This document shows, in pieces, positions 1 to 64,000 of a DNA stretch of 64,000 nt; the first letter of the stretch is position 1, and every line of letters begins with the position of its first letter. Under the pieces are notes generated by a model. It worked only from the letters and a program-made list of their open reading frames with translations. It was not told the origin of the DNA and did not search any database. Position numbers and translations under genes: made by a program. Location: contig JBGAIN010000005.1 in NCBI GenBank assembly GCA_044225505.1, forward strand, positions 62,001 to 126,000, given 5' to 3'. The DNA is from Limisphaerales bacterium (GTDB lineage: Bacteria > Verrucomicrobiota > Verrucomicrobiia > Limisphaerales > SIBE01).

Positions 1-2333
1 ATCTCTGGCGCCAGGGCAAAGAAGTTTTGACTCAAGAAGACATCTTCGTTTCCGTCGCCATCGAGGTCGCCGATACTCACGCCAAAGGCCGGGGCGAACT
101 GGGCCTCGACCGGCAACGGCCGCGCTTCGAAAGACGTGCCGCGATTCAGGAACAGCATCGACGTCACGGTCTGGACAGACATCACCTGCGCTGCTTTCGC
201 TCGGTCGCCCAGGATCTCCTCGACGCTCGCTCCGCCAAAGGCCTCGTGCGCTGTCATCCGTTCTCGCAGGAACGGCAACGCTCGCGCCAAGGAATCCAGG
301 CTGGCGAATGGGACTGCCTTGCCCATTTCGCGGTTCCAATACGCCTCGATCACTGCTACTCCCCCATCCCTCGCGAAATCGCCGTAGAACGTTCGGACGT
401 CGCCAGCGGCCCAATTCTGGTAACGCTGATTCCAGCCCCAGTTGCTAGCGACAATGTCCATTCGACCATCCCCGTCCAAGTCACCGGTCGCGACACCATT
501 CCACCAGCCAACAAATCGGTCCAAGCCCAATTCCTTTGTCACTTCGTGCAGCATGCCACCCCGCGTTCTGAACACCCGCAATGGGCCCCCTTCGCAAGCC
601 AGGAGGAGTTCGAGTATCCCATCGCCGTCCAAATCGCTCCAGACAGCGCCGCTCACCAATCCCAGGTTGCGAAGCCCGCGACTGTTTTCCGAGTCGAGTT
701 CCCAATGGCCGTCCACTTCCCGCAGGAGCATCGAGGAGGCCGGTTCCGGATAACGCCCGCCCACCACGCGGCCGCCGACAAATAGGACCAGGCGTCCCTG
801 CCCTTCGGGTTCCGCCCAGGCCATCGGTCCGGTGCTCGAGACTTGCCCAGGGAACGCGTCATCCACCTGAGGGGCTTGCCAGTGGAATTGCCGAACCGCT
901 GGCCCAGCCGCGACTCCATCCTCGTAGTTCGCTGATCCCGCCAGGACTGTCACTCGCCCGTTCTTTCCCTTCCAGCCTAGCAAACTGGTTTGGTCACGGG
1001 TTACGGGTTGGTTGAAAGGGGCGTCAGCGACCCGATTGAATCCTCCCTGGCCGTCATTTTTGAAAGCGGCTAATTTCCCGCCTGCACCGCTCCCCACGAT
1101 CAGGTCTTCGTGGCCATCTCCATCCAAATCGACCCAAGCCACGCCCGGGCCTAACTGACTCAGCCGCCGCTGCAACAACGGCTGACGTCCGAAGTCATCG
1201 AACGCATTCTCTTGATGCCGATGATTCAGCCGCCCGCTCACGTCTTCGAAGAACGGCCCTGGAGACGTAGCCTTTGACGGCGGATCGCTTGGGCGCGTTT
1301 CAGATTCGTCAATTTCATACACCCAATTCGGTGCCAAATCCGAAATCGCACTGGTCTTTCCCCCTCGCCACTCCACGTCGATACTCAAACGATTGGTCAT
1401 CCCGCCGGTGGCAAAGGTCCGCATCGCGTCATCGCTTGAGAGGTAACGCCCCGCTGCCATCATTTCCTGTGACTGAACCACCGGGCCGCCGCGCACCGTC
1501 AGGCGGGCGCCCGTGCCGCGAGTCAGGCCGGGACTGCCGTGCAATCGAACCGCAATGCGTGGCGCTCCGGCATTGTTTCGATAGAGCGCCGCCGGTCCAT
1601 TCAAGCGGTTGACCACGACGTCCAGATCCCCGTCATCATCGAGGTCAGCCAAGGCCATGCCTTGCGCCACACCCCGGGAATCAAATCCCCACTTCGCGCC
1701 CATCTCTTCAAACGTCAGATCCCCTCGATTCCGAAACGCCAGCAACGGCAGTTCCAGTCTCCCGAAAGCGTTCTTCAATTCCAGGATTTGGGGCACGGTC
1801 AGTTTCTGCTGCGCGATCTGCCTATTTAACATCCGTGTCCGGTCAGCATTCATGGAATCCCGCTCGTTGCCCGTCGCGATAAGGGCATCTTCGTAACCAT
1901 CCAAATCCACATCGACGAAGACAGGCGACCAGGACCATTCCGAGGCATAGAGATGGGTCAACTGCCCTATCTCCGCAAACGTGCCGTCGCCGCGATTCAG
2001 CTGCACCACATTGCGCGAATATTGCGGCCGGTTCTCCCATTCGCCCACCACCGGTGCGGGCGGCAAGATATCCGGGAGCTGATTCGCGCGCTTTCGGTGA
2101 TCGCGGCTGATCATGTCGACCACGAGAAAATCATCAAACCCATCCCGATTCACATCGGCAAAGTCCACCCCCATGGAAAAGAGAGGGGTCGTGCGCATCG
2201 CGAGCCTGGGCAGTGCCCGGAAAAAACCTTTGCCATCGTTGATCCACAGCCGGTCTGGCGAACTGAAATCATTGCAGACGTAAAGGTCCGGCGCCCGATC
2301 TCGGTTGATGTCGCGGAAGGTCACGGACAATCC
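1..2333 (-). CDS. FG-GAP/VCBS repeat + ASPIC/UnbV (CRTAC1-like) protein, paralog B, downstream part; runs off the left edge
   Basis: Manual minus-strand translation is open from about 2333 to base 1 (GLSVTFRDINRDRAPDLYVCNDF ... ADLDDDGDLDVVVN ... GGPVVQSQEMMAAGRYLSSDD ... GDLDGDGNEDVFLSQNFF) and is colinear with the 3178..6585 protein. Probably absent from the ORF track because it has no stop in the window. Confidence 0.88.
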
Positions 2334-3181
2334 GCGAACTTTCCCTGCCCGTCGTTGAGGTAAAGTGCATCCGGTTCGCCGTGTTCAATCACTTTGCCGT
2401 TCGGGTCCAGCTCAAAACGTCCGATCAGATCCGGTTCACTTACTGAGCGTCCATTGACCTGGGTAACGACCGGTTTGCCAGTCGAGGTGCTCACCCGGAA
2501 TCGCGTGTTGGGTTGGTCTCGGATCGAGATCATCCGATAATTGGCAATGTACAAATCCAGATCCCCATCGCCATCGATATCGGCCAACGCCATCGACATC
2601 CCAGCCCGGTTGACATTGAGCGGAGTTTGCCCGGTCCGCGTGAAGTGACCTTGACCGTCATTGAAAAATACCAAGGTTCCCTGTCCGATCGAGCTGACCA
2701 ATAGATCGACATCCCCGTCGCCATCCAAATCGGCCAAAGCCGCGCTAGTGGCGGCAAAGTTGGTCAACTCGACCCCCGAAGCGGATGAGATGTCGTTAAA
2801 TTTCCAATTCCCCAAATTGCAGAAGAGCGTGCTGGGAGTCTCAAGACCGCAGATGAAGATGTCGCAACGCCCGTCACCGTCGACGTCTCCCAAAGCCACG
2901 CCAGACCCGTTTAAGAATGTTTGATTGGTCGTGTAACGTGCTTTCGAAAGCTGATTGGTAAAGAGGAACCCTGTTGCCACGCCGTCCATCCGCGTGAATC
3001 CGGTCGACCCGGCCGGCGCTACCGTCAGTTCGCGCATACGATAGCCTGGTTTCTTGATCCACGCCTCAACCCCTTGCACGGGCGGCCACAGCCCTAGACT
3101 GGCCAGGAAAAGGCTAAGTCCCCACGCCCCACGGCGCAGCTGTTCGAGCGCCGGGCGCCCCATGAAACCCGCGTGACTCAT
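2321..3181 (-). CDS. Paralog B, N-terminal part (signal peptide + first FG-GAP repeats); frameshifted relative to the remainder
   Basis: ATG at 3181 overlaps the upstream stop (ATGA). Hydrophobic leader GLSLFLASLGLWPPVQG; repeats GDVDGDGRCD, ADLDGDGDVD, ADIDGDGDLD. Frame breaks after NDGQGKF at about 2334. Confidence 0.85.
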   Translation of the reverse strand: MSHAGFMGRPALEQLRRGAWGLSLFLASLGLWPPVQGVEAWIKKPGYRMRELTVAPAGSTGFTRMDGVATGFLFTNQLSKARYTTNQTFLNGSGVALGDVDGDGRCDIFICGLETPSTLFCNLGNWKFNDISSASGVELTNFAATSAALADLDGDGDVDLLVSSIGQGTLVFFNDGQGHFTRTGQTPLNVNRAGMSMALADIDGDGDLDLYIANYRMISIRDQPNTRFRVSTSTGKPVVTQVNGRSVSEPDLIGRFELDPNGKVIEHGEPDALYLNDGQGKFADCP

Positions 3182-6100
3182 GGAGTTTCCACCGTCACCC
3201 GTCCGTCCCAAGCGATCGTTATCGCTTTCGCCCCCGTGGGCACCGGGGCTCGGCCGGTCTTCCCGCCTGGCCAGCGCACTTCCAGCACCGCGGCTGCACT
3301 CGGCATGGCCAGAATCTGCACGGTGGCATCTTGTGACCAGTATCCGCCGCCGCCATGGATTTCCCGCCGCGGTCCCGCTGCCTCTCCGTTTCGCCACCGT
3401 AATGCTGCTCCGAACCCATCCGGATTTCCCGGTGGCCCGATCAACCGGACCCGCAATCCAGCTTTGGCATTATGGTTATGAAACAGTTTGGTCTCCGCTC
3501 CGTTTTGAGTGACGGCCAAATCGACGCGCCCATCCTGGTCGTAGTCGGCCGCAGCGCAGCCGCGTTGTTCCCCGAACAGTTGAAGGCCACTTTCACGCCC
3601 AGGGATCGCGCGGAAATGTCCGGCGCCATCGCCCTGCAATAACAAACCCCGGCCAGCATCATACCGCGGCACCTGCGGCTGATTCCCAAAGAAGTTCTGA
3701 CTGAGGAAACAATCCTCGGCGCCGTCGCCATCAAAATCCGCCACCACCACGCCAAACACCGGTGCGAACTGAGCCTCGCGCGGTAATGGCACCGCCTCCA
3801 ACTTGCGTCCGCGGTTGAGGAATAACGTTGTGGCCAACGTTCCCGCCTCCAGCACCTTCGGCGGGGGCGCGTTGCTCCCAAACAAGTCCGTCACACTCGC
3901 CTCGCTGTAAGCGCGGTGAGTCGGGAATTTTTCGGTCAGCGCTGGCATCGCTTGCACGATCGAATTACGGTCGCGGTCCGGGATCCACCTCTTGAGGGTG
4001 GCCTCGAAGTGAGACTCAATCAAGTCTACCGTCCCGTTCCCGTCAAAATCTCCGTAGTAAAGACGCCGTGCGTCCCCTGCTCCACGATAGGAAGTGTTTA
4101 AACCCCAGTTCCCAACGAGCAGATCCATTCGCCCGTCTCCGTCAAAATCGCCAGCTTGCACGCCCGTCCACCATCCCACGCTCTGCTCGAGGCCCCAGGC
4201 TGCGGTCACTTCCCGCAACTTCCCACCTTCAACTTTATAGACACGCACGGGTCCCCATTCGCAGGCCAGGACGAGCTCGGGCACTCCATCGTCGTCGAGA
4301 TCCGTCCAAACAGCCCCTGCCACTAAACCCACATTCCGCAACACCTCCGTGTTCACGTCGTCGATCACCCAGCGTTCTCCCTCACGGCGCAACAAGAGCG
4401 AAGACGCAGGCTCAGGATAACGCCCGGGAATCACCCGGCCACCGACGAAGAGCCGGAGCACACCGGATCCATCCCAGTCCACCAAAGCGAGAGGCCCGCT
4501 TGTGGATAGCTGCCCCATCCCATCATCGTCCGGCTTCAGCGCACCTGCCGTATATTGGCGGACGCTGCAACCCACTGCCAAACCGTCCTCATAATTGGCT
4601 GACCCCGCCAGCACTACGGCCTTGCCCGAGGTGTTGCGAAATGCCACTAGCCCAGTCTGATCGCGCGTCACGGGTTGGCGAAATGACGGTTCGGATCCCT
4701 GGCCAAAACCCTCTGGACCTCGATTCTGGAACAGTCCCAAACGCCCGCCTTTGCCACTGCCCACGATCAAATCGTCCCGACCGTCGCCATCGATATCAAA
4801 CCAGGCGATCCCCGGGCCCAATTGGCTCAAGCGTCGCGGCAAGAGAGGCTGACGGACGAAATCGTCATAGCGCATCTCGTGATGCACGTGTTGCAGCAAA
4901 GGGCTGACATCTTCAAACCAGACGCCCGCCCGCCCGGCCCGGTCCGCTGCTTCCTCCGTCCGCGCGCCCTCCGCCTCCTCCGCGCGTCTCGCGAAGCGCT
5001 CGTCGATGTCGTACTCGCAGTTAGGACGCGCCTCCTCCACCACCGAGCGCATTCCGTTCCGCCAAACCACCTCGATCCTCATCCGCCGTGCCGTGCCCGC
5101 CGCAAATACCCGCATCGCTTCGTCCCCAGAAAGATATCGCCCTCCACAGATCATTTCCTGCTTTTGCACTACTGGCCCTCCGGAGACCTCGATTCGCGCA
5201 CCGATTCCGTGGGTATTGGGCGAATTCCCTTTCAAACGGACGGCCACGCGTGTTCCCGGACTCTCGTTACGATAAACACCCAACGCCCCATTGAGATTAT
5301 TGACGACGACGTCCAGGTCGCCATCGTTATCCAGGTCGGCCAGGATCATCCCATGCCCAACCCCAACCTGGTCGAAACCCCAGCGAGCGCCCGCCGGCTC
5401 GAAGGTTAGGTCACCTCGATTCCTCAGAGCCACCTTGGCCTGCGGCAATCGCGGAAAAAGCAGAAGTTTCTTCGGAATTTGTTCGCGGCGCCAAGGCCCC
5501 TTGGACTGAATGATGGCTTCCGCATCCAGGTCTTGCGTATCGAAAAGATGACCGGTCGCACAGAGCAAGTCTTCAAAGCCGTCCAGATCGACGTCCACCA
5601 ACGCCGCGGACCAGGTCCAATCGGTCGCATCCACCCGAGCGAACTGGGCGATCTCCTCATAGGTCCCATCCCCTCGGTTATGGTGGAGCGTGTTGCGATC
5701 CACCTGCAAACGATCGGGACCCAGTCCGACAATCGGTGGAAAAGGATCGACGGCCGCTAGTTGCATCATCCGCCGTCGATGGTCGAGGCTCAGCATGCAA
5801 GCCACGAAAATATCGTCTAGACCGTCGCGATCCAGGTCCCCCACATCCACGCACATGGAAAAAGTCGTGGTGTGCCGGAGCGCCAGCCTCGGAAGCGCGC
5901 GAAAATGGCCGTGGCCATCGTTGAGCCAGACCCTGTCCTCCGATTGAAAATCGTTGCAGACATACAAATCTGGCCACCCATCTCCGTTCAGATCGCGAAA
6001 CATGGCGGATAACCCCCAATCGAGCGGCGCTTTGCTCAGGGGCACTCCCCGCTCGTCGACAAACGTTCCGTCCGTCCACGACATCGGCGTGAAATGCCCC

Positions 6101-6585
6101 GCTCCATCGTTTCGATAGAAGAAATGCGGTTCACCAAGCTCTAAAATCCGGCCGTCCGGCGTATACTCCAGATGATCGCGATCTTCCGGGCGAATCATCC
6201 GCTTGCCCCCCACATTCAGGACCGCAAAACCGGTCGAGCGGATGGTCGTGCTGCGGTAGTTCGCCACGTAGAGATCAAGGTCTCCATCCCCGTCCACGTC
6301 CGCCAGGGTCATCGACGTCCCCGCATACTTCGGGACCAAGCCGGCATCCGTGGCTGCCGCAAAATGCCCGTTGCCATCATTGAGAAACCCGCGCGTCCCA
6401 ACGCCTATCCCTGTCACCAGCAAATCGAGGTCCCCATCTCCGTCCAGGTCCGCCAAGACCGCCCCGGACGAGTATTGATTGGCGCATCTCACGCCCGCAG
6501 CGTCCGTCATATCCACGAACTTCCAATTCCCCAAATTCCGGAAAAGCCTGTTCCCCCCTTCCAAGCCGCACACATAAAGGTCACA
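3178..6585 (-). CDS. FG-GAP/VCBS repeat + ASPIC/UnbV (CRTAC1-like) protein, paralog A, main part
   Basis: 1131-aa ORF with many DxDGDGxxD Ca-binding blades, an internal ASPIC/UnbV motif (GIGARIEV...GGRYLSGDE...EVVWRNG) and a second C-terminal one (GGGYWSQD...EVRWPGG). Confidence 0.92.
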   Translation of the reverse strand, partial: CDLYVCGLEGGNRLFRNLGNWKFVDMTDAAGVRCANQYSSGAVLADLDGDGDLDLLVTGIGVGTRGFLNDGNGHFAAATDAGLVPKYAGTSMTLADVDGDGDLDLYVANYRSTTIRSTGFAVLNVGGKRMIRPEDRDHLEYTPDGRILELGEPHFFYRNDGAGHFTPMSWTDGTFVDERGVPLSKAPLDWGLSAMFRDLNGDGWPDLYVCNDFQSEDRVWLNDGHGHFRALPRLALRHTTTFSMCVDVGDLDRDGLDDIFVACMLSLDHRRRMMQLAAVDPFPPIVGLGPDRLQVDRNTLHHNRGDGTYEEIAQFARVDATDWTWSAALVDVDLDGFEDLLCATGHLFDTQDLDAEAIIQSKGPWRREQIPKKLLLFPRLPQAKVALRNRGDLTFEPAGARWGFDQVGVGHGMILADLDNDGDLDVVVNNLNGALGVYRNESPGTRVAVRLKGNSPNTHGIGARIEVSGGPVVQKQEMICGGRYLSGDEAMRVFAAGTARRMRIEVVWRNGMRSVVEEARPNCEYDIDERFARRAEEAEGARTEEAADRAGRAGVWFEDVSPLLQHVHHEMRYDDFVRQPLLPRRLSQLGPGIAWFDIDGDGRDDLIVGSGKGGRLGLFQNRGPEGFGQGSEPSFRQPVTRDQTGLVAFRNTSGKAVVLAGSANYEDGLAVGCSVRQYTAGALKPDDDGMGQLSTSGPLALVDWDGSGVLRLFVGGRVIPGRYPEPASSLLLRREGERWVIDDVNTEVLRNVGLVAGAVWTDLDDDGVPELVLACEWGPVRVYKVEGGKLREVTAAWGLEQSVGWWTGVQAGDFDGDGRMDLLVGNWGLNTSYRGAGDARRLYYGDFDGNGTVDLIESHFEATLKRWIPDRDRNSIVQAMPALTEKFPTHRAYSEASVTDLFGSNAPPPKVLEAGTLATTLFLNRGRKLEAVPLPREAQFAPVFGVVVADFDGDGAEDCFLSQNFFGNQPQVPRYDAGRGLLLQGDGAGHFRAIPGRESGLQLFGEQRGCAAADYDQDGRVDLAVTQNGAETKLFHNHNAKAGLRVRLIGPPGNPDGFGAALRWRNGEAAGPRREIHGGGGYWSQDATVQILAMPSAAAVLEVRWPGGKTGRAPVPTGAKAITIAWDGRVTVETP

Positions 6586-6826
6586 CGAGTTCGTCCGAGA
6601 GAGTGTTGGTAAATGTCAGTCCTGTCAGAGACGGCGTCAGCAATGTAAACCCAGAGTTCCCTTGCCCAGGCCCGGGCAACTCGGCGAATCGTCCCTGTGG
6701 CATGGATTGCCAATGGAAAGCGCTGGCGGTCGCCGACCCACTGGTGACCGCGGCCAGGCCGAGCCAATAGAGGAATGCACGCCATACCGGCGTGTTCCTG
6801 CACCTATTCCCTTGATCGGTGGCCAT
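6581..6826 (-). CDS. Paralog A, N-terminal fragment (signal peptide), separated by a deletion/frameshift
   Basis: Signal-like AFLYWLGLAAVTSGSATASA followed by GFTLL...TGLTFTNTLS, which aligns to GFTRM...TGFLFTNQLS of paralog B. Confidence 0.8.
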   Translation of the reverse strand: MATDQGNRCRNTPVWRAFLYWLGLAAVTSGSATASAFHWQSMPQGRFAELPGPGQGNSGFTLLTPSLTGLTFTNTLSDELV

Positions 6827-7144
6827 GGTGAAACCGCATTCTTCCTAAACCGTTCCGAAGAACAACTTTTTATTCGGAACATCAAGGTGAGCGAGCCCCT
6901 TGAGGTCGGTAGCATCCCATTCGCCTGGAGCGGCATCGTATCGGCATCGGCAAATGTCTCACACTTCGAGAACAAATTGCCGACGAAGGATGCGTCATTT
7001 GTTCCCTTCCTGCGGCTGCCGGCCTTGGTCAGCTCGCGAAAAGGGTCGGAGGACCGATCAGGGCTGGGAGCATTCCGGGTGGCGGTTGGATCGGACCAAC
7101 GCGGGTGCTATGCCCGACCAACCCCACACCAAGGCCGCTCCGCG

Positions 7145-7188
7145 ACCGGCGTTGCACCGGCCTTGCACCGGCGTTGCACCGGCCTTGC
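7145..7188. repeat. Tandem repeat, 4 x 11 bp (ACCGGC[G/C]TTGC)
   Basis: accggcgttgc accggccttgc accggcgttgc accggccttgc, read directly. Confidence 0.9.
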
Positions 7189-7388
7189 CTCGAATGTTCC
7201 CCGAACCGGCCCGCTCCAGCCCCCAGTATCGGCACCCTCACGCGCTCGATCGCCCCGCGAGGTCCGACTTCGCGCGTTCCACGCTGGGGATGGCCGCTCC
7301 GCTGCGGTCACGAAATGTCGCACACTCTGGGAGCAAACTGCTCTGCTTCAAGGCCTCTGATCGGAGTCCGAAAAAAGCTTGGCGACCT

Positions 7389-7415
7389 TGTCCAAAAGGC
7401 GTTTCCTCGTTCGTC
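7389..7415 (+). promoter_or_regulatory. Putative ECF sigma promoter (TGTC-N19-CGTC)
   Basis: TGTCCAAA...CGTTCGTC ends about 30 bp upstream of the VOC ATG; resembles ECF41/42-type TGTC/CGTC promoters. Confidence 0.4.
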
Positions 7416-7444
7416 ATTCCTTGGACACCAGTTCCGATAATCCT

Positions 7445-7891
7445 ATGAACACACCAAACAACACACCCGCGTCCAGTATCCAACCTTACTTGTTCTTCGA
7501 TGGCAAATGCGACGAGGCGCTTGCGTTTTACAAAGAAACGCTTGGCGCCGAAGTGGTTATGCTCATGCGATTCAAAGATAGTCCCGAGCCGCAAGGGGGA
7601 GGGGGATGCGCGCCCGGTTCGGGCGACAAGGTCATGCATGCGACTCTCCGCATCGGCAACACGATTCTCCTGGCCTCGGACGGACGCTGCACAGGGCACC
7701 CACGATTCGAAGGCATCTCCCTGTCGCTGACCGTTCCCAATGAGGCGGAAGCAGAACGGAGTTTCGCAGCGCTCAGCAAGGGTGGACAAGTGCAGATGCC
7801 GATGACCAAGACCTTCTTCTCGCCACGGTTTGGAATGGTCGCAGACCGGTTTGGCGTCTCGTGGATGGTTTACGTGGCACCCGCCCACTGA
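7445..7891 (+). CDS. VOC family protein, PhnB/YjdN-like
   Basis: IQPYLFFDGKCDEALAFY...KVMHATLRIG...FFSPRFGMVADRFGVSWMV signature. Confidence 0.9.
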   Translation: MNTPNNTPASSIQPYLFFDGKCDEALAFYKETLGAEVVMLMRFKDSPEPQGGGGCAPGSGDKVMHATLRIGNTILLASDGRCTGHPRFEGISLSLTVPNEAEAERSFAALSKGGQVQMPMTKTFFSPRFGMVADRFGVSWMVYVAPAH

Positions 7892-7899
7892 GCACGGCT

Positions 7900-8448
7900 A
7901 TGATCAAGAAGATCTTTCTCGGGCTCGCGGGTCTGCTGGTGGTGTTCCTCGTGATCGTGGCCATGCAGCCCTCGGAGTTCAAAATCACCCGCGCCACGAC
8001 CATGACCGCGCCGCCACCCGCGGTCTTTTCACTGGTCAACGACTTCCATCGTTGGGAGGCCTGGTCGCCCTGGGCCAAACTCGACCCGGAAATGAAGCAA
8101 ACTTACGCTGGCCCGCCGGTAGGAACGGGCTCGGTCTACAGCTGGGCGGGCAACAAACAGGTGGGTGAAGGGCGAATGACTCTCCTGGAAAGCCGCGCGA
8201 GCGACCTAATTCGCATCCAACTGGAGTTTCTTAAGCCTTTCGCAGCGGTCAACCTGACAGAGTTCGCCTTTCAACCCTCCGGCAACGGGACGACGGTCAC
8301 GTGGAATATGGTTGGAACAAACAACTTCATCGCCAAGGCGGCTTGCCTTTTCATGAACATGGACAAAATGGTCGGGGGTGACTTCGAAAAGGGCTTGGCC
8401 CAGATGAAAGCACTGGTCGAAACGCCTCCTTCAGTCCCATCCAAGTAG
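7900..8448 (+). CDS. SRPBCC (polyketide cyclase-like) family protein with N-terminal anchor
   Basis: VNDFHRWEAWSPWAKLDP...YSWAGNKQVGEGRM...MDKMVGGDFEKGLAQMK. Confidence 0.9.
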   Translation: MIKKIFLGLAGLLVVFLVIVAMQPSEFKITRATTMTAPPPAVFSLVNDFHRWEAWSPWAKLDPEMKQTYAGPPVGTGSVYSWAGNKQVGEGRMTLLESRASDLIRIQLEFLKPFAAVNLTEFAFQPSGNGTTVTWNMVGTNNFIAKAACLFMNMDKMVGGDFEKGLAQMKALVETPPSVPSK

Positions 8449-8616
8449 ATTCGTCTGATCTAAAAGAAAAAGACCTGCGTCCGGGACAAAGCGCCAGAGT
8501 CCCTGGTGCTTTAGTCTCCGGAACGCGCGCCTAGGTGGCGTTCTCGACCTTAATCGCGATCGTGCTCTTTCGCTTACTCCTCTGTCCCGCCACGGTCTTG
8601 GTTGGCACTTTTCAGA

Positions 8617-8643
8617 AAAGCGGCGGAGGGCCGCCGCACTCCA
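8617..8643. repeat. REP-like GC-rich hairpin
   Basis: AAA-GCGGCGG-AGGG-CCGCCGC-ACTCCA: 7-bp perfect stem; single copy seen in the window. Confidence 0.45.
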
Positions 8644-9185
8644 CAACCTAGCGGAGCACAGCAGATTAGTCCCTGCGCGGCAGCGCCTTGGAATGCTCCC
8701 GCTTTCTGGGCTTCGGCCATGGACGCCGGTGAGGAGGAGCAGAGGCTGGCGCAATCCTGCACCTCCCGCGAAGCAGCCGAAATGGGGCCGGTTCGTTCCC
8801 AAGGAAGCCGTTAACCCCAAGATTTGTCGCACATCTCGTCCTCAATTTGTGGACAGGATCCAGGCGTGCCGGGTATCCGAATCACCGTTTCTTCTAAGCG
8901 CCCACCGTTGAGAGTCTTGTGCATTTCGAGAGAAGTCATTCGGGGCTCCAAATCTTTTCTAAGCGCGCGGTTACCATCGGCCCTGGCTGAAGGGTTGAAC
9001 TAGTAAGCAGATGCCTTGAAATGAGACACGGCGGACAAATTTCTGGACAGGACACCAAATCGATGAATAAGATCACAGGAAATCGTTCGATGGTGGAGCA
9101 GCTCCGTGTTCCGGCTGCAAGCCCTTGGACCTGTGGATTTCACCTTCGATTTGGCCGGTCTTGATCTTAGCTGAATAACGCGGAT

Positions 9186-9494
9186 ATGGATTATCACTTC
9201 CAGTTTCGATTCAACTCGACGGCGCATTCCCTTCCCAATGTCGGCCAGCCTCGCCCAGCTCGATTCCCTGTTATTTCCGCGCCGCCTCGGCCGAAATGCA
9301 CCGGCGAGACGGTCGATGGCAACGGGCCGGCAGCGCGTGCCTCTGCGACTCCGCGACCGGAGGTCCGGCCGCAAACTAAGTGTGAGGAGAAGCTGACCAA
9401 AACGCCTACCCAGATTCAGGCTCAGGTCAAGCAACTGGAATTCTGGCTGAAGGTTTTTTCACGCTTTTGCCAGGAAGATAAAGGGCAAGAATAA
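9186..9494 (+). CDS. Hypothetical protein (102 aa)
   Basis: ATG-started ORF co-oriented with downstream genes; amphipathic C-terminal helix; no recognised family. Confidence 0.35.
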   Translation: MDYHFQFRFNSTAHSLPNVGQPRPARFPVISAPPRPKCTGETVDGNGPAARASATPRPEVRPQTKCEEKLTKTPTQIQAQVKQLEFWLKVFSRFCQEDKGQE

Positions 9495-9515
9495 CCTCGA
9501 ATCGCCGCGCCTAGG

Positions 9516-9662
9516 ATGAAAAAGTCGATTTGGATAGAGTGGGTCGAGTGGGGGGTCTTCGCTCTCATCGCGGTGTTTGTGGCTGGAGTGATTGCCATGC
9601 GCACCGAGATCACCTCCGCGGAGAATAATTCGACGGCGCCCGTGCAGAGCTTGGACGAATAG
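9516..9662 (+). CDS. Small single-pass membrane protein (48 aa), not in the ORF track
   Basis: MKKSIWIEWVEWGVFALIAVFVAGVIAMRTEITSAENNSTAPVQSLDE*: basic N-terminus plus a hydrophobic helix. Confidence 0.5.
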   Translation: MKKSIWIEWVEWGVFALIAVFVAGVIAMRTEITSAENNSTAPVQSLDE

Positions 9663-9734
9663 CGGCCGCGCGTTTGAACTTCCTTGGCCCGTTGCCAACC
9701 GGGCGCACGCCCATTAAGCTCTCGGCTACGAGCA

Positions 9735-11060
9735 ATGGACGAACACCGAGTTGATACGGAGAACAAGACGCGAGTTCGTGGATTTACCGCCTCTCAAGTC
9801 GTAATTGCCGTAACGGTCGTTGCTGCGCTTGGGCTCGTCGCACTGGTTCTTTTCCAGCTCGCGCATCGCGAGCCAACTTTTGAGTCCACGCAAACAGCCG
9901 GGTCTGATTCGAACTCTCTCCCGATACTGGAGGCAACTCCTGCGCCCAAGCCAAACCCTGGAGCAGAGAACGAGCCCAGCGCACCACCGAACCCAGCGTT
10001 TGTCCGAACGCCCCTCGTCCCGGTCCGGTCGGGCGGTTCAAAGGCTCCCTCGCCGCTCCCCGCAGCCTCCGCGCGTTCGCAACAGATCATCCACGATTTG
10101 ACCCAGCTTGAATCTGGAAAATTAACCCCGGAACGGATTGCGTTCATCAAGTCGCAACTCCAACAGCTAAGCAGCGAGGGCTTGGCGTCCATACCCGCGA
10201 TCCGTCAATTCCTGGAACGGAGTGAGGACCTGGCTTTCGACGATGGTGCGGGAGGGAGTGAGGTTGGTTTTCCATCCCTTCGAGCTGCGTTTGTTGATCT
10301 GTTGAAGCAAGTTCCGGGCAGCGAATCGAACGACGCGCTCCTCAGCGTGCTGCGGAGCACAGCGGATCCGGTCGAGCTTGCTTCGATCGCGCACTTCCTG
10401 GACGGACAAGCGCCTGGCCAGTATCAACAGGAGACCGTGAACGCCGCTCGTGAAACATTAAATCAGGCGTTGCGTGGGACTCTCCAGGTGAACGACGCGG
10501 GCCCCTTGTTCAAGCTTCTCCGGGAATATGGCGATTCCAATGTCGCAGCGGATTTGGCCCAAGCGATGCCGCAGTGGCATTATTACGCGATGATGGCGCT
10601 CGCGGGGCTTCCCGAAGGGCAGGGGGTTTCGACGTTGGTCCAACGCACGGTCGAAGCGTCGAAGGCGGGCCGCACAGACCAAGCATTTGCGCTGCAGATG
10701 CTCGCGCAGGTCTCCGCCCAAAATGCCGAAGCGGCGGCCGCGCTCGTTGAACAAGCGCGGGCCAACCAGATTCCCGATCGCGCCTGGACCAAGATTGCTG
10801 AAGGGTTGGCGGGGGATCAATATCGACTCGAAAAACCGGCCACGGACCCAGCCGGCGAAACCCCCTTGGCTGGTCTAAAAACCTATCATATTGAAAGCGG
10901 AAACCAGAACTTCTATAGCTTGCCTTTCCAGATTTACGGAACACCTGAGGAAGCGGCTCAACGACGGGCGGTGTTGGATCAGCTTCTCAGCTCCACGCAG
11001 AACCCGGCAGCTGTGCAGGCCTTGCAGCAAGCTCGCGCAAATCTATTAGCTAGCCCATAA
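9735..11060 (+). CDS. Membrane-anchored alpha-helical (HEAT-like) hypothetical protein
   Basis: TM helix VVIAVTVVAALGLVALVLF, Pro-rich linker, long Ala/Leu-rich helical domain. Confidence 0.75.
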   Translation: MDEHRVDTENKTRVRGFTASQVVIAVTVVAALGLVALVLFQLAHREPTFESTQTAGSDSNSLPILEATPAPKPNPGAENEPSAPPNPAFVRTPLVPVRSGGSKAPSPLPAASARSQQIIHDLTQLESGKLTPERIAFIKSQLQQLSSEGLASIPAIRQFLERSEDLAFDDGAGGSEVGFPSLRAAFVDLLKQVPGSESNDALLSVLRSTADPVELASIAHFLDGQAPGQYQQETVNAARETLNQALRGTLQVNDAGPLFKLLREYGDSNVAADLAQAMPQWHYYAMMALAGLPEGQGVSTLVQRTVEASKAGRTDQAFALQMLAQVSAQNAEAAAALVEQARANQIPDRAWTKIAEGLAGDQYRLEKPATDPAGETPLAGLKTYHIESGNQNFYSLPFQIYGTPEEAAQRRAVLDQLLSSTQNPAAVQALQQARANLLASP

Positions 11061-11125
11061 GAAGAACTCCGTTTTGCCGGGATTTGGCCGTGCCAAAGCA
11101 TCGGGCTGTGCATCGAAACGCGCAG

Positions 11126-11154
11126 TTGACTTGACATACTGATCTAACTAGGCT
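11126..11154 (+). promoter_or_regulatory. Putative sigma70 promoter TTGACT-N17-TAGGCT
   Basis: Near-consensus hexamers with a 17-bp spacer, about 60 bp upstream of the prepilin gene. Confidence 0.45.
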
Positions 11155-11212
11155 GACGCTAAGAAACCCAAACAATCAAGTGCACAGCCAACCCTCCAAT
11201 TAGGTTCGACGT

Positions 11213-12100
11213 ATGCATTCTCCTTCTAGATCAATAAAAGTCCGGACAACTCCGGCACCACGGCGCGGGTTTACCCTTATCGAGCTGTTGGTTGTCATCG
11301 CCATTATCGCCATTTTGGCCGGCATGCTCCTGCCCGCTCTTTCCAAGGCAAAGGATAAAGCCCAGCTCGCGCTGGATTTGAACAACGTGAAGCAGATTCT
11401 CTTGGCCAGTCACATGTACGCGACGGACAATGATGACCGGCTCCCGCACCCGACTTGGGGCGGTGACTTGACCGGTCCTGATGGTTGGGCTTATGCCACC
11501 TCCAACGGTGGACGTATTCCCGGCGGCCCGAATGCCCCGGGCAGCGCCGCTGGCAAAGACGTCAATTCGTTGCAGTTCACCAATCAAGTGAAGTTCTTTA
11601 AGATTGGGCAACTTGGGCCGTTCCTTCAGGATTATCATGTGATGTGGTGTCCGAAAGACGTGGCGACCCGAGGTGGCGGTGAACTGCGCACCCGATGGCT
11701 AGGTCGACCGGTGAAGGTGACGTCCTACTGCTGGAACGGAACCATTGGCAATTATGTCGGCAAGACAGGACTTATTAAGGATGGCACAACCTTCAAAACC
11801 AGCGATTTCCTGGCGAACGACTGGCAGATGTGGGAACAGAACGAGGCTGACCCTTTCTGGTTCAATGACGCAGGCAATAACCCCGAAAGTATCGGTGAAA
11901 CCGTTTCCCTGCGGCACTCAGGCGCCCCGGGTTGGTGGAAACTGCAAATAACCGCCAATAAGCCGCTTCCTGGCGGCGCGGTGGTTGGCGCATTCGGCGG
12001 TCATGCCCAGTTGATCAAATGGGTTAAGTGCAACGAGCTCGTGACCAAGAAATTGCCTGCACCGAACGACATTCTGAACGGGCCTGGATACCGCCGCTAA
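11213..12100 (+). CDS. Prepilin-type N-terminal cleavage/methylation domain protein (PVC-type)
   Basis: [48 protein letters not shown]-terminal RH...FGGH. Confidence 0.92.
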
Positions 12101-12107
12101 CTATTCT

Positions 12108-12458
12108 GTGGAAAAAGTTACTTCCATTCTGATCCTGGTAGCCGCGCTCTTAGGCTTTAACGCTGGGCTCGGCTGCAGTGGAAAGGGTCCCGCTCCCGCG
12201 GGCGCGAACGAAATTGCCACGCTAGCTCAAAAGCTTCCCGAGGGTCCAACTGTTCTAGACGCTTTAAACAAGAAGGACTACGAAACAGCCGTTTCGACCC
12301 TGGCGAAAATGCAGCAAGCTATCCCGGAATCCGAACAGCTCGGCGATTTCGCCCAGCTCAAAATGCACGTCAAGAACGTCCTCATAGACGCATCAGCCGC
12401 CGATCCGAAAGCGGCAGAAGCCCTCAGCAGTTTACGTTTTCTTACTCAGGGTCGTTAA
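12108..12458 (+). CDS. Small putative lipoprotein partner of the prepilin-domain protein
   Basis: Hydrophobic leader ending GLG|C, helical body; starts 7 bp after the pilin gene. Confidence 0.7.
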   Translation: MEKVTSILILVAALLGFNAGLGCSGKGPAPAGANEIATLAQKLPEGPTVLDALNKKDYETAVSTLAKMQQAIPESEQLGDFAQLKMHVKNVLIDASAADPKAAEALSSLRFLTQGR

Positions 12459-12474
12459 CTCATTCCCAAACCCG

Positions 12475-12505
12475 AAAAGACGCTCCCCCACGGAGCGTCT
12501 TTTTT
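12475..12505. terminator. Bidirectional intrinsic terminator
   Basis: AAAAGACGCTCC-cccac-GGAGCGTCTTTTTT between convergent genes. Confidence 0.85.
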
Positions 12506-14393
12506 ATTCTCGAAGCCGCACCGCTCGTGAATTCTGCAGTTCCAAAAGCTTGCTCAGGTTCGTCCAACTCCCGCGAGCCTGGACCAAAGTGGACGGAATC
12601 GCTCTGAACTGCGTGGGGTCCGCGATTTCCTTCTCCCAGAGCGCGACGACTTCTTTCCCCAAGAGGGGTCGAGTCCTCGGCTCGGTTGCAAAGTCGTAAG
12701 TGGTGGGGACAAGCTTGGACAGCTGCCGCAAAGACCGTTCTGCCATGCACCGCACCGCGGCATAGGAGTCATCCAGCAAGGGCGCCAGCACCGGCACCAT
12801 CCAAGCCTCTCCGGAGGCTTGGCGCGCCTCGGACCAGCCAAAGTGCCAGGAGATCAACGCCCGTAGTCCAGCATCGCCCCCCAAGATCAGGCGGACCGCA
12901 TCTGAGACCTCGATGTGGTCCGCATTCAAGGCAGGCTGGCCATGCCCGAACCACTGCGTCAAATGCTCTGCGGTCCATCCCAAAGACTTGTCCAAATGAC
13001 ACAAATTGCAGGCGTTCGGGCGCCCTGTGGCGAGCTCATCAGCCACCCGAGGTGAACTGATCTGATGGCTACGGATAGCCTTTAAGACCCCATAGGTGGT
13101 CCGCGGCATATGGCAGTTGTAGCACTCGCTTCCCGCGGACCCGCTCGCGTGGTGGGTATGCGCCGCTAGCACTGTCGCGTCGGCCATTTTCGAGTGGCAC
13201 TGCGTGCAGGCCAGATTCCCAGCTCGGTTTGAGGCCAGTTGACCGGACGGATTCTCCCCATGCAATGCGTGGCAAGAAAGGCAGCTGAACTTCCCACCCG
13301 CATAACAAGGCGACTCGATCAATCCGTTATAGTCCCGACCACTCACCCGGATCATCCCGTCCGGCCAGAAGAAATCCTCTAACAGTTCCGGATGTTGCCG
13401 TAGGTAAGCGGCCAACTCAGGAATCTCCTCAAGACGCGACGGTCGAATGATCGGCGTCGTCGCTTCCAAATCGTCTCCCGGCCGAAATCGGAACCCTTGC
13501 TGGCGCCAATTCTCCGCGCGATCGAACCATTTCATGGAATGACAAAAGCCGCAAATCTGAGCGGCCCGCTTGGGATCAATCTTCCGAGGGTGAACGATCT
13601 CTTCCCGTAGCGTTTCAGTGCTCACTTTGGTTTCCTGGCGATGGGCCAGACGAGCCTCCCGGTGCTTCTCGCCCGGTCCATGGCAGGCCTCACAGGAAAT
13701 GCCCAACTCGCCCACACGCGTCTCGGCGATGTGTCGGGCCGCGTCGATGCGCGGCTCCAATCCAGTCGTATGGCAGCGGCTGCACGTAAAGTTCCAGATC
13801 TCGGGCCGGTGCACTGAATCGGGGGGACGAATGAACGTCGATTTTCTCGGCACCCAGCGCTCCTCTGGAATTAGCCAAGTGAAAGGAAAACCGATTTGAG
13901 CGTTGCCATCTCCGGAAGGAACCCAGAACACCTGCATGTGATGAGATCCGGTGACGAGTCCAATGCGAGAGTCCAACGCGGCGATGCCTACTTCGCCGTC
14001 TGGACGTTCCACCGGCTTTTCCATTCGCACCCAGAACTCGTTGTTCGTCTGTGTGAGAACGAACCGAGTGTTCTCGTTCGTCAGGAACACATTGCGGAAG
14101 TTTGCGCGCACGCCCGCCGCCGACGGGAATTGCGTCATGGTACGGTGATAGCTCCGATGCCAGCTAGAGAACTCCTCCTCGTGACACTCTCGACAGGCTT
14201 GCGACCCGACATAGCCTGGCGGACCTCCGACGTGCGGCACCAACTGCTCATGCGGCACGGAGGCGGTCGCATCGGCCACGGGTGCGATCGGAGAGAGCGG
14301 GGTAGGGGACTCCGGTTTGGAACAGCCGCTCAAGAAGATCAAGACCAGAGCCGAAGCGATCCAAGACTCCACCGGGTAACAACATTTGGTCAT
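12504..14393 (-). CDS. Multiheme (8 CxxCH) cytochrome c lipoprotein, c554/c552-like, with helical C-terminus
   Basis: CRECH, CSRCH, CEACH, CGFCH, CLSCH, CTQCH, CYNCH, CNLCH; lipobox LSG|C. Confidence 0.92.
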   Translation of the reverse strand: MTKCCYPVESWIASALVLIFLSGCSKPESPTPLSPIAPVADATASVPHEQLVPHVGGPPGYVGSQACRECHEEEFSSWHRSYHRTMTQFPSAAGVRANFRNVFLTNENTRFVLTQTNNEFWVRMEKPVERPDGEVGIAALDSRIGLVTGSHHMQVFWVPSGDGNAQIGFPFTWLIPEERWVPRKSTFIRPPDSVHRPEIWNFTCSRCHTTGLEPRIDAARHIAETRVGELGISCEACHGPGEKHREARLAHRQETKVSTETLREEIVHPRKIDPKRAAQICGFCHSMKWFDRAENWRQQGFRFRPGDDLEATTPIIRPSRLEEIPELAAYLRQHPELLEDFFWPDGMIRVSGRDYNGLIESPCYAGGKFSCLSCHALHGENPSGQLASNRAGNLACTQCHSKMADATVLAAHTHHASGSAGSECYNCHMPRTTYGVLKAIRSHQISSPRVADELATGRPNACNLCHLDKSLGWTAEHLTQWFGHGQPALNADHIEVSDAVRLILGGDAGLRALISWHFGWSEARQASGEAWMVPVLAPLLDDSYAAVRCMAERSLRQLSKLVPTTYDFATEPRTRPLLGKEVVALWEKEIADPTQFRAIPSTLVQARGSWTNLSKLLELQNSRAVRLRE

Positions 14394-14658
14394 CGTTCGT
14401 TCCTCTTAGGAACTTCCCTTACCGAACCGGCCACGAAAACACCAGGCTTCCAGCGCATCCTGTCCGTTCGTTTCGCTCAAGCAGCAGAAAACCAACGTCG
14501 GAAGCAGAGCCACGGCTGGCAAAAGCCATTAAATTCAGGATTGGTCCCCCGAGGAGTAGCGCGTCAAAACACGCGTGTCAAACGCAAGAACGATCTCACG
14601 CCGAAAACCGGGGTTAAACGTCTCTCCGCATGCGAAACCCGGATCGCATCAGTCTGAC

Positions 14659-16995
14659 TCAAGGTTCGCCTTCGGGCGGCGCGACGGCATGGACGCGATC
14701 GACGGCCGGATGTTCCAACACCGTCTTCCGGCCGTTGGCCCAATGCACCTCCACCCTAGTCACGTCTGCGCCTGTTCCCAGTCCAAAGTGCAGCGCTGGC
14801 GATGATTGCGCCCGATACGAATCTCCGGAAACAACATGGCGAGTGACCGTCCGGGCTCCATAGGTCACGCGCACCCGGGCGCCTACCGGCGTTTTCCCAT
14901 GGCCAGATTCCCGCAGCCGGATGCCAATCCAATGGTTCTCAGAGGCCAAACGATTGAGAAAAACACGCAGCGATTGTTTAACCTGAGGCCACACTTCAAA
15001 CGTCGTGACGATCAAATCAAGCCGCCCGTCACGATCCACGTCCGCGGCCACGACATTGCGCGAGTCCTCCGGAACCGCCACGCCCATCAGATGGCCAATC
15101 TCGAGAAACGCCTTCCCATCTTGGTTCCAAAACAGCCGGTTCTTCTCATAGCCGCCGTAGGAAATTCCCTGGCCGCGCGTGCGCGCTGATTTTGCCTGGA
15201 AATAAGCGAACGCAGGCAGGTTGTCTCGAGAATTGCCAACATAAATGTCGTGCAGCCAGAACTCGGTCTCATAGTCCTGAACGGACTTCTTTGTCTCGTG
15301 CCCATTGGCGACATAGAGGTCCGGATATCCGTCATTGTCAAAATCCAGCGCACTGCAGCCCCAAGACCAGCCGCTTCTGGCGATTCCAGCACCATATTCG
15401 CTTTCCACGAACGTGCCGTTCGTTTGTCCGAGGAGCAGGCGATTCCCAGCGGCCATCCGGCCGGCCATCGACAAGTAATCTTCGAATCCCGGCCGAGCTC
15501 GCCCATAGCGCTGGAGCCTTTCCGCGACAGGCACCGTCATCCCAATCATGGCAATATCCTCAAGCCCGTCTTGATTAAAGTCCGCACACACTTGCGACAT
15601 GCCAAACGCATGCCATTCCGGGATCAAATCGCGCGTGCGATCTTGAAAGCGCCCACGCCCATCGTTGAGGTAAAGGTCAGCCCCAGCGAAATCGCTGACG
15701 ACGAGCAGATCCAAGTGCCCGTCCTCGTTCAAATCAATGAAGGAGGCGCTATACGTGCGGCGCCAGCGTTTCTGGGCCAGTCCAGCGGAGGTGGTCACGT
15801 CGGAAAAGCGCCCATGCCCATCGTTGAGCAGCAAGTAGGAAGGGTATCCGTCGTTGGCATCGTAGTAGGGCGCGGGCATTTGGCCCCGATCATAGGGCAC
15901 TTTATACTGCCCCAACCAAACGTCGAGATCGCCATCCCCGTCAATATCGCCGCAAGTCAGGGCCTGCGCATATCTCAGACGCTGAGACGCTGGCCACACC
16001 AGTTGCCCTGGTTCCTCAAACAATCCCTGGCCATTCCCCTTGAACAAATACAGTCCCTCAAACTTCGCGCAGAGAAAATCAACCGCTCCGTCACCGTCAA
16101 AGTCGCCAAAGATCGCGGTAAAAACTAGTCCGGGTGGATAGCGGCAGAGGGGCCGAGTGCTGAAGCTTCCGCTCCCGTTCCACGCATACACGGCATTCTT
16201 GGCTGCCAAAACAATCTCATCCGCCCCATCGCCGTCCAAGTCGTAGACCAGAACCGGATCAATAAAATAGGAACCCTCCGCAGGTTGGACCGTTTCCGTT
16301 AGCACCGGATGGAATCCCGGCTCACCCGGACGAAGACGAAGACTGAATCCTTGCGGCTCAACCCGGTGAACGTGCGTGGTGGAGCCTCCCCAAGCGACGA
16401 TCAGTTCCCCTTCCACAATCGCACGAACCGACTCCGGCTCGCAAACCAGGTGCGCCGACACATAGTATCGGCTCGTCTTGGGACGATGCTTTTCATCCGT
16501 GCGGAACTCGAGATGCCGAAACTCCGATTGCACCAGCTGCCATCCTTTCCGCTGAGCAGTCTCGATAAACTCTCGCCATGTGGGGTTGGTCCAATTCGTC
16601 CCTGTCCCAGTCTGTTGAAACCGCTGGATTTGATGCCGAAAGGACGTTGCCTTCCCGAGAACCGGGATGGCGATGGTCTCCACTTGAAAGCCGGCCAGAA
16701 TCGCCAGCGCGTTGGTCGATGCGTTCAAGTCATTCCAAAGCTGCTCCCATACTTTGCCGCACTCCTGCGCGAGCTGTTCGTCCCTCCAGATGGTCGCGTC
16801 CATCTTGCTCTCCGTGCTTTCAATCGCGGACACTTCGCGGGCCAGCGCCATCGTCTTGGCATCGAGACTGGACGATTGGCGATCCGCGATACGTCGGACC
16901 TTTTGTGAGATAAACCAAGCGGCGCTACCGACGACGAGAATCGCCACGAGCGCCTTCGTAAAAAAGCTCTTTCGCATCGATTGGCTTCCGGCCAA
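14659..16995 (-). CDS. CRTAC1-family FG-GAP + ASPIC/UnbV protein with N-terminal anchor
   Basis: DxDGDG blades, GWSWG...DFDNDGYPDLYVANG, C-terminal VGARVRV...GDSYRAQS...HFGLG...EVHWANG. Confidence 0.92.
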   Translation of the reverse strand: MAGSQSMRKSFFTKALVAILVVGSAAWFISQKVRRIADRQSSSLDAKTMALAREVSAIESTESKMDATIWRDEQLAQECGKVWEQLWNDLNASTNALAILAGFQVETIAIPVLGKATSFRHQIQRFQQTGTGTNWTNPTWREFIETAQRKGWQLVQSEFRHLEFRTDEKHRPKTSRYYVSAHLVCEPESVRAIVEGELIVAWGGSTTHVHRVEPQGFSLRLRPGEPGFHPVLTETVQPAEGSYFIDPVLVYDLDGDGADEIVLAAKNAVYAWNGSGSFSTRPLCRYPPGLVFTAIFGDFDGDGAVDFLCAKFEGLYLFKGNGQGLFEEPGQLVWPASQRLRYAQALTCGDIDGDGDLDVWLGQYKVPYDRGQMPAPYYDANDGYPSYLLLNDGHGRFSDVTTSAGLAQKRWRRTYSASFIDLNEDGHLDLLVVSDFAGADLYLNDGRGRFQDRTRDLIPEWHAFGMSQVCADFNQDGLEDIAMIGMTVPVAERLQRYGRARPGFEDYLSMAGRMAAGNRLLLGQTNGTFVESEYGAGIARSGWSWGCSALDFDNDGYPDLYVANGHETKKSVQDYETEFWLHDIYVGNSRDNLPAFAYFQAKSARTRGQGISYGGYEKNRLFWNQDGKAFLEIGHLMGVAVPEDSRNVVAADVDRDGRLDLIVTTFEVWPQVKQSLRVFLNRLASENHWIGIRLRESGHGKTPVGARVRVTYGARTVTRHVVSGDSYRAQSSPALHFGLGTGADVTRVEVHWANGRKTVLEHPAVDRVHAVAPPEGEP

Positions 16996-17244
16996 CGCAG
17001 GGCCGACTGGTTGGGATGCCTTCAGCTAGGCAGCCACCTAGGCTCCGTCAAGTCCATTCCTCAATAATTGGTCGTCGCGAGTCGTGGCTGCCGTCGTCAA
17101 CACGTGCCTGCTGCGAGCCCAGCTCTCCGCACCTGCGTACATTCCCACGTGGCCTCAGCCAGAAGACATCCGCCGCTCGGAGATCGGCGTTTCGGTGTCT
17201 CATTTCGGTTGCGTGACGGGACTTGCATCTGTTTCTCTCGAAGT

Positions 17245-19461
17245 ATGGTTAAGCGATTTGCCGGATGCACGCTGTTGTTGCTGCTTTCGATTTCCCTGCG
17301 CGCGGCGCTTCGAGACGAGCCATTCCTTCAAGATGTGGCCGTCCAGATCGCACGCTCACCGGAGCTCACCGGAGCGACATTCAGCAAGGTCCGTGTTGAT
17401 AAGGACGGTGTGGTTTACGTCCTCACGGACCAAGGGGTGGCGCGGGTCTTTGAAAACCGCTTAGCGCTCGACCGATCGTTCCGCCCTCTTGCTGGAAAAC
17501 GGGCGCGCGACATCACACTCGGATCTGACGGAGAGCTCTATTACCTGTTTGATGATTCTTGGCTCTCGAACGGGCAGTCCGGCGTGCCGCTGGGCCATGT
17601 GCCAACCAACACATTCGAATCGTTCGCGGTCAATAACGCGGGGGATGTCCTGCTGAGCGGATCCACCACGGCGCACTTGGAGCGTAGCGAGAAAACCGGG
17701 GTCTCGCCCCAGATCCACTTCAAGCTTGGCCGCGTCTTCAGTTTCGGGGAGGCCTTTTACGCATTGGAGAGCGGGACGGTCCGACGCATAGACCCAGACG
17801 GCCGCGTGACCACCCTGTTTCAAGGCGGCGCCACGGCACTCGCGCGCCGCGGCGACGAATTAATCGTGGGCACCAAGGAGGGCTATTGCCGAGTGGACGC
17901 TCGCACCGGCGCCGAGATTGCCCCGCGCGAAACCAAACTGCCTGTCTGGGAAATTACGGGAATTGTCGCCGCAAGCAACGGCGTTTGGTATGGCACAACG
18001 CGCGGCGTCTTCTTCCATCGCGCACCGACCGACTCGGCATTGTCGACCCCCTCTCGCCCTCACCGCTTGGAACTGCCCGATGGCCCTCGGGGCATTCGCT
18101 ACTACGCGTCGCGCCGATGGCTTGACCAGGACCACGTTCTCGACCTGGCATTAGATCCTGAGGGACACCTCTGGGTACTGACGACGGCCGGCCTGAATAA
18201 AATCGAATTCCGACCGATGACTCTGGAAGCAAAAGCGGATTATTTCGATCGCAAGGTCCGCTCGCGTCATATCCGTTTTGGTCTCACTGGCGAAAGGCGA
18301 CTACCCCACGCGGGCGACGTGAGTTCGAGTGAAATTATTGATACCGATAACGACGGAGGGTGGAGTTCCTATTACCTAGGAAGCCAGGCGCTCCGCTATG
18401 CCGTGACGCGAAATCCCCAAGCCCGAAGCAACGCCTGGGAAGTGTTTGCTGCTCTCGAGAGACTTCAGAAAATCCATCCGCTGCTCGGGTTCCCCGCCCG
18501 CACGATTGAGCGGGCCGGCTTCAAATTCTCTGATACAGACCGTTGGCGCCAGGTTCCAGGAGGCGATTGGGAATGGAAAGGACACACCAGTAGCGATGAA
18601 ATCGCGTCGCAAACCTTTGCGCACGCCGCCATGTGGGAATGCGTTGCAGAATCCGAGCCGGAGCGTGCGCGCATTCGACGGAACTATATCGCGATCGTGG
18701 ACCACATCATCGCGCATGGCTGGTACCTGGTCGATGTGGATGGCCACCCCACACTCTGGGGGCGATGGAGTCCTGAGTACGTCAACCGTTACCCGGTCAC
18801 GATCTTCGATCGCCGCCTCAACAGCTCCGAGATCATTGCCAGCCTGCAACTGGCGCACCGCATGACCGGAGAGCCCCGTTACCGCGCCAAAGCCGACGAA
18901 TTGTTCTCTGGCGCCGGATACCTGACGAACATCCTGAGCAGCATGAAGCTCATCGGCAACACGCCAGGTTACGTGCACCAGGGGAACGAGATGGGAGACG
19001 AATGGAACCATTCGGACGATGAACTCGCGTTCTTCACTTACTGGGTCTTGCACCGGTTCGCTTTCGACGAAACATTGCGTGCTCAATATGGCACTGCCAT
19101 CCAGGAGCATTGGGACATTGAACGTGCCGAACGCTCTCCAATCTGGAACTTCATCTACGCTGGGTGCGGCGGAAGCACCCAGTGCGATGCGGACGGAGCC
19201 CTCTGGACGCTTCGGGGGTTTCCACTCGATACGATCACTTGGCGTATCGAAAACTCCCATCGAAAGGACCTCACAATATTGCCGCCGAACTTCATGAAGC
19301 GGGAAATGGCCGAACGCCTTCCGCCTGGCGAACATCAAATCACCCGCTGCAACACCCAACCGTTCATTCTGGATGGCGGCGACGGTGGGCATATTGAATT
19401 TCCAGGAGATGAGTTCCTCCTTGGTTACTGGCTTGGCCGCTTCCTCCATCGGATCGAGTAA
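17245..19461 (+). CDS. Exported hypothetical protein: beta-propeller-like N-terminus + predicted helical-barrel domain
   Basis: Signal peptide MVKRFAGCTLLLLLSISLRA, propeller-like repeats (VWYGTTRG, LWVLTTAG), conserved-looking DNDGGW, WKGHTSSDE, HSDDEL, LLGYW motifs. Confidence 0.8.
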   Translation: MVKRFAGCTLLLLLSISLRAALRDEPFLQDVAVQIARSPELTGATFSKVRVDKDGVVYVLTDQGVARVFENRLALDRSFRPLAGKRARDITLGSDGELYYLFDDSWLSNGQSGVPLGHVPTNTFESFAVNNAGDVLLSGSTTAHLERSEKTGVSPQIHFKLGRVFSFGEAFYALESGTVRRIDPDGRVTTLFQGGATALARRGDELIVGTKEGYCRVDARTGAEIAPRETKLPVWEITGIVAASNGVWYGTTRGVFFHRAPTDSALSTPSRPHRLELPDGPRGIRYYASRRWLDQDHVLDLALDPEGHLWVLTTAGLNKIEFRPMTLEAKADYFDRKVRSRHIRFGLTGERRLPHAGDVSSSEIIDTDNDGGWSSYYLGSQALRYAVTRNPQARSNAWEVFAALERLQKIHPLLGFPARTIERAGFKFSDTDRWRQVPGGDWEWKGHTSSDEIASQTFAHAAMWECVAESEPERARIRRNYIAIVDHIIAHGWYLVDVDGHPTLWGRWSPEYVNRYPVTIFDRRLNSSEIIASLQLAHRMTGEPRYRAKADELFSGAGYLTNILSSMKLIGNTPGYVHQGNEMGDEWNHSDDELAFFTYWVLHRFAFDETLRAQYGTAIQEHWDIERAERSPIWNFIYAGCGGSTQCDADGALWTLRGFPLDTITWRIENSHRKDLTILPPNFMKREMAERLPPGEHQITRCNTQPFILDGGDGGHIEFPGDEFLLGYWLGRFLHRIE

Positions 19462-19513
19462 GAGCGCGGTCTGGCCTTGCCTCCGTCGAAGGATTTGCCA
19501 ACATCGTTCCGTT

Positions 19514-20884
19514 ATGAACTCCCGTTGCACGTTCCGGCTCGCTGTCGTGGCCCTAAGCCTGTGTTTCCATGGCCTCAGCCTGCAAGCCCAAGACAACGCT
19601 GCGAGCCAACCCAATCTTCGCTTCGAGATTCCAGCGACCGATGAAGGGCTGCCTGGCGCTGGGCCAATCCGACGCTATGACTGGTTTCGCCGGCTTTGGA
19701 CGGAACGCCGCAGCCAGTGGGCGAAACGCGTGGAAAAAGACCGCGGTGCCGTGGTTTTAGTGGGAGACTCGATCACCCAAGGCTGGGGGGACGATTTCAG
19801 CGCCTGGTTTCCCGGGATGAAAATCGCCAATCGCGGAATCAGCGGAGACACCTCGCGCGGCGTCCTGCTCCGCTTGCAGGAAGACGTCCTGGTCTTGCAG
19901 CCGAGTGCCATCGTTCTGCTCATTGGCACCAATGATCTCGAGGAAAAGACGACACCGGAAACCATCGCTGCCAATCTCAAGCTTCTGCTCGAAACCTTCG
20001 CTCGGCACGATCCGCGAATGCCTGTGGTTGTTTGCCAGGTATTTCCCAGCTCGGCCTCCAAATCTCGGCCGTCAGATCAGATTAAGAAAATCAACCAGCT
20101 TTACGCCGGACTGGTGAAAGGGAATCCCCAAGTCACCTTCGTGGAGACTTGGCCGCTGTTAGCGGACGCGCACGGAGATGCGCTCCCGGAACTCTTCCCG
20201 GATCTGCTTCATCTCAACCTGGCAGGCTATCTCCGCTGGGCGGCAGGCTTGCGCCCGATCTTCGCGACGCTCGGATTGCTCGAAACTCAGCCTTATCAGT
20301 TTGCGCCTGAGCCCGGCTATGTTGCGCTGTTCAACGGCCAGGACCTCAGCGGCTGGGGTTTCCGGCCAACCTCGGATGCGGACAAGGAATCGGCTCGCAA
20401 ATGGCAAACTGGCGATCGAAACGCGCCGCCCTGGCCCATCGTCACCACACCGATGGCTTTTGATGGCCAGACGCAAAGTCCAGATGGCCGCTATGTCGCC
20501 AAGAACGGACGCCTGATCGTGACCACACCACCGGAAGGACGACGTATTCAAGAGCTCTCCTCGACCCGGGAGTTTCCCAAAAACTTCGTTCTGCGGCTGG
20601 AGTTTCGCGCGACTCCGAATGCCGACAGCGGTATTTTCATTCGCGGACGTCAGCTTCAATGTCGGGACTATCTCCTGGCTGGACCCTACAAGAACCTCAA
20701 AAACTATCGCGCCGGTGATTGGAACGAGATTGAAGTCACCGTCACAGACCGCGTCGCGCACTGCTTGTGCAACGGCGAGGTGTTGGAAGCGGCGATGCCA
20801 GTTCCTGCGACGGGTGCAATCGGCCTCGAAGGGGATCGAGGACAACTCGAATACCGCCGAATTCGAATTAAGGAACTGCCGTAA
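19514..20884 (+). CDS. Exported SGNH/GDSL esterase fused to DUF1080 (3-keto-disaccharide hydrolase-like) domain
   Basis: VGDSIT, NRGISGD, IGTND, DLLH blocks; then LFNGQDLSGW...NADSGIF...WNEIEV...G.IGLEGD...YRRIRIKEL. Confidence 0.9.
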   Translation: MNSRCTFRLAVVALSLCFHGLSLQAQDNAASQPNLRFEIPATDEGLPGAGPIRRYDWFRRLWTERRSQWAKRVEKDRGAVVLVGDSITQGWGDDFSAWFPGMKIANRGISGDTSRGVLLRLQEDVLVLQPSAIVLLIGTNDLEEKTTPETIAANLKLLLETFARHDPRMPVVVCQVFPSSASKSRPSDQIKKINQLYAGLVKGNPQVTFVETWPLLADAHGDALPELFPDLLHLNLAGYLRWAAGLRPIFATLGLLETQPYQFAPEPGYVALFNGQDLSGWGFRPTSDADKESARKWQTGDRNAPPWPIVTTPMAFDGQTQSPDGRYVAKNGRLIVTTPPEGRRIQELSSTREFPKNFVLRLEFRATPNADSGIFIRGRQLQCRDYLLAGPYKNLKNYRAGDWNEIEVTVTDRVAHCLCNGEVLEAAMPVPATGAIGLEGDRGQLEYRRIRIKELP

Positions 20885-21013
20885 CTCAGGAGCTTCAGAT
20901 CCCGTCGACGGTTGATCGACGAATCCAACGCGCGACAACTGGACCCTTGGATCCAGCCGCGCACCATATTTCCAGGCAATCGGGAGAGAGGCACCCCCTG
21001 GCTGCTGCGTCCC

Positions 21014-21562
21014 CTACGACTTCACCCGTTTGAGCGTTGTCGGATGCTCCGGCAGTTCTTTTCCTTCCATGTTAGCTTTGCAGCTCGTGGAGATCGTGTC
21101 CGCGTCCTGAAACTGAATTTTCATCGCGTGCATGTGCGATTCCTTTGCCGGAATAATGCCGCAAGACTTGTCAAAATCGAAGGTCAGGCTTTTCGTGTCA
21201 GACGATTTCAAGAGCATGGCCGGGCGATTTCCCATCATACAGTAATGGGTCATGGCCAACGTCCCATCTTTTTGATAGTACATCGTTACCATCTCATTCG
21301 GTGTCCCTTCAAAAACGCGCTCTTCCAAAACGCTTCCGCCAGCCAGTAATCGGTATCGAACGATGATCTCCATCGGTCCCTGGCCCATGTCGGTCTCGCC
21401 CTTCCAAGTGCCGACCGGCGTCTTCAAGCGGTCAAACTCCGGCGACGACGCTTTTGGAGTCGGAGACTCTCCGGCATTCAGACAGATAGAAGCGGCAAGA
21501 AGCAAACTAGCGCAGACTGTTTTGCATTGGGTATTTATAGGATTCTTCTGTTTGGGATTCAT
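21014..21562 (-). CDS. Exported hypothetical beta-barrel protein
   Basis: Signal-like leader; FDRLK.PVGTWKG, EMVTMYY, MTHYCMMGNRP, HMH motifs. Confidence 0.8.
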   Translation of the reverse strand: MNPKQKNPINTQCKTVCASLLLAASICLNAGESPTPKASSPEFDRLKTPVGTWKGETDMGQGPMEIIVRYRLLAGGSVLEERVFEGTPNEMVTMYYQKDGTLAMTHYCMMGNRPAMLLKSSDTKSLTFDFDKSCGIIPAKESHMHAMKIQFQDADTISTSCKANMEGKELPEHPTTLKRVKS

Positions 21563-21673
21563 GGTGACCTGTTCCTCAGTACGACGAATACGGCCGGGCC
21601 GTTAGGGACAATGGTTTTTCCTGGCTCGTGAGCCACCCGCGTCCCGGCGCCGCCCGGGCGGCGCGAGTGAAGG

Positions 21674-21724
21674 TGCGCAAACTTTGCGCATCATAGCCGC
21701 AACCGGTTGTGAAAAGAATGCGCA
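21674..21724 (+). promoter_or_regulatory. Two 17-bp enhancer-like (bEBP) sites
   Basis: TGCGCAAA-C-TTTGCGCA (perfect dyad, 21674-21690) and TGTGAAAAGAATGCGCA (21708-21724), starts 34 bp apart. Confidence 0.65.
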
Positions 21725-21764
21725 CTCTCCACTTGAGAACCCCCGATTCACGGGCAAACCCCGT

Positions 21765-21782
21765 TCGGCATCCCGGATGCTA
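21765..21782 (+). promoter_or_regulatory. Putative sigma54 (-24/-12) promoter of the secretion operon
   Basis: TCGGCATCCCGGATGCTA: GG(21767-68)-N10-GC(21779-80), close to TGGCAC-N5-TTGCW. Confidence 0.7.
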
Positions 21783-21872
21783 ACCGCGCCCTTGAGAAAC
21801 CCGGCTAGTGGTCGCCTGCGGGCGTCACCCTTCCCGGATCAACAAAACAAAGAACCTATAGGGAGAACGTAG

Positions 21873-22430
21873 ATGAGACGATTACTCAATCCGGCAGTGC
21901 TGGCCGCCATTGCGGCAGTTTTGGTCTGGCTACCCGTCACGAGCCGAGCGCAACAAGGAGGAGGGGGCGGCGGCGGTCGAGGCAATTTTGACCCTGAACA
22001 AATGCGCCAGCGGATGATGGAACGCTATCGCGAGGTCCTGGAAGTTAAAGAGGACGAAGCATGGAAAGCGATTGAAAGTCGCATCACCAAAGTGAACGAG
22101 GCGCGGCGGGAAGTCGGAATTGGCGGGATGCGTGGTATGTTTGGCGGAGGGCGTCGTCCTGGTGGTGGAGGTGGCGCGGAGGCATCGTCGACGGACAGCG
22201 AACGTCGCCCGCGAGGTGGCTTTGGCGGACAACAGAGCGCCGCGGCTCAAGATCTCCAGAAAGCGATCGATTCCAAAGCGTCAGCCGAGACGATCAAGGC
22301 CAAATTGGCTGCATATCGGGAGGACAAACAGCAAAAGCAGGCCAATCTAGAGAAAGCTCAGGAAGATCTGAAGAAAGTCCTGACACTGCGCCAGGAAGCC
22401 GCCGCGGTCCTCGCCGGACTTTTGGACTAA
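21873..22430 (+). CDS. Periplasmic helical protein with Gly-rich linkers (Spy/CpxP/ZraP-like architecture)
   Basis: Signal peptide ending SRA|Q, NFDPEQMRQRMMERYRE, C-terminal LKKVLTLRQEA (LTxxQ motif). Confidence 0.8.
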   Translation: MRRLLNPAVLAAIAAVLVWLPVTSRAQQGGGGGGGRGNFDPEQMRQRMMERYREVLEVKEDEAWKAIESRITKVNEARREVGIGGMRGMFGGGRRPGGGGGAEASSTDSERRPRGGFGGQQSAAAQDLQKAIDSKASAETIKAKLAAYREDKQQKQANLEKAQEDLKKVLTLRQEAAAVLAGLLD

Positions 22431-22492
22431 TTCACTGTTACTAACAGCCGCGTGTCCGCGTCCAGTCTGATGCCTATGGAAAGGATCCACGT

Positions 22493-24238
22493 ATGAGCGA
22501 CCTGCTCGAGAAAATGGTTGCCGCCAAGCAACTCTCGGCCAATGACGCCGCTCAGCTGGCCGCTCCTCAGAACAACGGACGCGGCACGCCACCTCTCTCG
22601 GAGGAGGAAGTCCTGCAATGGTTGGCCAAGGAATATGACTTGGGCTACACCTCCCTCGACGAGATTGAGCCTGACAAAGAGGTCCTTTCCCTCTTTCCGG
22701 CGCGCATTCTCCTAAAGAATGAGTTACTGCCACTCCGCCGTGTGGACGGATGTGTCGAGGTCGCCACATGCCGGCTCTTTGCCACGCACGGTCTTGATAC
22801 CCTCAAGACGATGACTGGGCTTCGCCTGCGTCCGGTCTTGGCTCCCACGGAAGCTATTCAACGTGAGATGAAGAAGCGCCTGGGCGTTGGCGCCGACACC
22901 ATTGGAACGTTGGACGAAGAAAAATCGTTCGAAGTGGTCGATGAGACGGGAGAAGAGGATACGAACCTCGACAATGCCGCCGAGGACGCTTCGATTATAC
23001 GCTTTGTCAATCAGGTCTTGCGCGACGCCATCGAACTCCGCGCCTCGGACATACACCTGGAACCTTTCGAGGATGAACTTCGGATCCGTTACCGCATTGA
23101 CGGTGTGCTGCAAGATGTCCCTGTTCCCGCACAGGTGAAACGGTTTCAGCCCGCGATCGTTTCGCGGGTGAAAATCCTCAGCCACTTGAATATCGCCGAA
23201 AAGCGGCTGCCGCAAGATGGTCGAATCAAGATTCGAATTGACGATGCTGAAGTGGACATCCGGGTGTCCGTGATACCTATGATTCACGGCGAGGCCGTCG
23301 TGATGCGGTTGCTCCGCCAAAACGCTAGCCTCCGAGGCATGCGCGAATTGGGCATGGACACTCGAGAACTGCAGAGTTTTCAACGGGTGCTCCAGCTGCC
23401 CCACGGCATTATCCTGGTGACCGGCCCGACGGGCAGCGGAAAAACCTCGACGCTTTACACCGCTTTGCACGAGATCAATGACGCGGTGCGCAAGATCATC
23501 ACCATTGAAGATCCCGTCGAATATCAACTCAAAGGCGTCAATCAAATTCAAGTTTCTGAAAAGGCAGGGCTCACCTTCGGTCGCGGGCTACGTTCCATCC
23601 TCCGCCACGATCCGGATGTCGTTCTGATCGGGGAAATTCGAGACAAAGAGACGGCTCAAATCGCCGTGCAAGCGTCGCTCACGGGACATTTGGTGTTCTC
23701 CACCCTTCACACCAACGATGCGCCAGGCGCACTCACCCGATTGGTCGACATGGGAGTCGAGCCTTATCTTGTCGCGTCCTCTTTGGAAGCGGTCCTGGCG
23801 CAACGCTTGGTTCGCCTTCTCTGCAAACACTGTAAACAGGTGGACGATTCGCCAACGGCCGCCGCTTTCAAAGCTCAGGTTGGAATCCCAGCGAATACCA
23901 GAATCTACCGCTCGGTCGGCTGCAGAGAATGCCGCAACACCGGCTTCCATGGACGTCGCGGCATCTTTGAGTGGATGGACACGGACAACGAGATCCGCCA
24001 ACTCGTCCTGAACAGCCGGTCGACCGATGAGATTCGGACCGCTGCCCGCCGCGCTGGAATGAAGACGCTGGCGGACGATGGCTGGCGCTTAGTGCGTCAG
24101 GGCGAAACCACGGTGGAAGAGGTCCTCAGCGTAACGACGGCGAAAGAAGTTTCGCTGACCACCGTCGCTGGGGCTAACGCCAACGGTGCTGCAGAAGACG
24201 TTTCCCTCGCTCAGATCGCAGTCACTCGATCTAACTAA
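22493..24238 (+). CDS. gspE: Type II secretion ATPase GspE/PulE
   Basis: ASDIHLEP, RLPQDGR, Walker A GPTGSGKT, TIEDPVE, RHDPDVVLIGEIRD, STLHTND, CKHC...CREC. Confidence 0.95.
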   Translation: MSDLLEKMVAAKQLSANDAAQLAAPQNNGRGTPPLSEEEVLQWLAKEYDLGYTSLDEIEPDKEVLSLFPARILLKNELLPLRRVDGCVEVATCRLFATHGLDTLKTMTGLRLRPVLAPTEAIQREMKKRLGVGADTIGTLDEEKSFEVVDETGEEDTNLDNAAEDASIIRFVNQVLRDAIELRASDIHLEPFEDELRIRYRIDGVLQDVPVPAQVKRFQPAIVSRVKILSHLNIAEKRLPQDGRIKIRIDDAEVDIRVSVIPMIHGEAVVMRLLRQNASLRGMRELGMDTRELQSFQRVLQLPHGIILVTGPTGSGKTSTLYTALHEINDAVRKIITIEDPVEYQLKGVNQIQVSEKAGLTFGRGLRSILRHDPDVVLIGEIRDKETAQIAVQASLTGHLVFSTLHTNDAPGALTRLVDMGVEPYLVASSLEAVLAQRLVRLLCKHCKQVDDSPTAAAFKAQVGIPANTRIYRSVGCRECRNTGFHGRRGIFEWMDTDNEIRQLVLNSRSTDEIRTAARRAGMKTLADDGWRLVRQGETTVEEVLSVTTAKEVSLTTVAGANANGAAEDVSLAQIAVTRSN

Positions 24239-24249
24239 CCTCGTTCGCC

Positions 24250-25509
24250 ATGGCCGTCTTTCAGTACAAAGCGCTTCAGGGTAACGGATCGATCGCCGAA
24301 GGTGAGATCGAGGCCGGTGGTCGCCAGGAAGCTCTCCGCCAAATGGAAAGCCGCGGGCTGCGTCCAATCCGCTTGGCAGAACGCCGCACCGGCAAGACCG
24401 ACCGGCCCGCCCCTCCGACCAACGGCGCCCCGACGACCGGTCCATTGAAAATCTCCTTCGGCGGAGCGAAGAAAATCACGGCCCGCGTCCTGGAAAATTT
24501 CACACGCTTGCTCTCGAGTTTGTTGGCCGCAGGCGTCCCGCTTAGCCGCGCATTAGTGATTCTGCAGAAGGAAGCAGCCAATCCCGTGGCCAAGGCGAAG
24601 TGGAAGGAGATTCATGACTCCGTCGTCGACGGGATGTCCTTAGCCAATGCCATGGGCAAATCTCCGGATACCTTCCCGCGGGTCTATGTGGCCATGGTAG
24701 AAGCCGGAGAAACTGGCGGGTTTCTCGACGTGGTGCTGGCCCAGATCGCCGATTTCCAGGCCCGCGAAAAAGAGATGCGCGCGAAAGTCATGACCGCTCT
24801 GCTTTACCCGACCATTCTACTCTTTCTCGCAACCGGTGTCCTGATCTTTCTTCTCGTGTTCTTTATCCCACGCTTTCAGTCGATTTTCGCGGGTTTCGGG
24901 GCGCACCTGCCCCTGCTGACCCAGATGATCGTCTCCACCAGCGAAATCCTGCGCTCCTACGGGCTGTTTGTGCTCGTGGGGGTGGTCTTGGCAGGGTATC
25001 TGGTCCGCACCTGGGTTGTATCGCCAAAAGGGCGACGAGCATGGGAAGGGCTTATGCTCCAGCTCCCGGCGGTAGGGCCCTTGGTCGCTCAATTCGCCAT
25101 GTCTCGCTTCTGCCGAATGCTCGGCACATTGCTCGGGGCTGGCGTCCCCTTGATCAATGGCCTCAATGTGGCACGACGCTCCATCGGAAACCAAATCCTG
25201 GTCGACGCCGTGTCGAATTCGATCGATCGCGTCAAGGAAGGCAAACAACTTGGACCAAGTCTCGCCGACTGCGGTTCCCTGTTTTCGGGTTCTGTTCTCG
25301 AAATGATTTCGGTGGCAGAAGAAAGTGGACGGTTGGATCAGGAGCTCGTCCGCATTGCGGATGTGACCGAGGGCGATCTGGACCGCCAGCTCAAGACGGC
25401 CGTGGCCCTGGCTGAACCGCTCATGCTTTTCTTTATTGCCGCGTTTATCGGCACGATCTTTATCGGGATGGTGATCCCTATCTTCTCACTCCAAGACTAT
25501 ATCAAATGA
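24250..25509 (+). CDS. gspF: Type II secretion inner-membrane platform protein GspF
   Basis: FTRLLSSLLAAGVPL, AGETGGFLD, ALLYP, AEESGRLD, LAEPLM; three TM segments. Confidence 0.95.
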   Translation: MAVFQYKALQGNGSIAEGEIEAGGRQEALRQMESRGLRPIRLAERRTGKTDRPAPPTNGAPTTGPLKISFGGAKKITARVLENFTRLLSSLLAAGVPLSRALVILQKEAANPVAKAKWKEIHDSVVDGMSLANAMGKSPDTFPRVYVAMVEAGETGGFLDVVLAQIADFQAREKEMRAKVMTALLYPTILLFLATGVLIFLLVFFIPRFQSIFAGFGAHLPLLTQMIVSTSEILRSYGLFVLVGVVLAGYLVRTWVVSPKGRRAWEGLMLQLPAVGPLVAQFAMSRFCRMLGTLLGAGVPLINGLNVARRSIGNQILVDAVSNSIDRVKEGKQLGPSLADCGSLFSGSVLEMISVAEESGRLDQELVRIADVTEGDLDRQLKTAVALAEPLMLFFIAAFIGTIFIGMVIPIFSLQDYIK

Positions 25510-26009
25510 AACTCCCACACTCGGCATCAACCATGAGAATCCGCCGTCGGCAAAACTCTGGCATTCGCACCTCTGGCACGGGCCCGCGCCAAGGGTTCAC
25601 GTTGATTGAACTCCTGCTTGTTTTGGTCATCCTGGGCATTCTGGCCGCCTTGGTCGTTCCGAAGTTCTCAGGACGCACCGAACAAGCGCGCGTTACCGCA
25701 GCCCACTCGCAAATCGCAACCTTTGGGACAGCCCTGGACGCTTTTGAAGTCGACAATGGGTTTTATCCGAAAGGGCGCAATGGCCTGCAGGACCTGGTGC
25801 AGCAGCCGCGCGACGCACAGAATTGGAAAGGACCTTACCTCAAGAGCGATATCCCGGTCGATCCTTGGGGAAATGCTTACATTTATGAATGCCCGGGCAA
25901 GCACAACTCGACTGGTTACGATCTCATGTCGGTCGGACCGGACGGCCGGGAAGGTGGCGACGATGACATTACAAACTGGCAGCAGCCCAATCAACGTCAG
26001 CAACGTTAA
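25506..26009 (+). CDS. gspG: Major pseudopilin GspG
   Basis: [57 protein letters not shown]. Confidence 0.95.
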   Translation: MKLPHSASTMRIRRRQNSGIRTSGTGPRQGFTLIELLLVLVILGILAALVVPKFSGRTEQARVTAAHSQIATFGTALDAFEVDNGFYPKGRNGLQDLVQQPRDAQNWKGPYLKSDIPVDPWGNAYIYECPGKHNSTGYDLMSVGPDGREGGDDDITNWQQPNQRQQR

Positions 26010-26547
26010 GTTACGCGACGCGGTTGGCTTCACTTTGATCGAACTGATCCTGGTTATGGCCCTCCTCGTCATTGTGCTTTCCGTGACCGCTCCGTCGCTA
26101 TCGCGCTTTTTCCGAGGTCGAGCGCTCGACTCCGAAGCGAAACGGTTCCTGGCCATGACACGTTATGGACAAAGCCGCGCTGTGTCAGACGGAGTGCCCG
26201 TGGTGCTTTGGATCGACGCCAAAGAACCCGCTTACGGTTTGCATCTGGACAGCAGCTACGTTGATCGCGACCTCAAAGAAGTCCAGTTCACTTTGGCCAA
26301 AGACGTCCAAGTGGAGGTTGTGCAGTCCAACGAGTCGCGGCGAGAAGCCACCCTCTGGAAAGGAAACGGGGGCTTTGGCGCGGCTTTGCCGAAAATCCGA
26401 TTTACGCCGGACGGATTCATTAGTTCGAGCAGTCCCGAACGAATCGTGTTCCGACAGGCAGACGCTGGTGAAATCTGGATTGGGCCTAGTCTCAACCATC
26501 TGAACTATGAAATTCAGACGAACCAATTCGCGCGAGTCTTGCGCTAG
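25963..26547 (+). CDS. gspH: Minor pseudopilin GspH/FimT-like
   Basis: G|FTLIELILVMALLVIV, YGQSRAV, IRFTPDG; nearest in-frame ATG is at 25963. Confidence 0.85.
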   Translation: MTLQTGSSPINVSNVKLRDAVGFTLIELILVMALLVIVLSVTAPSLSRFFRGRALDSEAKRFLAMTRYGQSRAVSDGVPVVLWIDAKEPAYGLHLDSSYVDRDLKEVQFTLAKDVQVEVVQSNESRREATLWKGNGGFGAALPKIRFTPDGFISSSSPERIVFRQADAGEIWIGPSLNHLNYEIQTNQFARVLR

Positions 26548-26917
26548 CCTGGGGCGCGACGCCTTTACGCTCGTCGAGGTGCTGGCATCCCTGGTTTTCA
26601 TGGCCATCGTCATTCCGACGGCCGTGCATGGACTGCGGATCGCGAGCATGGCCGGACAGATGGGCGAACGCAAAGCGGTGGCAGCTCGCATCGCTGACCG
26701 CGTCCTGAACGAATTAGTGGTCACTCGCCAATGGCAGAATGCCGCTCAGAGCGGCGTGGTGCAGGAAGGACCCATTCCTTACCGTTGGCGGACGCTCACA
26801 GAACCTTGGATTCAGCAGAACGTGCTCCGCCTGATGACGGTGCAAGTCACATTTCCCATGCAAGGACGCGACTATGACGTCCGTCTTAGCACGATCGTGG
26901 ACACGGCCGTGCAATGA
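26507..26917 (+). CDS. gspI: Minor pseudopilin GspI-like
   Basis: A|FTLVEVLASLVFMAIVIP; position in operon. Confidence 0.82.
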   Translation: MKFRRTNSRESCASLGRDAFTLVEVLASLVFMAIVIPTAVHGLRIASMAGQMGERKAVAARIADRVLNELVVTRQWQNAAQSGVVQEGPIPYRWRTLTEPWIQQNVLRLMTVQVTFPMQGRDYDVRLSTIVDTAVQ

Positions 26918-27711
26918 ACTTACCAACTCCAAATCCTGACGGAGCAGCCTGGCGACTCAGTCGCCGGACGCGCGCAGCTGCCGCGCGCGCTCGAGGGACT
27001 TGGACAACGGGATTCACGCTGATTGAAATGCTACTGGCGGTCGCCATCTTCGCGATCGTCCTCGTCGCCATTCACACCGTTTTCTATGGAGCGCTACGCC
27101 TAAGCGCCCGAACCACAGAGTCCGTCGAGCAGGGCCTTCCTTTGCAGCAGTCCTTGGCCATTTTGCAGAGAGATCTCGCTAACCTGGTCCTGCCGAGCGG
27201 AACGTTCTTCGGCGAACTTCAAACATCCCAAAGCGCGACGGGATCGACCAACACCCTGAACGTGCTCAGCCCTGTCAACGACGCCATTATAGGGCAGTCC
27301 AGTCCCGCATTCTTTACCGCGACAGGCGTGGTGCAAGAGGGCGCTCCCTGGGGCGATATTGTCCGCGTTGCCTATTATCTAACTCCTTCCACCAACCAGA
27401 CACCTGGCAAAGACCTTATCCGCTCCGTGACTCGCAATCTCCTACCGGTTATGCAGGAGCAACCCGAGAATCAATGGCTCATGGGAGGGCTTCAAAGCAT
27501 CGCGTTCTCCTATTACGACGGCCTGCAATGGCGCGAGTATTGGGACTCCACGACGGAGACGAACAAACTCCCGTTTGGCATCAAAGTGCAATTGCAAATG
27601 GTGCCGGACACCAACGACCGCTCCCGCCGGGACCCCGTGGAGCTGGTTGTCCCTATTGTCGTTCGGCCGGGCACCAATGAAACTGAGACCGCCACGGGAG
27701 GTGCCCAATGA
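26914..27711 (+). CDS. gspJ: Minor pseudopilin GspJ
   Basis: G|FTLIEMLLAVAIFAIVL, LQRDL, VAYYL, YYDGLQWREYWDS, LP.GIKVQL. Confidence 0.9.
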   Translation: MNLPTPNPDGAAWRLSRRTRAAAARARGTWTTGFTLIEMLLAVAIFAIVLVAIHTVFYGALRLSARTTESVEQGLPLQQSLAILQRDLANLVLPSGTFFGELQTSQSATGSTNTLNVLSPVNDAIIGQSSPAFFTATGVVQEGAPWGDIVRVAYYLTPSTNQTPGKDLIRSVTRNLLPVMQEQPENQWLMGGLQSIAFSYYDGLQWREYWDSTTETNKLPFGIKVQLQMVPDTNDRSRRDPVELVVPIVVRPGTNETETATGGAQ

Positions 27712-29087
27712 AACTGCCGCTGGCCAACCGCGACGAATCGAGCGCGCGCGGGTCGGTCTTGATCATCGTGCTCTGGATTGCCTTTGGGCTGGTTAGCATC
27801 GCCTTGTATTTTGCACAGAGCATGAGTTTCGAGCTGCGCGCTGCGGATAATCGGGTCGCCAGCTTGGAAGCGGAACAAGCGATCGCCGGCGCGGTTCGCT
27901 ACGTGAGTAATGTTCTCTCCAACTCGCCGTACCCGGGCTCGCTTCCGGACGCTTTATCTTATCGCCGGGACGCCGTCCCGGTCGGCAACGCGACGTTTTG
28001 GCTCATTGGTCGGTCAGACCAACAAACCAACCGGGACCAGCCGAGTTTTGATCTAATTGATGAAGGTTCCAAACTCAATCTGAACAAAGCGTCAGTTGAG
28101 ATGCTCGAACTCCTTCCACGGATGACTCCCTCGCTGGCGGCCGCAATTGTGGACTGGCGGGATAGCAACAGCGATTCCAGCGAAGGCGGAGCGGAGGACG
28201 ATATCTACCAGCGCTTGAACCCCGCGTATCGCTGCAAGAACGCCAATTACGAAACGATTGACGAGTTACGGTTAGTTTACGGTATGGACCTCGAGCTCTT
28301 GTATGGAGAAGACGCCAACCTCAACGGCGTCCTCGATCTCAATGAAAATGACGGTGACCAGTCGTTCCCTTTTGACAATCGTGACGGCCGCTTGGATCCC
28401 GGACTGTTCGAGTATTTCACGGTCTACAGCAAAGAGCCGACGTCGCGAACGAACGGCTCGCCGCGGGTTAACGTCACCAATCAGACCGAGCTGGCGTCTT
28501 TGCTGATTGAGAAATTTGGCTCCGACCGAGCGAGTGAGATTCAGCGCCAGTTGACCGGCGGCGGCGGGCGTGGAAGCGGGACGGGAAGCCGGACGCTTTC
28601 CGTGCGGAGCGTTCTCGAGTTTTACATGGTTAGCGGGATGACAGCTTCCGATTTCGCTCAGATCGAAAACGACATTACGGTCTCCGGGACCAACGCGCTC
28701 GGGTCGGTGAACGTCAATACCGCGAGCGAGGCCGTCCTCGCGTGCATTCCGGGAATCGGTTTCGAGAATGCGCCTGGACTAGTCGGTTACCGGCAGAACA
28801 ACCGCGCCACTCTCCTGGCTAATCCCTCGATCGCGTGGGTGGCGGATATTTTGAGCCAGACGAATGCGGTTCAGGCGGGGCCCTACTTGACCGGGCATAG
28901 CTATCAATTCACTGCGGATATTGCTGCAGTGGGCCACTACGGTCGCGGGTTCCGTCGGGTTAAATTTGTATTCGACACCAGCGAAGGGGCGCCACGCGTG
29001 ATCTTTCGACAAGATTTGACTCACCTAGGTTGGCCACTTGGAAAAGACGTGCGTAACGTTTTGCTAACAGCCGCCACCCGACCATGA
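27708..29087 (+). CDS. gspK: Minor pseudopilin GspK
   Basis: RG|SVLIIVLWI, DEGSKLNLN, AAAIVDWRD, ELRLVYGM, VNVNTASEAVLACIPGI. Confidence 0.92.
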   Translation: MKLPLANRDESSARGSVLIIVLWIAFGLVSIALYFAQSMSFELRAADNRVASLEAEQAIAGAVRYVSNVLSNSPYPGSLPDALSYRRDAVPVGNATFWLIGRSDQQTNRDQPSFDLIDEGSKLNLNKASVEMLELLPRMTPSLAAAIVDWRDSNSDSSEGGAEDDIYQRLNPAYRCKNANYETIDELRLVYGMDLELLYGEDANLNGVLDLNENDGDQSFPFDNRDGRLDPGLFEYFTVYSKEPTSRTNGSPRVNVTNQTELASLLIEKFGSDRASEIQRQLTGGGGRGSGTGSRTLSVRSVLEFYMVSGMTASDFAQIENDITVSGTNALGSVNVNTASEAVLACIPGIGFENAPGLVGYRQNNRATLLANPSIAWVADILSQTNAVQAGPYLTGHSYQFTADIAAVGHYGRGFRRVKFVFDTSEGAPRVIFRQDLTHLGWPLGKDVRNVLLTAATRP

Positions 29088-30562
29088 TTGGACTGATTCC
29101 CTTGAATCTCTATAAACTCAAACTGGGACGACGCTCAACGGAAGGCAGCAAACGACAAGCTCGCTCGTCCTTGCTAGGTCTCGCCCTTGACGGTCGGCGA
29201 ATGGAAGCCGTGCTTATGCGCCGCACCAATGGCACGCTTCGGATTCACGCGAAAGTGTCGAGCGCTCTCGAGCTCAATCTTCTCACCGACGCGCCTGAGC
29301 TGGTGGGACGCGAGATGCGCAACCAATTGGATCGCGCTGGAATTCATGAGCGGCAATGCTCTGTTTGCCTGCCCCTGGAATGGGCATTGACAGCGCAGGT
29401 AGCCTTGCCCGCGCTGCCGCCCGAAGATGTGGAGAGTTTTCTGAGCATGGAAGCGGAGCGGGCGTTCCCTTTTGCACCTGAAACTCTGGCGATGGTGACC
29501 TCTCGGTGCGTGGCTCCGGAAGGGACCCAATTTGCGACTCTCGTCGCGGTGCCTCGCGAGCATCTCACCACCTTGCAGAGTATTCTAAAAGCGGCACAAC
29601 TCAAGCCGGTCACGTTTTCCCTGGGGCTTTCGGCACTTCAAGATCCGACCGCGCCAGAAAGCAATGGGATTGCGGCTATCGCAATCGAGGAAAACGCCGT
29701 TCAGCTGCAGGTCTGTTGCGGCGGCGGAGTGGCCGCGCTTCGCACCCTGCAGGGAGCGCTCGAGGGAGACGGTGGCCGCAAGACACCCTATGCCGACGTC
29801 GTGGCCCGGGATCTGCGCATCACACTCGGCCAGCTGCCTCCCGAACTCCGCCACCTCCTCCGCCAAATCCGCGTTTTTGGCGCCAGTGACGAACTGCATC
29901 GCTTTGCCGAGGACCTTCGAGCACGAGCCAAACTGATGGGCTTGGACGTGACCGAAGTCCCGTCTTACACCCCCGATGATCCGTCTGTTCAACTGGCGGC
30001 GGCCGCGCCCGCCACGGCCGCGCTCGCTCTTGCCTCACGATTGCTCACAGGGCGCTCGCCGCAGTTCGAATTTCTCCCGCCCAAGGTCGGCGCTTGGAAA
30101 CAACTGACGAATCGGTATTCCTCGAAAAAGTTGGTTGCGGGCGCAGCAGTTGCGGGTGTGCTGCTCTTCCTGAGCTTGATGGCTTTCCTGTTTCAGCAGT
30201 GGCAGCTCGGACATTGGCGCAACCAATGGAATCGCATCCGGCCACAGGTCACTCAACTCGAAAACATGCAGCAGCAGATTCGGCGTTATCGGCCATGGTT
30301 CGATGAGTCTTTCCGCTCTTTGAGCATTTGCCAGAAACTCACCGAAGCGTTTCCTGAAGATGGATCGGTCGTGGCGAAGACGGTGGAGATTCGCGACCCT
30401 GGAAACGTCATGTGCACTGGCACCGCCCGGGATCAACAATCCTTGTTGAAGGTCGTCGATCTGCTTCGCGCGCAAAAGGAATTCTCGAGCGTTCAAGTCG
30501 ATCAGATTCGAGGCAAGCAATTCACCATCAATCTCCGCTGGGCGGAAGGAGGGTCTCTATGA
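29084..30562 (+). CDS. gspL: GspL-like (PilM-PilN fusion) assembly protein
   Basis: Cytoplasmic actin-like domain, FEFLPP, single TM, coiled coil and ferredoxin-like periplasmic end (CTGTARD). Confidence 0.8.
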   Translation: MIGLIPLNLYKLKLGRRSTEGSKRQARSSLLGLALDGRRMEAVLMRRTNGTLRIHAKVSSALELNLLTDAPELVGREMRNQLDRAGIHERQCSVCLPLEWALTAQVALPALPPEDVESFLSMEAERAFPFAPETLAMVTSRCVAPEGTQFATLVAVPREHLTTLQSILKAAQLKPVTFSLGLSALQDPTAPESNGIAAIAIEENAVQLQVCCGGGVAALRTLQGALEGDGGRKTPYADVVARDLRITLGQLPPELRHLLRQIRVFGASDELHRFAEDLRARAKLMGLDVTEVPSYTPDDPSVQLAAAAPATAALALASRLLTGRSPQFEFLPPKVGAWKQLTNRYSSKKLVAGAAVAGVLLFLSLMAFLFQQWQLGHWRNQWNRIRPQVTQLENMQQQIRRYRPWFDESFRSLSICQKLTEAFPEDGSVVAKTVEIRDPGNVMCTGTARDQQSLLKVVDLLRAQKEFSSVQVDQIRGKQFTINLRWAEGGSL

Positions 30563-31095
30563 ACTTGGACAACCGTCAACAACTCCTCGGCATTGTCGCT
30601 ATCGCTGCCGTCGTCCTCCTCGCTGGCGATCGACTCGTCCTCACGCCCATGATCAAGCTGTGGAAAGAACGATCCACCCAGATCGCGCAACTCCGGAAAT
30701 CGGTCGAGCAGGGAACCCACCTCCTGGAACGAGACAAGGTCATCCGAGAGCGGTGGGAAACGATGCGCACGAATGCACTCTCCGGGGAAGTGTCTGTCGC
30801 TGAGAATCAGATGTTGCGAGCCTTTGATCGCTGGTCTCAAGACAGTCGCATCGGCATCAATGGAATCAAACCTCAGTGGAAGCGCAGTTCGGATGATTAC
30901 GCGACGCTAGAGTGCCGGGTCGACGCTTCTGGAGGATTACCCGAAATCACACGCTTTCTTTATGAAATTGAACGTGATACGCTCGGTTTAAAGCTCGAGA
31001 TTGTGGAAGTGACGGCACGTGACGACCGCGGTCAGCAGCTAGCATTGGCTCTCCAGGTGAGCGGCTTGCAACTCAACCCACCCCCTTTGCCATGA
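30559..31095 (+). CDS. GspM/PilO-like protein
   Basis: N-terminal TM, coiled coil, G.LPEITRFLYEIE motif; ATGA overlap with gspL. Confidence 0.8.
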   Translation: MNLDNRQQLLGIVAIAAVVLLAGDRLVLTPMIKLWKERSTQIAQLRKSVEQGTHLLERDKVIRERWETMRTNALSGEVSVAENQMLRAFDRWSQDSRIGINGIKPQWKRSSDDYATLECRVDASGGLPEITRFLYEIERDTLGLKLEIVEVTARDDRGQQLALALQVSGLQLNPPPLP

Positions 31096-31679
31096 TTCCG
31101 ACGATTCCAAACTCTCGTCAATCCTGCGGCCCGAGAGGCTTCTCAGCCCGATGGCTGCTCAGCTTTCTCTTCATCATTCTCTCCTCGGGTTCGTCCCTAT
31201 CGGCCAAAGATACCAATTCCGTCGCCCGGCGCGACTATCCTAGTTTCAAAATGATCTCCGAGCGGAACATTTTTAACGCAAACCGGACCAGGCGCTCCAG
31301 CCGAGGGGGTGGGGAGACTCGCAAAGCCGCCCGCGTCGAAACGGTGACGCTCGTGGGAACAATGAGCTATGAAAAGGGACTCTACGCTTTCTTCGATGGA
31401 AGCTCTTCCGAGCTTAAGAAAGCACTGGGTCCAGGCCAATCCATTGCGGGATTTAAGGTGGCACAAATCACTTCGACGAGTGTCCGTCTGGAAACCGAGA
31501 GCAAAATGCTCGATCTCTTGGTTGGAACTCAGCTCCGTCGCGAAGACGAGGGCGAGTGGCAGGTGGCTTCAGCCCCCGTGGCGGCAGCCACAGCCCCATC
31601 TTCCTCGAGCGATTCTCCCGGAGATGAAAGCGATGTCATCAAGCGACTTATGCAACAGCGAGAACAGGAACTAAAATGA
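31092..31679 (+). CDS. GspC/PilP-like protein
   Basis: ERNIFN, TLVGTM...AFFD, GQSIAGFKVAQIT.TSVRL (HR-domain pattern), C-terminal RLMQQREQELK. Confidence 0.72.
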   Translation: MIPTIPNSRQSCGPRGFSARWLLSFLFIILSSGSSLSAKDTNSVARRDYPSFKMISERNIFNANRTRRSSRGGGETRKAARVETVTLVGTMSYEKGLYAFFDGSSSELKKALGPGQSIAGFKVAQITSTSVRLETESKMLDLLVGTQLRREDEGEWQVASAPVAAATAPSSSSDSPGDESDVIKRLMQQREQELK

Positions 31680-33490
31680 AAACTCCTTTACTGAGCATCC
31701 TCGGGTGCGGCGCTCTCCTAGCCTGTGCGTGGACTTCCTTGGCCCAACCAAGCGGAGCTCCAGCGGATGACCCTCCCAGCAGCCCAACGCCAGAATTGGC
31801 CCAGGACACGGCGCCTACCGCTCCGGAGGATGTCGCTCCAGCGGCTACTCCTGACGCCGCGCCCGCTCAAGAGACCGCACCTGCCGGACCGAACCGGAAT
31901 CGTCCGGCCCGGCCTCCACGGGGCGGTCCAGGAGTAGCTCGACCTGCCGCGGATACGCCCAGCGCTCCAGCGCCGATTGCGCCCAACGCCAATGGCACCA
32001 AAGAGCTGCGCTTGAACTTTCGCAACGCTCCTCTCGACACGGTGCTCAATTACTTGAGTGAAGCCGCCGGCTTCATTATCGAGCTGCAGACCGAGGTCAA
32101 AGGCAAGGTAACGGTTTGGAGCAACCAGCCCGTGTCGCAAGAAGAGGCCTTAGATCTTCTCAATTCGGCTTTAGACCGGAATGGCTACACCGCCGTCCGC
32201 AAAGGCCGGACTCTTACGATTTGGCCGAAGGAAGACGCGAAGAAGCGTGACCTCCCTGTGAAGAGCGGAAACAGACCGGAAGACATTCCCAAGAACGACG
32301 AAATGGTGACCCAGATCATTCCGATGCGCTTCATCAGCGCCGTCCAGGTCGCTCGCGATTTGGCGCCCCTCTTGCCCGATAAAGCGACCATGAACGCCAA
32401 CGAGGCCGGGAATTCCCTGATCATCACCGACACGCAAACCAGCATTCGACGCATGGCGGAAATTGTCCGAGCTTTGGATACCGCTATTTCCTCTGTCTCG
32501 GCCGTTCGCGTCTTCCCACTGCACTATGCCGATGCCAAGGCGCTCGCCACTGTGCTAAAAGATCTGTTCGCGCCGCAAGATACGGCGCGGACCACCGGGG
32601 GTGGCAACAACGCGGGTGGGGCAGCACGCTTTCTCAACCAGTTCCGCGGTGGTAATGCGGGAGGTGGCGCGGGTGGATTCGGCGGCGGTCCAGGTGGCTT
32701 TGGGCAAGGTGGCGGAGCGGCCGGAGGCGGAGCCAACGCGAGCTCAGGAGCGAGAGCTCCAACGCCGCGCGTCGTCGCGGTCGCGGAAGAACGGAGTAAT
32801 TCTCTGGTCGTAAGCGCCCCGGACGAGCAGATGCCGATGATTGAGGATCTGATCAAGCAAGTAGACACCAGTGTGGAAGACGTCACGGAACTAAGGGTCT
32901 TTCGCCTGAAGTATGCCGATGCCCAAGAGACCGCCGACCTTCTCTCGAATCTTTTTTCCGATACCGGAAGCTCATCTGGCAATCAAGGGAACCGTGGCGC
33001 CATCCAGTTCGGCGGCCGTTTTGGCGGTGCCGGTTTTGGAAATGCTTTTGGCGGAAATCGTGGTGCGTCGACGACCGGGGCAGAAAGCAGCCGCCTCCAG
33101 AAGCAAACCAAGGTCGTTGCGGTGCCGGACTTGCGCACAGGATCTGTGGTCGTGAGTGCCGCTCGGGAACTGATGCTGCAAATCTCCAAGATGGTTGAGG
33201 ACCTGGATTCGGACCCCGCGAAAAAGCAACAAGTGTTCGTCTTCGATGTGCAAAACACCGACCCTCAAGCCGTTCAAGACATTCTGCAAAGCCTGTTTCC
33301 AGCAGCCAACAATGGATCTTCTCTGAATAACAGCCGCCTGAATAACCGAGGCCAAACCGGCGTGGGTAACCAACTGAACAATCGCGCGACCCAAACGCAG
33401 AATCAGGGCGGATCACGTATTGGCTCGTCCGGGTTTGGGGGTTCCACAGGATCATCGGGCAGCTCCGGGTTCGGCGGCGGAGGGCGTTAA
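31676..33490 (+). CDS. gspD: Secretin GspD, N-domain polypeptide (N0 + NolW-like repeats, no secretin barrel)
   Basis: Signal peptide (SLA|Q), LNFRNAPL (N0), three complete NolW-like repeats plus the first half of a fourth, Gly/Phe-rich loops. Confidence 0.88.
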   Translation: MKTPLLSILGCGALLACAWTSLAQPSGAPADDPPSSPTPELAQDTAPTAPEDVAPAATPDAAPAQETAPAGPNRNRPARPPRGGPGVARPAADTPSAPAPIAPNANGTKELRLNFRNAPLDTVLNYLSEAAGFIIELQTEVKGKVTVWSNQPVSQEEALDLLNSALDRNGYTAVRKGRTLTIWPKEDAKKRDLPVKSGNRPEDIPKNDEMVTQIIPMRFISAVQVARDLAPLLPDKATMNANEAGNSLIITDTQTSIRRMAEIVRALDTAISSVSAVRVFPLHYADAKALATVLKDLFAPQDTARTTGGGNNAGGAARFLNQFRGGNAGGGAGGFGGGPGGFGQGGGAAGGGANASSGARAPTPRVVAVAEERSNSLVVSAPDEQMPMIEDLIKQVDTSVEDVTELRVFRLKYADAQETADLLSNLFSDTGSSSGNQGNRGAIQFGGRFGGAGFGNAFGGNRGASTTGAESSRLQKQTKVVAVPDLRTGSVVVSAARELMLQISKMVEDLDSDPAKKQQVFVFDVQNTDPQAVQDILQSLFPAANNGSSLNNSRLNNRGQTGVGNQLNNRATQTQNQGGSRIGSSGFGGSTGSSGSSGFGGGGR

Positions 33491-33533
33491 TGCCGTAAGA
33501 CAGTTCTCTTTCAAAACTCAGTTAAAGCACACC

Positions 33534-34679
33534 ATGCAAACTCATTTCACGTCATTGGTTGCCGGTTGTCTCATCCTCGGCGCCTTGTGGCTGGGCCCCG
33601 CGGCCGCGCAAGGGCAGGGTTTTGGCGGCGGCGGTGGCGGCAATTTCCGCTCGACGAGCCGGTCTTCCGCGAGTTATCCGACGAGCACTTCGGTCGGGCA
33701 AGCCACGTTCATGAGCGACCCGGAAACCCGCAAAGTCATCGCGGTGACAGATCCGGAAACCGCGAAATACATCAGCCAGATTATCACGAATCTGGACCGG
33801 CCCGCTCCCCAGGTTCTGATCAAAGTGGTATTTGTTGAAGCCACCTACAACAAGAACCTGGATTTCGGCATTGAAGGCGCCTATTCGAAGAATATCGGTA
33901 ACTCACAAACCAACGTGGTCAGCCAGGTCTTTGGCTTAGCACAATCCGGGGCTAGCCCGGTGCCTCCCGGAGCTGGTATTTACCAGATCCTGGGCAGCGA
34001 TTTTCAGGCGACCATCCGCGCAATTGCCCAGGCGGGGAAAGCGGAGATCTTGTCCCGCCCCTCGATTCTAGCACGCAACAATCAACAAGCCACGATCAGC
34101 CTGGGCCAAGAAGTCCCATTAATTACAGGAACTGTTTTCAGCGGCGTCGCTAACACCCCGATCAATACGATTCAATACCGGAACGTCGGAATCATTCTTC
34201 AAGTGACTCCGTTCATCACCTCGGATGGCATGGTGGAGATGGTCGTTTCGCCGCAAACCTCCGAATTGGCAGACCGGAGCCAATGGGTCAATATCGCCAG
34301 CGGCGAGAACACCTCGACCGCCGCGCCTGTCATCAATTCCCGAGCGGCCGACACGGTGGTAATCGTCCCAGATGGGCAGACGGCAGTCATCGGCGGCTTG
34401 ATGCAGAAGCAAAACCAACAAACGGACAGCAAAATTCCGGTCTTGGGCGATATTCCATTGCTCGGTAACCTCTTCAAACGGAAGATACGCAACGATACCA
34501 AAACAGAGCTTCTTATTTTCCTGACACCTCATATCGTGATGCATCCGTCACAACTGGCCGGGATCTCCGCAGAAGAACGAGCGCGCATGCAAGTGCCAAA
34601 ATCGTTCTCGGAACAGGAATTGGACCGTTTTCTGGACAAGATCCCGGCGAAGGCACCTGAGCCGGCTAAACCGCACTAA
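33534..34679 (+). CDS. gspD: Secretin GspD, barrel polypeptide with its own signal peptide
   Basis: MQTHFTSLVAGCLILGALWLGPAAA|QG, LDRPAPQVLIKVVFVE, LSRPSIL, YRNVGIILQVTP, DGQTAVIGGL, KIPVLGDIPLLGNLF, TELLIFLTPHIV. Confidence 0.93.
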   Translation: MQTHFTSLVAGCLILGALWLGPAAAQGQGFGGGGGGNFRSTSRSSASYPTSTSVGQATFMSDPETRKVIAVTDPETAKYISQIITNLDRPAPQVLIKVVFVEATYNKNLDFGIEGAYSKNIGNSQTNVVSQVFGLAQSGASPVPPGAGIYQILGSDFQATIRAIAQAGKAEILSRPSILARNNQQATISLGQEVPLITGTVFSGVANTPINTIQYRNVGIILQVTPFITSDGMVEMVVSPQTSELADRSQWVNIASGENTSTAAPVINSRAADTVVIVPDGQTAVIGGLMQKQNQQTDSKIPVLGDIPLLGNLFKRKIRNDTKTELLIFLTPHIVMHPSQLAGISAEERARMQVPKSFSEQELDRFLDKIPAKAPEPAKPH

Positions 34680-34829
34680 TGACCCGTCTTTGGCAACGGT
34701 CAGGAACAGCGGCGGACCTCCCGGGCCGGCGGTTCCGGCACCGCAGATCTGCCAGGCCTCCGAGGGTGGGTTGGAATGCGAGGCAAATCCCTTTGGCCGA
34801 TATGAACCTACGGTTGTCCTGCGCCAGCT

Positions 34830-36390
34830 ATGAATAAGCAAACGCGCGTGGTCTACAGCCTTTTGGGGGCGGTCTGGGTGTTAATGATCGCGTGGCAGCT
34901 GGTGGAGCACCTCCGCGTCAACCAAGCAGCGAAGGCGGCATTGATTAATCGAGCCCGAGATATTTCCACCACCGTCGGAATCGTGCTCCGTTCGCAGCGC
35001 CACCTCATTACCAAAGAACGCTTGGAGTCCGCTCTCCATTCGCTCCTTAAGCCCGAAGAACTGAATGCCGTGGCCATGCTGAACGCCGCTGGGGAGATTG
35101 TGGCCTCCGCTGGCACCCCGATCGATCTCAACATGGCCGGACTGGTGCCAACCGGAGAACATTGGGGTGACCGGACAGTCGCCCTCATGAATTTGGTTGA
35201 TCTGGGCACCAACGTCACGCTGGAAGCGGATGGCCCCCGCCCAACCATCGTCGTCCCCAGGAGCGAACTGTTCAACCGTTCCGGAACGAACCGGCCTCCG
35301 CCGGACATCGGACCGCCGCCGCCTCCCGGGATCTTCCGCCAACCGCCCTCCGTCCGCCCCGCTAGCGAGGACGACCGTTCTCTGCCGCCGGCCAACTCGG
35401 GAACCAATGGCTCCCTTGCGGAAGGAACGGGGCCCCCCAGGCCACGCGGTGATCGGGAGGGCCGATCCCCATTCAACCGCCCTTTCTGGATGAGCGAAAC
35501 CGAATGGAAATCGACGATCGCGAAGAAAGGGGTCCACAGCTTCGTGGTTGTCATGTCCAACCAAACCATGCGCGCCACGTCCAATCACGATCTCTGGCTC
35601 CGTTGCCTAATCACGGCGCTCGCCTCCGTGTCGGTCGCCGGCCTGGCTTTAGCCTGGAGCAATCTTGTCCGATCGGGGGAGTTGGAATTAAGGCTGGTGC
35701 GCGCTGCCGAGCTGAACGCTCGTCTCCGCGAAATGAGCGTGGCTGCCGCGGGCCTCGCTCACGAAACGAAGAACCCGCTTAACATCATTCGAGGCGTGGC
35801 TCAAATGATATCCAAACAGCCGGATGCACCCGCGGAGATTCGCCAAAAGACCCGGGGCATCGTGGAAGAAGCCGATCGTGTCACGGCGCAAGTCAACGAA
35901 TTCATCAATTTTTCGCGCCCTCGCCAACTCCGCCCAGTGGCGGTTGCTTTGAGTTCGGCCGTGGCAGAGGTGGTGCGGGCGCTCGGGCCGGACATCGACG
36001 AAAAATCGATCCGCGTCACGGTCCAGGAAGGCTTGCCTGCGATCGAAGCGGATGAACAGCAGCTGCGCCAGGCTCTGTTTAACTTGCTGATCAATGCGAT
36101 CCAGGCGCTGGAACCGGGCGGGGCCATCGAGATCGCCGGGCAAAGGAAGAATTCCCATGGTGCGGCCCTGGAGATTCGGGACAATGGCCCGGGTGTGCCT
36201 GAGGACCATCGCACCGATGTTTTCAAGCCCCTTCACAACGAATCAAAAGGGTACGGGGTTGGGACTCGCTGTTGTGCAGCAGATCGTGCTGGCGCATGGC
36301 TGGGAGATCGAGTGCCTGGCGAATCAGCCCCGCGGCGCCGTGTTCCGCATCTCCCACTTGCGCCTCGCTAGCTCTCCCGGACCGGTGTAA
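34830..36390 (+). CDS. Membrane sensor histidine kinase (NtrB/ZraS-like); frameshift near 36230
   Basis: Two TM helices, H-box AGLAHETKNPL, N-box NLLINAIQA, DNGPG; G2 box FTTNQKGTGLGL continues in another frame to the stop at 36390. Confidence 0.9.
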
Positions 36391-36401
36391 GGTAGGGCGG
36401 C

Positions 36402-37781
36402 ATGAAGCCCGCCAAATCGCTTCGGATCCTGATCGTCGATGACGACGCCGGGCAGCGCAGCCTTCTCGATTCATTCCTTCGCAGTCAGGGCTTTGAAACA
36501 ATCACGGTCGACTCCGGAGAACGAGCCCTGACGGCTTTGCAGCAGGGCCCGCTCGATATGATGATCTCGGACGTCCGCATGCCTGGACTGTCAGGCCTCG
36601 AAACGCTCCGGAGGGCTCGGCAACAGGGTGCGAAATTACCTATCCTGCTCGTCACCGCTTATGCCGATATTCGCGACGCGGTTGGCGCGATGCGCGACGG
36701 CGCGGTCAATTACCTGGCCAAGCCGATCGATCTGGATGAGCTCCTGATCTCGGTCCGAAAAGCCACCGGTCTCAGCGCCGGGGTCGCTGTCGATCCCGGC
36801 GGCAAGCCTCTCCCCGATTCCGTGATTGCCCAAAGTCCAATCAGCCGGGCTGTGTTCCGCGAAGCGGCGCTCGTCGCCTCCTCTGACAGTCGAATTCTGA
36901 TCACGGGCGAGAGTGGCGTTGGGAAAGAAATCGTCGCTGACGTGATTCATGGCTGGAGCGCCCGGAGCGATGGACCGCTCATCAAAGTGAACTGCGCGGC
37001 GATCCCGGAGAATCTGCTGGAAAGCGAGCTTTTCGGTCATGAAAAAGGGGCCTTCACCGGCGCTTACATTCAGCGGATCGGGCGATTTGAAGAAGCCCAT
37101 CATGGGTCCATCTTGCTCGACGAGATCGCGGAGATGCCACTTTACCTTCAAGCGAAGCTCCTGCGCATCACTCACGACGGTCGCTTTCAGCGCGTTGGCG
37201 CCAACCGAGACTTGCACTCGGACGCCCGTATCTTTGCGGCTACTAATCGTAATCTGGAGAAGGAAGTGGAAGCAGGCAAGTTCCGTGAAGATCTCTTCTA
37301 TCGGCTCAACGTCGTTGAAATCTTTGTTCCACCGCTGCGTGAACGGCGCGAAGATATTGTGCCGTTAGCGACCCAATTCGCTCGACACTTTACGCGGGGA
37401 GAAGTTCGGTTTTCCCCGGGCGTGATTCGCGCTCTCGAGCACTACCGCTGGCCGGGCAACATCCGCGAATTACGCAACGCCATGGAACGCGCCGCTCTCC
37501 TTTCGCACGGAGAGGTTATCATGCCGGAACATTTGCCCGCCCGCTTGCGCCAAGCTGCCAGCGACGGACCCGATGAAGCGGCTACGCAAACCAGCCGCCT
37601 CGAGGACATCGAACGCCAAGCGATTCTCCATGCCCTGCGCGAACATTCCTTTAACCGCAGCGAGGCCGCCCGCGCCTTAGGCATCAGCCGTCGTGCGTTA
37701 CTTTACAAGATCCAACGCTTTCGAGAGATGGGCTATGATGTGGGCCCCGCGCCACCGGACGGCCCCGGAGAGAGCTCCTGA
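36402..37781 (+). CDS. Sigma54-dependent response regulator (NtrC/ZraR family)
   Basis: Receiver domain (DVRMPG), GESGVGKE, GAFTGA, FREDLFYRLNV, WPGNIREL, Fis-type HTH. Confidence 0.96.
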   Translation: MKPAKSLRILIVDDDAGQRSLLDSFLRSQGFETITVDSGERALTALQQGPLDMMISDVRMPGLSGLETLRRARQQGAKLPILLVTAYADIRDAVGAMRDGAVNYLAKPIDLDELLISVRKATGLSAGVAVDPGGKPLPDSVIAQSPISRAVFREAALVASSDSRILITGESGVGKEIVADVIHGWSARSDGPLIKVNCAAIPENLLESELFGHEKGAFTGAYIQRIGRFEEAHHGSILLDEIAEMPLYLQAKLLRITHDGRFQRVGANRDLHSDARIFAATNRNLEKEVEAGKFREDLFYRLNVVEIFVPPLRERREDIVPLATQFARHFTRGEVRFSPGVIRALEHYRWPGNIRELRNAMERAALLSHGEVIMPEHLPARLRQAASDGPDEAATQTSRLEDIERQAILHALREHSFNRSEAARALGISRRALLYKIQRFREMGYDVGPAPPDGPGESS

Positions 37782-37782
37782 C

Positions 37783-38415
37783 CTAATCGACGAGCTGATG
37801 CTTAATGGCGTAGTGGGTAAGCTCCGCGTTGTTCTGCATGCGCATCTTCTCCAGGATCCGCGCTCGGTAAGTGCTGACCGTCTTCACGCTCAAACCCAAC
37901 TCCTCTCCGATCTGCCCTACCGTTTTCCCTGACGCGATCATCCGCAGCACTTGAAATTCGCGATCAGAAAGAGTTTCGTGCGGCGCCTTGTCTGTCTGTG
38001 CCGCCAAGTCAAATGCCATCTTCTCCGCGAGGGCTGCCGTGACGTAGCGTCCTCCGCTCAAGACTTTGCGGATCGCTTTGATCAGTTCCTCCGGGGCGCT
38101 TTCTTTGGGGATAAAGCCCGCCGCTCCCGCTTTCAAGACACGCACGGCGAATTGATCTTCCGGATGCATGCTCAAGATCAAAACCGGGAGCTCCGGATGT
38201 GCCAACTTGATGTCTCGCATGATATCGAGGCCGCTTCGTCCGGGCATCGTAATGTCCATCACGACCACATCCCACTTCTGCGTCATGATTTGTTCCAGTG
38301 CTTCTTTTGCATCTTGCGCCTCCCCGACCAGCACATTCCCCAGTCCCTCATGCAGGACCTGTTTCAATCCACGTCGGATGAGCGCGTGGTCATCCGTGAT
38401 CAACACGCGTATCAT
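37783..38415 (-). CDS. NarL/FixJ-family response regulator
   Basis: DDHALIR, MDITMPG, LSDREFQVL...LSVKTVSTYRARI LuxR HTH. Confidence 0.95.
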   Translation of the reverse strand: MIRVLITDDHALIRRGLKQVLHEGLGNVLVGEAQDAKEALEQIMTQKWDVVVMDITMPGRSGLDIMRDIKLAHPELPVLILSMHPEDQFAVRVLKAGAAGFIPKESAPEELIKAIRKVLSGGRYVTAALAEKMAFDLAAQTDKAPHETLSDREFQVLRMIASGKTVGQIGEELGLSVKTVSTYRARILEKMRMQNNAELTHYAIKHQLVD

Positions 38416-39164
38416 AAAAGCTGCGCTCCACTTGCGGCCGCGGCCCGCGCACTCTGCAGGGGAATCGCCACCGTAACAGTCGTGCCGGCACCGGACGCGC
38501 CGGTAATTTCTATCGTGCCGCTCAATGCGGTCGCTCTCTCTCGTAGTTCGAGCAAGCCGAGGGACTTTGGACTTGCGGTTTGCGCCGGAGTAATCCCGAT
38601 GCCATCGTCACTGACCCGCAACACTAATCGGCCACCTTTCTCCTTGAGTTCGACGGTCACCTTCCGCGCCTGCGCGTGATCCGCAATATTGGCCATGATC
38701 TCCCGAAACATTCGAAACAACTCAGTGGCCATCGGCTCTGCCAGCGTGAGCTCTTCTTTCTCCGCTCGAAAGAACGCTTCGATTCCCGTCTTTTTCCCAA
38801 ATGCCTTCGTTTCCCATTCCACGGCTGCAACCAACCCAAACTCATCCAGGACTTTAGGTCGTAGCTGGGCTTTGATTTCACGTAACGAATGGATCATATC
38901 GCTGACGATGGCCGCCAGCTCTTTGATCTTCTCCTTGAGCTTGGCTCGCGGCAGGTCGTTCTCTGAGGAGACGCTGCCGTCCATCAGCGAGAGTTCCAGG
39001 GATATCACGGTGAGCTTCTGGGTGAGGTTATCGTGCAGTTCTTGGGCCAGCCTGGTCCTCTCGCTCTCCAGCAACTTTTGAAAGCGCGTGGCTAAGCCAC
39101 GCAACTCGTCCACAGACACAGTTCCGGGTTGAACAGCAGCGGGACCCTTCTTCGACGGATTCAT
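38412..39164 (-). CDS. Cytoplasmic HisKA_3-type histidine kinase without sensor domain
   Basis: ERTRLAQELHD, LRPKVLDEFGL, EIMANIADHA, SDDGIG, GLLELRERA. Confidence 0.9.
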   Translation of the reverse strand: MNPSKKGPAAVQPGTVSVDELRGLATRFQKLLESERTRLAQELHDNLTQKLTVISLELSLMDGSVSSENDLPRAKLKEKIKELAAIVSDMIHSLREIKAQLRPKVLDEFGLVAAVEWETKAFGKKTGIEAFFRAEKEELTLAEPMATELFRMFREIMANIADHAQARKVTVELKEKGGRLVLRVSDDGIGITPAQTASPKSLGLLELRERATALSGTIEITGASGAGTTVTVAIPLQSARAAAASGAQLL

Positions 39165-39449
39165 GGTAACGGTGCTCTACAGGATCTCAGGACAGACCTT
39201 CTCCCTGGATCATCGTTATTGAGCGTGCCCAACCCGAAGCCGCCTCGGTTCCCCAGCTCTGCGACGGCCATCTGTCGTTGAGTATGTCAAGCCGCTTTCC
39301 CAGGTCAATCTGTTACTCATGCTCGCTGGCGGTCTCCCTTACCTTTTGGACGCGTGCGCCTCGCTTGGCTGAAAGGACTGAGCATTCCTACGCACACCCT
39401 CGCTCGGGCGTTTCCAACTCGCCGTTTTAGATTTTCGCGCTACTATGGC

Positions 39450-39700
39450 ATTCATGCACACCAGCTCCCGCCTCGGTGGAAGTCTCCCTAGGAGCGGAGC
39501 TTTCCGAGCAACTGCTGATTAACGTGTGGATAGGGCGTGGAAAACGGTGATTAACTTGGGTTTTTCGCCATGGGCATTCCGCTGCTGGACCAATGCTGGT
39601 CGTCCTAAACTTTTGTAAGTTGTTTAGCGACATTCACGCGGAATTTTGTTTCCATTATTCACGGCCCTTAATAAGAATCTATCTGTGTATCTAAAAGCAT
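39450..39700. other. Probable chromosomal replication origin (oriC)
   Basis: DnaA-box-like 9-mers (TCATGCACA 39452, TGTGGATAG 39525, CGTGGAAAA 39536, TTATTCACG 39655). The last is followed by GCCC and an AT-rich trio-like run TTAATAAGAATCTATCT, immediately upstream of dnaN. Confidence 0.65.
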
Positions 39701-39712
39701 ACTAGTAAGGAA

Positions 39713-40822
39713 ATGAAACTGACCATCGGCAAAGAGCAACTCATCAATGGGCTTCAAGCGGTTCAGAACGTCGTCAGTTCGCGAACCACCCTTCCCATCC
39801 TTTCCAACGTGCTCCTGCGGGTCGAAGGCGGTCGTCTCGAACTCACCGCGACGGATTTGGATGTGACGATCTCATGTTCCGTTGAAGCCACCGTGGCCCG
39901 GCCCGGTGCCACCACGCTCCCAGTGAAGCGATTCTTTGGCATCGTGCGTGAACTCTCGGCTCCTACGATCGACCTGGAAATCGACGAAAAACAGAGTTGT
40001 ACCATAACCGCTGGACCTTCTTACTATCGAATCAATGGTCTTGCCGCGGAAGAATTTCCGCCACTACCGCGATTCGCTGAAAAGAAGCGCGTCCAGGTAG
40101 CTCAGGAGAAGCTCCGCACCATGCTCCGCAAAACGGCGTTTGCCATTTCCACTGATGAAACGCGCTTTGTTCTGAACGGCATTTTCTTTTCCTTGAAAGA
40201 TCATAAGATCACAATGGTGGCCACAGACGGGCGCCGCTTGGCCCTCGTGGATGAAGAGGTGGATATTCCCGCGGAAAGTGATGGTGAGTTTATCGTGCCG
40301 ACAAAGGCGATTAACGAGCTGACGCGCCTGTTGACCACCGGCGGCGAGGTGGAAGTGAAGTTTACCGATAACCAAGCGGCCTTCGCTCTTCGTGACGAGA
40401 AGGGTTCTTCGGTGCTGATCATCTCCAAGCTCATCGAGGGCAATTACCCAAACTATCGACAAGTCATTCCAGCTGAAACCAAAGAACGAGTCGCTCTAAG
40501 CCGGGAGGAACTGCTCCATGCGTTGCGTCGTGCCGAGATCATGACGAGCGAGAAGACCAATTCCGTGAAGCTTAGCTTCACCAAGAACAATCTCGCGATC
40601 ACCGCAAATACCCCAGACGTGGGAGAGGCCCGGGAGAGCATCGCGATCAATTACAAGGGCAAGGATATGGCCATCGCATTTAATCCGGGCTATCTCATGG
40701 ACCCGTTAAAGTCGCTCGATAATGACGAAGTTTATCTGGAACTGATCGATGAACTGAGTCCGGGCGTTCTCAAGATCAACGGGCCTTTCCTCTATGTCTT
40801 GATGCCCATGCGGATGAGTTAG
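39713..40822 (+). CDS. dnaN: DNA polymerase III beta sliding clamp
   Basis: RTTLPILSNVLL, ATDLD, AISTDETRFVLNG, VATDGRRLA, LIEGNYPNY, YVLMPMR. Confidence 0.98.
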   Translation: MKLTIGKEQLINGLQAVQNVVSSRTTLPILSNVLLRVEGGRLELTATDLDVTISCSVEATVARPGATTLPVKRFFGIVRELSAPTIDLEIDEKQSCTITAGPSYYRINGLAAEEFPPLPRFAEKKRVQVAQEKLRTMLRKTAFAISTDETRFVLNGIFFSLKDHKITMVATDGRRLALVDEEVDIPAESDGEFIVPTKAINELTRLLTTGGEVEVKFTDNQAAFALRDEKGSSVLIISKLIEGNYPNYRQVIPAETKERVALSREELLHALRRAEIMTSEKTNSVKLSFTKNNLAITANTPDVGEARESIAINYKGKDMAIAFNPGYLMDPLKSLDNDEVYLELIDELSPGVLKINGPFLYVLMPMRMS

Positions 40823-40844
40823 GGTGCCCTGAGGCAGATCGAGC

Positions 40845-41366
40845 ATGAATTGGAGCCCAAATCTGCGGATGGGTGTCATCGCGCTGGTCGTCCTGGCGGC
40901 TGACCAGCTCTCTAAGTTCGTGGTCATGCAATACTTGGGTTTCCGCGAAGAAGTCGTGGTCATTGACGGCTTCTTCCGGCTGGTTCATTGGGGAAATACT
41001 GGGGCGGCTTGGAGCTTTTTCAAAGACCATAACGGCCTGCTCGCAGCCGTCTCGGGCATGGCCCTGATCGCTTTATTCCTGACCAGGAATCATTTCGGAG
41101 CCGGCACCGCCCTCGGACAAGTTGCCCTGGGGCTGCTTTTTGGTGGTATCTGCGGCAACCTGACTGATCGGCTCCTGGAAAGCCGTCGGCATGTGATCGA
41201 TTTCCTCTATTTCTACGTCAACCAGCGCGGCGGCGGCGAAATAGGATTTCCCGCGTTTAACATTGCGGACAGCGCTATTTGCATTGGCGTGGGGCTTCTC
41301 TTCCTGCTTTCCTGGCAAAAAGATCAAGCGAAGGGTTCGCTCGGCTCGGTGGGACAGCCGACCTAA
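40845..41366 (+). CDS. lspA: Lipoprotein signal peptidase II
   Basis: DQLSK, NTGAAWS, GNLTDR, VIDF, FNIADSAI. Confidence 0.96.
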   Translation: MNWSPNLRMGVIALVVLAADQLSKFVVMQYLGFREEVVVIDGFFRLVHWGNTGAAWSFFKDHNGLLAAVSGMALIALFLTRNHFGAGTALGQVALGLLFGGICGNLTDRLLESRRHVIDFLYFYVNQRGGGEIGFPAFNIADSAICIGVGLLFLLSWQKDQAKGSLGSVGQPT

Positions 41367-41437
41367 ACCTCGCCGTTTCGTAGCGTCATCCAGCTCAGAA
41401 CCAAACTGTCCCCAGGCCCTCCGGAGACTTTGCGCGC

Positions 41438-42394
41438 ATGCCCGCCAAGCCACCTATCGTTATTGCCGGACCGACCGCCGTTGGCAAATCCGCGGTCTGC
41501 ATGGTCTTGGCCGAGCGCCTGGGCGCGGAGATCCTGTCGGCGGATTCCATGCAAGTCTATCGGGGCATGGACATAGGGACGGGGAAACCAACACTCGCCG
41601 ACCGCAGACGGGTTCCTCATCACTTGCTCGACGTCATCGGGTTGGACGAATCCTTCGATGCCGCGCGCTATGTCCAGCTAGCTTCGATCGCGTTGGGAGA
41701 AATACAAAGGCGGCACAAATCCGTCATCCTGTGCGGGGGAACAGGGCTTTACCTCCAAGCCCTCTTTCTCGGACTCGGCGACGCGCCACCGTCTGATGCA
41801 GCGTTGCGTAGCGCCTTAGAATTGCTCCCGACGGAGACTCTGCTCGCCGAATTGCACCGAATGGACCCTGTTTGTTTCGCGAATATCGATGTTGCCAACC
41901 GGCGGCGGGTGGTTCGAGCGGTTGAGGTCATACGGCTCACCGGGAAACCTTTCTCGGCACAGCGAGCGGTCTGGTCTGAAGCCGGGCCGGGCTCCTATCG
42001 TTTGCCGGACGGACGCGTCGCCCGGCTGTTCGGGCTAGAACGGCCCGTGCCGGACCTCCAGCGGCTCATTAACGAACGCGTGCTACGCATGGTGCAAGAC
42101 GGGCTGGTCGACGAAGTCAAACGCCTGCAAGGGGCTGGTTTGTCGCAAAACCGCACCGCGTCACAAGCGCTCGGTTATAAACAGATCCTGGATCATCTCC
42201 AAGGCAACGTTACCCTCGACGCGGCGATCGAAGACATCCAACGCCGCACCCGCCAATACGCCAAACGCCAGTTGACCTGGTTCCGCCGTCAGGCCCCTTT
42301 GGAATGGATCCCCTGGACGAGCTCAGATTCTGCCGATTCGATCGCGGACGAGGTGCTTCGGCGTGCGGAGCACATCCCAGGGACACGCGGGTGA
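41438..42394 (+). CDS. miaA: tRNA (adenosine(37)-N6)-dimethylallyltransferase
   Basis: GPTAVGKS, SADSMQVYRGMDIGTGKP, GGTGLY, ALGYKQ, TRQYAKRQLTWFR. Confidence 0.97.
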   Translation: MPAKPPIVIAGPTAVGKSAVCMVLAERLGAEILSADSMQVYRGMDIGTGKPTLADRRRVPHHLLDVIGLDESFDAARYVQLASIALGEIQRRHKSVILCGGTGLYLQALFLGLGDAPPSDAALRSALELLPTETLLAELHRMDPVCFANIDVANRRRVVRAVEVIRLTGKPFSAQRAVWSEAGPGSYRLPDGRVARLFGLERPVPDLQRLINERVLRMVQDGLVDEVKRLQGAGLSQNRTASQALGYKQILDHLQGNVTLDAAIEDIQRRTRQYAKRQLTWFRRQAPLEWIPWTSSDSADSIADEVLRRAEHIPGTRG

Positions 42395-42490
42395 TAAATT
42401 CAGGGCATTCCCAGGCGTGCTACTCCAGGGTTGCAGAGGACCGGGAGCGACGTATATTTGGGTCCTGAAAGCGCTTCGTAAATCTACGCA

Positions 42491-43774
42491 TTGAAAGCAC
42501 TCATCTCTACCGCGACCAAACGGACAGAACGGGTCTTCCTGGTCGGACTTCAACTCAAATCACGCAGTCGTTGGGAAGTGGACGAGTCCCTCGCCGAATT
42601 GAGCGAGTTGGCCGTGACCGCTGGGGCGGAAGTCGCCGGGGAGGGGACCCAAAAACTTGATACCCCTGTGGCCGGGACGTTCATTGGCACAGGCAAAGCC
42701 GAGGAGTTTGCCAAACACTGCCGTGAGCAAGAGGTCGATACCATCATCTTCGACGATGAATTATCCCCAGCGCAGAGCCGCAACCTGGAAACACTATTCG
42801 ATTGCAAAGTCCTCGACCGCACAGCGTTGATCTTGGATATCTTCGCCCAGAGAGCCCGCACGAAGGAAGGTAAACTCCAGGTGGAACTGGCGCAGCTGCA
42901 GCATTTGCTCCCTCGACTCACGCGCTATTGGAGCCACTTGTCTCGGCAAAAAGGCGGGATCGGCATGCGCGGGGAAGGCGAAACGCAGCTCGAGACCGAT
43001 CGACGCCGGGTTCAGGAACGAATCGATAAGATCACTGAGGAACTGGAAACCGTTCGTCGCCAGCGCGCGACTCAGCGGCAAGGCCGCCAGCGGAATCTTT
43101 GGCCACTGGCCTCGATCGTGGGCTATACCAACGCTGGCAAATCGACGCTCCTGAATAGCCTCACGGGTGCAGCCGTCCTCGCAGAGAACCGGTTATTTGC
43201 CACTTTGGATCCTACCACCCGCCGCTTGCGTTTGCCCACCAACCAAAACGTGCTCCTGTCGGACACGGTAGGATTTATTCGCAAACTGCCACACGGCCTG
43301 GTTGAAGCCTTCAAAGCCACACTGGAGGAAGTCGCCGAAGCCGATTTACTGCTGCACGTCGTCGATGTGAGCCATCCCCAAGCTGAAGACCAAATCACGG
43401 CTGTCAATACCGTCCTTGAAGAAATCGGGGCGCAAGGCAAACCAACGGTAATGGTCTTGAACAAGGTTGATCAAGTCACACAGCCCGAGCTACTTGCCCG
43501 TTTTGCCGAGCGCTATCCCAACTCCGTCCCGGTTTCCGCGACCACAGGCCAAGGTTTGCCCGAGCTCATGGCAGAACTCAGTACGGCCCTTCGTCCCATC
43601 CGTGAGTTTGTGGAAGTCGCGGTCCCCCATGAGGAATCTGCTGTGATTGCTCGGCTGCATGACGTTGGCCAGGTCATTCAACGCAACTACGACGGCCCGC
43701 GAGCGCTTTTCAAAGTCCGCATCCCGCCCCATCTGCACGCGGAGTTCGCCCCGTTTATCGTGAACCAGCTTTGA
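42491..43774 (+). CDS. hflX: Ribosome-splitting GTPase HflX
   Basis: LILDIFAQRA, RGEGETQLETDRR, VGYTNAGKSTL, LFATLDPT, DTVGFI, NKVD. Confidence 0.97.
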   Translation: MKALISTATKRTERVFLVGLQLKSRSRWEVDESLAELSELAVTAGAEVAGEGTQKLDTPVAGTFIGTGKAEEFAKHCREQEVDTIIFDDELSPAQSRNLETLFDCKVLDRTALILDIFAQRARTKEGKLQVELAQLQHLLPRLTRYWSHLSRQKGGIGMRGEGETQLETDRRRVQERIDKITEELETVRRQRATQRQGRQRNLWPLASIVGYTNAGKSTLLNSLTGAAVLAENRLFATLDPTTRRLRLPTNQNVLLSDTVGFIRKLPHGLVEAFKATLEEVAEADLLLHVVDVSHPQAEDQITAVNTVLEEIGAQGKPTVMVLNKVDQVTQPELLARFAERYPNSVPVSATTGQGLPELMAELSTALRPIREFVEVAVPHEESAVIARLHDVGQVIQRNYDGPRALFKVRIPPHLHAEFAPFIVNQL

Positions 43775-43908
43775 CGGGGTCCGAGGCAACATAGCTTCGG
43801 ATCCGCTCTCGTGCGCGTCGATGGTCTTCTTCAAACGAGACCTGAGAGGACGACTCTCAGAGCTTGAACGACACAACACACCTCGGTCTAAGACTCTTCT
43901 GACGTATA

Positions 43909-43998
43909 TAACACGGAGATAACAGGGATTTAACAGGGATATGACACGGATACCATCCCTGTTAAAGCCGCGTTGAATCTATGTGATCTCCGTGTTGG
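43909..43998. repeat. Four 11-bp direct units followed by four inverted units (about 44-bp imperfect palindrome arms)
   Basis: taacacggaga taacagggatt taacagggata tgacacggata cc atccctgttaa agccgcgttga atctatgtgat ctccgtgttgg. Confidence 0.85.
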
Positions 43999-44126
43999 AA
44001 AGGAAAGCAGAGGGTATGCTCTCGACTTGGCGTTCGAGTCCGCCCCCGCATCAGGACCGAGCTGTCTCCGTGAAAAAGAAATGAGACTCGGGAACGGGCG
44101 CCTGCGCTGGCCCGTGGCGTTCGCGT

Positions 44127-44681
44127 TTATGGGCTCTTCGCGCGCGAGTTTTCTACGGTTACATAGGAACCGGCGTGGCCTTCGTGATCATTCCAATTGC
44201 CTGCGTAGATGGCCGCGACCGCAGGATCGTCAAGAACGAGCAGATTCTCTGCGTTGTTCTGCTCGGCAGCCTTGGTGAAGTTGAACGAACCCGTAATTAC
44301 CAGGTGCTGATCGACGACGATGATCTTGTTGTGGGCGGCCGCGTGACTATCGTCAATGAGCGTCCGAATCCCGGCATTGGAAAGAAGGGTGGCGGCAGAG
44401 TATTTTTCCGTTCGCTGGGTACGATCGAGAATGACCGAGACGCGAACGCCACGCTCGTGCGCTTTGATCAATGCTTGAGCGATCGGCGTGGAAGTGAGCG
44501 AGAAGGCTTGGACCAGAATCGAGTTTGTCGCGCTGCGCAAGGCGGCAACGACCGCATCCGTGCAACCGCCCATCGGAGAGAAATAGACTTGGACTCGACA
44601 GGTGTTCGTGGGCGCTGGCTCGGCCAAGAGGGACAATCCGAAGGTGAAGAGGCCGACCACGGCGGGAATCAGGCGATTCAT
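44127..44681 (-). CDS. Exported phospholipase D-family (Nuc-like) enzyme
   Basis: VYFSP.GGC, single HKD motif HNKIIVVD, TGSFNFT, NAENLL; signal peptide. Confidence 0.93.
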   Translation of the reverse strand: MNRLIPAVVGLFTFGLSLLAEPAPTNTCRVQVYFSPMGGCTDAVVAALRSATNSILVQAFSLTSTPIAQALIKAHERGVRVSVILDRTQRTEKYSAATLLSNAGIRTLIDDSHAAAHNKIIVVDQHLVITGSFNFTKAAEQNNAENLLVLDDPAVAAIYAGNWNDHEGHAGSYVTVENSRAKSP

Positions 44682-44886
44682 AGGGCGATTCAAGGAGAGC
44701 TACGGAAAAGCGTCAAGGTCGCATGCGACTGAACCCGACGGTTTTGGACTGCGACCCGGCGCGCGCGCTGGACGCAGATTCCCAGACCCTCACCGTCGCG
44801 CCGGGCTCGATCCAACGGAGTCACGCCCGAGGAGCGACTGACGCCGAATACGCGGCCGCCCGGGCGACGCCTGGCTGCGCGTCGCG

Positions 44887-46062
44887 TTACGGCCTTTTGC
44901 CGGTCCAGTTGCCCTCGCCCAAGTCGCCGAACTTGACCTTTCCTTTCATGCTTTTGTCATTCTCGATCTCGCCGCTATACGTGACCGCGATCTGTTGCTC
45001 TTCTCGTTTCGTATCAAACGAGAATCGCACGCTGTTCGTTTTACCCACGAAACCGAAGACGACCGCGTCTCCCAGCCGGCCCTGATACGTACCCAGCAGA
45101 TTGTTCCCAGCATGCACGAATGTGAAGACCGGATCTCCCGATCCGTTTTCTGTCTCGACGTGGCAAGCCCAGCGCCCGGTCAAGTTCGGCCCGGTTAGAG
45201 CCGGAGTCTTCGGGTCAAGGTTATCGGCCAACTCTTCCGGCCGGACGTCGGATTCGACGCCGCCGGGTGGGACCTGAGCTTTCGCGATCCAGAGCATGGC
45301 ATTGAGGACGACTTTGCGACAATTCGGGTTGGACCAATTGACGTGCTTGTGCCCACCGGTGAAGCCAAAGCTCCGACCGCCATTGGGTCGTTCGAAGGTC
45401 CACATCATGGTCTCTGAGCGGCCCGAAGCGGCCACGATATGATCGTACGGCCCTGGGGGATAGACGTAAGGCCCTTTTCGCACTTTGTCGGACGGCGTGT
45501 CCGTGAGGATATGCGTGATGCCTCGGGCATCCTGGGCCCAGCGCATGTTGAAATACCATTCATCCAACAACGCAAACGAACTCACCCCCCGGGTCACGGG
45601 AGACTCCGGGAATGCGCGGTAGTTCGGCACCCACATCGGATTGACGGAGTATTGATGCTCGTAGTAACCACCAATCCACCGTTGCATGGCTGCCCCTGCA
45701 TCCCCCTTTGGAACCTCCACGGCGTAGTGCATGCAACCAATGCCAACGCCTTTCTCCGCCAGACTATCCATCAGTCGGACCCGCTCCCCTTGAATGGCTG
45801 GATTCCCCGCCCCCCCATCGGCATAGATCACGACCGCGTCGGCGCCGTCAAAAACCGTATCGCTAGCGGGCCAGCCGTTGGTATAAACCTCCACCTGAAT
45901 CCCGGGCACACCGCGGAGGCACTTTTGCAAGAGCAAGCAGCCAGCCCTGAATTCATGATCGCCAGGCCCATGGCTCTGTTTGCCAGCCAGGAGCAGGATT
46001 CTTTTGTCCGCTGCTTGGCTCGCACAGAGCGCAGTGAAGGTGGCCAGTCTGACATTCCGCAC
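44887..46062 (-). CDS. ThuA-like (class I glutamine amidotransferase-like) exported protein; native start displaced by the IS
   Basis: LAGKQSHGPGDHEFRAG, YADGG, HYAVEV, DEWYF, FGFTGGH. The GTG at 46062 lies inside the IS terminal repeat; the native start is at 48387. Confidence 0.88.
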   Translation of the reverse strand: MRNVRLATFTALCASQAADKRILLLAGKQSHGPGDHEFRAGCLLLQKCLRGVPGIQVEVYTNGWPASDTVFDGADAVVIYADGGAGNPAIQGERVRLMDSLAEKGVGIGCMHYAVEVPKGDAGAAMQRWIGGYYEHQYSVNPMWVPNYRAFPESPVTRGVSSFALLDEWYFNMRWAQDARGITHILTDTPSDKVRKGPYVYPPGPYDHIVAASGRSETMMWTFERPNGGRSFGFTGGHKHVNWSNPNCRKVVLNAMLWIAKAQVPPGGVESDVRPEELADNLDPKTPALTGPNLTGRWACHVETENGSGDPVFTFVHAGNNLLGTYQGRLGDAVVFGFVGKTNSVRFSFDTKREEQQIAVTYSGEIENDKSMKGKVKFGDLGEGNWTGKRP

Positions 46063-46108
46063 CTCAGAAATGGGGATTTCCGTGATTTTTTTGGGGGTCT
46101 GGCTGCAT

Positions 46109-47785
46109 TTAGTTCATGGGCCAAAAATCCTCTTCGAGCATATTGAGCAGCGATAGGACTTCGCGTTGGGTCTCATTGAGTTGGTCATGGAGTTGTTCAC
46201 ACGAGCCATCTTCTTGGGTAATGCGATAGGTTGAGAGCCGATCAAAGGTCTTGAAGAGCTGCGAGGTAGTCGGATGAGGGGCATCCCGGTCCTCGGGGTA
46301 GAGCTTGAGTGGCGGATGGCCCCGCTCAGCTAATCTTTTGCGCAGCTCCCGTTCCAGGAGAGCCTGGATCAGCAGGGCAATGAAAAAGACGAACATATTG
46401 GCTTCGACCCGCTTGATCTTTTTAAAGAGTAACGGAGCCGCCCGGTGCACACCCTTAAACTGAGAGAAGCGCTTCTCCAAGCGGGGCTGGAATTTGTAGG
46501 CCTGAAGGACTGCTTTAGGCGTCACGGTTGAGTCCGTACAGAGCTGCGGAAAGACACCGTCGATGCGCCCTTCGGCCGTCAAAGCCTGGGCGTTACGAGG
46601 CCAGTGCAAGCTGTAGGTCACTTGATGCTCATAACGATAAACAGCCTTTTCTCCGCGAGGCCGTCCCCGGGGACGTTTTCGGAGGACGTGCACGTGGGTT
46701 TGCAGGCGAAGGTCAAAGAAGGGCTCTACCGCGTAATGCTGCAGGATCGCCCTGGCGGCTCCTAGAATTTGGGCCTGATGCTTGAGATGGGCGCGATTGA
46801 GCCTGAGGGCCAACTCGGCCAGCTTCTCTTCTGCCAATTTCATGCGGTCTTGGCGACTTTGCCGGTCCCGCTGGCACTTTTCGGTGGAATAATACCAATA
46901 GACCGGGTAGTGCCCGTGCTGAGAGAAGTAAGTCCCTTCGAAAAGGTAGAACGACTCGGTCGTGCCGGGGTAATTGGGTTTTGGCCGCCGCCAGAGCAAG
47001 GTCTTTGGAACCGGAGCTGCCCGGAGTCGATCATAGAACTGTTGCACATCCAGGAAGTAATGCGGGAGGGTGGTGATGGCTTTGCCGCCATGCTCGACGA
47101 TGTGGGCCAACTGCTCCTGAGTGCAAAGCTTACAATCGGCAACGTAGAGGAAATGGGCGCTGCCATGGATCTGGCAGAGAGAGTCCCAGGTTTCCATGTG
47201 GGTCTTTTCATCGTTGCGATTACCCGGGTAGACGTGGTGATGAATGGGAACGGCCCCGTCATCGGAGACGCTCAAGGTATAGACCAGTTGTTTTAGATCG
47301 GGACGGTGATCTTTGCTGTGGCCTTTGCGCAGTTCCAGGCCCGTCGGGGTCGAGCCGGGGATGCGCCCAAAGGCTTTAATACTGGTACTGTCGTTATGAA
47401 TGCGTTCGGAACGGATGTCAAAAGCTTGAATAGCCGAGACGGCCAGGCGGGTGAGTAAGGAGGGCCGATTGGCTGCAAAGAGCTGATCGAGCGCGCGCGC
47501 AAAGCGATCATCACTGAAAGCTTCCCCTGGCTCGAGATTGTAACCGAGGGCGCGCAGGTCGAGGGACTCCATCCACTGGGCCAGCTCATAAAGAGGGTCC
47601 TTGGCCAGGGTAAGATTGACGGCCAGTAGGAGGATGAGGTCGGCACGAGCAAAGGATTGGCGCTCGGAGCTAGGGATGTGCTCCAGAAGGATGTCCCGCA
47701 AACGCAGTCGCTGGACAATGGAATGGATGAGAGGCAAGGCCCCCACGTGAAGGCGAGTGAGCTTTCGCGTCGAGGCAGTTGACAT
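46109..47785 (-). CDS. IS1634-family DDE transposase
   Basis: DDRFARALD, HNDSTS, GHSKDHRPDLKQL, GNRND, YVADCKL, YKFQPRLEKRFSQFK. Confidence 0.94.
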   Translation of the reverse strand: MSTASTRKLTRLHVGALPLIHSIVQRLRLRDILLEHIPSSERQSFARADLILLLAVNLTLAKDPLYELAQWMESLDLRALGYNLEPGEAFSDDRFARALDQLFAANRPSLLTRLAVSAIQAFDIRSERIHNDSTSIKAFGRIPGSTPTGLELRKGHSKDHRPDLKQLVYTLSVSDDGAVPIHHHVYPGNRNDEKTHMETWDSLCQIHGSAHFLYVADCKLCTQEQLAHIVEHGGKAITTLPHYFLDVQQFYDRLRAAPVPKTLLWRRPKPNYPGTTESFYLFEGTYFSQHGHYPVYWYYSTEKCQRDRQSRQDRMKLAEEKLAELALRLNRAHLKHQAQILGAARAILQHYAVEPFFDLRLQTHVHVLRKRPRGRPRGEKAVYRYEHQVTYSLHWPRNAQALTAEGRIDGVFPQLCTDSTVTPKAVLQAYKFQPRLEKRFSQFKGVHRAAPLLFKKIKRVEANMFVFFIALLIQALLERELRKRLAERGHPPLKLYPEDRDAPHPTTSQLFKTFDRLSTYRITQEDGSCEQLHDQLNETQREVLSLLNMLEEDFWPMN

Positions 47786-47830
47786 GTGTATCTTGATTTG
47801 AGTATACTATACTATAAATCAAGATGTCAA
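47779..47830. promoter_or_regulatory. Overlapping divergent sigma70 promoters, TTGACA-N18-TATACT on both strands
   Basis: + strand: TTGACA 47779-84, TATACT 47803-08. - strand: TTGACA 47830-25, TATACT 47806-01. Dyad ATCTTGATTT/AAATCAAGAT. Confidence 0.75.
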
Positions 47831-48276
47831 GCCTTAATTTAAAGCGAAAGTTGCTCACCCTCCTCGCGCAGCACAGTCGATTGCTTAGGCAGATCCTACG
47901 TCATCGAGCCCTTCTCCGCGGTTCCTTTCACCAAGTCTATACCCGCTGTGGCAAATCTAACTGCTGGTGCGCCAAGGCGGACAAGGGCCATACTCACGCC
48001 CGCTTAACCTGGAGTGAAGAGGGCACCATGATGACCCGGAAGGTGGGGGCGGCGGAACGGCCGACGATCACCAAGCTCACCGCCCGTTACAAACAGTTCT
48101 GCGCGCAACGGGGCCAATTAAGTGAACTGGAGTCCCAAATCCAAGGCCACCTCGACCAATACGAAACCGCCTTGATCAAGCAGGCCCAAAGACCTCTGGG
48201 GTTGGTGACCGCTAAGCACTCAAAAACAGCCAAAATCAAATCAGCCTTGCAAACGCGCCGGACCAGACAAAACTAG
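47824..48276 (+). CDS. IS passenger protein, DUF6788-like (Cys/His-rich, basic)
   Basis: LLRGSF...RCGKSNCWC...GH...LTW motif followed by a coiled coil; lies inside the IS IRs. Confidence 0.85.
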   Translation: MSSLNLKRKLLTLLAQHSRLLRQILRHRALLRGSFHQVYTRCGKSNCWCAKADKGHTHARLTWSEEGTMMTRKVGAAERPTITKLTARYKQFCAQRGQLSELESQIQGHLDQYETALIKQAQRPLGLVTAKHSKTAKIKSALQTRRTRQN

Positions 48277-48388
48277 CTCACACGCAAGAGCTTCAGCCCC
48301 TGAAGCTTACCGCAACAAAAATCACGGAAATCCCCATTTCTGAGGTGCGGAATGTCAGGCCAGTAGGAAAAAAAGGGTCCGGTTCACG

Positions 48389-49138
48389 TTACAAAGCTTT
48401 GATGCGGATGTTCTTAAACTGAACGGTCATCGGTTCGCCCTGGTGGACTTGAAACGCCAGAACGCCGGACTTCGCCGCTTTGGCCTCTTGCTCATCGACG
48501 ACATCGACCGTTTGCTGGCCATTGATGAAGTGTTGGAGATGATTACCGCGGGCGATCACCACATACTCGTTCCAGTCTTCGGACTTGATCTTCGCTTGGA
48601 TGTCTTCTGATTTCCCGAGCGAGCCGACCACTTCGATCTTGGTCTTGTTCGGATCGGCTGAATCGGATCGAATCACAACCTTTTGGCCGCGCTGCGCCAG
48701 AATCCCGCGGCCCCGTTCCTCGTAAAGGATGCCGGAGAACATCTTCGCCGCTTCCATATCCGCTTGGTACCCCCCCACCACAAAGCCTTTCGGATCGGCC
48801 ACCTTGCTCCGGTATTGAATCCCGGAATTGGCGAAGACCTTGTCGTTGTTCGGGACGATCTTGTAGGAAAGACGAAGCTCAAAATCCGTGACCACGCCGC
48901 CTTTCCAAACCAGGAACGTATTGCCCTTGGCAGGATTCTCCTTCGTGGTTTGGCCAGTAATAGCGCCGTCCCGGACAGACCAAAACTGGGGCAGCCCTTC
49001 CCAATCGGAAAGGTCTTTGCCGTTAAACAAAGGCCGGAAGCCCTGTTCAGTATCCGCGGCCTGGGCCACAGGCTGCCACGCGGCCACACACAAACTGCTA
49101 AGCAATGAGAGAAGAAGAGATGGAGAAAAGAGTTTCAT
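48389..49138 (-). CDS. Exported DUF1080 (3-keto-disaccharide hydrolase-like) protein
   Basis: Signal peptide (AQA|A), LFNGKDLSDWEG, NSGIQYRS, GYQAD, WNEY, FQVH, FKNIRIK. Confidence 0.92.
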   Translation of the reverse strand: MKLFSPSLLLSLLSSLCVAAWQPVAQAADTEQGFRPLFNGKDLSDWEGLPQFWSVRDGAITGQTTKENPAKGNTFLVWKGGVVTDFELRLSYKIVPNNDKVFANSGIQYRSKVADPKGFVVGGYQADMEAAKMFSGILYEERGRGILAQRGQKVVIRSDSADPNKTKIEVVGSLGKSEDIQAKIKSEDWNEYVVIARGNHLQHFINGQQTVDVVDEQEAKAAKSGVLAFQVHQGEPMTVQFKNIRIKAL

Positions 49139-49224
49139 AAGGAAGCGGTCAGAGTCAGGTTTTGCTTGGGGAATGCACTGAAGCGTCTGACGTCGGCACG
49201 CTCCAGTGCATTCGAACAGAAAAT

Positions 49225-50070
49225 CTAGGCGAGGGTTCGTTTCAGGAACTTCAAACCTTTGACAGCGATCTCGTCGCGCGTCGGCTCGATACGGCGCCAA
49301 ATCGCCGCGGCTCGGGCAATCACTTTGACGTCGGTTGTAAACGACTCGATGACGACGTCGCCTTGATACCGGACCGCCTTGAGCGCGGCGGCGATCGGTT
49401 TCCAATCAATATGGTCGTTGCCAGGGGTCCCACGATCACTGCCGCAAGCATGGAAATGTCCCAGTAATTTGCCCGCTTTGCGAATGGCTTTGCCTTGGTC
49501 TTTTTCCTCGATGTTCATGTGGAAGGTGTCCAGGTGCAGCTTGAGCGCCGGGCTTCCCACGTCTGCAATCATGCGCAGTGCTTGATCGCACGTGTTAATG
49601 AAGTCCGTCTCGAACCGGTTCAGCGGCTCCATGCAAATCTGCCGACCGCGCGACTGGGCATACTTGCAGAGTTGCTTCAAATTACGGACGACCGTCTTCC
49701 ACTGCTGCTTGTACTCAGCAGCCGGAACCGCGTCCGCGCGGCCCACCGAAGAATAGACCGGCCCAATCAGACTTGGGCAACCGAGCACCACCATCTGGTC
49801 GATCACCTTCTGCATATATTCCATCCCTGTCTTCTGCTGCTCGGGCGTTCCGCGAAGATCGCGGTCGGGACCGAGACAGGCACACACGGAACCACAGGCC
49901 AGCTTGTACTTATCGAGCTCCGCCTTCACGTGGGCCGGATCGATATGCGACGGATCTTCGATAGCGATCTCGACCGTCTGAAACCCCCATTTCTTGAACT
50001 GAGGAAAAAGCTTGGTGCTCTCGTTGGTGAAGGGAGAAGTGAACAAGAAGGTATTGATGCCAAGTCTCAT
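49225..50070 (-). CDS. Sugar phosphate isomerase/epimerase (D-psicose/D-tagatose 3-epimerase-like)
   Basis: EPLNRFET, LDTFHMNIEE, H.C.SDRGTPG.DHIDW, VIESF. Confidence 0.92.
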   Translation of the reverse strand: MRLGINTFLFTSPFTNESTKLFPQFKKWGFQTVEIAIEDPSHIDPAHVKAELDKYKLACGSVCACLGPDRDLRGTPEQQKTGMEYMQKVIDQMVVLGCPSLIGPVYSSVGRADAVPAAEYKQQWKTVVRNLKQLCKYAQSRGRQICMEPLNRFETDFINTCDQALRMIADVGSPALKLHLDTFHMNIEEKDQGKAIRKAGKLLGHFHACGSDRGTPGNDHIDWKPIAAALKAVRYQGDVVIESFTTDVKVIARAAAIWRRIEPTRDEIAVKGLKFLKRTLA

Positions 50071-50283
50071 AGATCAGGCAGGCTACTCCAAAGCGGGAGG
50101 GTGGGTCAAAAGATTTTGCTCCCCGGCGGGCGGCGTTGAGAGCCAGCGCCGCCGCGGGGGCCAACTCCCGTCGCTCGAGACGACGCGTGGACAAAGTTTA
50201 GTAAAAGAAAATCAACAAGATATGATAAGACTTTCACAAGTCTGGTGGAGCGGCTGGAGCGCGGCATTGTAAAGTCGTAAGGT

Positions 50284-51240
50284 ATGGAAAATGTCGTGTC
50301 GCCAAACGGGCAGGGGGGAGACCCGAGCTCTGCCCCACTGGAACCTGGCAAGCCTGGGAAAGCGGCTCCCAAGGTCTGCGGGGGCGATCTGGGATCATCG
50401 CGGCGATTCTTTGATAATCGATTCGTTTACGCGGTCGTCTCGCAACGCGCGCGAGGCCTATCGATCGGCGTGAATCTGAGTGCGGACCAGTACTGCACCT
50501 TCGACTGCATCTACTGCGAGGTAGGGCGCAATGGCGGAACGCCCGATCGGGAGGTGGATCTCAAAGTCCTTTCCGGGGAATTGAGTGGGATGTTGTCCTT
50601 AGCCAAAGAAGGACGCGTGCATGAGCTGCCTGGATATCACAATGTGCCTCACGAATTGCTCGCACTGAAGTCGGTGGCGCTGAGCGGGGATGGTGAGCCG
50701 ACGCTTTGCCCGAACTTCCACGAAGTTGTCCAGGTCGTCGTGCATCTGCGCGCCCAGGGCGACTACCCATTCTTCAAGATCGTCCTCATCACAAACGCCA
50801 GCGGCCTGCATTTGCCTCAAGTCCAGCTCGGGATGCAGCTCTTTACTTTAAAGGATGAAGTCTGGGCGAAACTCGACGCGGGCACGCAGGGTTACATGGA
50901 AAAGATCAACCGGCCCAAGGTGTGTCCGGTGAATTGTCCGAACGTGTCGCTCCAACAGGTGCTCGAAAACATCCTTAAGCTTGGCCGGCAACGTCCGCTG
51001 GTCATTCAAAGTCTGTTCGCCTTGATCGATGGGGAAGAACCACCCGCGAGCGAAATCGAGGAATACGTTCAACGATTGAAAGAACTGACGGAAGCGGGCG
51101 CCAACATCTCCCTGGTCCAAATTTACTCGGCGCATCGCCCTGCAGTCCGGGCTATCTGCAGCCATCTACCGCTCCGAAGCCTCTCGCGCATTGCCCAGCG
51201 GGTAAGAGAAGTCACCGGCTTGAAAGCCGAAGTGTTCTAG
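50284..51240 (+). CDS. Radical SAM protein (Fe-S oxidoreductase)
   Basis: SQRARGLSIGVNL, CTFDCIYC (CxxxCxxC), SGDGEPT, LITNAS, WAKLDAG. Confidence 0.93.
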   Translation: MENVVSPNGQGGDPSSAPLEPGKPGKAAPKVCGGDLGSSRRFFDNRFVYAVVSQRARGLSIGVNLSADQYCTFDCIYCEVGRNGGTPDREVDLKVLSGELSGMLSLAKEGRVHELPGYHNVPHELLALKSVALSGDGEPTLCPNFHEVVQVVVHLRAQGDYPFFKIVLITNASGLHLPQVQLGMQLFTLKDEVWAKLDAGTQGYMEKINRPKVCPVNCPNVSLQQVLENILKLGRQRPLVIQSLFALIDGEEPPASEIEEYVQRLKELTEAGANISLVQIYSAHRPAVRAICSHLPLRSLSRIAQRVREVTGLKAEVF

Positions 51241-51267
51241 CTCGAGGCACGGTCGGAACGGTGGAAC

Positions 51268-52164
51268 CTACGCCTTCAGCTGGCGTCGAATCTGATCGAG
51301 TTGTCCTCGCTGGGATTTCGTCATGGAAGGATACTCCATGGGCAGGCCCTCCAGCGTTTCGACAAGCACACGCGAAACGATGAGGCGCGCGTTCTCCTTG
51401 TCGTCTGCTGGGACGATGAACCACGGCGCCTCGTCCGTGCTGGTGGCATTCACGCAATCCTCATATGCCCCCATGTAGTCTTTCCAGCGTTTGCGCTCTT
51501 CCAGATCTCCTAGATTCAGTTTCCAGTTCTTCTCCCGATCCTCCACACGGCTGAGAAAACGTTTGCGCTGTTCGTCCTTCGAGAGATGAAGGTAAAACTT
51601 CAAGATCCGCGTGCCATTGCCAACCAGGTGCTTCTCAAAATCCACAATCGAACGGTAACGTCCTTTCCACAGCCCGTCCCCTTTGGGGAGCTCCTCAGGT
51701 AAGTTCTGGTTGCCCAGGAACTCCGGATGCACGCGCACAACGAGGACTTCTTCGTAGTAAGATCGATTAAAGACGCCAATCCTTCCGCGTTCCGGCAAGC
51801 GGAGCGTCGTGCGCCAGAGAAAATCGTGATCGAGCTCCTCCGCGCTCGGCTGTTTGAAACTGTAAACCTGACAACCTTGCGGATTCACGCCGGAGAAGAC
51901 GTGCTTGATCACCCCGTCCTTGCCCGCAGCGTCCATGGCTTGGAAGATCACCAGCAACGCGTAGCGGTTATGCGCGTAGAGCAGACTCTGGAGACGGGAC
52001 AACCGTTCGGTCTCGTCGTGCAGAAGCTCTTGGTAATGCTCTTTGGAGCTGTAAAACGGGCGGACCACCGTCGGCCAGTGTTTCAGCTTGATCTTCTTGC
52101 CTTCGGTCGCACGGAAACCGCGAGTTTGAATTTTCGATTTCATACCATCCGCCTCATGAACCAT
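51268..52164 (-). CDS. ppk2: Polyphosphate kinase 2 family protein (class III-like)
   Basis: QAMDAAGKDG, GVNPQG, FKQPS.EEL.HDFLWR, FNRSYYEEVL, APWFIVPADDK. Confidence 0.94.
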   Translation of the reverse strand: MVHEADGMKSKIQTRGFRATEGKKIKLKHWPTVVRPFYSSKEHYQELLHDETERLSRLQSLLYAHNRYALLVIFQAMDAAGKDGVIKHVFSGVNPQGCQVYSFKQPSAEELDHDFLWRTTLRLPERGRIGVFNRSYYEEVLVVRVHPEFLGNQNLPEELPKGDGLWKGRYRSIVDFEKHLVGNGTRILKFYLHLSKDEQRKRFLSRVEDREKNWKLNLGDLEERKRWKDYMGAYEDCVNATSTDEAPWFIVPADDKENARLIVSRVLVETLEGLPMEYPSMTKSQRGQLDQIRRQLKA

Positions 52165-52362
52165 ATCAAGGATGCGCTAAAAGGACTAGCAAAGGCGAAT
52201 CTTTTGCAGGGTGGCAGAATGTCCGAAGTTCCCAACGCGGGGCGACGCGGAATACCGATCTCCATCGGTCTCACAGCCCGGGTGGGACGACCTGGCTGCC
52301 CGGTCGCTTCGGGAGCCCTGGCGCTAACCATTTTGACCTGACGGACGTGAAATGCCAAAATC

Positions 52363-53625
52363 GTGCGGTTGAATATCGAGATTATTAATACCGGGTCCGA
52401 GTTGTTGCTAGGGTATGTCACCAACACGAACCAACGGTGGCTTTGTCGCGAACTAAGTCGGCGCGGGTTCGTAGTCACCAGGCAGGTCGCCGTGCCAGAC
52501 GACGCGCGAAGTATCCAGACTGCCATCGTGGAGTCGTTGCAGCGCGTCGACATTGTGATCACCACGGGCGGCTTGGGGCCAACCTCGGATGATCTTACCC
52601 GACAATGCATCGCGGAACACTTTGGCCGCAAGCTCCGCGAAGACCCGGGCGTCGTTCAGCGTATCGAAACCTTCTTCCGCTCGCGCGGCCGTCCTATGCC
52701 TGTGCAAACGCGTGTCCAGGCCTTGGTCCCCGAAGGCGCTCTCGTCCTCGACAACAACAATGGGACGGCACCGGGGCTGGCAATTGACGTGGCCAGCGGA
52801 AAGATCGGCTCGGCCAAACTCCTAATCATGCTGCCCGGCCCACCGCGCGAGCTCGAACCGATGTTCTTGAGCGAAGTGATTCCCTTGCTGCAGAAGCGCT
52901 TTCCAGCTCCGAGCCCGTTCGCGTGCTGCGTCCTGAAATCGACGGGCGTTGGTGAATCGGTCGTTGAAGCCCGAATAGCCGGTCCGCTTCAGCCGATGGT
53001 TGCGGCCGGATTGGAAATTGGTTACTGCGCCCGGTTTGGCGAAGTCGACGTTCGACTGATCGCGCGCGGCGATAGAGCCGCGGAGGTCGTCGGTGAAGCC
53101 GAACGAATCGTGCGGTCGATCCTCGGCAAGCATGTCTTTGGCACAGAGTCGGAAGACCTGGCCGCCGTCGTCTTGCAGCAATTGACCGCTCGTAAGGAAA
53201 CCCTCGCGCTCGCGGAATCATGCAGCGGCGGTTTTGTGGCGCATCGATTAACAAATGTTCCCGGGGCGTCGGCCGCTTTTCTGGGAGGATTCGTCACCTA
53301 TAGCAATGAAGCCAAGGTATCGTGTCTGGGTGTGAGTCAGGAAACCCTCAGCCACTTTGGCGCCGTCAGCGAACAAGTCGCTCGCGAAATGGCGGAAGGC
53401 ACGCGAGCCAAGCTGAATTCGAACTACGCGCTCGCCATTACAGGTATTGCCGGCCCAACCGGCGGCACACCGGAAAAACCGGTCGGAACAGTTTATCTCG
53501 CGCTCGCGGGAGGAGGGCCCACCGTCGTGCTGTCGCAAATGAATCGATACGACCGAGAGAGCTTTAAGTTCGTGACCTCGCAGCAAGTGTTGGAAATGCT
53601 GCGAAGGCGATTGCAGGACCTGTAA
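52363..53625 (+). CDS. cinA: CinA (MoCF-like domain + NMN deamidase PncC domain)
   Basis: GSELLLG, TGGLGPTSDDLT, NGTAPG, LPGPPRE, AESCSGG, GAVSE, ITGIAGP.GGT.EKPVG. Confidence 0.95.
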   Translation: MRLNIEIINTGSELLLGYVTNTNQRWLCRELSRRGFVVTRQVAVPDDARSIQTAIVESLQRVDIVITTGGLGPTSDDLTRQCIAEHFGRKLREDPGVVQRIETFFRSRGRPMPVQTRVQALVPEGALVLDNNNGTAPGLAIDVASGKIGSAKLLIMLPGPPRELEPMFLSEVIPLLQKRFPAPSPFACCVLKSTGVGESVVEARIAGPLQPMVAAGLEIGYCARFGEVDVRLIARGDRAAEVVGEAERIVRSILGKHVFGTESEDLAAVVLQQLTARKETLALAESCSGGFVAHRLTNVPGASAAFLGGFVTYSNEAKVSCLGVSQETLSHFGAVSEQVAREMAEGTRAKLNSNYALAITGIAGPTGGTPEKPVGTVYLALAGGGPTVVLSQMNRYDRESFKFVTSQQVLEMLRRRLQDL

Positions 53626-53656
53626 ATCTTCGCGGCGGCAGTAAGCTCACTGCCTG

Positions 53657-53690
53657 AAAAGAGAAAAACCCGCAGGTCTCGCCCTGCGGG
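53657..53690 (-). terminator. Intrinsic terminator of the ferredoxin gene
   Basis: CCCGCAGG-tctcgc-CCTGCGGG with an A-tract on the left (U-tract on the minus strand). Confidence 0.7.
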
Positions 53691-53710
53691 CAGAATGAAA
53701 GTCTGGCGCG

Positions 53711-53944
53711 TTATTCGCCGTTATTGCCAATCGCCTCGACCGGGCAACCCTCCATGGCTTCTTTGCATTGGGCTTCTTCCTCAGGGCTCTCCGGCTGCTT
53801 GTAGACAAAGGAGAAACCTCCGTCGTCATTGCGCTTGAAGTTGTTAGGAGCCGTCTCACGGCACAAGTCACAGTCGATGCACTGATTATCTACGTAGAAT
53901 TTGCCCGGAGTGTTATCTGGATATTTATTTGCGATGTCTGCCAT
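53711..53944 (-). CDS. Ferredoxin (single cluster)
   Basis: CIDCDLC...CPVEAIG, 77 aa, acidic. Confidence 0.95.
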   Translation of the reverse strand: MADIANKYPDNTPGKFYVDNQCIDCDLCRETAPNNFKRNDDGGFSFVYKQPESPEEEAQCKEAMEGCPVEAIGNNGE

Positions 53945-54113
53945 AAAGTTGGGTCCATATATGATGATGCACCCACCAAAGATCAAGCCTCATTTGGGGC
54001 TCTGATCGGCAGCCGACGAGGTTTAGAGAATCCGTGAGCTGCGCAAAATGCGGTCGGGCTTTTCCCTCAGGCGTCTGGAAGTCACGACGATCCGCAATGG
54101 CGACTCCAGAAAC

Positions 54114-55145
54114 TTAAGGGGACGCAGTAACCCGTTCGGTCGATTCCACGAGCTGCAAGGCGTGCCCGTCCGGATCGCGAAGAAACACGCGTCGTGGCAA
54201 TTTCGTATCGCGGACGGTGTTCATCTTGTGGGAAACGAACGTCAATCCGGCATGGCGGCACGCCTCGATAAGAGTGTCATAACTTTCAACCAAAACTGGG
54301 ATGGACCAGAAAGTGAGATCCCGGGCATTCGCTTCGGCCGAAAGCGCCCGCCCTCCGGGTGGAGCGATGTACTCGAGGAACTCAACGCCTGGGCCGCGGG
54401 GCGCGCGGAGAGCGGTAATATGTAGCCGCGCCCCAAACACGAGGTTCAAATGCTCCTGCTCTGGCCCAAAGTTCTCGCTTGTTCCGACGACTCTGAAACC
54501 GAGCTTGTCTCGGTAAAACGCGAGGCTCTTGGCGGTATCTGAAACTACGATCGCGGAATGGTCGATGCCGAGAAACAAAGGTCCGCTCTCCGTCTGCCAT
54601 TTGGGATCTCCTTTACCTGGTGGGAATGAGATGATCTCAAGCACGTGGGCTTCCGAGTCTTGGAAGTAAAAGGCCTTGATTCCAGCCGCGTTCGTGTTCC
54701 ATTCCGGGAGTGTTTGCGGTGCCGTCGAGACGTGCTGGACTCGATGACGGAGCAAGTGTTGATAAGCTTCGTCCATATCGCGCACGACAATTGCTAGGTG
54801 CTGAAACCAAAGATCGAAACTCCGGGAATCCTGCGGGACGGGCCGGCCCTTTTGATTGAGGTGCTCGGTGAGCGTAATGCGCTCCTTTCCCAGAGCGAGC
54901 TCGACAGTTCTCGATTCGGTGTTCGCCAATCCGAGAAGCGCATCTGCTTCGCCCAGCGAAGATCGGCTTTCGGAGACGACCACGAAAGGGAGCACGTTCG
55001 TGTAGAAGTTTAGTGCGCGATCGAGTTGCCCGACCGTCAATCCAATCGCGCCGACCTCGAGCGCCGCCGCGCTGCTTGAAGGCGGCGCCGAGAGTGCCAA
55101 CGTCGATAGCACCAAGGCAAATCTCAGGAGTCGAAAGAGCGTCAT
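54114..55145 (-). CDS. Exported two-domain VOC/glyoxalase-family protein
   Basis: Signal peptide, WFQHLAIVV.DMD, AFYFQD.E.HVLE, GIDHSAIVVSD, RDPDGHAL. Confidence 0.9.
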   Translation of the reverse strand: MTLFRLLRFALVLSTLALSAPPSSSAAALEVGAIGLTVGQLDRALNFYTNVLPFVVVSESRSSLGEADALLGLANTESRTVELALGKERITLTEHLNQKGRPVPQDSRSFDLWFQHLAIVVRDMDEAYQHLLRHRVQHVSTAPQTLPEWNTNAAGIKAFYFQDSEAHVLEIISFPPGKGDPKWQTESGPLFLGIDHSAIVVSDTAKSLAFYRDKLGFRVVGTSENFGPEQEHLNLVFGARLHITALRAPRGPGVEFLEYIAPPGGRALSAEANARDLTFWSIPVLVESYDTLIEACRHAGLTFVSHKMNTVRDTKLPRRVFLRDPDGHALQLVESTERVTASP

Positions 55146-55210
55146 AGGAGAGAATCCGGGTAGATTGGGAACTATAGCCGCTCGCGAGCCGCCATGCGAG
55201 CGCCGATGGG

Positions 55211-56857
55211 TTAGACCGTTATGAGCGGCTCCGCAACTGGGTGGGGTCTCGTTCTCGCGTCAAGAGCAGGTAAGGCGTGGGACATTATATTCGCACCGAG
55301 CCGCGCGAGAATGTGATCCCCGACGCGAAGGGCGTTCGCCATGATTGTCAAGGCCGGGTTCACTGCCGCGCTCGACGCAAAGAAACTGGCATCCACGACG
55401 TAGAGATTGTCTAATTCGTGCTCGCGGCATTGGGAGTTCAAGGCAGACGTGCGGGGATCGTTTCCAAAGCGAATCGTTCCATTCTGATGGGCTACACCCG
55501 CCAGCGGAATGCGCTGGCCTGCATACAGACTGCGTGCGAACAACCCTTCGTGACATTCGTGTCCGTGGACTCCGCACTTCGTTTGTTGTTTTAGGAGTTC
55601 CTTAAGCTTTTCCATCAGGCGGCGGTGTCCCTCCTCGTTATTGGGACGGTAAGAGAGCACGATCCTGCCGTCGCGATCCAGCGTAACGCGGTTATTCGGA
55701 TCGGGGAGATCTTCGGAGGTAAGCCAAAAGTCGAGAGAATGCTTGCCCATCAGATCGAGCGTCCAGCGTGGTGCGATCGCTGGGGCTCCAGCGCGGAGGG
55801 TGTCTGCGTCGAGCTTGCCAACGAACGAGATGTGCCCCATCGGGAATGCCCAGTCGGGAGCTTCCAGATAAAAGTCATTTATCGACAGTGTCTTTTGGAA
55901 CACCGTGGGATTCGGACATTTCGAGATCGCCATCAAGACGGAATTCACGTGGCCCATATAATGCCGCCCGACGACGTCTGAACCATTGGCCAGACCCCGC
56001 GGGTGTTTCTCATTGGCGGAACGCAGCAGCAACGCTGCAGAGTTGATGGCCCCGCACGCCACAACCACGATATCCGCGCTCAACGCCAGGGTTTCTTCGC
56101 GTCGTTTTACATGTACTTTGGTGACGGTGGTCCCTGCCGCGTTCGTCTCCAGCCGGGTCACCTGAGCTTCGGTCATGAGAGCGACGTTGGGAAATTCAAG
56201 CGCAGGATCGACGCAGCAAACTTGCGCATCGGCTTTGGCGTTGATCAGGCAGGGGTGTCCGTCGCACGTGCTACAGCGGATGCAGGCGCTTTTGTGCGGA
56301 TTGTTCTCGTCCAACATCACGCCCAATGGCGTGTGGAACGGTCGGAGACCTGCGGCGGTCAAATCGTCACTGAGCTGTTGAATTCGCGGCTCGTGGCTGA
56401 TGGAGGGATAGGGATAGGGGGTGCTCCGCCAAGGTTCGACCGGATCCTCACCTTTCTGCCCATGAACGTGATAGAGCCGTTCTGCTTCCGCATAGTAAGG
56501 CTCAAATTCATCGTAACCGACGGGCCAAGCGGGAGAGATGCCGCCATGATGACGAATTTCGCCGAAATCCTCTTTGCGCAAGCGAAATAGAGCAGAACCG
56601 TAAAACTTCGTGTTCCCGCCGACAAAATAGTTTGTGTGCGGATGAAGATCGCGACCGTCCCGGTCTTGCCAGACTTCTTTCGTGTTGTAGCGGCCTTCGG
56701 CGTTAACCGCTTTTGTGCTCCAATTCTCGCGCTCGCGCGGAACATACGAGCCGCGCTCAATGAGGAGGATCTTCTTGCCGCTCGACGCTAAGCGATAGGT
56801 CAGTGTGCCACCGCCTGCACCTGACCCGATGATGATCACGTCGTAATGATTATTCAT
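55211..56857 (-). CDS. GMC-family FAD oxidoreductase with Fe-S-type Cys cluster
   Basis: DVIIIGSGAGGG, VGGNTKFYG, CIRCSTCDGHPC, HQNGT.RFG, NLYVVDASFF, VNPALTIMANALR. Confidence 0.94.
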   Translation of the reverse strand: MNNHYDVIIIGSGAGGGTLTYRLASSGKKILLIERGSYVPRERENWSTKAVNAEGRYNTKEVWQDRDGRDLHPHTNYFVGGNTKFYGSALFRLRKEDFGEIRHHGGISPAWPVGYDEFEPYYAEAERLYHVHGQKGEDPVEPWRSTPYPYPSISHEPRIQQLSDDLTAAGLRPFHTPLGVMLDENNPHKSACIRCSTCDGHPCLINAKADAQVCCVDPALEFPNVALMTEAQVTRLETNAAGTTVTKVHVKRREETLALSADIVVVACGAINSAALLLRSANEKHPRGLANGSDVVGRHYMGHVNSVLMAISKCPNPTVFQKTLSINDFYLEAPDWAFPMGHISFVGKLDADTLRAGAPAIAPRWTLDLMGKHSLDFWLTSEDLPDPNNRVTLDRDGRIVLSYRPNNEEGHRRLMEKLKELLKQQTKCGVHGHECHEGLFARSLYAGQRIPLAGVAHQNGTIRFGNDPRTSALNSQCREHELDNLYVVDASFFASSAAVNPALTIMANALRVGDHILARLGANIMSHALPALDARTRPHPVAEPLITV

Positions 56858-57028
56858 GCGCAGATGGGTCGCCTCGCGACACAGCTCCTTACAGAGAATC
56901 GCAGAGGCAAGTGGCCGTGCCCAAAGGCAAGAGAATTCAGCCGATAGCGTCACCGCTGCTTCGATCGCCTCGTGTCAGGAATGTCCGCTGCGCACGACAC
57001 ACTGGCACGTGCATACGCCTGCGTTGCT

Positions 57029-57796
57029 ATGAAAATGCTCCTTCAACCGAATCGACTACTGACTCATCCGTCGGACACTTATCAAATCCGGCTCGCGAAA
57101 AACCTTGATGATATCCAGGCAGCGCAGCGTTTGCGCTTCATGGTCTTCAACCTCGAACTCGGTGAGGGCTTGCAGGAATCTCTACAGACTGGACTCGACG
57201 CAGATCCTTATGACGCTGTCTGTGATCATTTGCTGGTGGAGCATGTGCCTTCCGGGGATATCGTAGGAACGTATCGCCTGCAAACTGGGACAGTGGCCGG
57301 TTCGCGACTGGGGTATTACAGCGCGGAGGAGTTTGACTTTCGACCTTATGAACCACTGCGTTCCGAGTTAATCGAGCTGGGCAGAGCCTGCGTGCACCGC
57401 GAGCATCGCAATCTCCTGGTGCTCGGGCTGCTTTGGAAGGGCATCGCCCAATACGCTGCTCGACGCGGGGCGCGGTATTTGTGCGGCTGCAGTTCGTTGA
57501 CCTCTCAAGACCCGGCCGAAGGTGCATCCATTTACGCGGAGCTCTGTCGGCGACACCAGGCACCACCGCCGTTGCGAACTCAACCTTTGCCACGCTATGC
57601 GTGCCCACTCGATCGACTCGCTAGTGAGAACGCAAAGGTTCCAAAGCTCCTAAAAGCCTATCTGACAATCGGTGCCAAAATATGCGGTCCTCCCGCTATC
57701 GATCGTCGTTTTCGAACCATCGACTTCTTAACACTGCTTGATTTGGAATCGCTGCCAGCGATCGTCCGCGAGCGCTTTACCAGCACGGACCTCTGA
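57029..57796 (+). CDS. GNAT N-acyltransferase, OlsB-like (Acetyltransf_5)
   Basis: AQRLRF.VF, D.YD.VCDHLLV, VGTYRL, YSAEEFD, ELGRACV, GCSSL, P.LLKAYL..GAKICGPPA.D..F...DF. Confidence 0.9.
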   Translation: MKMLLQPNRLLTHPSDTYQIRLAKNLDDIQAAQRLRFMVFNLELGEGLQESLQTGLDADPYDAVCDHLLVEHVPSGDIVGTYRLQTGTVAGSRLGYYSAEEFDFRPYEPLRSELIELGRACVHREHRNLLVLGLLWKGIAQYAARRGARYLCGCSSLTSQDPAEGASIYAELCRRHQAPPPLRTQPLPRYACPLDRLASENAKVPKLLKAYLTIGAKICGPPAIDRRFRTIDFLTLLDLESLPAIVRERFTSTDL

Positions 57797-57802
57797 TTGA
57801 CG

Positions 57803-58624
57803 ATGCTTCGATCGATGGCCCAGCTCTTTCGCATTACCGCACGCGGTGCGGCATTGCTAGTCACGTTGGGATGGGCTGCGTTCCTCCATGGTTATCAGGT
57901 TTGCCGTCAACCGAGCTTAGGATCGGTCTCAACACGGTCGGAATGGCTGCACAAAATCTGCCAGAGGCTTATCAAAGTCTTAGGGGTTCAACTGCATGTC
58001 CGCGGCCCGGTGCCTCGCCAGGGGCTCCTCGTGAGCAATCATCTGGGGTATCTGGACATATTGGTGCTTGCGGCGACAACGCCGTGCCTCTTTGTGTCCA
58101 AAAGCGAGGTTGAGACCTGGCCTCTGTTTGGATGGTTCGCCCGGCGTGCCGGCACGCTCTTCGTGCAGCGGGGAAAGCGCTCGGATACTGCCCGGGCCTC
58201 GTCCTTGATGACAGCGGCCCTGCATCAAGGAGCCCTCGTGGTTTTGTTTCCGGAGGGCACAAGCACGAATGGCTTCTCGGTCCTGCCGTTTAAGTCGGCG
58301 CTGCTCCAACCGGCGATCGAGCCGGGTCGAATGTTAACGGTCTGCAGCCTGGAATATCATGTGTCCGGGGGGAATGCCGCGACCGATGTTTGTTACTGGG
58401 GTGAAATGACGTTGGTACCGCACCTCCTGCGGTTGCTGGGGCTACGGGAGATCCGTGCCAGGATCACTTACGCGCCCTGGGAACCGGAGTTATCCCAAAA
58501 GAGTCTCCATCGAAAAGATCTGGCACGCACGCTGCATTCGGAGGTCGTCCGGCTGCACGCCATGGGACAACGACAAGCCGCAGAACTGCCGAGCCATTCT
58601 CTCGCCTGCCACGCCGTGTCTTAG
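57803..58624 (+). CDS. Lysophospholipid acyltransferase, PlsC/OlsA-like
   Basis: NHLGYLD (HX4D), FVSKSEV, GTLFVQR, FPEGT. Confidence 0.93.
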   Translation: MLRSMAQLFRITARGAALLVTLGWAAFLHGYQVCRQPSLGSVSTRSEWLHKICQRLIKVLGVQLHVRGPVPRQGLLVSNHLGYLDILVLAATTPCLFVSKSEVETWPLFGWFARRAGTLFVQRGKRSDTARASSLMTAALHQGALVVLFPEGTSTNGFSVLPFKSALLQPAIEPGRMLTVCSLEYHVSGGNAATDVCYWGEMTLVPHLLRLLGLREIRARITYAPWEPELSQKSLHRKDLARTLHSEVVRLHAMGQRQAAELPSHSLACHAVS

Positions 58625-58722
58625 GGCTCTTTTCGTCGCTCAGCTCTTCCGCGGATCCTTTGGGGGCCGTGTAAGGATCTGTCCAAAGGCACGACATAAC
58701 TGGAAAGATCATCCACTTGCTT

Positions 58723-59157
58723 ATGTCATCCTGCAAAACCAAACGCATCACCAGCTGGACGTTACAGATCATAACGGCGGCCATCTTGTTCCAGACGCTC
58801 TTCTTTAAGTTCACGGCCGCGGAGGAATCTGTCTATATCTTCACCACGCTCGGAATTGAGCCCTGGGGACGGATTGTTTCCGGGGTGGTGGAGTTAGTCG
58901 CCGTTGTGCTCCTGCTCGTGCCGCGGACCGTCGTGATGGGAGCGTTCCTCTCGCTCGGCGTGATTTCAGGCGCTCTTTTCAGCCATTTGACCAAGCTCGG
59001 CGTCAGCGTTCAGAACGACGGTGGTCTCTTGTTCGGGCTGGCCCTCGTTGTATTTGTAGCGAGCGTGGCCATCTTGTTTCTGCGACGGGAACAGATCCCA
59101 GTTCTGCGGGCGTTGCTACCCGCGTCCGCAGAGCACCACTGCGCGATCCATGATTGA
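58723..59157 (+). CDS. DoxX-family membrane protein
   Basis: ILFQTLFFKFT...ES.YIF..LGIEPWGRI..G..E, GALFSHL, DGGLLF; four TM helices. Confidence 0.88.
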   Translation: MSSCKTKRITSWTLQIITAAILFQTLFFKFTAAEESVYIFTTLGIEPWGRIVSGVVELVAVVLLLVPRTVVMGAFLSLGVISGALFSHLTKLGVSVQNDGGLLFGLALVVFVASVAILFLRREQIPVLRALLPASAEHHCAIHD

Positions 59158-59204
59158 ATCCACCACGTGCCCGATCTAGTCCCCATCCCCGCTCAACAGG
59201 ATTT

Positions 59205-59876
59205 ATGACCCCTTCTCTCGAATCTCCCGCCGGTGCAATTTCCGCGGGAGACCCTTTGGCGAATCGTGGGAACGCCTCGGCGCGCTGGATCGAGATCGCG
59301 TTCCCTAAAACACTGCCAACTCCGTCTGAACCGACGTTGGCGGACGGTGCGCGGATCGTGCAAGCCGCGATCTCGATACTGGAACAAGGCGAATTGCTCC
59401 TCAGTGCGGTTTCCCCGCAATCCTACACCGAACGGCTGCCGATCGCTTTCAACGCCTCGATCGGTGGCCATTACCGCCACTGCCTTGACCATTTCACCAG
59501 CCTCTTCCGCGGCGACGACCAACCGGAGATTGATTATGACCGGCGCGACCGGGACCGCCGCGTCGAAACCGAGCCTGACTTTGCCCTGCATCTCACCCGA
59601 TCGATGCGGAAAGAGTTGCAGGATTTGACATCGGAAGATCTTCGCCTGCCCGTTCGCGTCCGCTGCGCCGTGAGCTATGAGAAAGGACCGTCACCTGTGA
59701 CGAGTTCCACTCGCGGGCGGGAACTGTCGTATGCCATTGCCCATGCGATTCACCACTATGCGCTCATTTCGATCATAGCGCGCCTGCTCGAAGTGGCGCT
59801 TCCCATCACGTTCGGCGTGGCTCCGTCCACCTTGGCTCATCAAGCAAAGATTGGATCCAGCTCCACCTCCCGATGA
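59205..59876 (+). CDS. DinB/YfiT-family protein
   Basis: ASIGGHYRHCLDHF, IDYD.R.R, REL.Y...HAIHH, FGVAPST. Confidence 0.88.
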   Translation: MTPSLESPAGAISAGDPLANRGNASARWIEIAFPKTLPTPSEPTLADGARIVQAAISILEQGELLLSAVSPQSYTERLPIAFNASIGGHYRHCLDHFTSLFRGDDQPEIDYDRRDRDRRVETEPDFALHLTRSMRKELQDLTSEDLRLPVRVRCAVSYEKGPSPVTSSTRGRELSYAIAHAIHHYALISIIARLLEVALPITFGVAPSTLAHQAKIGSSSTSR

Positions 59877-61534
59877 GTTCCGCGGCGTTCCCACTCTGGC
59901 CGGTCGAATTCCTTCAATGGAGCTTCTTTGCCCAAGCGGTCACCCTTGCGCTTTCGACGTTCGTGCAAGAGGATGCGCCCACGTTGGCGGCAGCCCTGTT
60001 ATGGAGCAGTGGCAATCTCCCGATCTCGACCGGATTCATCGGCTGTTCCGTGGGTATCTGGGCGGGCGACGCCATCCTTTACCTCCTCGCGCGAGCCTTT
60101 GGACGTCCGCTGATCGATTGGCGCTGGACACGGCATTGGCTGCGCGGAGATGCGATCGCTCGAAGCGAGCGGTGGTTCGCTCAACGCGGGGCGTGGCTGC
60201 TGTTGACGAGCCGTTTTGTTCCGGGAACTCGATTGCCGACCTACCTGGCGGCAGGCTTTCTGCGACTTTCCTTTCCGCGATTCCTCGCGCTGACTGGCAT
60301 CGCGGTGACCCTTTGGACCAGCCTCCTCTTTCTGCTCGTCGGTTGGTTTGGGAAATCAGTTTTCCAGTGGGCGGGTGAATCACTCAACCAAGGCTGGACT
60401 TGGTTGCTCCTCGTCTTGCTCGCGGCCCTGTTCTGGAAAACGTTGACCCGGTTCATGAACCCAACCTGGCGCCGCCGCGCCAGTGCGATGTGCGGCCGGC
60501 TCCGCCACTGGGAATTTTGGCCGGCCTGGCTATTTTATTTTCCTGTCGCCCTCCAGTACCTTCGTCTCGTTGTGAAATATCGCGGACTTACCGTGCCCAC
60601 GGCCGCCAACCCAGGCATCTTCTCCGGCGGTCTCGTTGGCGAATCGAAAGTCACGACGCTTCTGGATTTGAATGCCTCCAGCCCGGAGTTTACAGCGCAA
60701 GCCTGTCTGATCCCGGTTAGTTCCTGCGTCGGCAGACTGGCCTTGCTGGACGCATTTTGTGCACGGCTCCCGGTAGCCTACCCTCTCATCCTCAAACCCG
60801 ACGTCGGGCAACGGGGCGTTGGGGTCAAGTTGATCCAAACGCGTGCGCAAGCGGTCGATTATTTGAACGCCGTTCAGGCTCCGATCGTGGCGCAGGAATA
60901 CATTCCCGGTCCGTGCGAAGTTGGGATCTTCTATTATCGGTTGCCAGAAGAAGCCACAGGGCGGATCTTTGCGATTACCGAAAAAGTCTTTCCGATGTTG
61001 GTGGGCGATGGGCGCCAGACGGTCGAGGAACTCATCTGGCAACATCCACGCTGCCGATTCATGGCCGACACCTACCTTCGTCGTCTCGCTCCGCGCCGCT
61101 TCGAAATTCTGGCGACAAATGAAACCTTGCGCCTTGTCGAGGCTGGCAATCATGCCCAAGGATGCATCTTTCAGGACGGCCATCACCTCTGGTCGCAACC
61201 TCTGCAAGATCGCATCGACTCCATCTCGCAACGGCTGCCCGGCTTTTTCATCGGTCGCTACGATATCCGATATCGCGATGCCGCCGATCTCCAAGCCGGG
61301 CAAAACTTCAAAATTTTGGAGCTGAATGGGGCGGCCGCCGAAGCGACCAGTATTTACGACGCCCGCAACTCGCTTGGCACTGCTTACCGAACCCTCTTCC
61401 AGCAATGGGAACTCGTCTTCCGAATTGGTGCGGCCAATCGGCAACGAGGCGCCCAACCGACTTCCCCTCCGTTGCTTTGGCACAAATGGCGCGAGACTTC
61501 TCGTCTTGTTCGCACTTATCCCGTGGCCGACTAA
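59873..61534 (+). CDS. DedA (VTT/SNARE-associated) membrane domain fused to an ATP-grasp ligase-like domain
   Basis: N-half: STFVQED, GIWAGDAILY, SRFVPGTR. C-half: ANPGI..GG..GESK, YPLILKPDVGQRG.GV, QEYI, GRYDIRY, ILELNG. Confidence 0.9.
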   Translation: MSSAAFPLWPVEFLQWSFFAQAVTLALSTFVQEDAPTLAAALLWSSGNLPISTGFIGCSVGIWAGDAILYLLARAFGRPLIDWRWTRHWLRGDAIARSERWFAQRGAWLLLTSRFVPGTRLPTYLAAGFLRLSFPRFLALTGIAVTLWTSLLFLLVGWFGKSVFQWAGESLNQGWTWLLLVLLAALFWKTLTRFMNPTWRRRASAMCGRLRHWEFWPAWLFYFPVALQYLRLVVKYRGLTVPTAANPGIFSGGLVGESKVTTLLDLNASSPEFTAQACLIPVSSCVGRLALLDAFCARLPVAYPLILKPDVGQRGVGVKLIQTRAQAVDYLNAVQAPIVAQEYIPGPCEVGIFYYRLPEEATGRIFAITEKVFPMLVGDGRQTVEELIWQHPRCRFMADTYLRRLAPRRFEILATNETLRLVEAGNHAQGCIFQDGHHLWSQPLQDRIDSISQRLPGFFIGRYDIRYRDAADLQAGQNFKILELNGAAAEATSIYDARNSLGTAYRTLFQQWELVFRIGAANRQRGAQPTSPPLLWHKWRETSRLVRTYPVAD

Positions 61535-61539
61535 CTCCT

Positions 61540-61875
61540 ATGTGCACCGTCACCTTCGTTGCGCTCGCTCGAGGATATATCGTCGGCATGAACCGCGACG
61601 AAAAGCTGGCGCGCGCGCGCGCGTTGCCGCCAGCCGTCGCTACTCTTGGCCGCGACCTCGCCGTGTTTCCCAAGGAGTCCAGCGGCGGCACTTGGATTGG
61701 CGTCAACAGTTGGGGAACAACGGTGGCCTTGATCAACTGGTATGCCGTTCCTTGTCGCGTCGAACAGGGCGCGATCAGCCGGGGTGAAGTAGTCAAGAGT
61801 GCGCTCGCCCATTGTGGCGCGGCCGCGAGCGAGTCATTTCCGCCCGGCTTGCCCTTGGAAAGCATCAAATTCTAG
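61540..61875 (+). CDS. NRDE/TANGO2-family (Ntn-hydrolase fold) protein, N-terminal part
   Basis: MCTVTF (Cys2 nucleophile position), NRDE, GGTWIGVN, SRG; premature TAG at 61873-61875. Confidence 0.88.
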   Translation: MCTVTFVALARGYIVGMNRDEKLARARALPPAVATLGRDLAVFPKESSGGTWIGVNSWGTTVALINWYAVPCRVEQGAISRGEVVKSALAHCGAAASESFPPGLPLESIKF

Positions 61876-61938
61876 CCCCATGCAACCCCTCTCCGCTGGA
61901 CAATCTTTGTCCATCGCCCCGGTTGCCGGGCTCCCTTC

Positions 61939-62511
61939 TTGACCGCCGTTCCCGCCGTCGTCATTGATCCAGATTCTCGCGTGAACCCGTTTCGTCTGCT
62001 CGTTTTTGCTTGCCTCGTTTTTGCACAGGCGCAAGCCCAGGTCGTCGAATGGCAATGGGACCTTCACCGGTTGCATCGAGTCGATCATCCGTGGCTTACG
62101 AACACCTGGATTTCTTCTGGATTCGACGAGCCCGGCGCCCAGATCAGCCGTGGACACACCTTTGCCACGGCTCGTCCGCGCTTTGGATCACAACCTCGTG
62201 TTGCGCTCCGTCGACTGCATCGGTCGCACGTGCCCGAGCCTGGCCCTTACTCTACTTGCATGCACCGAAACGACGCCGCCACCGTGAGCTACACTGAAAT
62301 CTCGGTCTCCAAACGCCTGGCAAAAGTCTATTATGCTCCCGGCCCGCCCTGTTCGACGGAAGCACTTCCGGTGACACAACTGAGATTGTGCCCGATGATT
62401 CGAGCGAATGTGGCGTCCGTTGCGGAAGCACCGCTCGTCAGAAACCGAGGTGAGAGATCTCTCCAGGATCGCCTTAAAGGACTATGTAACACCTTTGTAG
62501 ATAAGCACTAA
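61939..62511 (+). CDS. NRDE/TANGO2-family protein, C-terminal part (same frame as the N-terminal part)
   Basis: NPFRLL, WISSG, LHRSH, CMHR.DAATVSYTEI; family-like sequence resumes at about 61975. Confidence 0.8.
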   Translation: MTAVPAVVIDPDSRVNPFRLLVFACLVFAQAQAQVVEWQWDLHRLHRVDHPWLTNTWISSGFDEPGAQISRGHTFATARPRFGSQPRVALRRLHRSHVPEPGPYSTCMHRNDAATVSYTEISVSKRLAKVYYAPGPPCSTEALPVTQLRLCPMIRANVASVAEAPLVRNRGERSLQDRLKGLCNTFVDKH

Positions 62512-62616
62512 CGCTGAGCTAGGGCGTGCCTCAGCCTTTTGGGCAACCGCCTTTTCTCGTGCAACTGCCACATGGTTAGAGGGTTATGCCTCAGGATACG
62601 GCGCCGTTCAGCCCTT

Positions 62617-62710
62617 CTACCCGCACGCTAAACGCACGCTAAACGCACGCTGACCCCACGTGCACGTGGGGTTCGCTTGAGCTTGGGGTGTGCGTATCGT
62701 GTGGAGCCTG
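62617..62710. repeat. Four 11-bp direct units, a 20-bp perfect palindrome and a degenerate inverted arm
   Basis: ctacccgcacg ctaaacgcacg ctaaacgcacg ctgaccccacg; ACCCCACGTGCACGTGGGGT at 62653-62672. Confidence 0.8.
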
Positions 62711-62900
62711 CGTTAGACCCTGCGATCGAGGGTATCGGTGGATTCGTTAAGGAGCTTGAAAAGCGCGGTCAGCTCAGCCTGGCGAAAACCCGGGCGGCGT
62801 ATCGCATGGGTAGCTTGGGGCCGGGTCGGTCCCATCCTGAAAGCGGTCGCAAGCTGACTTTAGGGGTGCCAGTAAGAGCGACAATATGAAGAACTCGCTC

Positions 62901-63563
62901 TCATTTCGGCGCTCGGACCACGGTCAGGTCGTCGAATCGAATAGGGGTTCCGGCATAGGGGCTGCCAAAGATAGCCGCACGGCCGGGAGGCAGCTCTTGC
63001 GTCTCCTCGGTCCGGATGAGCCAGTCCGAAGGTTCAGGAGTGCCTGCCATCCAGACCTTCCCGCGAATCTCCCATGCCGAGCCAGACTTGAGGACCTGGA
63101 TTTTAAGGTGCGTCCATTGGCCAGACTGCCAGCGGAATGGTTGATTGGTCTTGGCCACGTCCCCACGGTAAAGCTCGATCAGATTCTTGGCCGGACTAAC
63201 TTGAAGCCGATAACCGCCGGCGCCGTTGACCCCGACGGCAAACGTGGGAGCGCGTCGACCTTTGGCAAGTCCGAAAACTCGGGCTGAGGCCGCGATTCCT
63301 TCCGATTCTGTAGGGCCGAAGAGCAAGCCGAAACTGTCCAAGGGAGCACCTGGCAGTTCGAGAAATCGATTGTTCTGCTGCTCCTTGACGACGAAAGCGC
63401 CGTCCAGGACTAACAGTTCGTCGGGGACTTTGTCCAATTCGGCCGATTGCAGGTCGTTCATGTAGAGTGTTTGGCTCTCTTGCGCCACGCTGTTCCAAGT
63501 CGAGGAAGCGAGCAGCAAGGCCATGACAGATCGAATTATCCAAAGCGGCGACATAGGGATCAC
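62901..63563 (-). CDS. Exported hypothetical beta-sandwich (ConA/DUF1080-like) protein
   Basis: Signal peptide (SVA|Q), all-beta pattern, GKVW..G..EP.DW, IRFDDLTV. Confidence 0.8.
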   Translation of the reverse strand: MIPMSPLWIIRSVMALLLASSTWNSVAQESQTLYMNDLQSAELDKVPDELLVLDGAFVVKEQQNNRFLELPGAPLDSFGLLFGPTESEGIAASARVFGLAKGRRAPTFAVGVNGAGGYRLQVSPAKNLIELYRGDVAKTNQPFRWQSGQWTHLKIQVLKSGSAWEIRGKVWMAGTPEPSDWLIRTEETQELPPGRAAIFGSPYAGTPIRFDDLTVVRAPK

Positions 63564-63579
63564 TCCTGTTTTCGTGATA

Positions 63580-64000
63580 TCAATCGTTTCTTAAAGCCTG
63601 CAACAAAGAGCCGCGCAGGGCAAGTTGCGTGGCGGCCCACGTCCAGATCAGGCCGCTGCCAAAGACGGCTCCCAGCGTCAACGACAGCGAGCGGAAGGGC
63701 AACTCCGCGCCCGGAGACAAGATGGTGGGTAATACCGCCACCAGGGCTGCGACCGTGCCAATGAGCAATCCCAGTAGCAGCAGGGCGCCATGTTCGGAAA
63801 GCACCAGCCAACGCAAGGCGCGTGCCCGGAACCCAACGGCAATGAGGAGCGCCAGTTCACCGCGGCGCTCGAGCACATTCCGTAACACCACGACCCCCAA
63901 GCCCACGCTGCCCAAGAGCAAACCGAGACCCCCAAGAACCTGGAAAGTGTTCAAATAGGTGTTTTGAACTGCGTTAAAGGCTTCCAGCCGGCGCACGGTC
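63580..64000 (-). CDS. ABC transporter permease (FtsX/MacB-like), C-terminal part
   Basis: LGGLGLLLG..GL..V..RNVLERRGELALL.AVGF; four TM helices; continues off the right edge. Confidence 0.9.
   Translation of the reverse strand, partial: TVRRLEAFNAVQNTYLNTFQVLGGLGLLLGSVGLGVVVLRNVLERRGELALLIAVGFRARALRWLVLSEHGALLLLGLLIGTVAALVAVLPTILSPGAELPFRSLSLTLGAVFGSGLIWTWAATQLALRGSLLQALRND

Follow-up and report, generated by a model that had tools for sequence, protein, structure and literature searches.

Two adjacent genes encode a type II secretion secretin divided within its barrel-proximal N domain in Verrucomicrobiota

Results

A secretin in two pieces ends a T2SS gene row

The window (the whole 64,000-nt stretch of Limisphaerales DNA analysed here) contains a secretin encoded by two neighbouring open reading frames, ORF1 and ORF2, which the ORF list and translations place on the + strand in different frames (Table 1). 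By Pfam annotation, they end a complete, operon-like row of type II secretion system (T2SS) genes that extends upstream over 22493-31679. Behind its putative signal peptide, ORF1 encodes a Pro/Ala-rich low-complexity stretch reaching to about residue 105, an N0 domain, three complete Secretin_N domains and, of a fourth, the first half only; Pfam and a piecewise profile scan agree on this domain arrangement, as the original prediction had read it from the sequence. The whole domains score 42.8, 65.9 and 39.4 bits against PF03958 in the piecewise scan, and in the second and third a Gly-rich insert separates alpha1 from beta2. A '..LNNR' motif is conserved in the ORF1 tail, and its Arg is invariant (residue 570, nt 33383-33385). 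After the 43-nt gap, ORF2 begins with its own putative signal peptide and a linker holding a Tyr that is invariant in the alignment of relatives (Y48, nt 33675-33677). The missing half-domain and the barrel follow, also in line with the earlier reading, and behind the barrel a C-terminal helical tail runs up to residue 381.

Table 1. Features of the T2SS gene row and of the two secretin genes (positions in the window; aa, amino acids).
Feature	Position	Strand	Basis or detail
GspE	22493-24238	+	Pfam
GspF	24250-25509	+	Pfam
GspG	25506-26009	+	Pfam
GspH-like	within 25606-26547	+	Pfam
GspJ	26914-27711	+	Pfam
GspK	27708-29087	+	Pfam
PilM/GspL-like	29084-30562	+	Pfam
Two ORFs without Pfam match	30559-31095, 31092-31679	+	ORF list
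ORF1, N-terminal secretin chain	31676-33490	+	604 aa; stop TAA 33488-33490
ORF1 putative signal peptide, residues 1-23 (...TSLA/QP)	31676-31744	+	Read from translation
N0 domain, ORF1 residues 113-177	32012-32206	+	PF21305, 52 bits
Three whole Secretin_N domains, ORF1 residues ~212-271, 277-398, 407-514	32309-33217	+	PF03958
Fourth, barrel-proximal N domain, first half beta1-alpha1 (ORF1 residues 520-548)	33233-33319	+	Profile scan, alignment
ORF1 tail, Q/N/G-rich	33320-33490	+	Translation and relatives' alignment
Intergenic gap, 43 nt	33491-33533	+	Sequence
ORF2, C-terminal secretin chain	33534-34679	+	381 aa; start ATG 33534
ORF2 predicted signal peptide, residues 1-25 (...GPAAA/QG)	33534-33608	+	Heuristic
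ORF2 Gly/Ser linker	33609-33692	+	Relatives' alignment
Split N domain, second half beta2-beta3-alpha2 (ORF2 residues 54-93)	33693-33812	+	Profile scan, alignment
Secretin barrel domain, ORF2 residues 163-335	34020-34538	+	PF00263, 173.6 bits; matches solved secretins

The gap holds no strong Shine-Dalgarno sequence. A scan of 31000-35200 for promoters and terminators found none on the + strand, and the counts did not exceed those of shuffled sequences. One run of an RNA library, which may hold DNA, yielded two 151-nt contigs at 33530-33680 and 33731-33881, too sparse a signal for claiming transcription or a transcript start. The ORF1-type gene is present as a single copy in the genome.

The cut divides one Secretin_N domain

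BLASTP of ORF2 against ORF1 detected no significant internal similarity; half-domains are below the length that BLAST can handle, and the match had to be sought with profiles. In the piecewise scan, the segment of ORF1 ahead of its tail matched positions 1-34 of the 69-position Secretin_N profile (14.2 bits, E 0.05), and the segment of ORF2 ahead of the barrel matched positions 30-69 (16.8 bits, E 0.0079); either half alone falls under the Pfam Secretin_N cut-off of 28.2 bits. Judged by profile positions, the two sub-threshold matches are complementary and make up one predicted Secretin_N domain. This bears out the claim that the cut runs through a single NolW/Secretin_N-type domain adjoining the barrel. 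The GspD model TIGR02517 is divided between ORF1 (model positions 1-299, 221.2 bits) and ORF2 (283-599, 241.2 bits), and neither reaches its equivalog cut-off of 351.35 bits. The pair has the N0 domain, the Secretin_N array (three whole domains and two halves), the C-terminal barrel and the accompanying GspE/F/G/H/J/K genes of a GspD; the whole domain set does not lie on a single polypeptide.

The N-terminus of ORF2, with its hydrophobic core and AAA/QG, resembles a type I signal peptide. By a rough charge/hydrophobicity rule combined with conservation among relatives, signal peptides of this kind were assigned in 26/26 judgeable relatives (19/19 by the scoring rule, 3/3 and 4/4 by eye). Reading the ORF2 signal as that of a lipoprotein (VAG/C) was rejected, as no lipobox-like pattern was seen in the relatives' signal peptides. 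Mean pairwise identity is 0.44 and 0.52 in the two half-domains and 0.26-0.39 in the tails, linkers and signal peptide. The neighbouring whole N3 domain is better conserved, at 0.60 and 0.62.

The split is conserved across relatives

Contigs of three independent studies cross the ORF1/ORF2 junction with no indel. The identical cut site was present in 27/27 orthologous loci examined closely, ranging from the same genus to another class, and the order and adjacency of the two secretin genes were constant in all of them. The gap between the genes varies from 4 to 335 nt. Counting the window, 28 loci end ORF1 with TAA (12), TAG (7) or TGA (9), and in only 10 of them do ORF1 and ORF2 share a frame. 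One of the genomes with the split is closed as a single 4.15-Mb contig. Giant secretins with many N domains are also present in genomes that carry the split, so that the periplasmic architecture there is unusual.

Sampling of the same order gave an orthologue in 127 of 201 genomes, and none of the 127 was fused: 122 have open frames of at most 516 aa, and the five longer ones, checked individually, were all split. The best 120 ORF2 homologues in the database measure 338-472 aa. For ORF1 residues 400-604, the 120 best homologues all lack PF00263, even with lengths admitted up to 1057 aa. In a quick tree, 40 fused rows and 47 rows that are split or short lie on opposite sides of a single branch with an SH-aLRT of 100. 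Inheritance of the cut across a large group of Verrucomicrobiota argues for a working two-piece channel, a function that we infer, rather than a broken gene. The junction contigs, the closely examined loci and the order sample together uphold the original proposal of a natural split, one that relatives share and for which close homologues offer no single fused gene.

Read-through models fold the two halves into one N domain

Two AlphaFold2 models were examined in which the chains were read through the stop codon. The first, of a same-genus locus (L021), was built from an alignment that included fused homologues. The secretin N-domain fold is already familiar to AlphaFold from solved structures. 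The L021 model places E123-128/H134-144 and E273-287/H289-302 in blocks with mean pLDDT of 82-95; most of what separates them, namely the tail, the signal peptide and the linker, is below 50. Compared with solved GspD/T2SS secretins, this model gives Z scores of 13-14.7, the best being 5w68_A (N3 and barrel; Z 14.7, model range 122..569). A single InvG N domain (2y9k_A) spans model range 121..306 over 65 residues at 2.6 A. The second model, from a locus of another family (L039), covers the domain only and used an alignment free of fused homologues. In both models, pLDDT exceeds 90 in the parts equivalent to the half-domains. The top 16 structural matches of the second model are all secretin N domains, with the closest fit to ExeD residues 243-326 (6i1x_A; 59 residues, 1.2 A, model range 9..211).

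Both read-through models are thus predictions in which the two halves pack into one secretin N domain. As they are single chains running through the stop codon, they speak to fold compatibility, not to assembly. Prediction of a complex between ORF2 27-135 and ORF1 399-604, with a 20-row alignment for each, scored 0.16 against a mark of 0.32, a value that speaks neither for nor against binding. Fragment complementation, which the original prediction had put forward, is made plausible by the two models and by half-domain conservation above that of the flanking loops; this holds for compatibility of the fold, and does not extend to the assembly of separate chains.

Discussion

Comparison with known secretins

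Work on secretins treats them as one chain of 600-800 aa. Canonical GspD (PulD, XcpQ, EpsD, ExeD; PDB 5w68, 5wq7, 5wln, 6hcg, 6i1x) shares with ORF1 and ORF2 the domain set of N0, Secretin_N repeats, barrel and C-terminal tail as well as the T2SS operon context. Canonical GspD is, however, one chain, whereas here there are two polypeptides, the second with its own predicted signal peptide, and the division falls within the barrel-proximal N domain. E. coli GspD has one N domain fewer than the split secretin. The nearest one-piece relatives are fused GspD proteins of Planctomycetota (MAGs of Phycisphaerae and Tepidisphaeraceae, and Humisphaera borealis), which are colinear with ORF1 plus ORF2 and 36-45% identical to ORF2. 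These single genes have no internal signal peptide, and a strongly supported branch sets them apart from the split clade. At the cut site, where alpha1 of the last N domain leads into beta2, they carry a low-complexity loop of 60-130 aa rich in G/S/N/Q.

Split secretins are already known from rhizobial type III systems and from the mitochondrial T2SS. In the open literature, judged from titles and the openings of abstracts, we found no description of a split secretin in a bacterial T2SS. The rhizobial Rhc T3SS secretin is described as divided into RhcC1 (NolW) and RhcC2, encoded by two genes, and these papers give the functional meaning of the split as not known (PMC3574062, PMC3973906). Like that pair, ORF1 and ORF2 make a secretin from two genes, but their neighbours are T2SS genes rather than those of a T3SS. 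A Pfam search of the pNGR234a record located the NolW and RhcC2 genes on opposite strands at a distance of ~12 kb. NolW consists of N0 and one whole Secretin_N domain, and RhcC2 has T2SS-T3SS_pil_N, BON and Secretin domains, with a CpaD-family gene beside it. Since NolW holds a whole domain and RhcC2 starts with its own pil_N/BON part, the rhizobial break falls between domains, not within one as here, and ORF1 and ORF2 do not have this architecture of N0 plus one whole N domain and a C-part with pil_N/BON.

Another split secretin is that of the mitochondrial T2SS of some protists, for which GspD, GspDL and GspDN1-3 are described on separate polypeptides, GspDN3 being the N-terminal and GspDN2 the C-terminal half of a Secretin_N domain (PMC8134430). 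Compared by that description, both systems place half Secretin_N domains on separate chains; the mitochondrial system differs in being eukaryotic, in having its halves as free-standing small proteins and in missing N0 and part of the C-domain. The same account treats the bacterial donor lineage as unresolved and reports Gcp16, a family associated with the mitochondrial T2SS, as shared only with PVC bacteria (PMC8134430). An evolutionary link between the verrucomicrobial mid-domain split and the mitochondrial system is nevertheless a long shot. For a Gcp16-like HEXXH protein, the motif was absent from the two ORFs upstream of gspE, and the degenerate DNA pattern for HEXXH matched 5 times in the window versus a chance mean of 4.45, with none near the operon. 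If such a link were true, the mitochondrial machine would descend from, or have as its closest living model, a PVC-like T2SS whose GspD was already split.

A two-chain GspD and its alternatives

ORF1 and ORF2 probably form a functional two-chain T2SS secretin (GspD) whose halves re-form one N domain. An ancestral single gene may have been cut in the long low-complexity alpha1-beta2 loop of the barrel-proximal N domain, the downstream part then acquiring a start codon and a Sec signal peptide of its own. Sec would export each product independently, and signal peptidase I would remove the signal peptides. Once in the periplasm, the C-terminal beta1-alpha1 segment of ORF1 and the N-terminal beta2-beta3-alpha2 segment of ORF2 would rebuild one ring-building N domain, which would join the N0-N1-N2-N3 stack of ORF1 to the outer-membrane barrel of ORF2 non-covalently and 1:1. 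The barrel-proximal N domain (N3) is described, with reference to earlier work, as needed for pore assembly (PMC8134430).

The two chains might instead relate differently: ORF2 alone could be the outer-membrane pore with ORF1 as an independent periplasmic ring that docks otherwise, or the halves could pair across protomers in a domain swap. The conserved Arg of '..LNNR' and Tyr48 could form another interface, and the half-domains are somewhat less conserved than whole N3. Against this, the Secretin_N pattern is kept in both halves clade-wide, both models give one canonical N domain, and the genes are always adjacent and single-copy; we consider such arrangements unlikely. Still less probable is the further suggestion of the original prediction, a periplasmic cage that is regulated, detachable or exchangeable through the non-covalent joint. 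Such a joint makes it physically possible, and giant many-N-domain secretins do occur in the same genomes, but this genome has one ORF1-type gene and no alternative partner was seen. The genes are also adjacent in all loci examined, and the + strand between them shows neither a promoter-like nor a terminator-like site, two points that speak against that part of the prediction.

Programmed stop-codon read-through or frameshifting might still yield one chain, as the loci with a shared frame have one or two stops between the genes. The other 18/28 loci are in different frames, though, all three stop codons occur, gap length varies widely, and in each judgeable locus a start codon and a signal peptide, both conserved, come after the stop. 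A read-through product would also have a hydrophobic stretch halfway along a periplasmic loop, and we give this reading very little credence. A pseudogene or an assembly or sequencing error is the least credible of all: a stop codon inside a normally one-gene family is all that favours it, and it is already contradicted by the agreement of the junction in contigs of three studies and by the order sample. Retention of the split across the order and beyond, including in the closed genome, and the visible constraint on both halves tell the same way.

Implications

Because ORF1 and ORF2 each score under the GspD equivalog threshold, annotation may list many Verrucomicrobiota as having no complete T2SS secretin. 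The verrucomicrobial pair also gives the mitochondrial T2SS, whose half-domain proteins are unexplained, a counterpart in bacteria. If the domain is rebuilt from separately exported chains, the clade-wide natural split of N3 would be a ready-made split-protein experiment. It could reveal the order in which ring and barrel assemble and whether the N3 fold needs covalent continuity, and could show which secretin positions tolerate cuts for engineering.

A GspD gene divided within its barrel-proximal N domain

The original prediction had located two secretin ORFs at 31676..34679, each with its own signal peptide, dividing one NolW-like domain. Re-reading the coordinates from the window bore out the placement of both (see the table); ORF1 and ORF2 lie in different frames, separated by a 43-nt spacer. 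Pfam assigned N0 (residues 113-177) and three Secretin_N stretches to ORF1, and the Secretin barrel to residues 163-335 of ORF2. In a piecewise scan the three stretches scored as whole N domains (42.8, 65.9, and 39.4 bits); ORF1 residues 520-548 matched positions 1-34 of the 69-position Secretin_N profile and no others (14.2 bits), and ORF2 residues 54-93 matched positions 30-69 and no others (16.8 bits). The NCBIfam GspD model was likewise shared out, ORF1 covering positions 1-299 (221.2 bits) and ORF2 positions 283-599 (241.2 bits), both under the cut-off of 351.35. This complementary coverage indicates that ORF1 and ORF2 are complementary parts of one GspD. As judged from the profile matches, the cut falls inside the N domain adjacent to the barrel, in agreement with the predicted division of a single domain.

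Positions of the secretin genes and associated features (window coordinates unless another sequence is named)
Feature	Position	Strand	Remarks
ORF upstream of gspE	21873-22430	+	signal peptide, Gly run, charged helical region; without Pfam match
ORF1	31676-33490	+	604 aa; stop TAA at 33488-33490
Pro/Ala-rich low-complexity run	31745-32010		~80 aa, between ORF1 signal peptide and N0
Low-complexity ORF1 tail	33320-33487
ORF2	33534-34679	+	381 aa; start ATG 33534
ORF2 linker	33609-33692
Histidine kinase and sigma-54-dependent response regulator	34830-37781	+	directly 3' of the secretin pair
Giant secretin, same genome (G000:C260)	L048:958-13932	-	4324 aa, other contig
RhcC2 (L047), pNGR234a	NC_000914.2 96669-98096	-	adjoins CpaD-family gene

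The cut is conserved among relatives

Contigs from three studies (runs X1, X5, and X6, one of which may be the window's own source; labels activated-sludge metagenome, bioreactor metagenome, and one without organism label) spanned the junction from the ORF1 stop across the gap to the ORF2 start without any insertion, deletion, or changed letter. We then compared 27 orthologous loci: 20 belonging to the window's genus, family, and order, 3 from elsewhere in the class and phylum, and 4 picked for long open frames. All 27 are cut alike, as expected of the predicted natural split. In every one, the C-terminal end of ORF1 consists of a conserved beta1-alpha1 unit (consensus KVFVYxLxNADxxxVxxxLxxMF) followed by a tail rich in Q, N, and G. 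ORF2 starts, behind its initiation codon, with a stretch resembling a signal peptide; a linker rich in Gly then leads into the conserved second half (consensus DPETRxLIVITDxET...NLDRPKPQVLIKV). Among the 28 loci that include the window, ORF1 terminates at TAA (12 loci), TAG (7), or TGA (9); ORF1 and ORF2 are in a common frame at 10 of them and in different frames at 18; the gap ranges from 4 to 335 nt in the 19 loci measured. With the cut site constant amid such variety, neither a recent mutation nor sequencing error, nor programmed read-through or frameshifting, can account for the split in general. Individual loci showed local irregularities: L024 (genome G007) is partly masked, including the ORF2 start; ORF1 of L028 (G017) is spread over two frames (335 + 304 aa); L052 (G403) has a single internal TAA in ORF2; and the contig of L040 ends within ORF1.

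An ORF2 orthologue (E ≤1e-70) was present in 127 of 201 genomes sampled from the window's order (97/142 among the high-quality ones). For 122 of these orthologues the stop-to-stop frame is at most 516 aa, leaving no room for the portion supplied by ORF1; the remaining five, at 584-942 aa, proved split on inspection, their frames simply extending upstream. An even sample of the phylum (301 genomes) yielded three further orthologues only (E ≤1e-45), all split, one in a closed 4.15 Mb genome. In a 5.8-billion-protein collection, the best 120 ORF2 relatives measured 338-472 aa, and a barrel domain was absent from all of the 120 best relatives of ORF1 residues 400-604 (lengths to 1057 aa allowed); source names of close homologues were Verrucomicrobia, Verrucomicrobiales, Verrucomicrobiia, and Limisphaerales MAGs. 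The two-gene GspD cut in the barrel-proximal N domain is real, old, and conserved.

Fused relatives point to a cut in a permissive loop

The nearest one-piece relatives of ORF2 are Planctomycetota GspDs (36-45% identity, E 6e-70 or weaker), leaving out P0123, the best 'longer' match (E 1.3e-77). This 717-aa protein, possibly a chimera arising from gene calling or assembly, joins GspE domains (PF05157, PF00437) to a Secretin domain. The fused GspDs are colinear with ORF1 plus ORF2; on P0125, ORF1 aligns up to residue 541 (position 589) and ORF2 from residue 59 (position 641). In the last N domain of all 29 fused rows listed, a G/S/N/Q/T-rich loop of ~60-130 aa lies between alpha1 and beta2; the whole N2 and N3 of ORF1 also have comparable inserts rich in Gly at this position, which places the cut in a long, permissive loop. 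In a quick unrooted maximum-likelihood tree (LG+G4; 87 rows comprising 23 split loci, every fifth short database match, and every third fused match, last 430 aa), one branch (SH-aLRT 100) parted all fused from all split or short rows, which fits a single origin of the split within the tree sample.

The ORF1 tail contains a conserved '..LNNR' motif with an invariant Arg (residue 570), not seen by eye in the fused planctomycete loops listed, and in the ORF2 linker Y48 and G55 are invariant. These residues may provide an extra interface.

Structural models of the divided domain

We modeled natural single-chain read-throughs from relatives with ORF1 and ORF2 in frame, using AlphaFold2, whose prior acquaintance with secretin N domains is a caveat on both models. 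The first (L021, same genus; 595 aa, 140-row alignment including fused homologues; mean pLDDT 75.9) showed confident beta1-alpha1 (residues 123-144) and beta2-beta3-alpha2 (273-302), with low confidence across the intervening tail, signal peptide, and linker. It matched N3 plus barrel of EPEC GspD (5w68_A; Z 14.7, 293 residues, model range 122..569), and a single InvG N domain (2y9k_A) covered its range 121..306 (65 residues, 2.6 Å). The second (L039, different family; domain only, 243 aa, 31 rows from the split family alone) had a mean pLDDT of 64, with both halves at 90-95. Its top 16 matches among 48,161 chains were all secretin N domains (Z 7.7-9.5), including ExeD 243-326 (59 residues, 1.2 Å) and GspD 282-360 (65 residues, 2.0 Å), each across both halves. 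Thus, in these models, the split halves are able to form one canonical N domain within a single read-through chain.

A putative ORF2 signal peptide and the gene context

By a simple rule, the ORF2 N-region of all 19 relatives scored is net positive (+1 to +4) and leads into a hydrophobic core whose best 10-residue stretch averages 1.9-3.2 on the Kyte-Doolittle scale; in most, by eye, a small-x-small site and then Q come next; seven further relatives also start in signal-peptide-like fashion by eye. The segment retains this character at a mean pairwise identity of 0.26, as expected of a signal peptide and in keeping with the one predicted for ORF2. The VAG↓C in the window's ORF2, which resembles a lipobox, is not conserved in relatives.

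ORF1-ORF2 ends a T2SS gene row of GspE, F, G, H-like, J, K, PilM/GspL-like, and two ORFs without assignment. No promoter- or terminator-like site was found on the + strand between ORF1 and ORF2, and the genome has only one ORF1-type gene. The downstream kinase and response regulator may regulate the T2SS operon. In the giant secretin elsewhere in the genome, N0 is matched weakly, the Secretin_N stretches number 35 with a summed score of 1202 bits, and the Secretin domain lies at the C-terminus. At least 10 related genomes contain secretin-domain open frames 2948-4675 aa long.

Discussion

We consider it probable that both chains would be exported by Sec, that the split N domain would re-form in the periplasm from the ORF1 and ORF2 halves, and that it would link the N0-N3 stack of ORF1 with the barrel of ORF2 in a 1:1 ratio, as an ordinary T2SS channel. 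Docking of ORF1 through other contacts, or pairing across protomers, is unlikely. The detachable or exchangeable cage originally proposed is without support and appears more doubtful still. That read-through yields one chain is highly improbable, being contradicted by the mixed stops, frames, and gaps, and there is scarcely any chance of a pseudogene or artefact given the three-study junction contigs and the 27/27 conserved cut.

The split has its closest parallel in the mitochondrial T2SS of some protists, where, according to the published description (PMC8134430), GspD consists of several polypeptides, GspDN3 representing the N-terminal and GspDN2 the C-terminal half of a Secretin_N domain. 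Passages of PMC3574062 and PMC3973906 describe the rhizobial Rhc T3SS secretin as split into rhcC1/nolW and rhcC2, "functional significance not known". This is a different kind of split: on pNGR234a, nolW and rhcC2 are 12 kb apart on opposite strands, NolW comprises N0 and one whole N domain, and RhcC2 comprises T2SS-T3SS_pil_N, BON, and Secretin. The usual description of RhcC2 is as the C-terminal half of the T3SS secretin; its appearance is that of a Tad/CpaC-type secretin, not of a piece cut from SctC. Split secretins are thus already known from the rhizobial T3SS and mitochondrial T2SS. Our literature searches, judged partly from titles and abstract starts, turned up no account of a split T2SS secretin in bacteria.

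Follow-up and report, generated by a model that had tools for sequence, protein, structure and literature searches.

We found in the window (the whole stretch of 64,000 nucleotides that was analysed) a widely conserved, uncharacterised gene set, whose conserved and functionally coupled core consists of a DinB-fold protein, a DedA/VTT::ATP-grasp fusion and an NRDE/TANGO2-family protein. Because Ols-type genes occur beside this membrane ligase, DinB-fold protein and TANGO2 relative, together with one stress-type motif, we conclude that the cassette probably modifies amino-acid membrane lipids. In the literature, we found no paper that describes the cassette. All eight ORFs of the original prediction were found where it had placed them, with the families it had named.

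54114..55145, minus strand: VOC/glyoxalase-fold protein with two modules (PF00903, 5.9e-21, in 2 stretches)
55211..56857, minus strand: GMC-family FAD oxidoreductase (PF05199, 1.6e-17; PF00732, 2.3e-11)
56868..56893, minus strand: motif TGTAAGG-N15-CGAC before gmc, perfect match
56973..56998, plus strand: one-mismatch motif TGTCAGG-N15-CGAC, ending 30 nt before the olsB ATG 57029
57029..57796, plus strand: OlsB-family N-acyltransferase (PF13444, 4.7e-28)
57803..58624, plus strand: OlsA/PlsC-family O-acyltransferase (PF01553, 1.4e-22)
58670..58695, plus strand: motif TGTAAGG-N15-CGAC before doxX, perfect match, 27 nt before ATG 58723
58723..59157, plus strand: DoxX_2 small membrane protein (PF13564, 2.9e-06)
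59154..59876, plus strand: DinB/YfiT-fold putative metalloprotein (AF2 model, Foldseek, invariant His)
59873..61534, plus strand: DedA/VTT::ATP-grasp fusion, 553 aa (Pfam, PDB profile search, AF2, Foldseek)
61540..62511, plus strand: NRDE/TANGO2-family protein, interrupted in this assembly (PF05742)
61860..61976, plus strand: 117-nt insert in NRDE, holding an in-frame TAG and not in the contigs of other runs

Transcription units and the promoter-like motif

The locus comprises three transcription units, gmc-voc, olsB-olsA and doxX-dinB-dedA::ATP-grasp-NRDE, rather than one operon, and each has the motif TGTAAGG-N15-CGAC in front of it (the olsB copy with one mismatch). The six plus-strand genes had been predicted as one set; their gene content is as described, but they form two units with the promoter-like motif at 58670-58695 between them. 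The olsB to olsA spacing is 0-6 nt and the gap from olsA to doxX is 98 nt. The doxX and dinB genes overlap by 4 nt, provided that dinB begins at TTG 59154 (its start is uncertain, either TTG 59154 or ATG 59205); dinB and the fusion gene overlap by 4 nt (ATGA), and NRDE begins 5 nt past the fusion gene. The most likely olsB start, ATG 57029, is the one chosen originally. The longest GMC ORF extends to 56953, and the gmc start is most likely ATG 56857, giving 548 aa, because the promoter-like motif, whose end is 10 nt from this ATG, falls within the longer ORF. The voc gene probably follows gmc within the same transcription unit; the N-terminus of its product is hydrophobic and, judged by eye, signal-peptide-like.

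The window has five matches to the motif at no more than one mismatch, where 0.68 would be expected, and none of 100 shuffles reached five. Of 13 scorable loci with olsB homologues, 6 have the motif in the 400 nt preceding the gene (background 0.036), and it precedes GMC homologues in 6 of 7 related loci, VOC homologues in 2 of 6 scorable loci and DinB homologues in 23 of 45 related loci; it stands in front of none of the 46 NRDE and none of the 57 DedA genes of related loci. Related loci also carry it in front of doxX, YHS, DUF1223 and dinB. The motif appears to be a promoter-like element of the ECF and stress type. Most likely, the three units together make up an island belonging to a single stress regulon, which may be induced by oxidative stress; contigs from an RNA library are no proof of transcription. 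The regulon includes a protein with an HxxxCxxC motif, and it further includes msrA, YHS, SDR and SMP30-like genes; thus, co-regulation does not demonstrate a shared pathway.

GMC and VOC are regulon partners of the cassette, not conserved neighbors. Of the 63 related loci, 7 have GMC (homologues of 74-77% identity in 6 loci) and 8 have VOC; none of the 38 sampled loci has either. With DoxX also infrequent (18/63 related and 4/38 sampled loci), the view that these three proteins are conserved parts of the cassette is not sustained.

The conserved core and its membrane ligase

The original prediction depended on the genes recurring together in other genomes, and they do. DinB is present in 50 of 63 related and 20 of 38 sampled loci, NRDE adjoins the ligase in 46/63 and 21/38, and the ligase is fused to VTT in 57/63 and 34/38. 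The protein collection holds at least 2783 homologues of the fusion among 8000 candidates scored, with 1680 representatives at E ≤ 1e-30. The coupling of NRDE to the ligase is tight: among 301 sampled Verrucomicrobiota genomes, PF05742 occurs in 24 of the 39 that have the ligase compared to 2 of the 262 others (these genome counts, like those below, are not phylogenetically independent), and in some cases the two are fused, as in the TANGO2-abhydrolase-VTT-ATP-grasp proteins P0213 and P0218. An alpha/beta hydrolase is also fused to the core in other lineages.

The NRDE protein scores 32.5 bits against PF05742 (cut-off 22.6) and, like human TANGO2, has the NRDE motif and the N-terminal Cys, here as part of MCT, but the bacterial protein is encoded within a membrane ligase cassette or fused to it. 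Human TANGO2 is reported to bind acyl-CoA and to be a putative Cys Ntn hydrolase (PMC11867700, PMC13044924). The gene keeps one reading frame throughout, with a single in-frame stop, the TAG at 61873-61875, inside a 39-codon insert that is missing from all 6 aligned NRDE homologues. Contigs from three other runs (X2, X4 and X13) connect 61859 directly to 61977; in X1, the insert stretch belongs to a contig whose flanks are unlike and whose depth is 109, compared to ∼7 for its neighbors. No repeat of the 117-nt insert was found elsewhere in the genome, and all 4 other runs also lack 15 nt near 61999 that form an imperfect tandem duplication here. The break is thus specific to this assembly, and the proposed repair of NRDE is unneeded because intact alleles exist in other runs.

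The DinB protein matches DinB_2 at 6.3e-4 and 20.6 bits, under the 24.8 cut-off. Its AF2 model (pLDDT 92.4) resembles YjoA, YfiT, mycothiol S-transferase and BstA by Foldseek (structures 3dka, 1rxq, 8f5v and 5wk0; TM 0.5-0.75), and H40, H43, H131, H134 and H135 are invariant across 18 sequences.

In the fusion, a DedA/VTT membrane domain (∼59909-60457; VTT at residues 50-155, 1.3e-15) is connected through a conserved linker, helical and aromatic, to an ATP-grasp ligase domain (60485-61531). This ligase domain is faint by Pfam alone (RimK, 1.4e-3) and is confirmed both by PDB profile search, in which cyanophycin synthase (1.9e-7) is followed by GshAB and Ddl, and by the AF2 model (pLDDT 87.2), for which the best Foldseek matches are GshF (3ln7/3ln6), CphA (7wae/7ta5) and Ddl, with E of 2e-8 to 1e-5. 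The assignment to the amide-ligase type holds, and the nearest solved relatives (GshF, Ddl and the G-domain of cyanophycin synthetase) join a carboxylate to an amine. The ligase, which would likewise extend a carboxylate with an amine, shares with these enzymes the ATP-grasp fold and an R-x-D / E-x-N metal-site pattern, whose residues we take to match their Ddl counterparts, at an identity of 12-19%; K308, E349, R462, D464, E483 and N485 are invariant across 29 sequences. It also differs from them in its architecture. First, residues 197-269 are entirely helical, the first strand not appearing before E277, and an invariant aromatic interfacial segment (W213/W216/Y222/P224) replaces the N-terminal alpha/beta substrate domain of the soluble relatives. 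Second, it shares a polypeptide with DedA and, in some proteins, also with an alpha/beta hydrolase and NRDE. The close structural relatives of the ATP-grasp domain all use soluble substrates, a point against a lipid substrate.

These similarities bear on the idea that the product of the ATP-grasp domain is a small peptide or thiol, either soluble or exported, modelled on glutathione or a thiohistidine dipeptide, with DinB as a thiol-dependent enzyme, NRDE as the amidohydrolase of the pathway and DedA as the exporter. By fold, GshF matches best with its glutathione-synthetase domain, the DinB-fold relatives include mycothiol and bacillithiol S-transferases, and the regulon has msrA and the HxxxCxxC protein. 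There is also precedent (PMC13674229) for thiohistidine dipeptides made by ATP-grasp enzymes that adjoin DinB-domain sulfoxide synthases. However, the DinB protein here is an all-helical bundle of ∼175-200 aligned residues that lacks a sulfoxide-synthase domain, the ligase forms fusions with membrane domains and has an interfacial helix instead of a soluble N-domain, and a soluble product leaves the genome-wide tie to aminolipid synthases unexplained. We consider such a product distinctly improbable.

Association with aminolipid synthesis

As in the OlsB/OlsA ornithine-lipid pathway, the locus has tandem PF13444 and PF01553 genes that match the equivalog models over their full length, but with scores of ∼146 bits, far under cut-offs of 300-350: OlsB scores 145.7 and 135.6 bits with the two NCBIfam OlsB equivalogs (cut-offs 350 and 320) and OlsA 146 bits (cut-off 300). 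OlsA contains NHLGYLD (HX4D) and FPEGT, and OlsB is predicted from its family to be a lyso-aminolipid synthase. A second OlsB/OlsA pair with equal scores is found elsewhere in the genome beside phosphoesterase and glycosyltransferase genes, and a tree of OlsB did not separate the cassette-linked protein from this second paralogue.

The predicted tie between the ligase and OlsB/OlsA-type genes is borne out, since they co-occur and are often adjacent in at least four phyla. Adjacency at individual loci recurs across phyla, among them Planctomycetota, Balneolota and Acidobacteriota, but is confined to 17 of 63 related and 5 of 38 sampled loci, in which olsB and/or olsA are variously upstream, downstream or divergent. 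In two loci (L075 and L083), a stand-alone ATP-grasp gene directly precedes olsB-olsB-olsA. Among Verrucomicrobiota, PF13444 is found in 36 of the 39 ligase genomes compared to 147 of the 262 others, and among Planctomycetota in 12 of 16 ligase genomes compared to 16 of 135 others; in 7 of the 16 ligase genomes, it is encoded on the strand of the ligase, no more than 5 kb upstream. The four ligase genomes of Planctomycetota without PF13444 all have a GH3 (OlsH-type) gene.

If aminolipid synthesis were merely co-regulated, as part of a general remodelling of the membrane under oxidative stress, the cassette might instead modify or repair some other component of the membrane, for instance phospholipid head groups, lyso-lipids or intermediates linked to polyprenyl phosphate. 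Indeed, the top NCBIfam match of the DedA domain is UptA, an undecaprenyl-phosphate transporter, though at 47.7 bits with a cut-off of 250; OlsB/OlsA are absent beside the ligase in most loci (46/63 related and 33/38 sampled); three of the 39 Verrucomicrobiota ligase genomes (G195, G276 and G185) have neither PF13444 nor GH3; and the regulon is broad. Two annotated loci (L107 and L108) from Planctomycetota genomes that lack PF13444 have no known aminolipid gene nearby. Against this, the ligase is found next to OlsB/OlsA repeatedly, in varied arrangements and across at least four phyla, and PF13444 is rare in Planctomycetota (28/151 genomes) yet present in 12 of the 16 ligase genomes. We regard a different membrane substrate as unlikely.

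Related systems and the proposed reaction

MprF is an aminoacyl-phosphatidylglycerol synthase fused to a flippase, with partner hydrolases. The cassette resembles it in combining a putative lipid-translocating membrane domain and a predicted cytoplasmic head-group enzyme in one polypeptide, in a hydrolase encoded alongside and in a probable link to envelope stress. The two have no sequence relationship when compared by Pfam content. The cassette has an ATP-grasp enzyme (with presumed acyl-phosphate chemistry) and a DedA/VTT domain, and its presumed substrate is an acyloxyacyl amino-acid lipid, whereas MprF uses aminoacyl-tRNA transfer, its own flippase fold and phosphatidylglycerol.

Head-group extensions at an aminolipid carboxylate, as proposed for the cassette, are known for cerilipin and flavolipin. 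In cerilipin of Gluconobacter cerinus, taurine is reported to be put on the ornithine-lipid carboxyl in an ATP-dependent manner, with no gene assigned in the accessible part of the source (PMC12971839); in flavolipin, a serine-glycine lipid, serine is added to glycine lipid, reported there as its intermediate (PMC12971839). Acylation therefore comes first in the one known case, as far as that part of the source goes. This order argues against the reverse one, in which the ATP-grasp enzyme first forms a dipeptide or amino-acid conjugate that OlsB then N-acylates, giving the same end product as originally predicted. The reverse order has the same support from synteny and co-occurrence as the main model, and it could account for the two tandem OlsB paralogues after the ligase in L075 and L083 and the two PF13444 genes just upstream of the ligase in G442; moreover, the substrates of the relatives Ddl and GshF are peptides or free amino acids. 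A lipid substrate is favored by the fusion to a membrane domain and by the lack of a soluble N-domain, and we think the reverse order very unlikely.

In the model with acylation first, OlsB and OlsA (OlsF or OlsH in other genomes) would build an acyloxyacyl amino-acid lipid, and the DedA domain and aromatic interfacial helix would hold the ATP-grasp domain at the cytoplasmic face of the membrane. This domain would convert a carboxylate (in the simplest case, the alpha-carboxylate left free on the head group of the lipid) to an acyl phosphate and couple it to an amine, thereby altering the head group. The DedA domain may carry the substrate or product across the membrane, NRDE, as a hydrolase of the Cys N-terminal-nucleophile type, may act as an amidase that trims or reverses the modification, and DinB may be a metal-dependent accessory enzyme. 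The pathway originally predicted is plausible, and we give about an even chance to the model as a whole, that of a stress-regulon island in which the DinB/DedA::ATP-grasp/NRDE core would modify aminolipid head groups.

The DedA-ATP-grasp protein and its gene neighbourhood

All eight ORFs that the original prediction placed at 54114..62511 are present, and Pfam and NCBIfam assign them to the families that it named. The tight spacing ascribed to the plus-strand genes holds for most junctions, but not for olsA/doxX, which are separated by a 98-nt gap.

Genes of the locus and their profile matches
VOC protein: two modules, PF00903 (5.9e-21)
GMC oxidoreductase: PF05199 and PF00732
OlsB-family N-acyltransferase: PF13444 (4.7e-28, profile positions 1-102 of 102)
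OlsA/PlsC acyltransferase: PF01553 (1.4e-22)
DoxX_2 protein: 2.9e-06
DinB-like protein: DinB_2, under the Pfam cut-off (20.6 bits against 24.8; 6.3e-4)
59873..61534 (+), DedA-ATP-grasp fusion, 553 residues: PF09335 (VTT/DedA domain, residues 50-155; 1.3e-15, 58.4 bits against a cut-off of 33.9)
61540..62511 (+), NRDE/TANGO2 protein: PF05742 (32.5 bits against a cut-off of 22.6)

The OlsB and OlsA proteins match the NCBIfam equivalogs over their full length but score far below the cut-offs (for OlsB, 145.7 bits against 350 and 135.6 against 320; for OlsA, 146 against 300), and are therefore assigned at family level only. The OlsA sequence has both NHLGYLD (HX4D) and FPEGT, which we take to be the defining motifs of the OlsA/PlsC family. 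Sections of two publications describe OlsB homologues that use glutamine, glycine or lysine (PMC11631085; PMC12971839). Upstream, at 50284-53625, are genes for PPK2 polyphosphate kinase (1e-67) and CinA and an ORF with weak radical-SAM likeness; none has an evident tie to the locus.

The C-terminal part of the fusion gives a weak Pfam match to RimK-type ATP-grasp. In an alignment with 28 homologues (29 sequences), K308, E349, R462, D464, E483 and N485 are invariant, and the fusion has the Lys plus R-x-D/E-x-N pattern of ATP-grasp ligases; by analogy with Ddl, these invariant residues presumably bind ATP/Mg. A profile search of the PDB found cyanophycin synthase (1.9e-7), then GshAB and Ddl. 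Similar results were obtained with the AF2 model (pLDDT 87.2), for which Foldseek reported 235 matches in the PDB (E ≤ 0.001), the foremost to GshF, cyanophycin synthetases (CphA) and Ddl (E 2e-8 to 1e-5), all enzymes that join a carboxylate to an amine. The ATP-grasp fold is thereby confirmed at the level of the predicted structure. The fusion differs from soluble ATP-grasp relatives, which have an alpha/beta substrate domain ahead of the ATP-grasp: no such domain was found in the AF2 model, where residues 197-276, from the last membrane helix to the first strand (277), are helices only. Within this helical linker W213, W216, Y222 and P224 are invariant, and we infer from the model that the aromatic segment is an interfacial element. 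Among named NCBIfam families, UptA comes nearest to the DedA domain, with 47.7 bits where the cut-off is 250. The likeness to MprF-type synthase-flippases is one of architecture only; Pfam finds no tRNA-dependent aminoacyl-transferase domain in the fusion.

The ligase family is large. At least 2783 of the 8000 candidates scored are fusion homologues; the best 120 of these 2783 are mostly about 553 residues long and mostly 57-62% identical to the fusion, with names, where given, of VTT-domain or DedA proteins and organisms, where given, from Verrucomicrobia. When the ATP-grasp domain alone served as query, an exhaustive profile search found 4439 representatives at E ≤ 1e-3, of which 1680 reached E ≤ 1e-30, in size classes of about 350-390, 520-600, 800-900 and >1000 residues. 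By Pfam, the 800-900-residue class consists of alpha/beta hydrolase-VTT-ATP-grasp proteins, and two proteins of 1121 and 1130 residues (P0213, P0218) combine four domains, TANGO2-abhydrolase-VTT-ATP-grasp. Two further proteins of about 711-715 residues (P0173, P0174) are abhydrolase-ATP-grasp, with VTT not detected. The database cluster names of 10 stand-alone or long-form proteins were ‘hypothetical protein’ or none. In the ESM Atlas, clusters of stand-alone ATP-grasp proteins (320-373 residues) are commonest in Bacteroidota and Pseudomonadota, which we note as a lead only.

We annotated gene neighbourhoods, using HMMs built for the present analysis, in 63 related loci that hold the ATP-grasp (set A, biased to relatives of the window) and in 38 loci from 301 evenly sampled Verrucomicrobiota genomes (set B).

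Loci with each gene (set A; set B)
DinB: 50/63; 20/38
NRDE: 46/63; 21/38
DedA: 57/63; 34/38
Alpha/beta hydrolase: 6/63; 24/38
OlsB and/or OlsA: 17/63; 5/38
DoxX: 18/63; 4/38
GMC: 7/63; 0/38
VOC: 8/63; 0/38

From these counts, the core consists of DinB, the (hydrolase-)DedA::ATP-grasp protein and NRDE. Thus, the neighbourhood check proposed for the complete gene set bore out one part of it, as DinB, DedA::ATP-grasp and NRDE recur together, but not GMC and VOC, which are absent from set B. Gene order varies by lineage: loci like that of the window have DinB-fusion-NRDE, and many other loci have DinB-NRDE-fusion.

The AF2 model of the DinB-like protein (pLDDT 92.4) matched 3dka, 1rxq, 3gor and 8f5v by Foldseek (TM 0.5-0.75, E ≥ 1.2e-3), the named matches being YjoA, YfiT, mycothiol S-transferase, BstA and ClbS. 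Among 18 DinB-like sequences H40, H43, H131, H134 and H135 are invariant, and a four-helix-bundle DinB fold with conserved His is confirmed in the predicted structure. The alternative that the locus makes a soluble thiol or peptide is favoured by this mycothiol S-transferase match, but the membrane-anchored architecture of the fusion, with helices in place of a soluble substrate domain, speaks against it; we consider it unlikely, and a thiohistidine dipeptide in particular to be of low probability.

Association with aminolipid synthases

In the window, olsBA lies directly beside the cassette of doxX, dinB, the fusion and NRDE, and a common promoter-like motif stands ahead of all three units (olsB-olsA, gmc-voc and the cassette). 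OlsB/OlsA genes lie upstream of the ligase and share its strand in the window, in six related loci (L006, L017, L018, L027, L034, L070) and in loci from Planctomycetota, Balneolota and Acidobacteriota. They are downstream in L075, L080, L083 and L087, and on the strand opposite the cassette in L042 (downstream) and L062 (upstream), the latter a locus with the label Chthoniobacter flavus. In L075 (genome G213) and L083 (G180), DinB-NRDE-DoxX-YHS is followed by a stand-alone ATP-grasp gene without DedA and then by olsB-olsB-olsA; both genomes have one TGA inside the ATP-grasp match.

Genomes with each family, with and without the ligase
Verrucomicrobiota (n=301), PF13444: 36/39 with; 147/262 without
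Verrucomicrobiota (n=301), PF05742 (NRDE): 24/39 with; 2/262 without
Planctomycetota (n=151), PF13444: 12/16 with; 16/135 without
Planctomycetota (n=151), PF13444 or GH3: 16/16 with; 62/135 without

Fisher tests on these tables gave p values of 1.5e-5 to 4e-23, which overstate the link because related genomes are not independent. PF13444 is found within 5 kb upstream of the ligase, on the same strand, in 7 of the 16 Planctomycetota ligase genomes, and each of the four that do not have PF13444 has a GH3 gene, the family to which we take OlsH to belong. The association is not universal. Three genomes with the ligase (G195, G276, G185) have neither PF13444 nor GH3; two loci from Planctomycetota without PF13444 (L107, L108) have no aminolipid gene near the ligase and no GH3/OlsH within about 9 kb; and there is no aminolipid gene among the neighbours of a stand-alone Saprospiraceae homologue of 29% identity (L064), which are genes for a methyltransferase, an FKBP, a K+ channel and a photolyase. 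The three genomes with neither family speak for, and the Planctomycetota co-occurrence speaks against, the alternative that the ligase acts on some other membrane substrate and that the aminolipid genes are co-regulated only, which we think rather improbable. In another Planctomycetota locus (L109, genome G373), a VCA0040-like ‘undecaprenyl phosphate translocase-like’ gene (9453-10811; PF04018, 1.4e-68) is about 6.5 kb from the ligase.

The genome of the window has a further OlsB/OlsA pair, on contig C222 (L068, 8190-9771), whose products are 61% and 49% identical to those of the window. This pair adjoins genes for a type I phosphodiesterase, a calcineurin-type phosphoesterase and two GT4 glycosyltransferases, a set that we liken to a phosphate-starvation lipid-remodelling cluster; by this analogy the region looks like such a cluster, and the olsBA pair of the window may therefore be the stress-regulated copy. 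The NCBIfam scores of the two pairs are about equal (149.9 bits for the C222 OlsB) and do not discriminate between them. Similarly, in a 24-row OlsB tree, the verrucomicrobial part is a polytomy that does not set cassette-linked OlsB apart from the C222 paralogue.

The promoter-like motif and the NRDE reading frame

The motif TGTAAGG-N15-CGAC was obtained by two-box enumeration upstream of doxX, YHS and DUF1223 genes, and occurs in the window as follows.

58670-58695 (+): perfect match, 27 nt ahead of the doxX ATG
56868-56893 (-): perfect match, 10 nt ahead of the GMC ATG
56973-56998 (+): one mismatch, its end 30 nt from the olsB ATG

Because the second match lies 10 nt before an inner ATG, we place the likely GMC start at 56857. 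With up to one mismatch there are five matches in the window, compared to 0.68 expected, and five were reached in none of 100 shuffles. Genome-wide, the 16 perfect matches compared to about 13 expected from base composition are not significant as a count. What counts in favour of the motif is its location ahead of genes, its clustering in the window and its family-specific upstream enrichment. In set A, a relaxed motif was scored within 400 nt upstream (background 0.036 per 400 nt).

Set A loci with the motif upstream of each gene
GMC: 6/7
SDR: 8/12
DinB: 23/45
OlsB: 6/13
YHS: 12/30
DoxX: 6/15
VOC: 2/6
ATP-grasp: 1/63
DedA: 0/57
NRDE: 0/46
OlsA: 0/12

Elsewhere in the genome, perfect matches precede two YHS genes, an SDR gene, msrA, a gene for a small HxxxCxxC protein (C123) and an SMP30-like gene, and the best match to the HMM of the locus-associated ECF sigma factor (contig C126, about 41000-41844) is divergent from the motif-bearing msrA. 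We infer that the motif marks an ECF-type oxidative-stress regulon.

The two halves of the NRDE gene share one frame, interrupted by a single TAG (61873-61875). The MCT start (N-terminal Cys2) and NRDE motif are found in 7/7 aligned sequences; compared to six homologues, the window version has an extra 39 residues, which hold the stop, and a 5-residue duplication. In contigs from three other studies (public runs X2, X4 and X13), nearly all ≥99% alike to the window, 61859 is joined straight to 61977, with exactly 117 nt absent (61860..61976). In a fourth run (X1), 116 nt of the insert are part of a separate contig of depth 109 whose flanks do not match, and the neighbouring contigs, at depth about 7, end on either side. 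A further 15 nt at 61999 are absent from all four runs. Since three of the four runs skip the insert, the NRDE break appears specific to the assembly of the window; it is most simply read, from these contigs, as a chimeric join. NRDE would then be intact outside this assembly, and the seeming pseudogene is best taken as a property of the assembly and not as evidence of gene loss. The idea that the insert is a repeated mobile element was rejected, as BLAST against the genome found only the self match and otherwise matches of ≤21 nt. In the RNA library X13, contigs match parts of olsB, doxX-dinB and NRDE, which alone is no proof of transcription. The runs in which the locus sequence occurs come, by their labels, from activated sludge, bioreactor or wastewater metagenomes. 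Just 3' of NRDE, at 62611-62661, many contigs of the three DNA runs, some of them far deeper, begin or end with flanks that do not match, as would be expected of a short repeat or of sequence common to other organisms.

Proposed head-group extension and its implications

As the model with the best support, we propose that an aminolipid supplied by OlsBA, OlsF or OlsH would be altered in its head group by the ATP-grasp domain at the membrane face, with the DedA domain serving as translocase alongside the ligase, NRDE as an amidase or editing partner and DinB as an accessory metalloprotein, a reading in which we place middling confidence. One section of a review describes an ATP-dependent transfer of taurine onto the ornithine-lipid carboxyl for which the gene is not assigned, and glycine lipid as the intermediate of serine-glycine lipid, and that section names no enzyme for the addition of serine to glycine lipid (PMC12971839). 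The opposite order, in which ligation precedes N-acylation, is favoured by the ligase relatives Ddl and GshF, which use free amino acids or peptides, but this glycine lipid intermediate speaks against it, and we judge it very unlikely. Literature searches on ATP-grasp with DedA, aminolipid or OlsB found reviews or unrelated work only, as did those on DedA with ornithine lipid, on the TANGO2/DinB/ATP-grasp/VTT/NRDE set and on cerilipin. More tentatively, and as a possibility that we would not expect to hold in full, the ATP-grasp family might supply the missing extenders of aminolipid head groups (cerilipin-type, peptide-headed), the synthase-translocase fusion yielding a protective lipid when oxidative stress induces it, and NRDE being the matching lipid amidase or acyl editor.

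The common motif points to oxidative-stress signalling tied to aminolipid remodelling in Verrucomicrobiota. As a widespread membrane protein that accompanies aminolipid synthases across several phyla, the ATP-grasp ligase offers a testable candidate for the orphan enzymes that extend head groups. The activity of TANGO2 has been disputed to date, and its bacterial homologue now has a defined genetic context, at times being fused to the ligase. Should the more tentative reading above hold, the family would give the first demonstrated case of an ATP-grasp ligase that acts on a membrane lipid, and would provide a direct biochemical clue to the function of human TANGO2.
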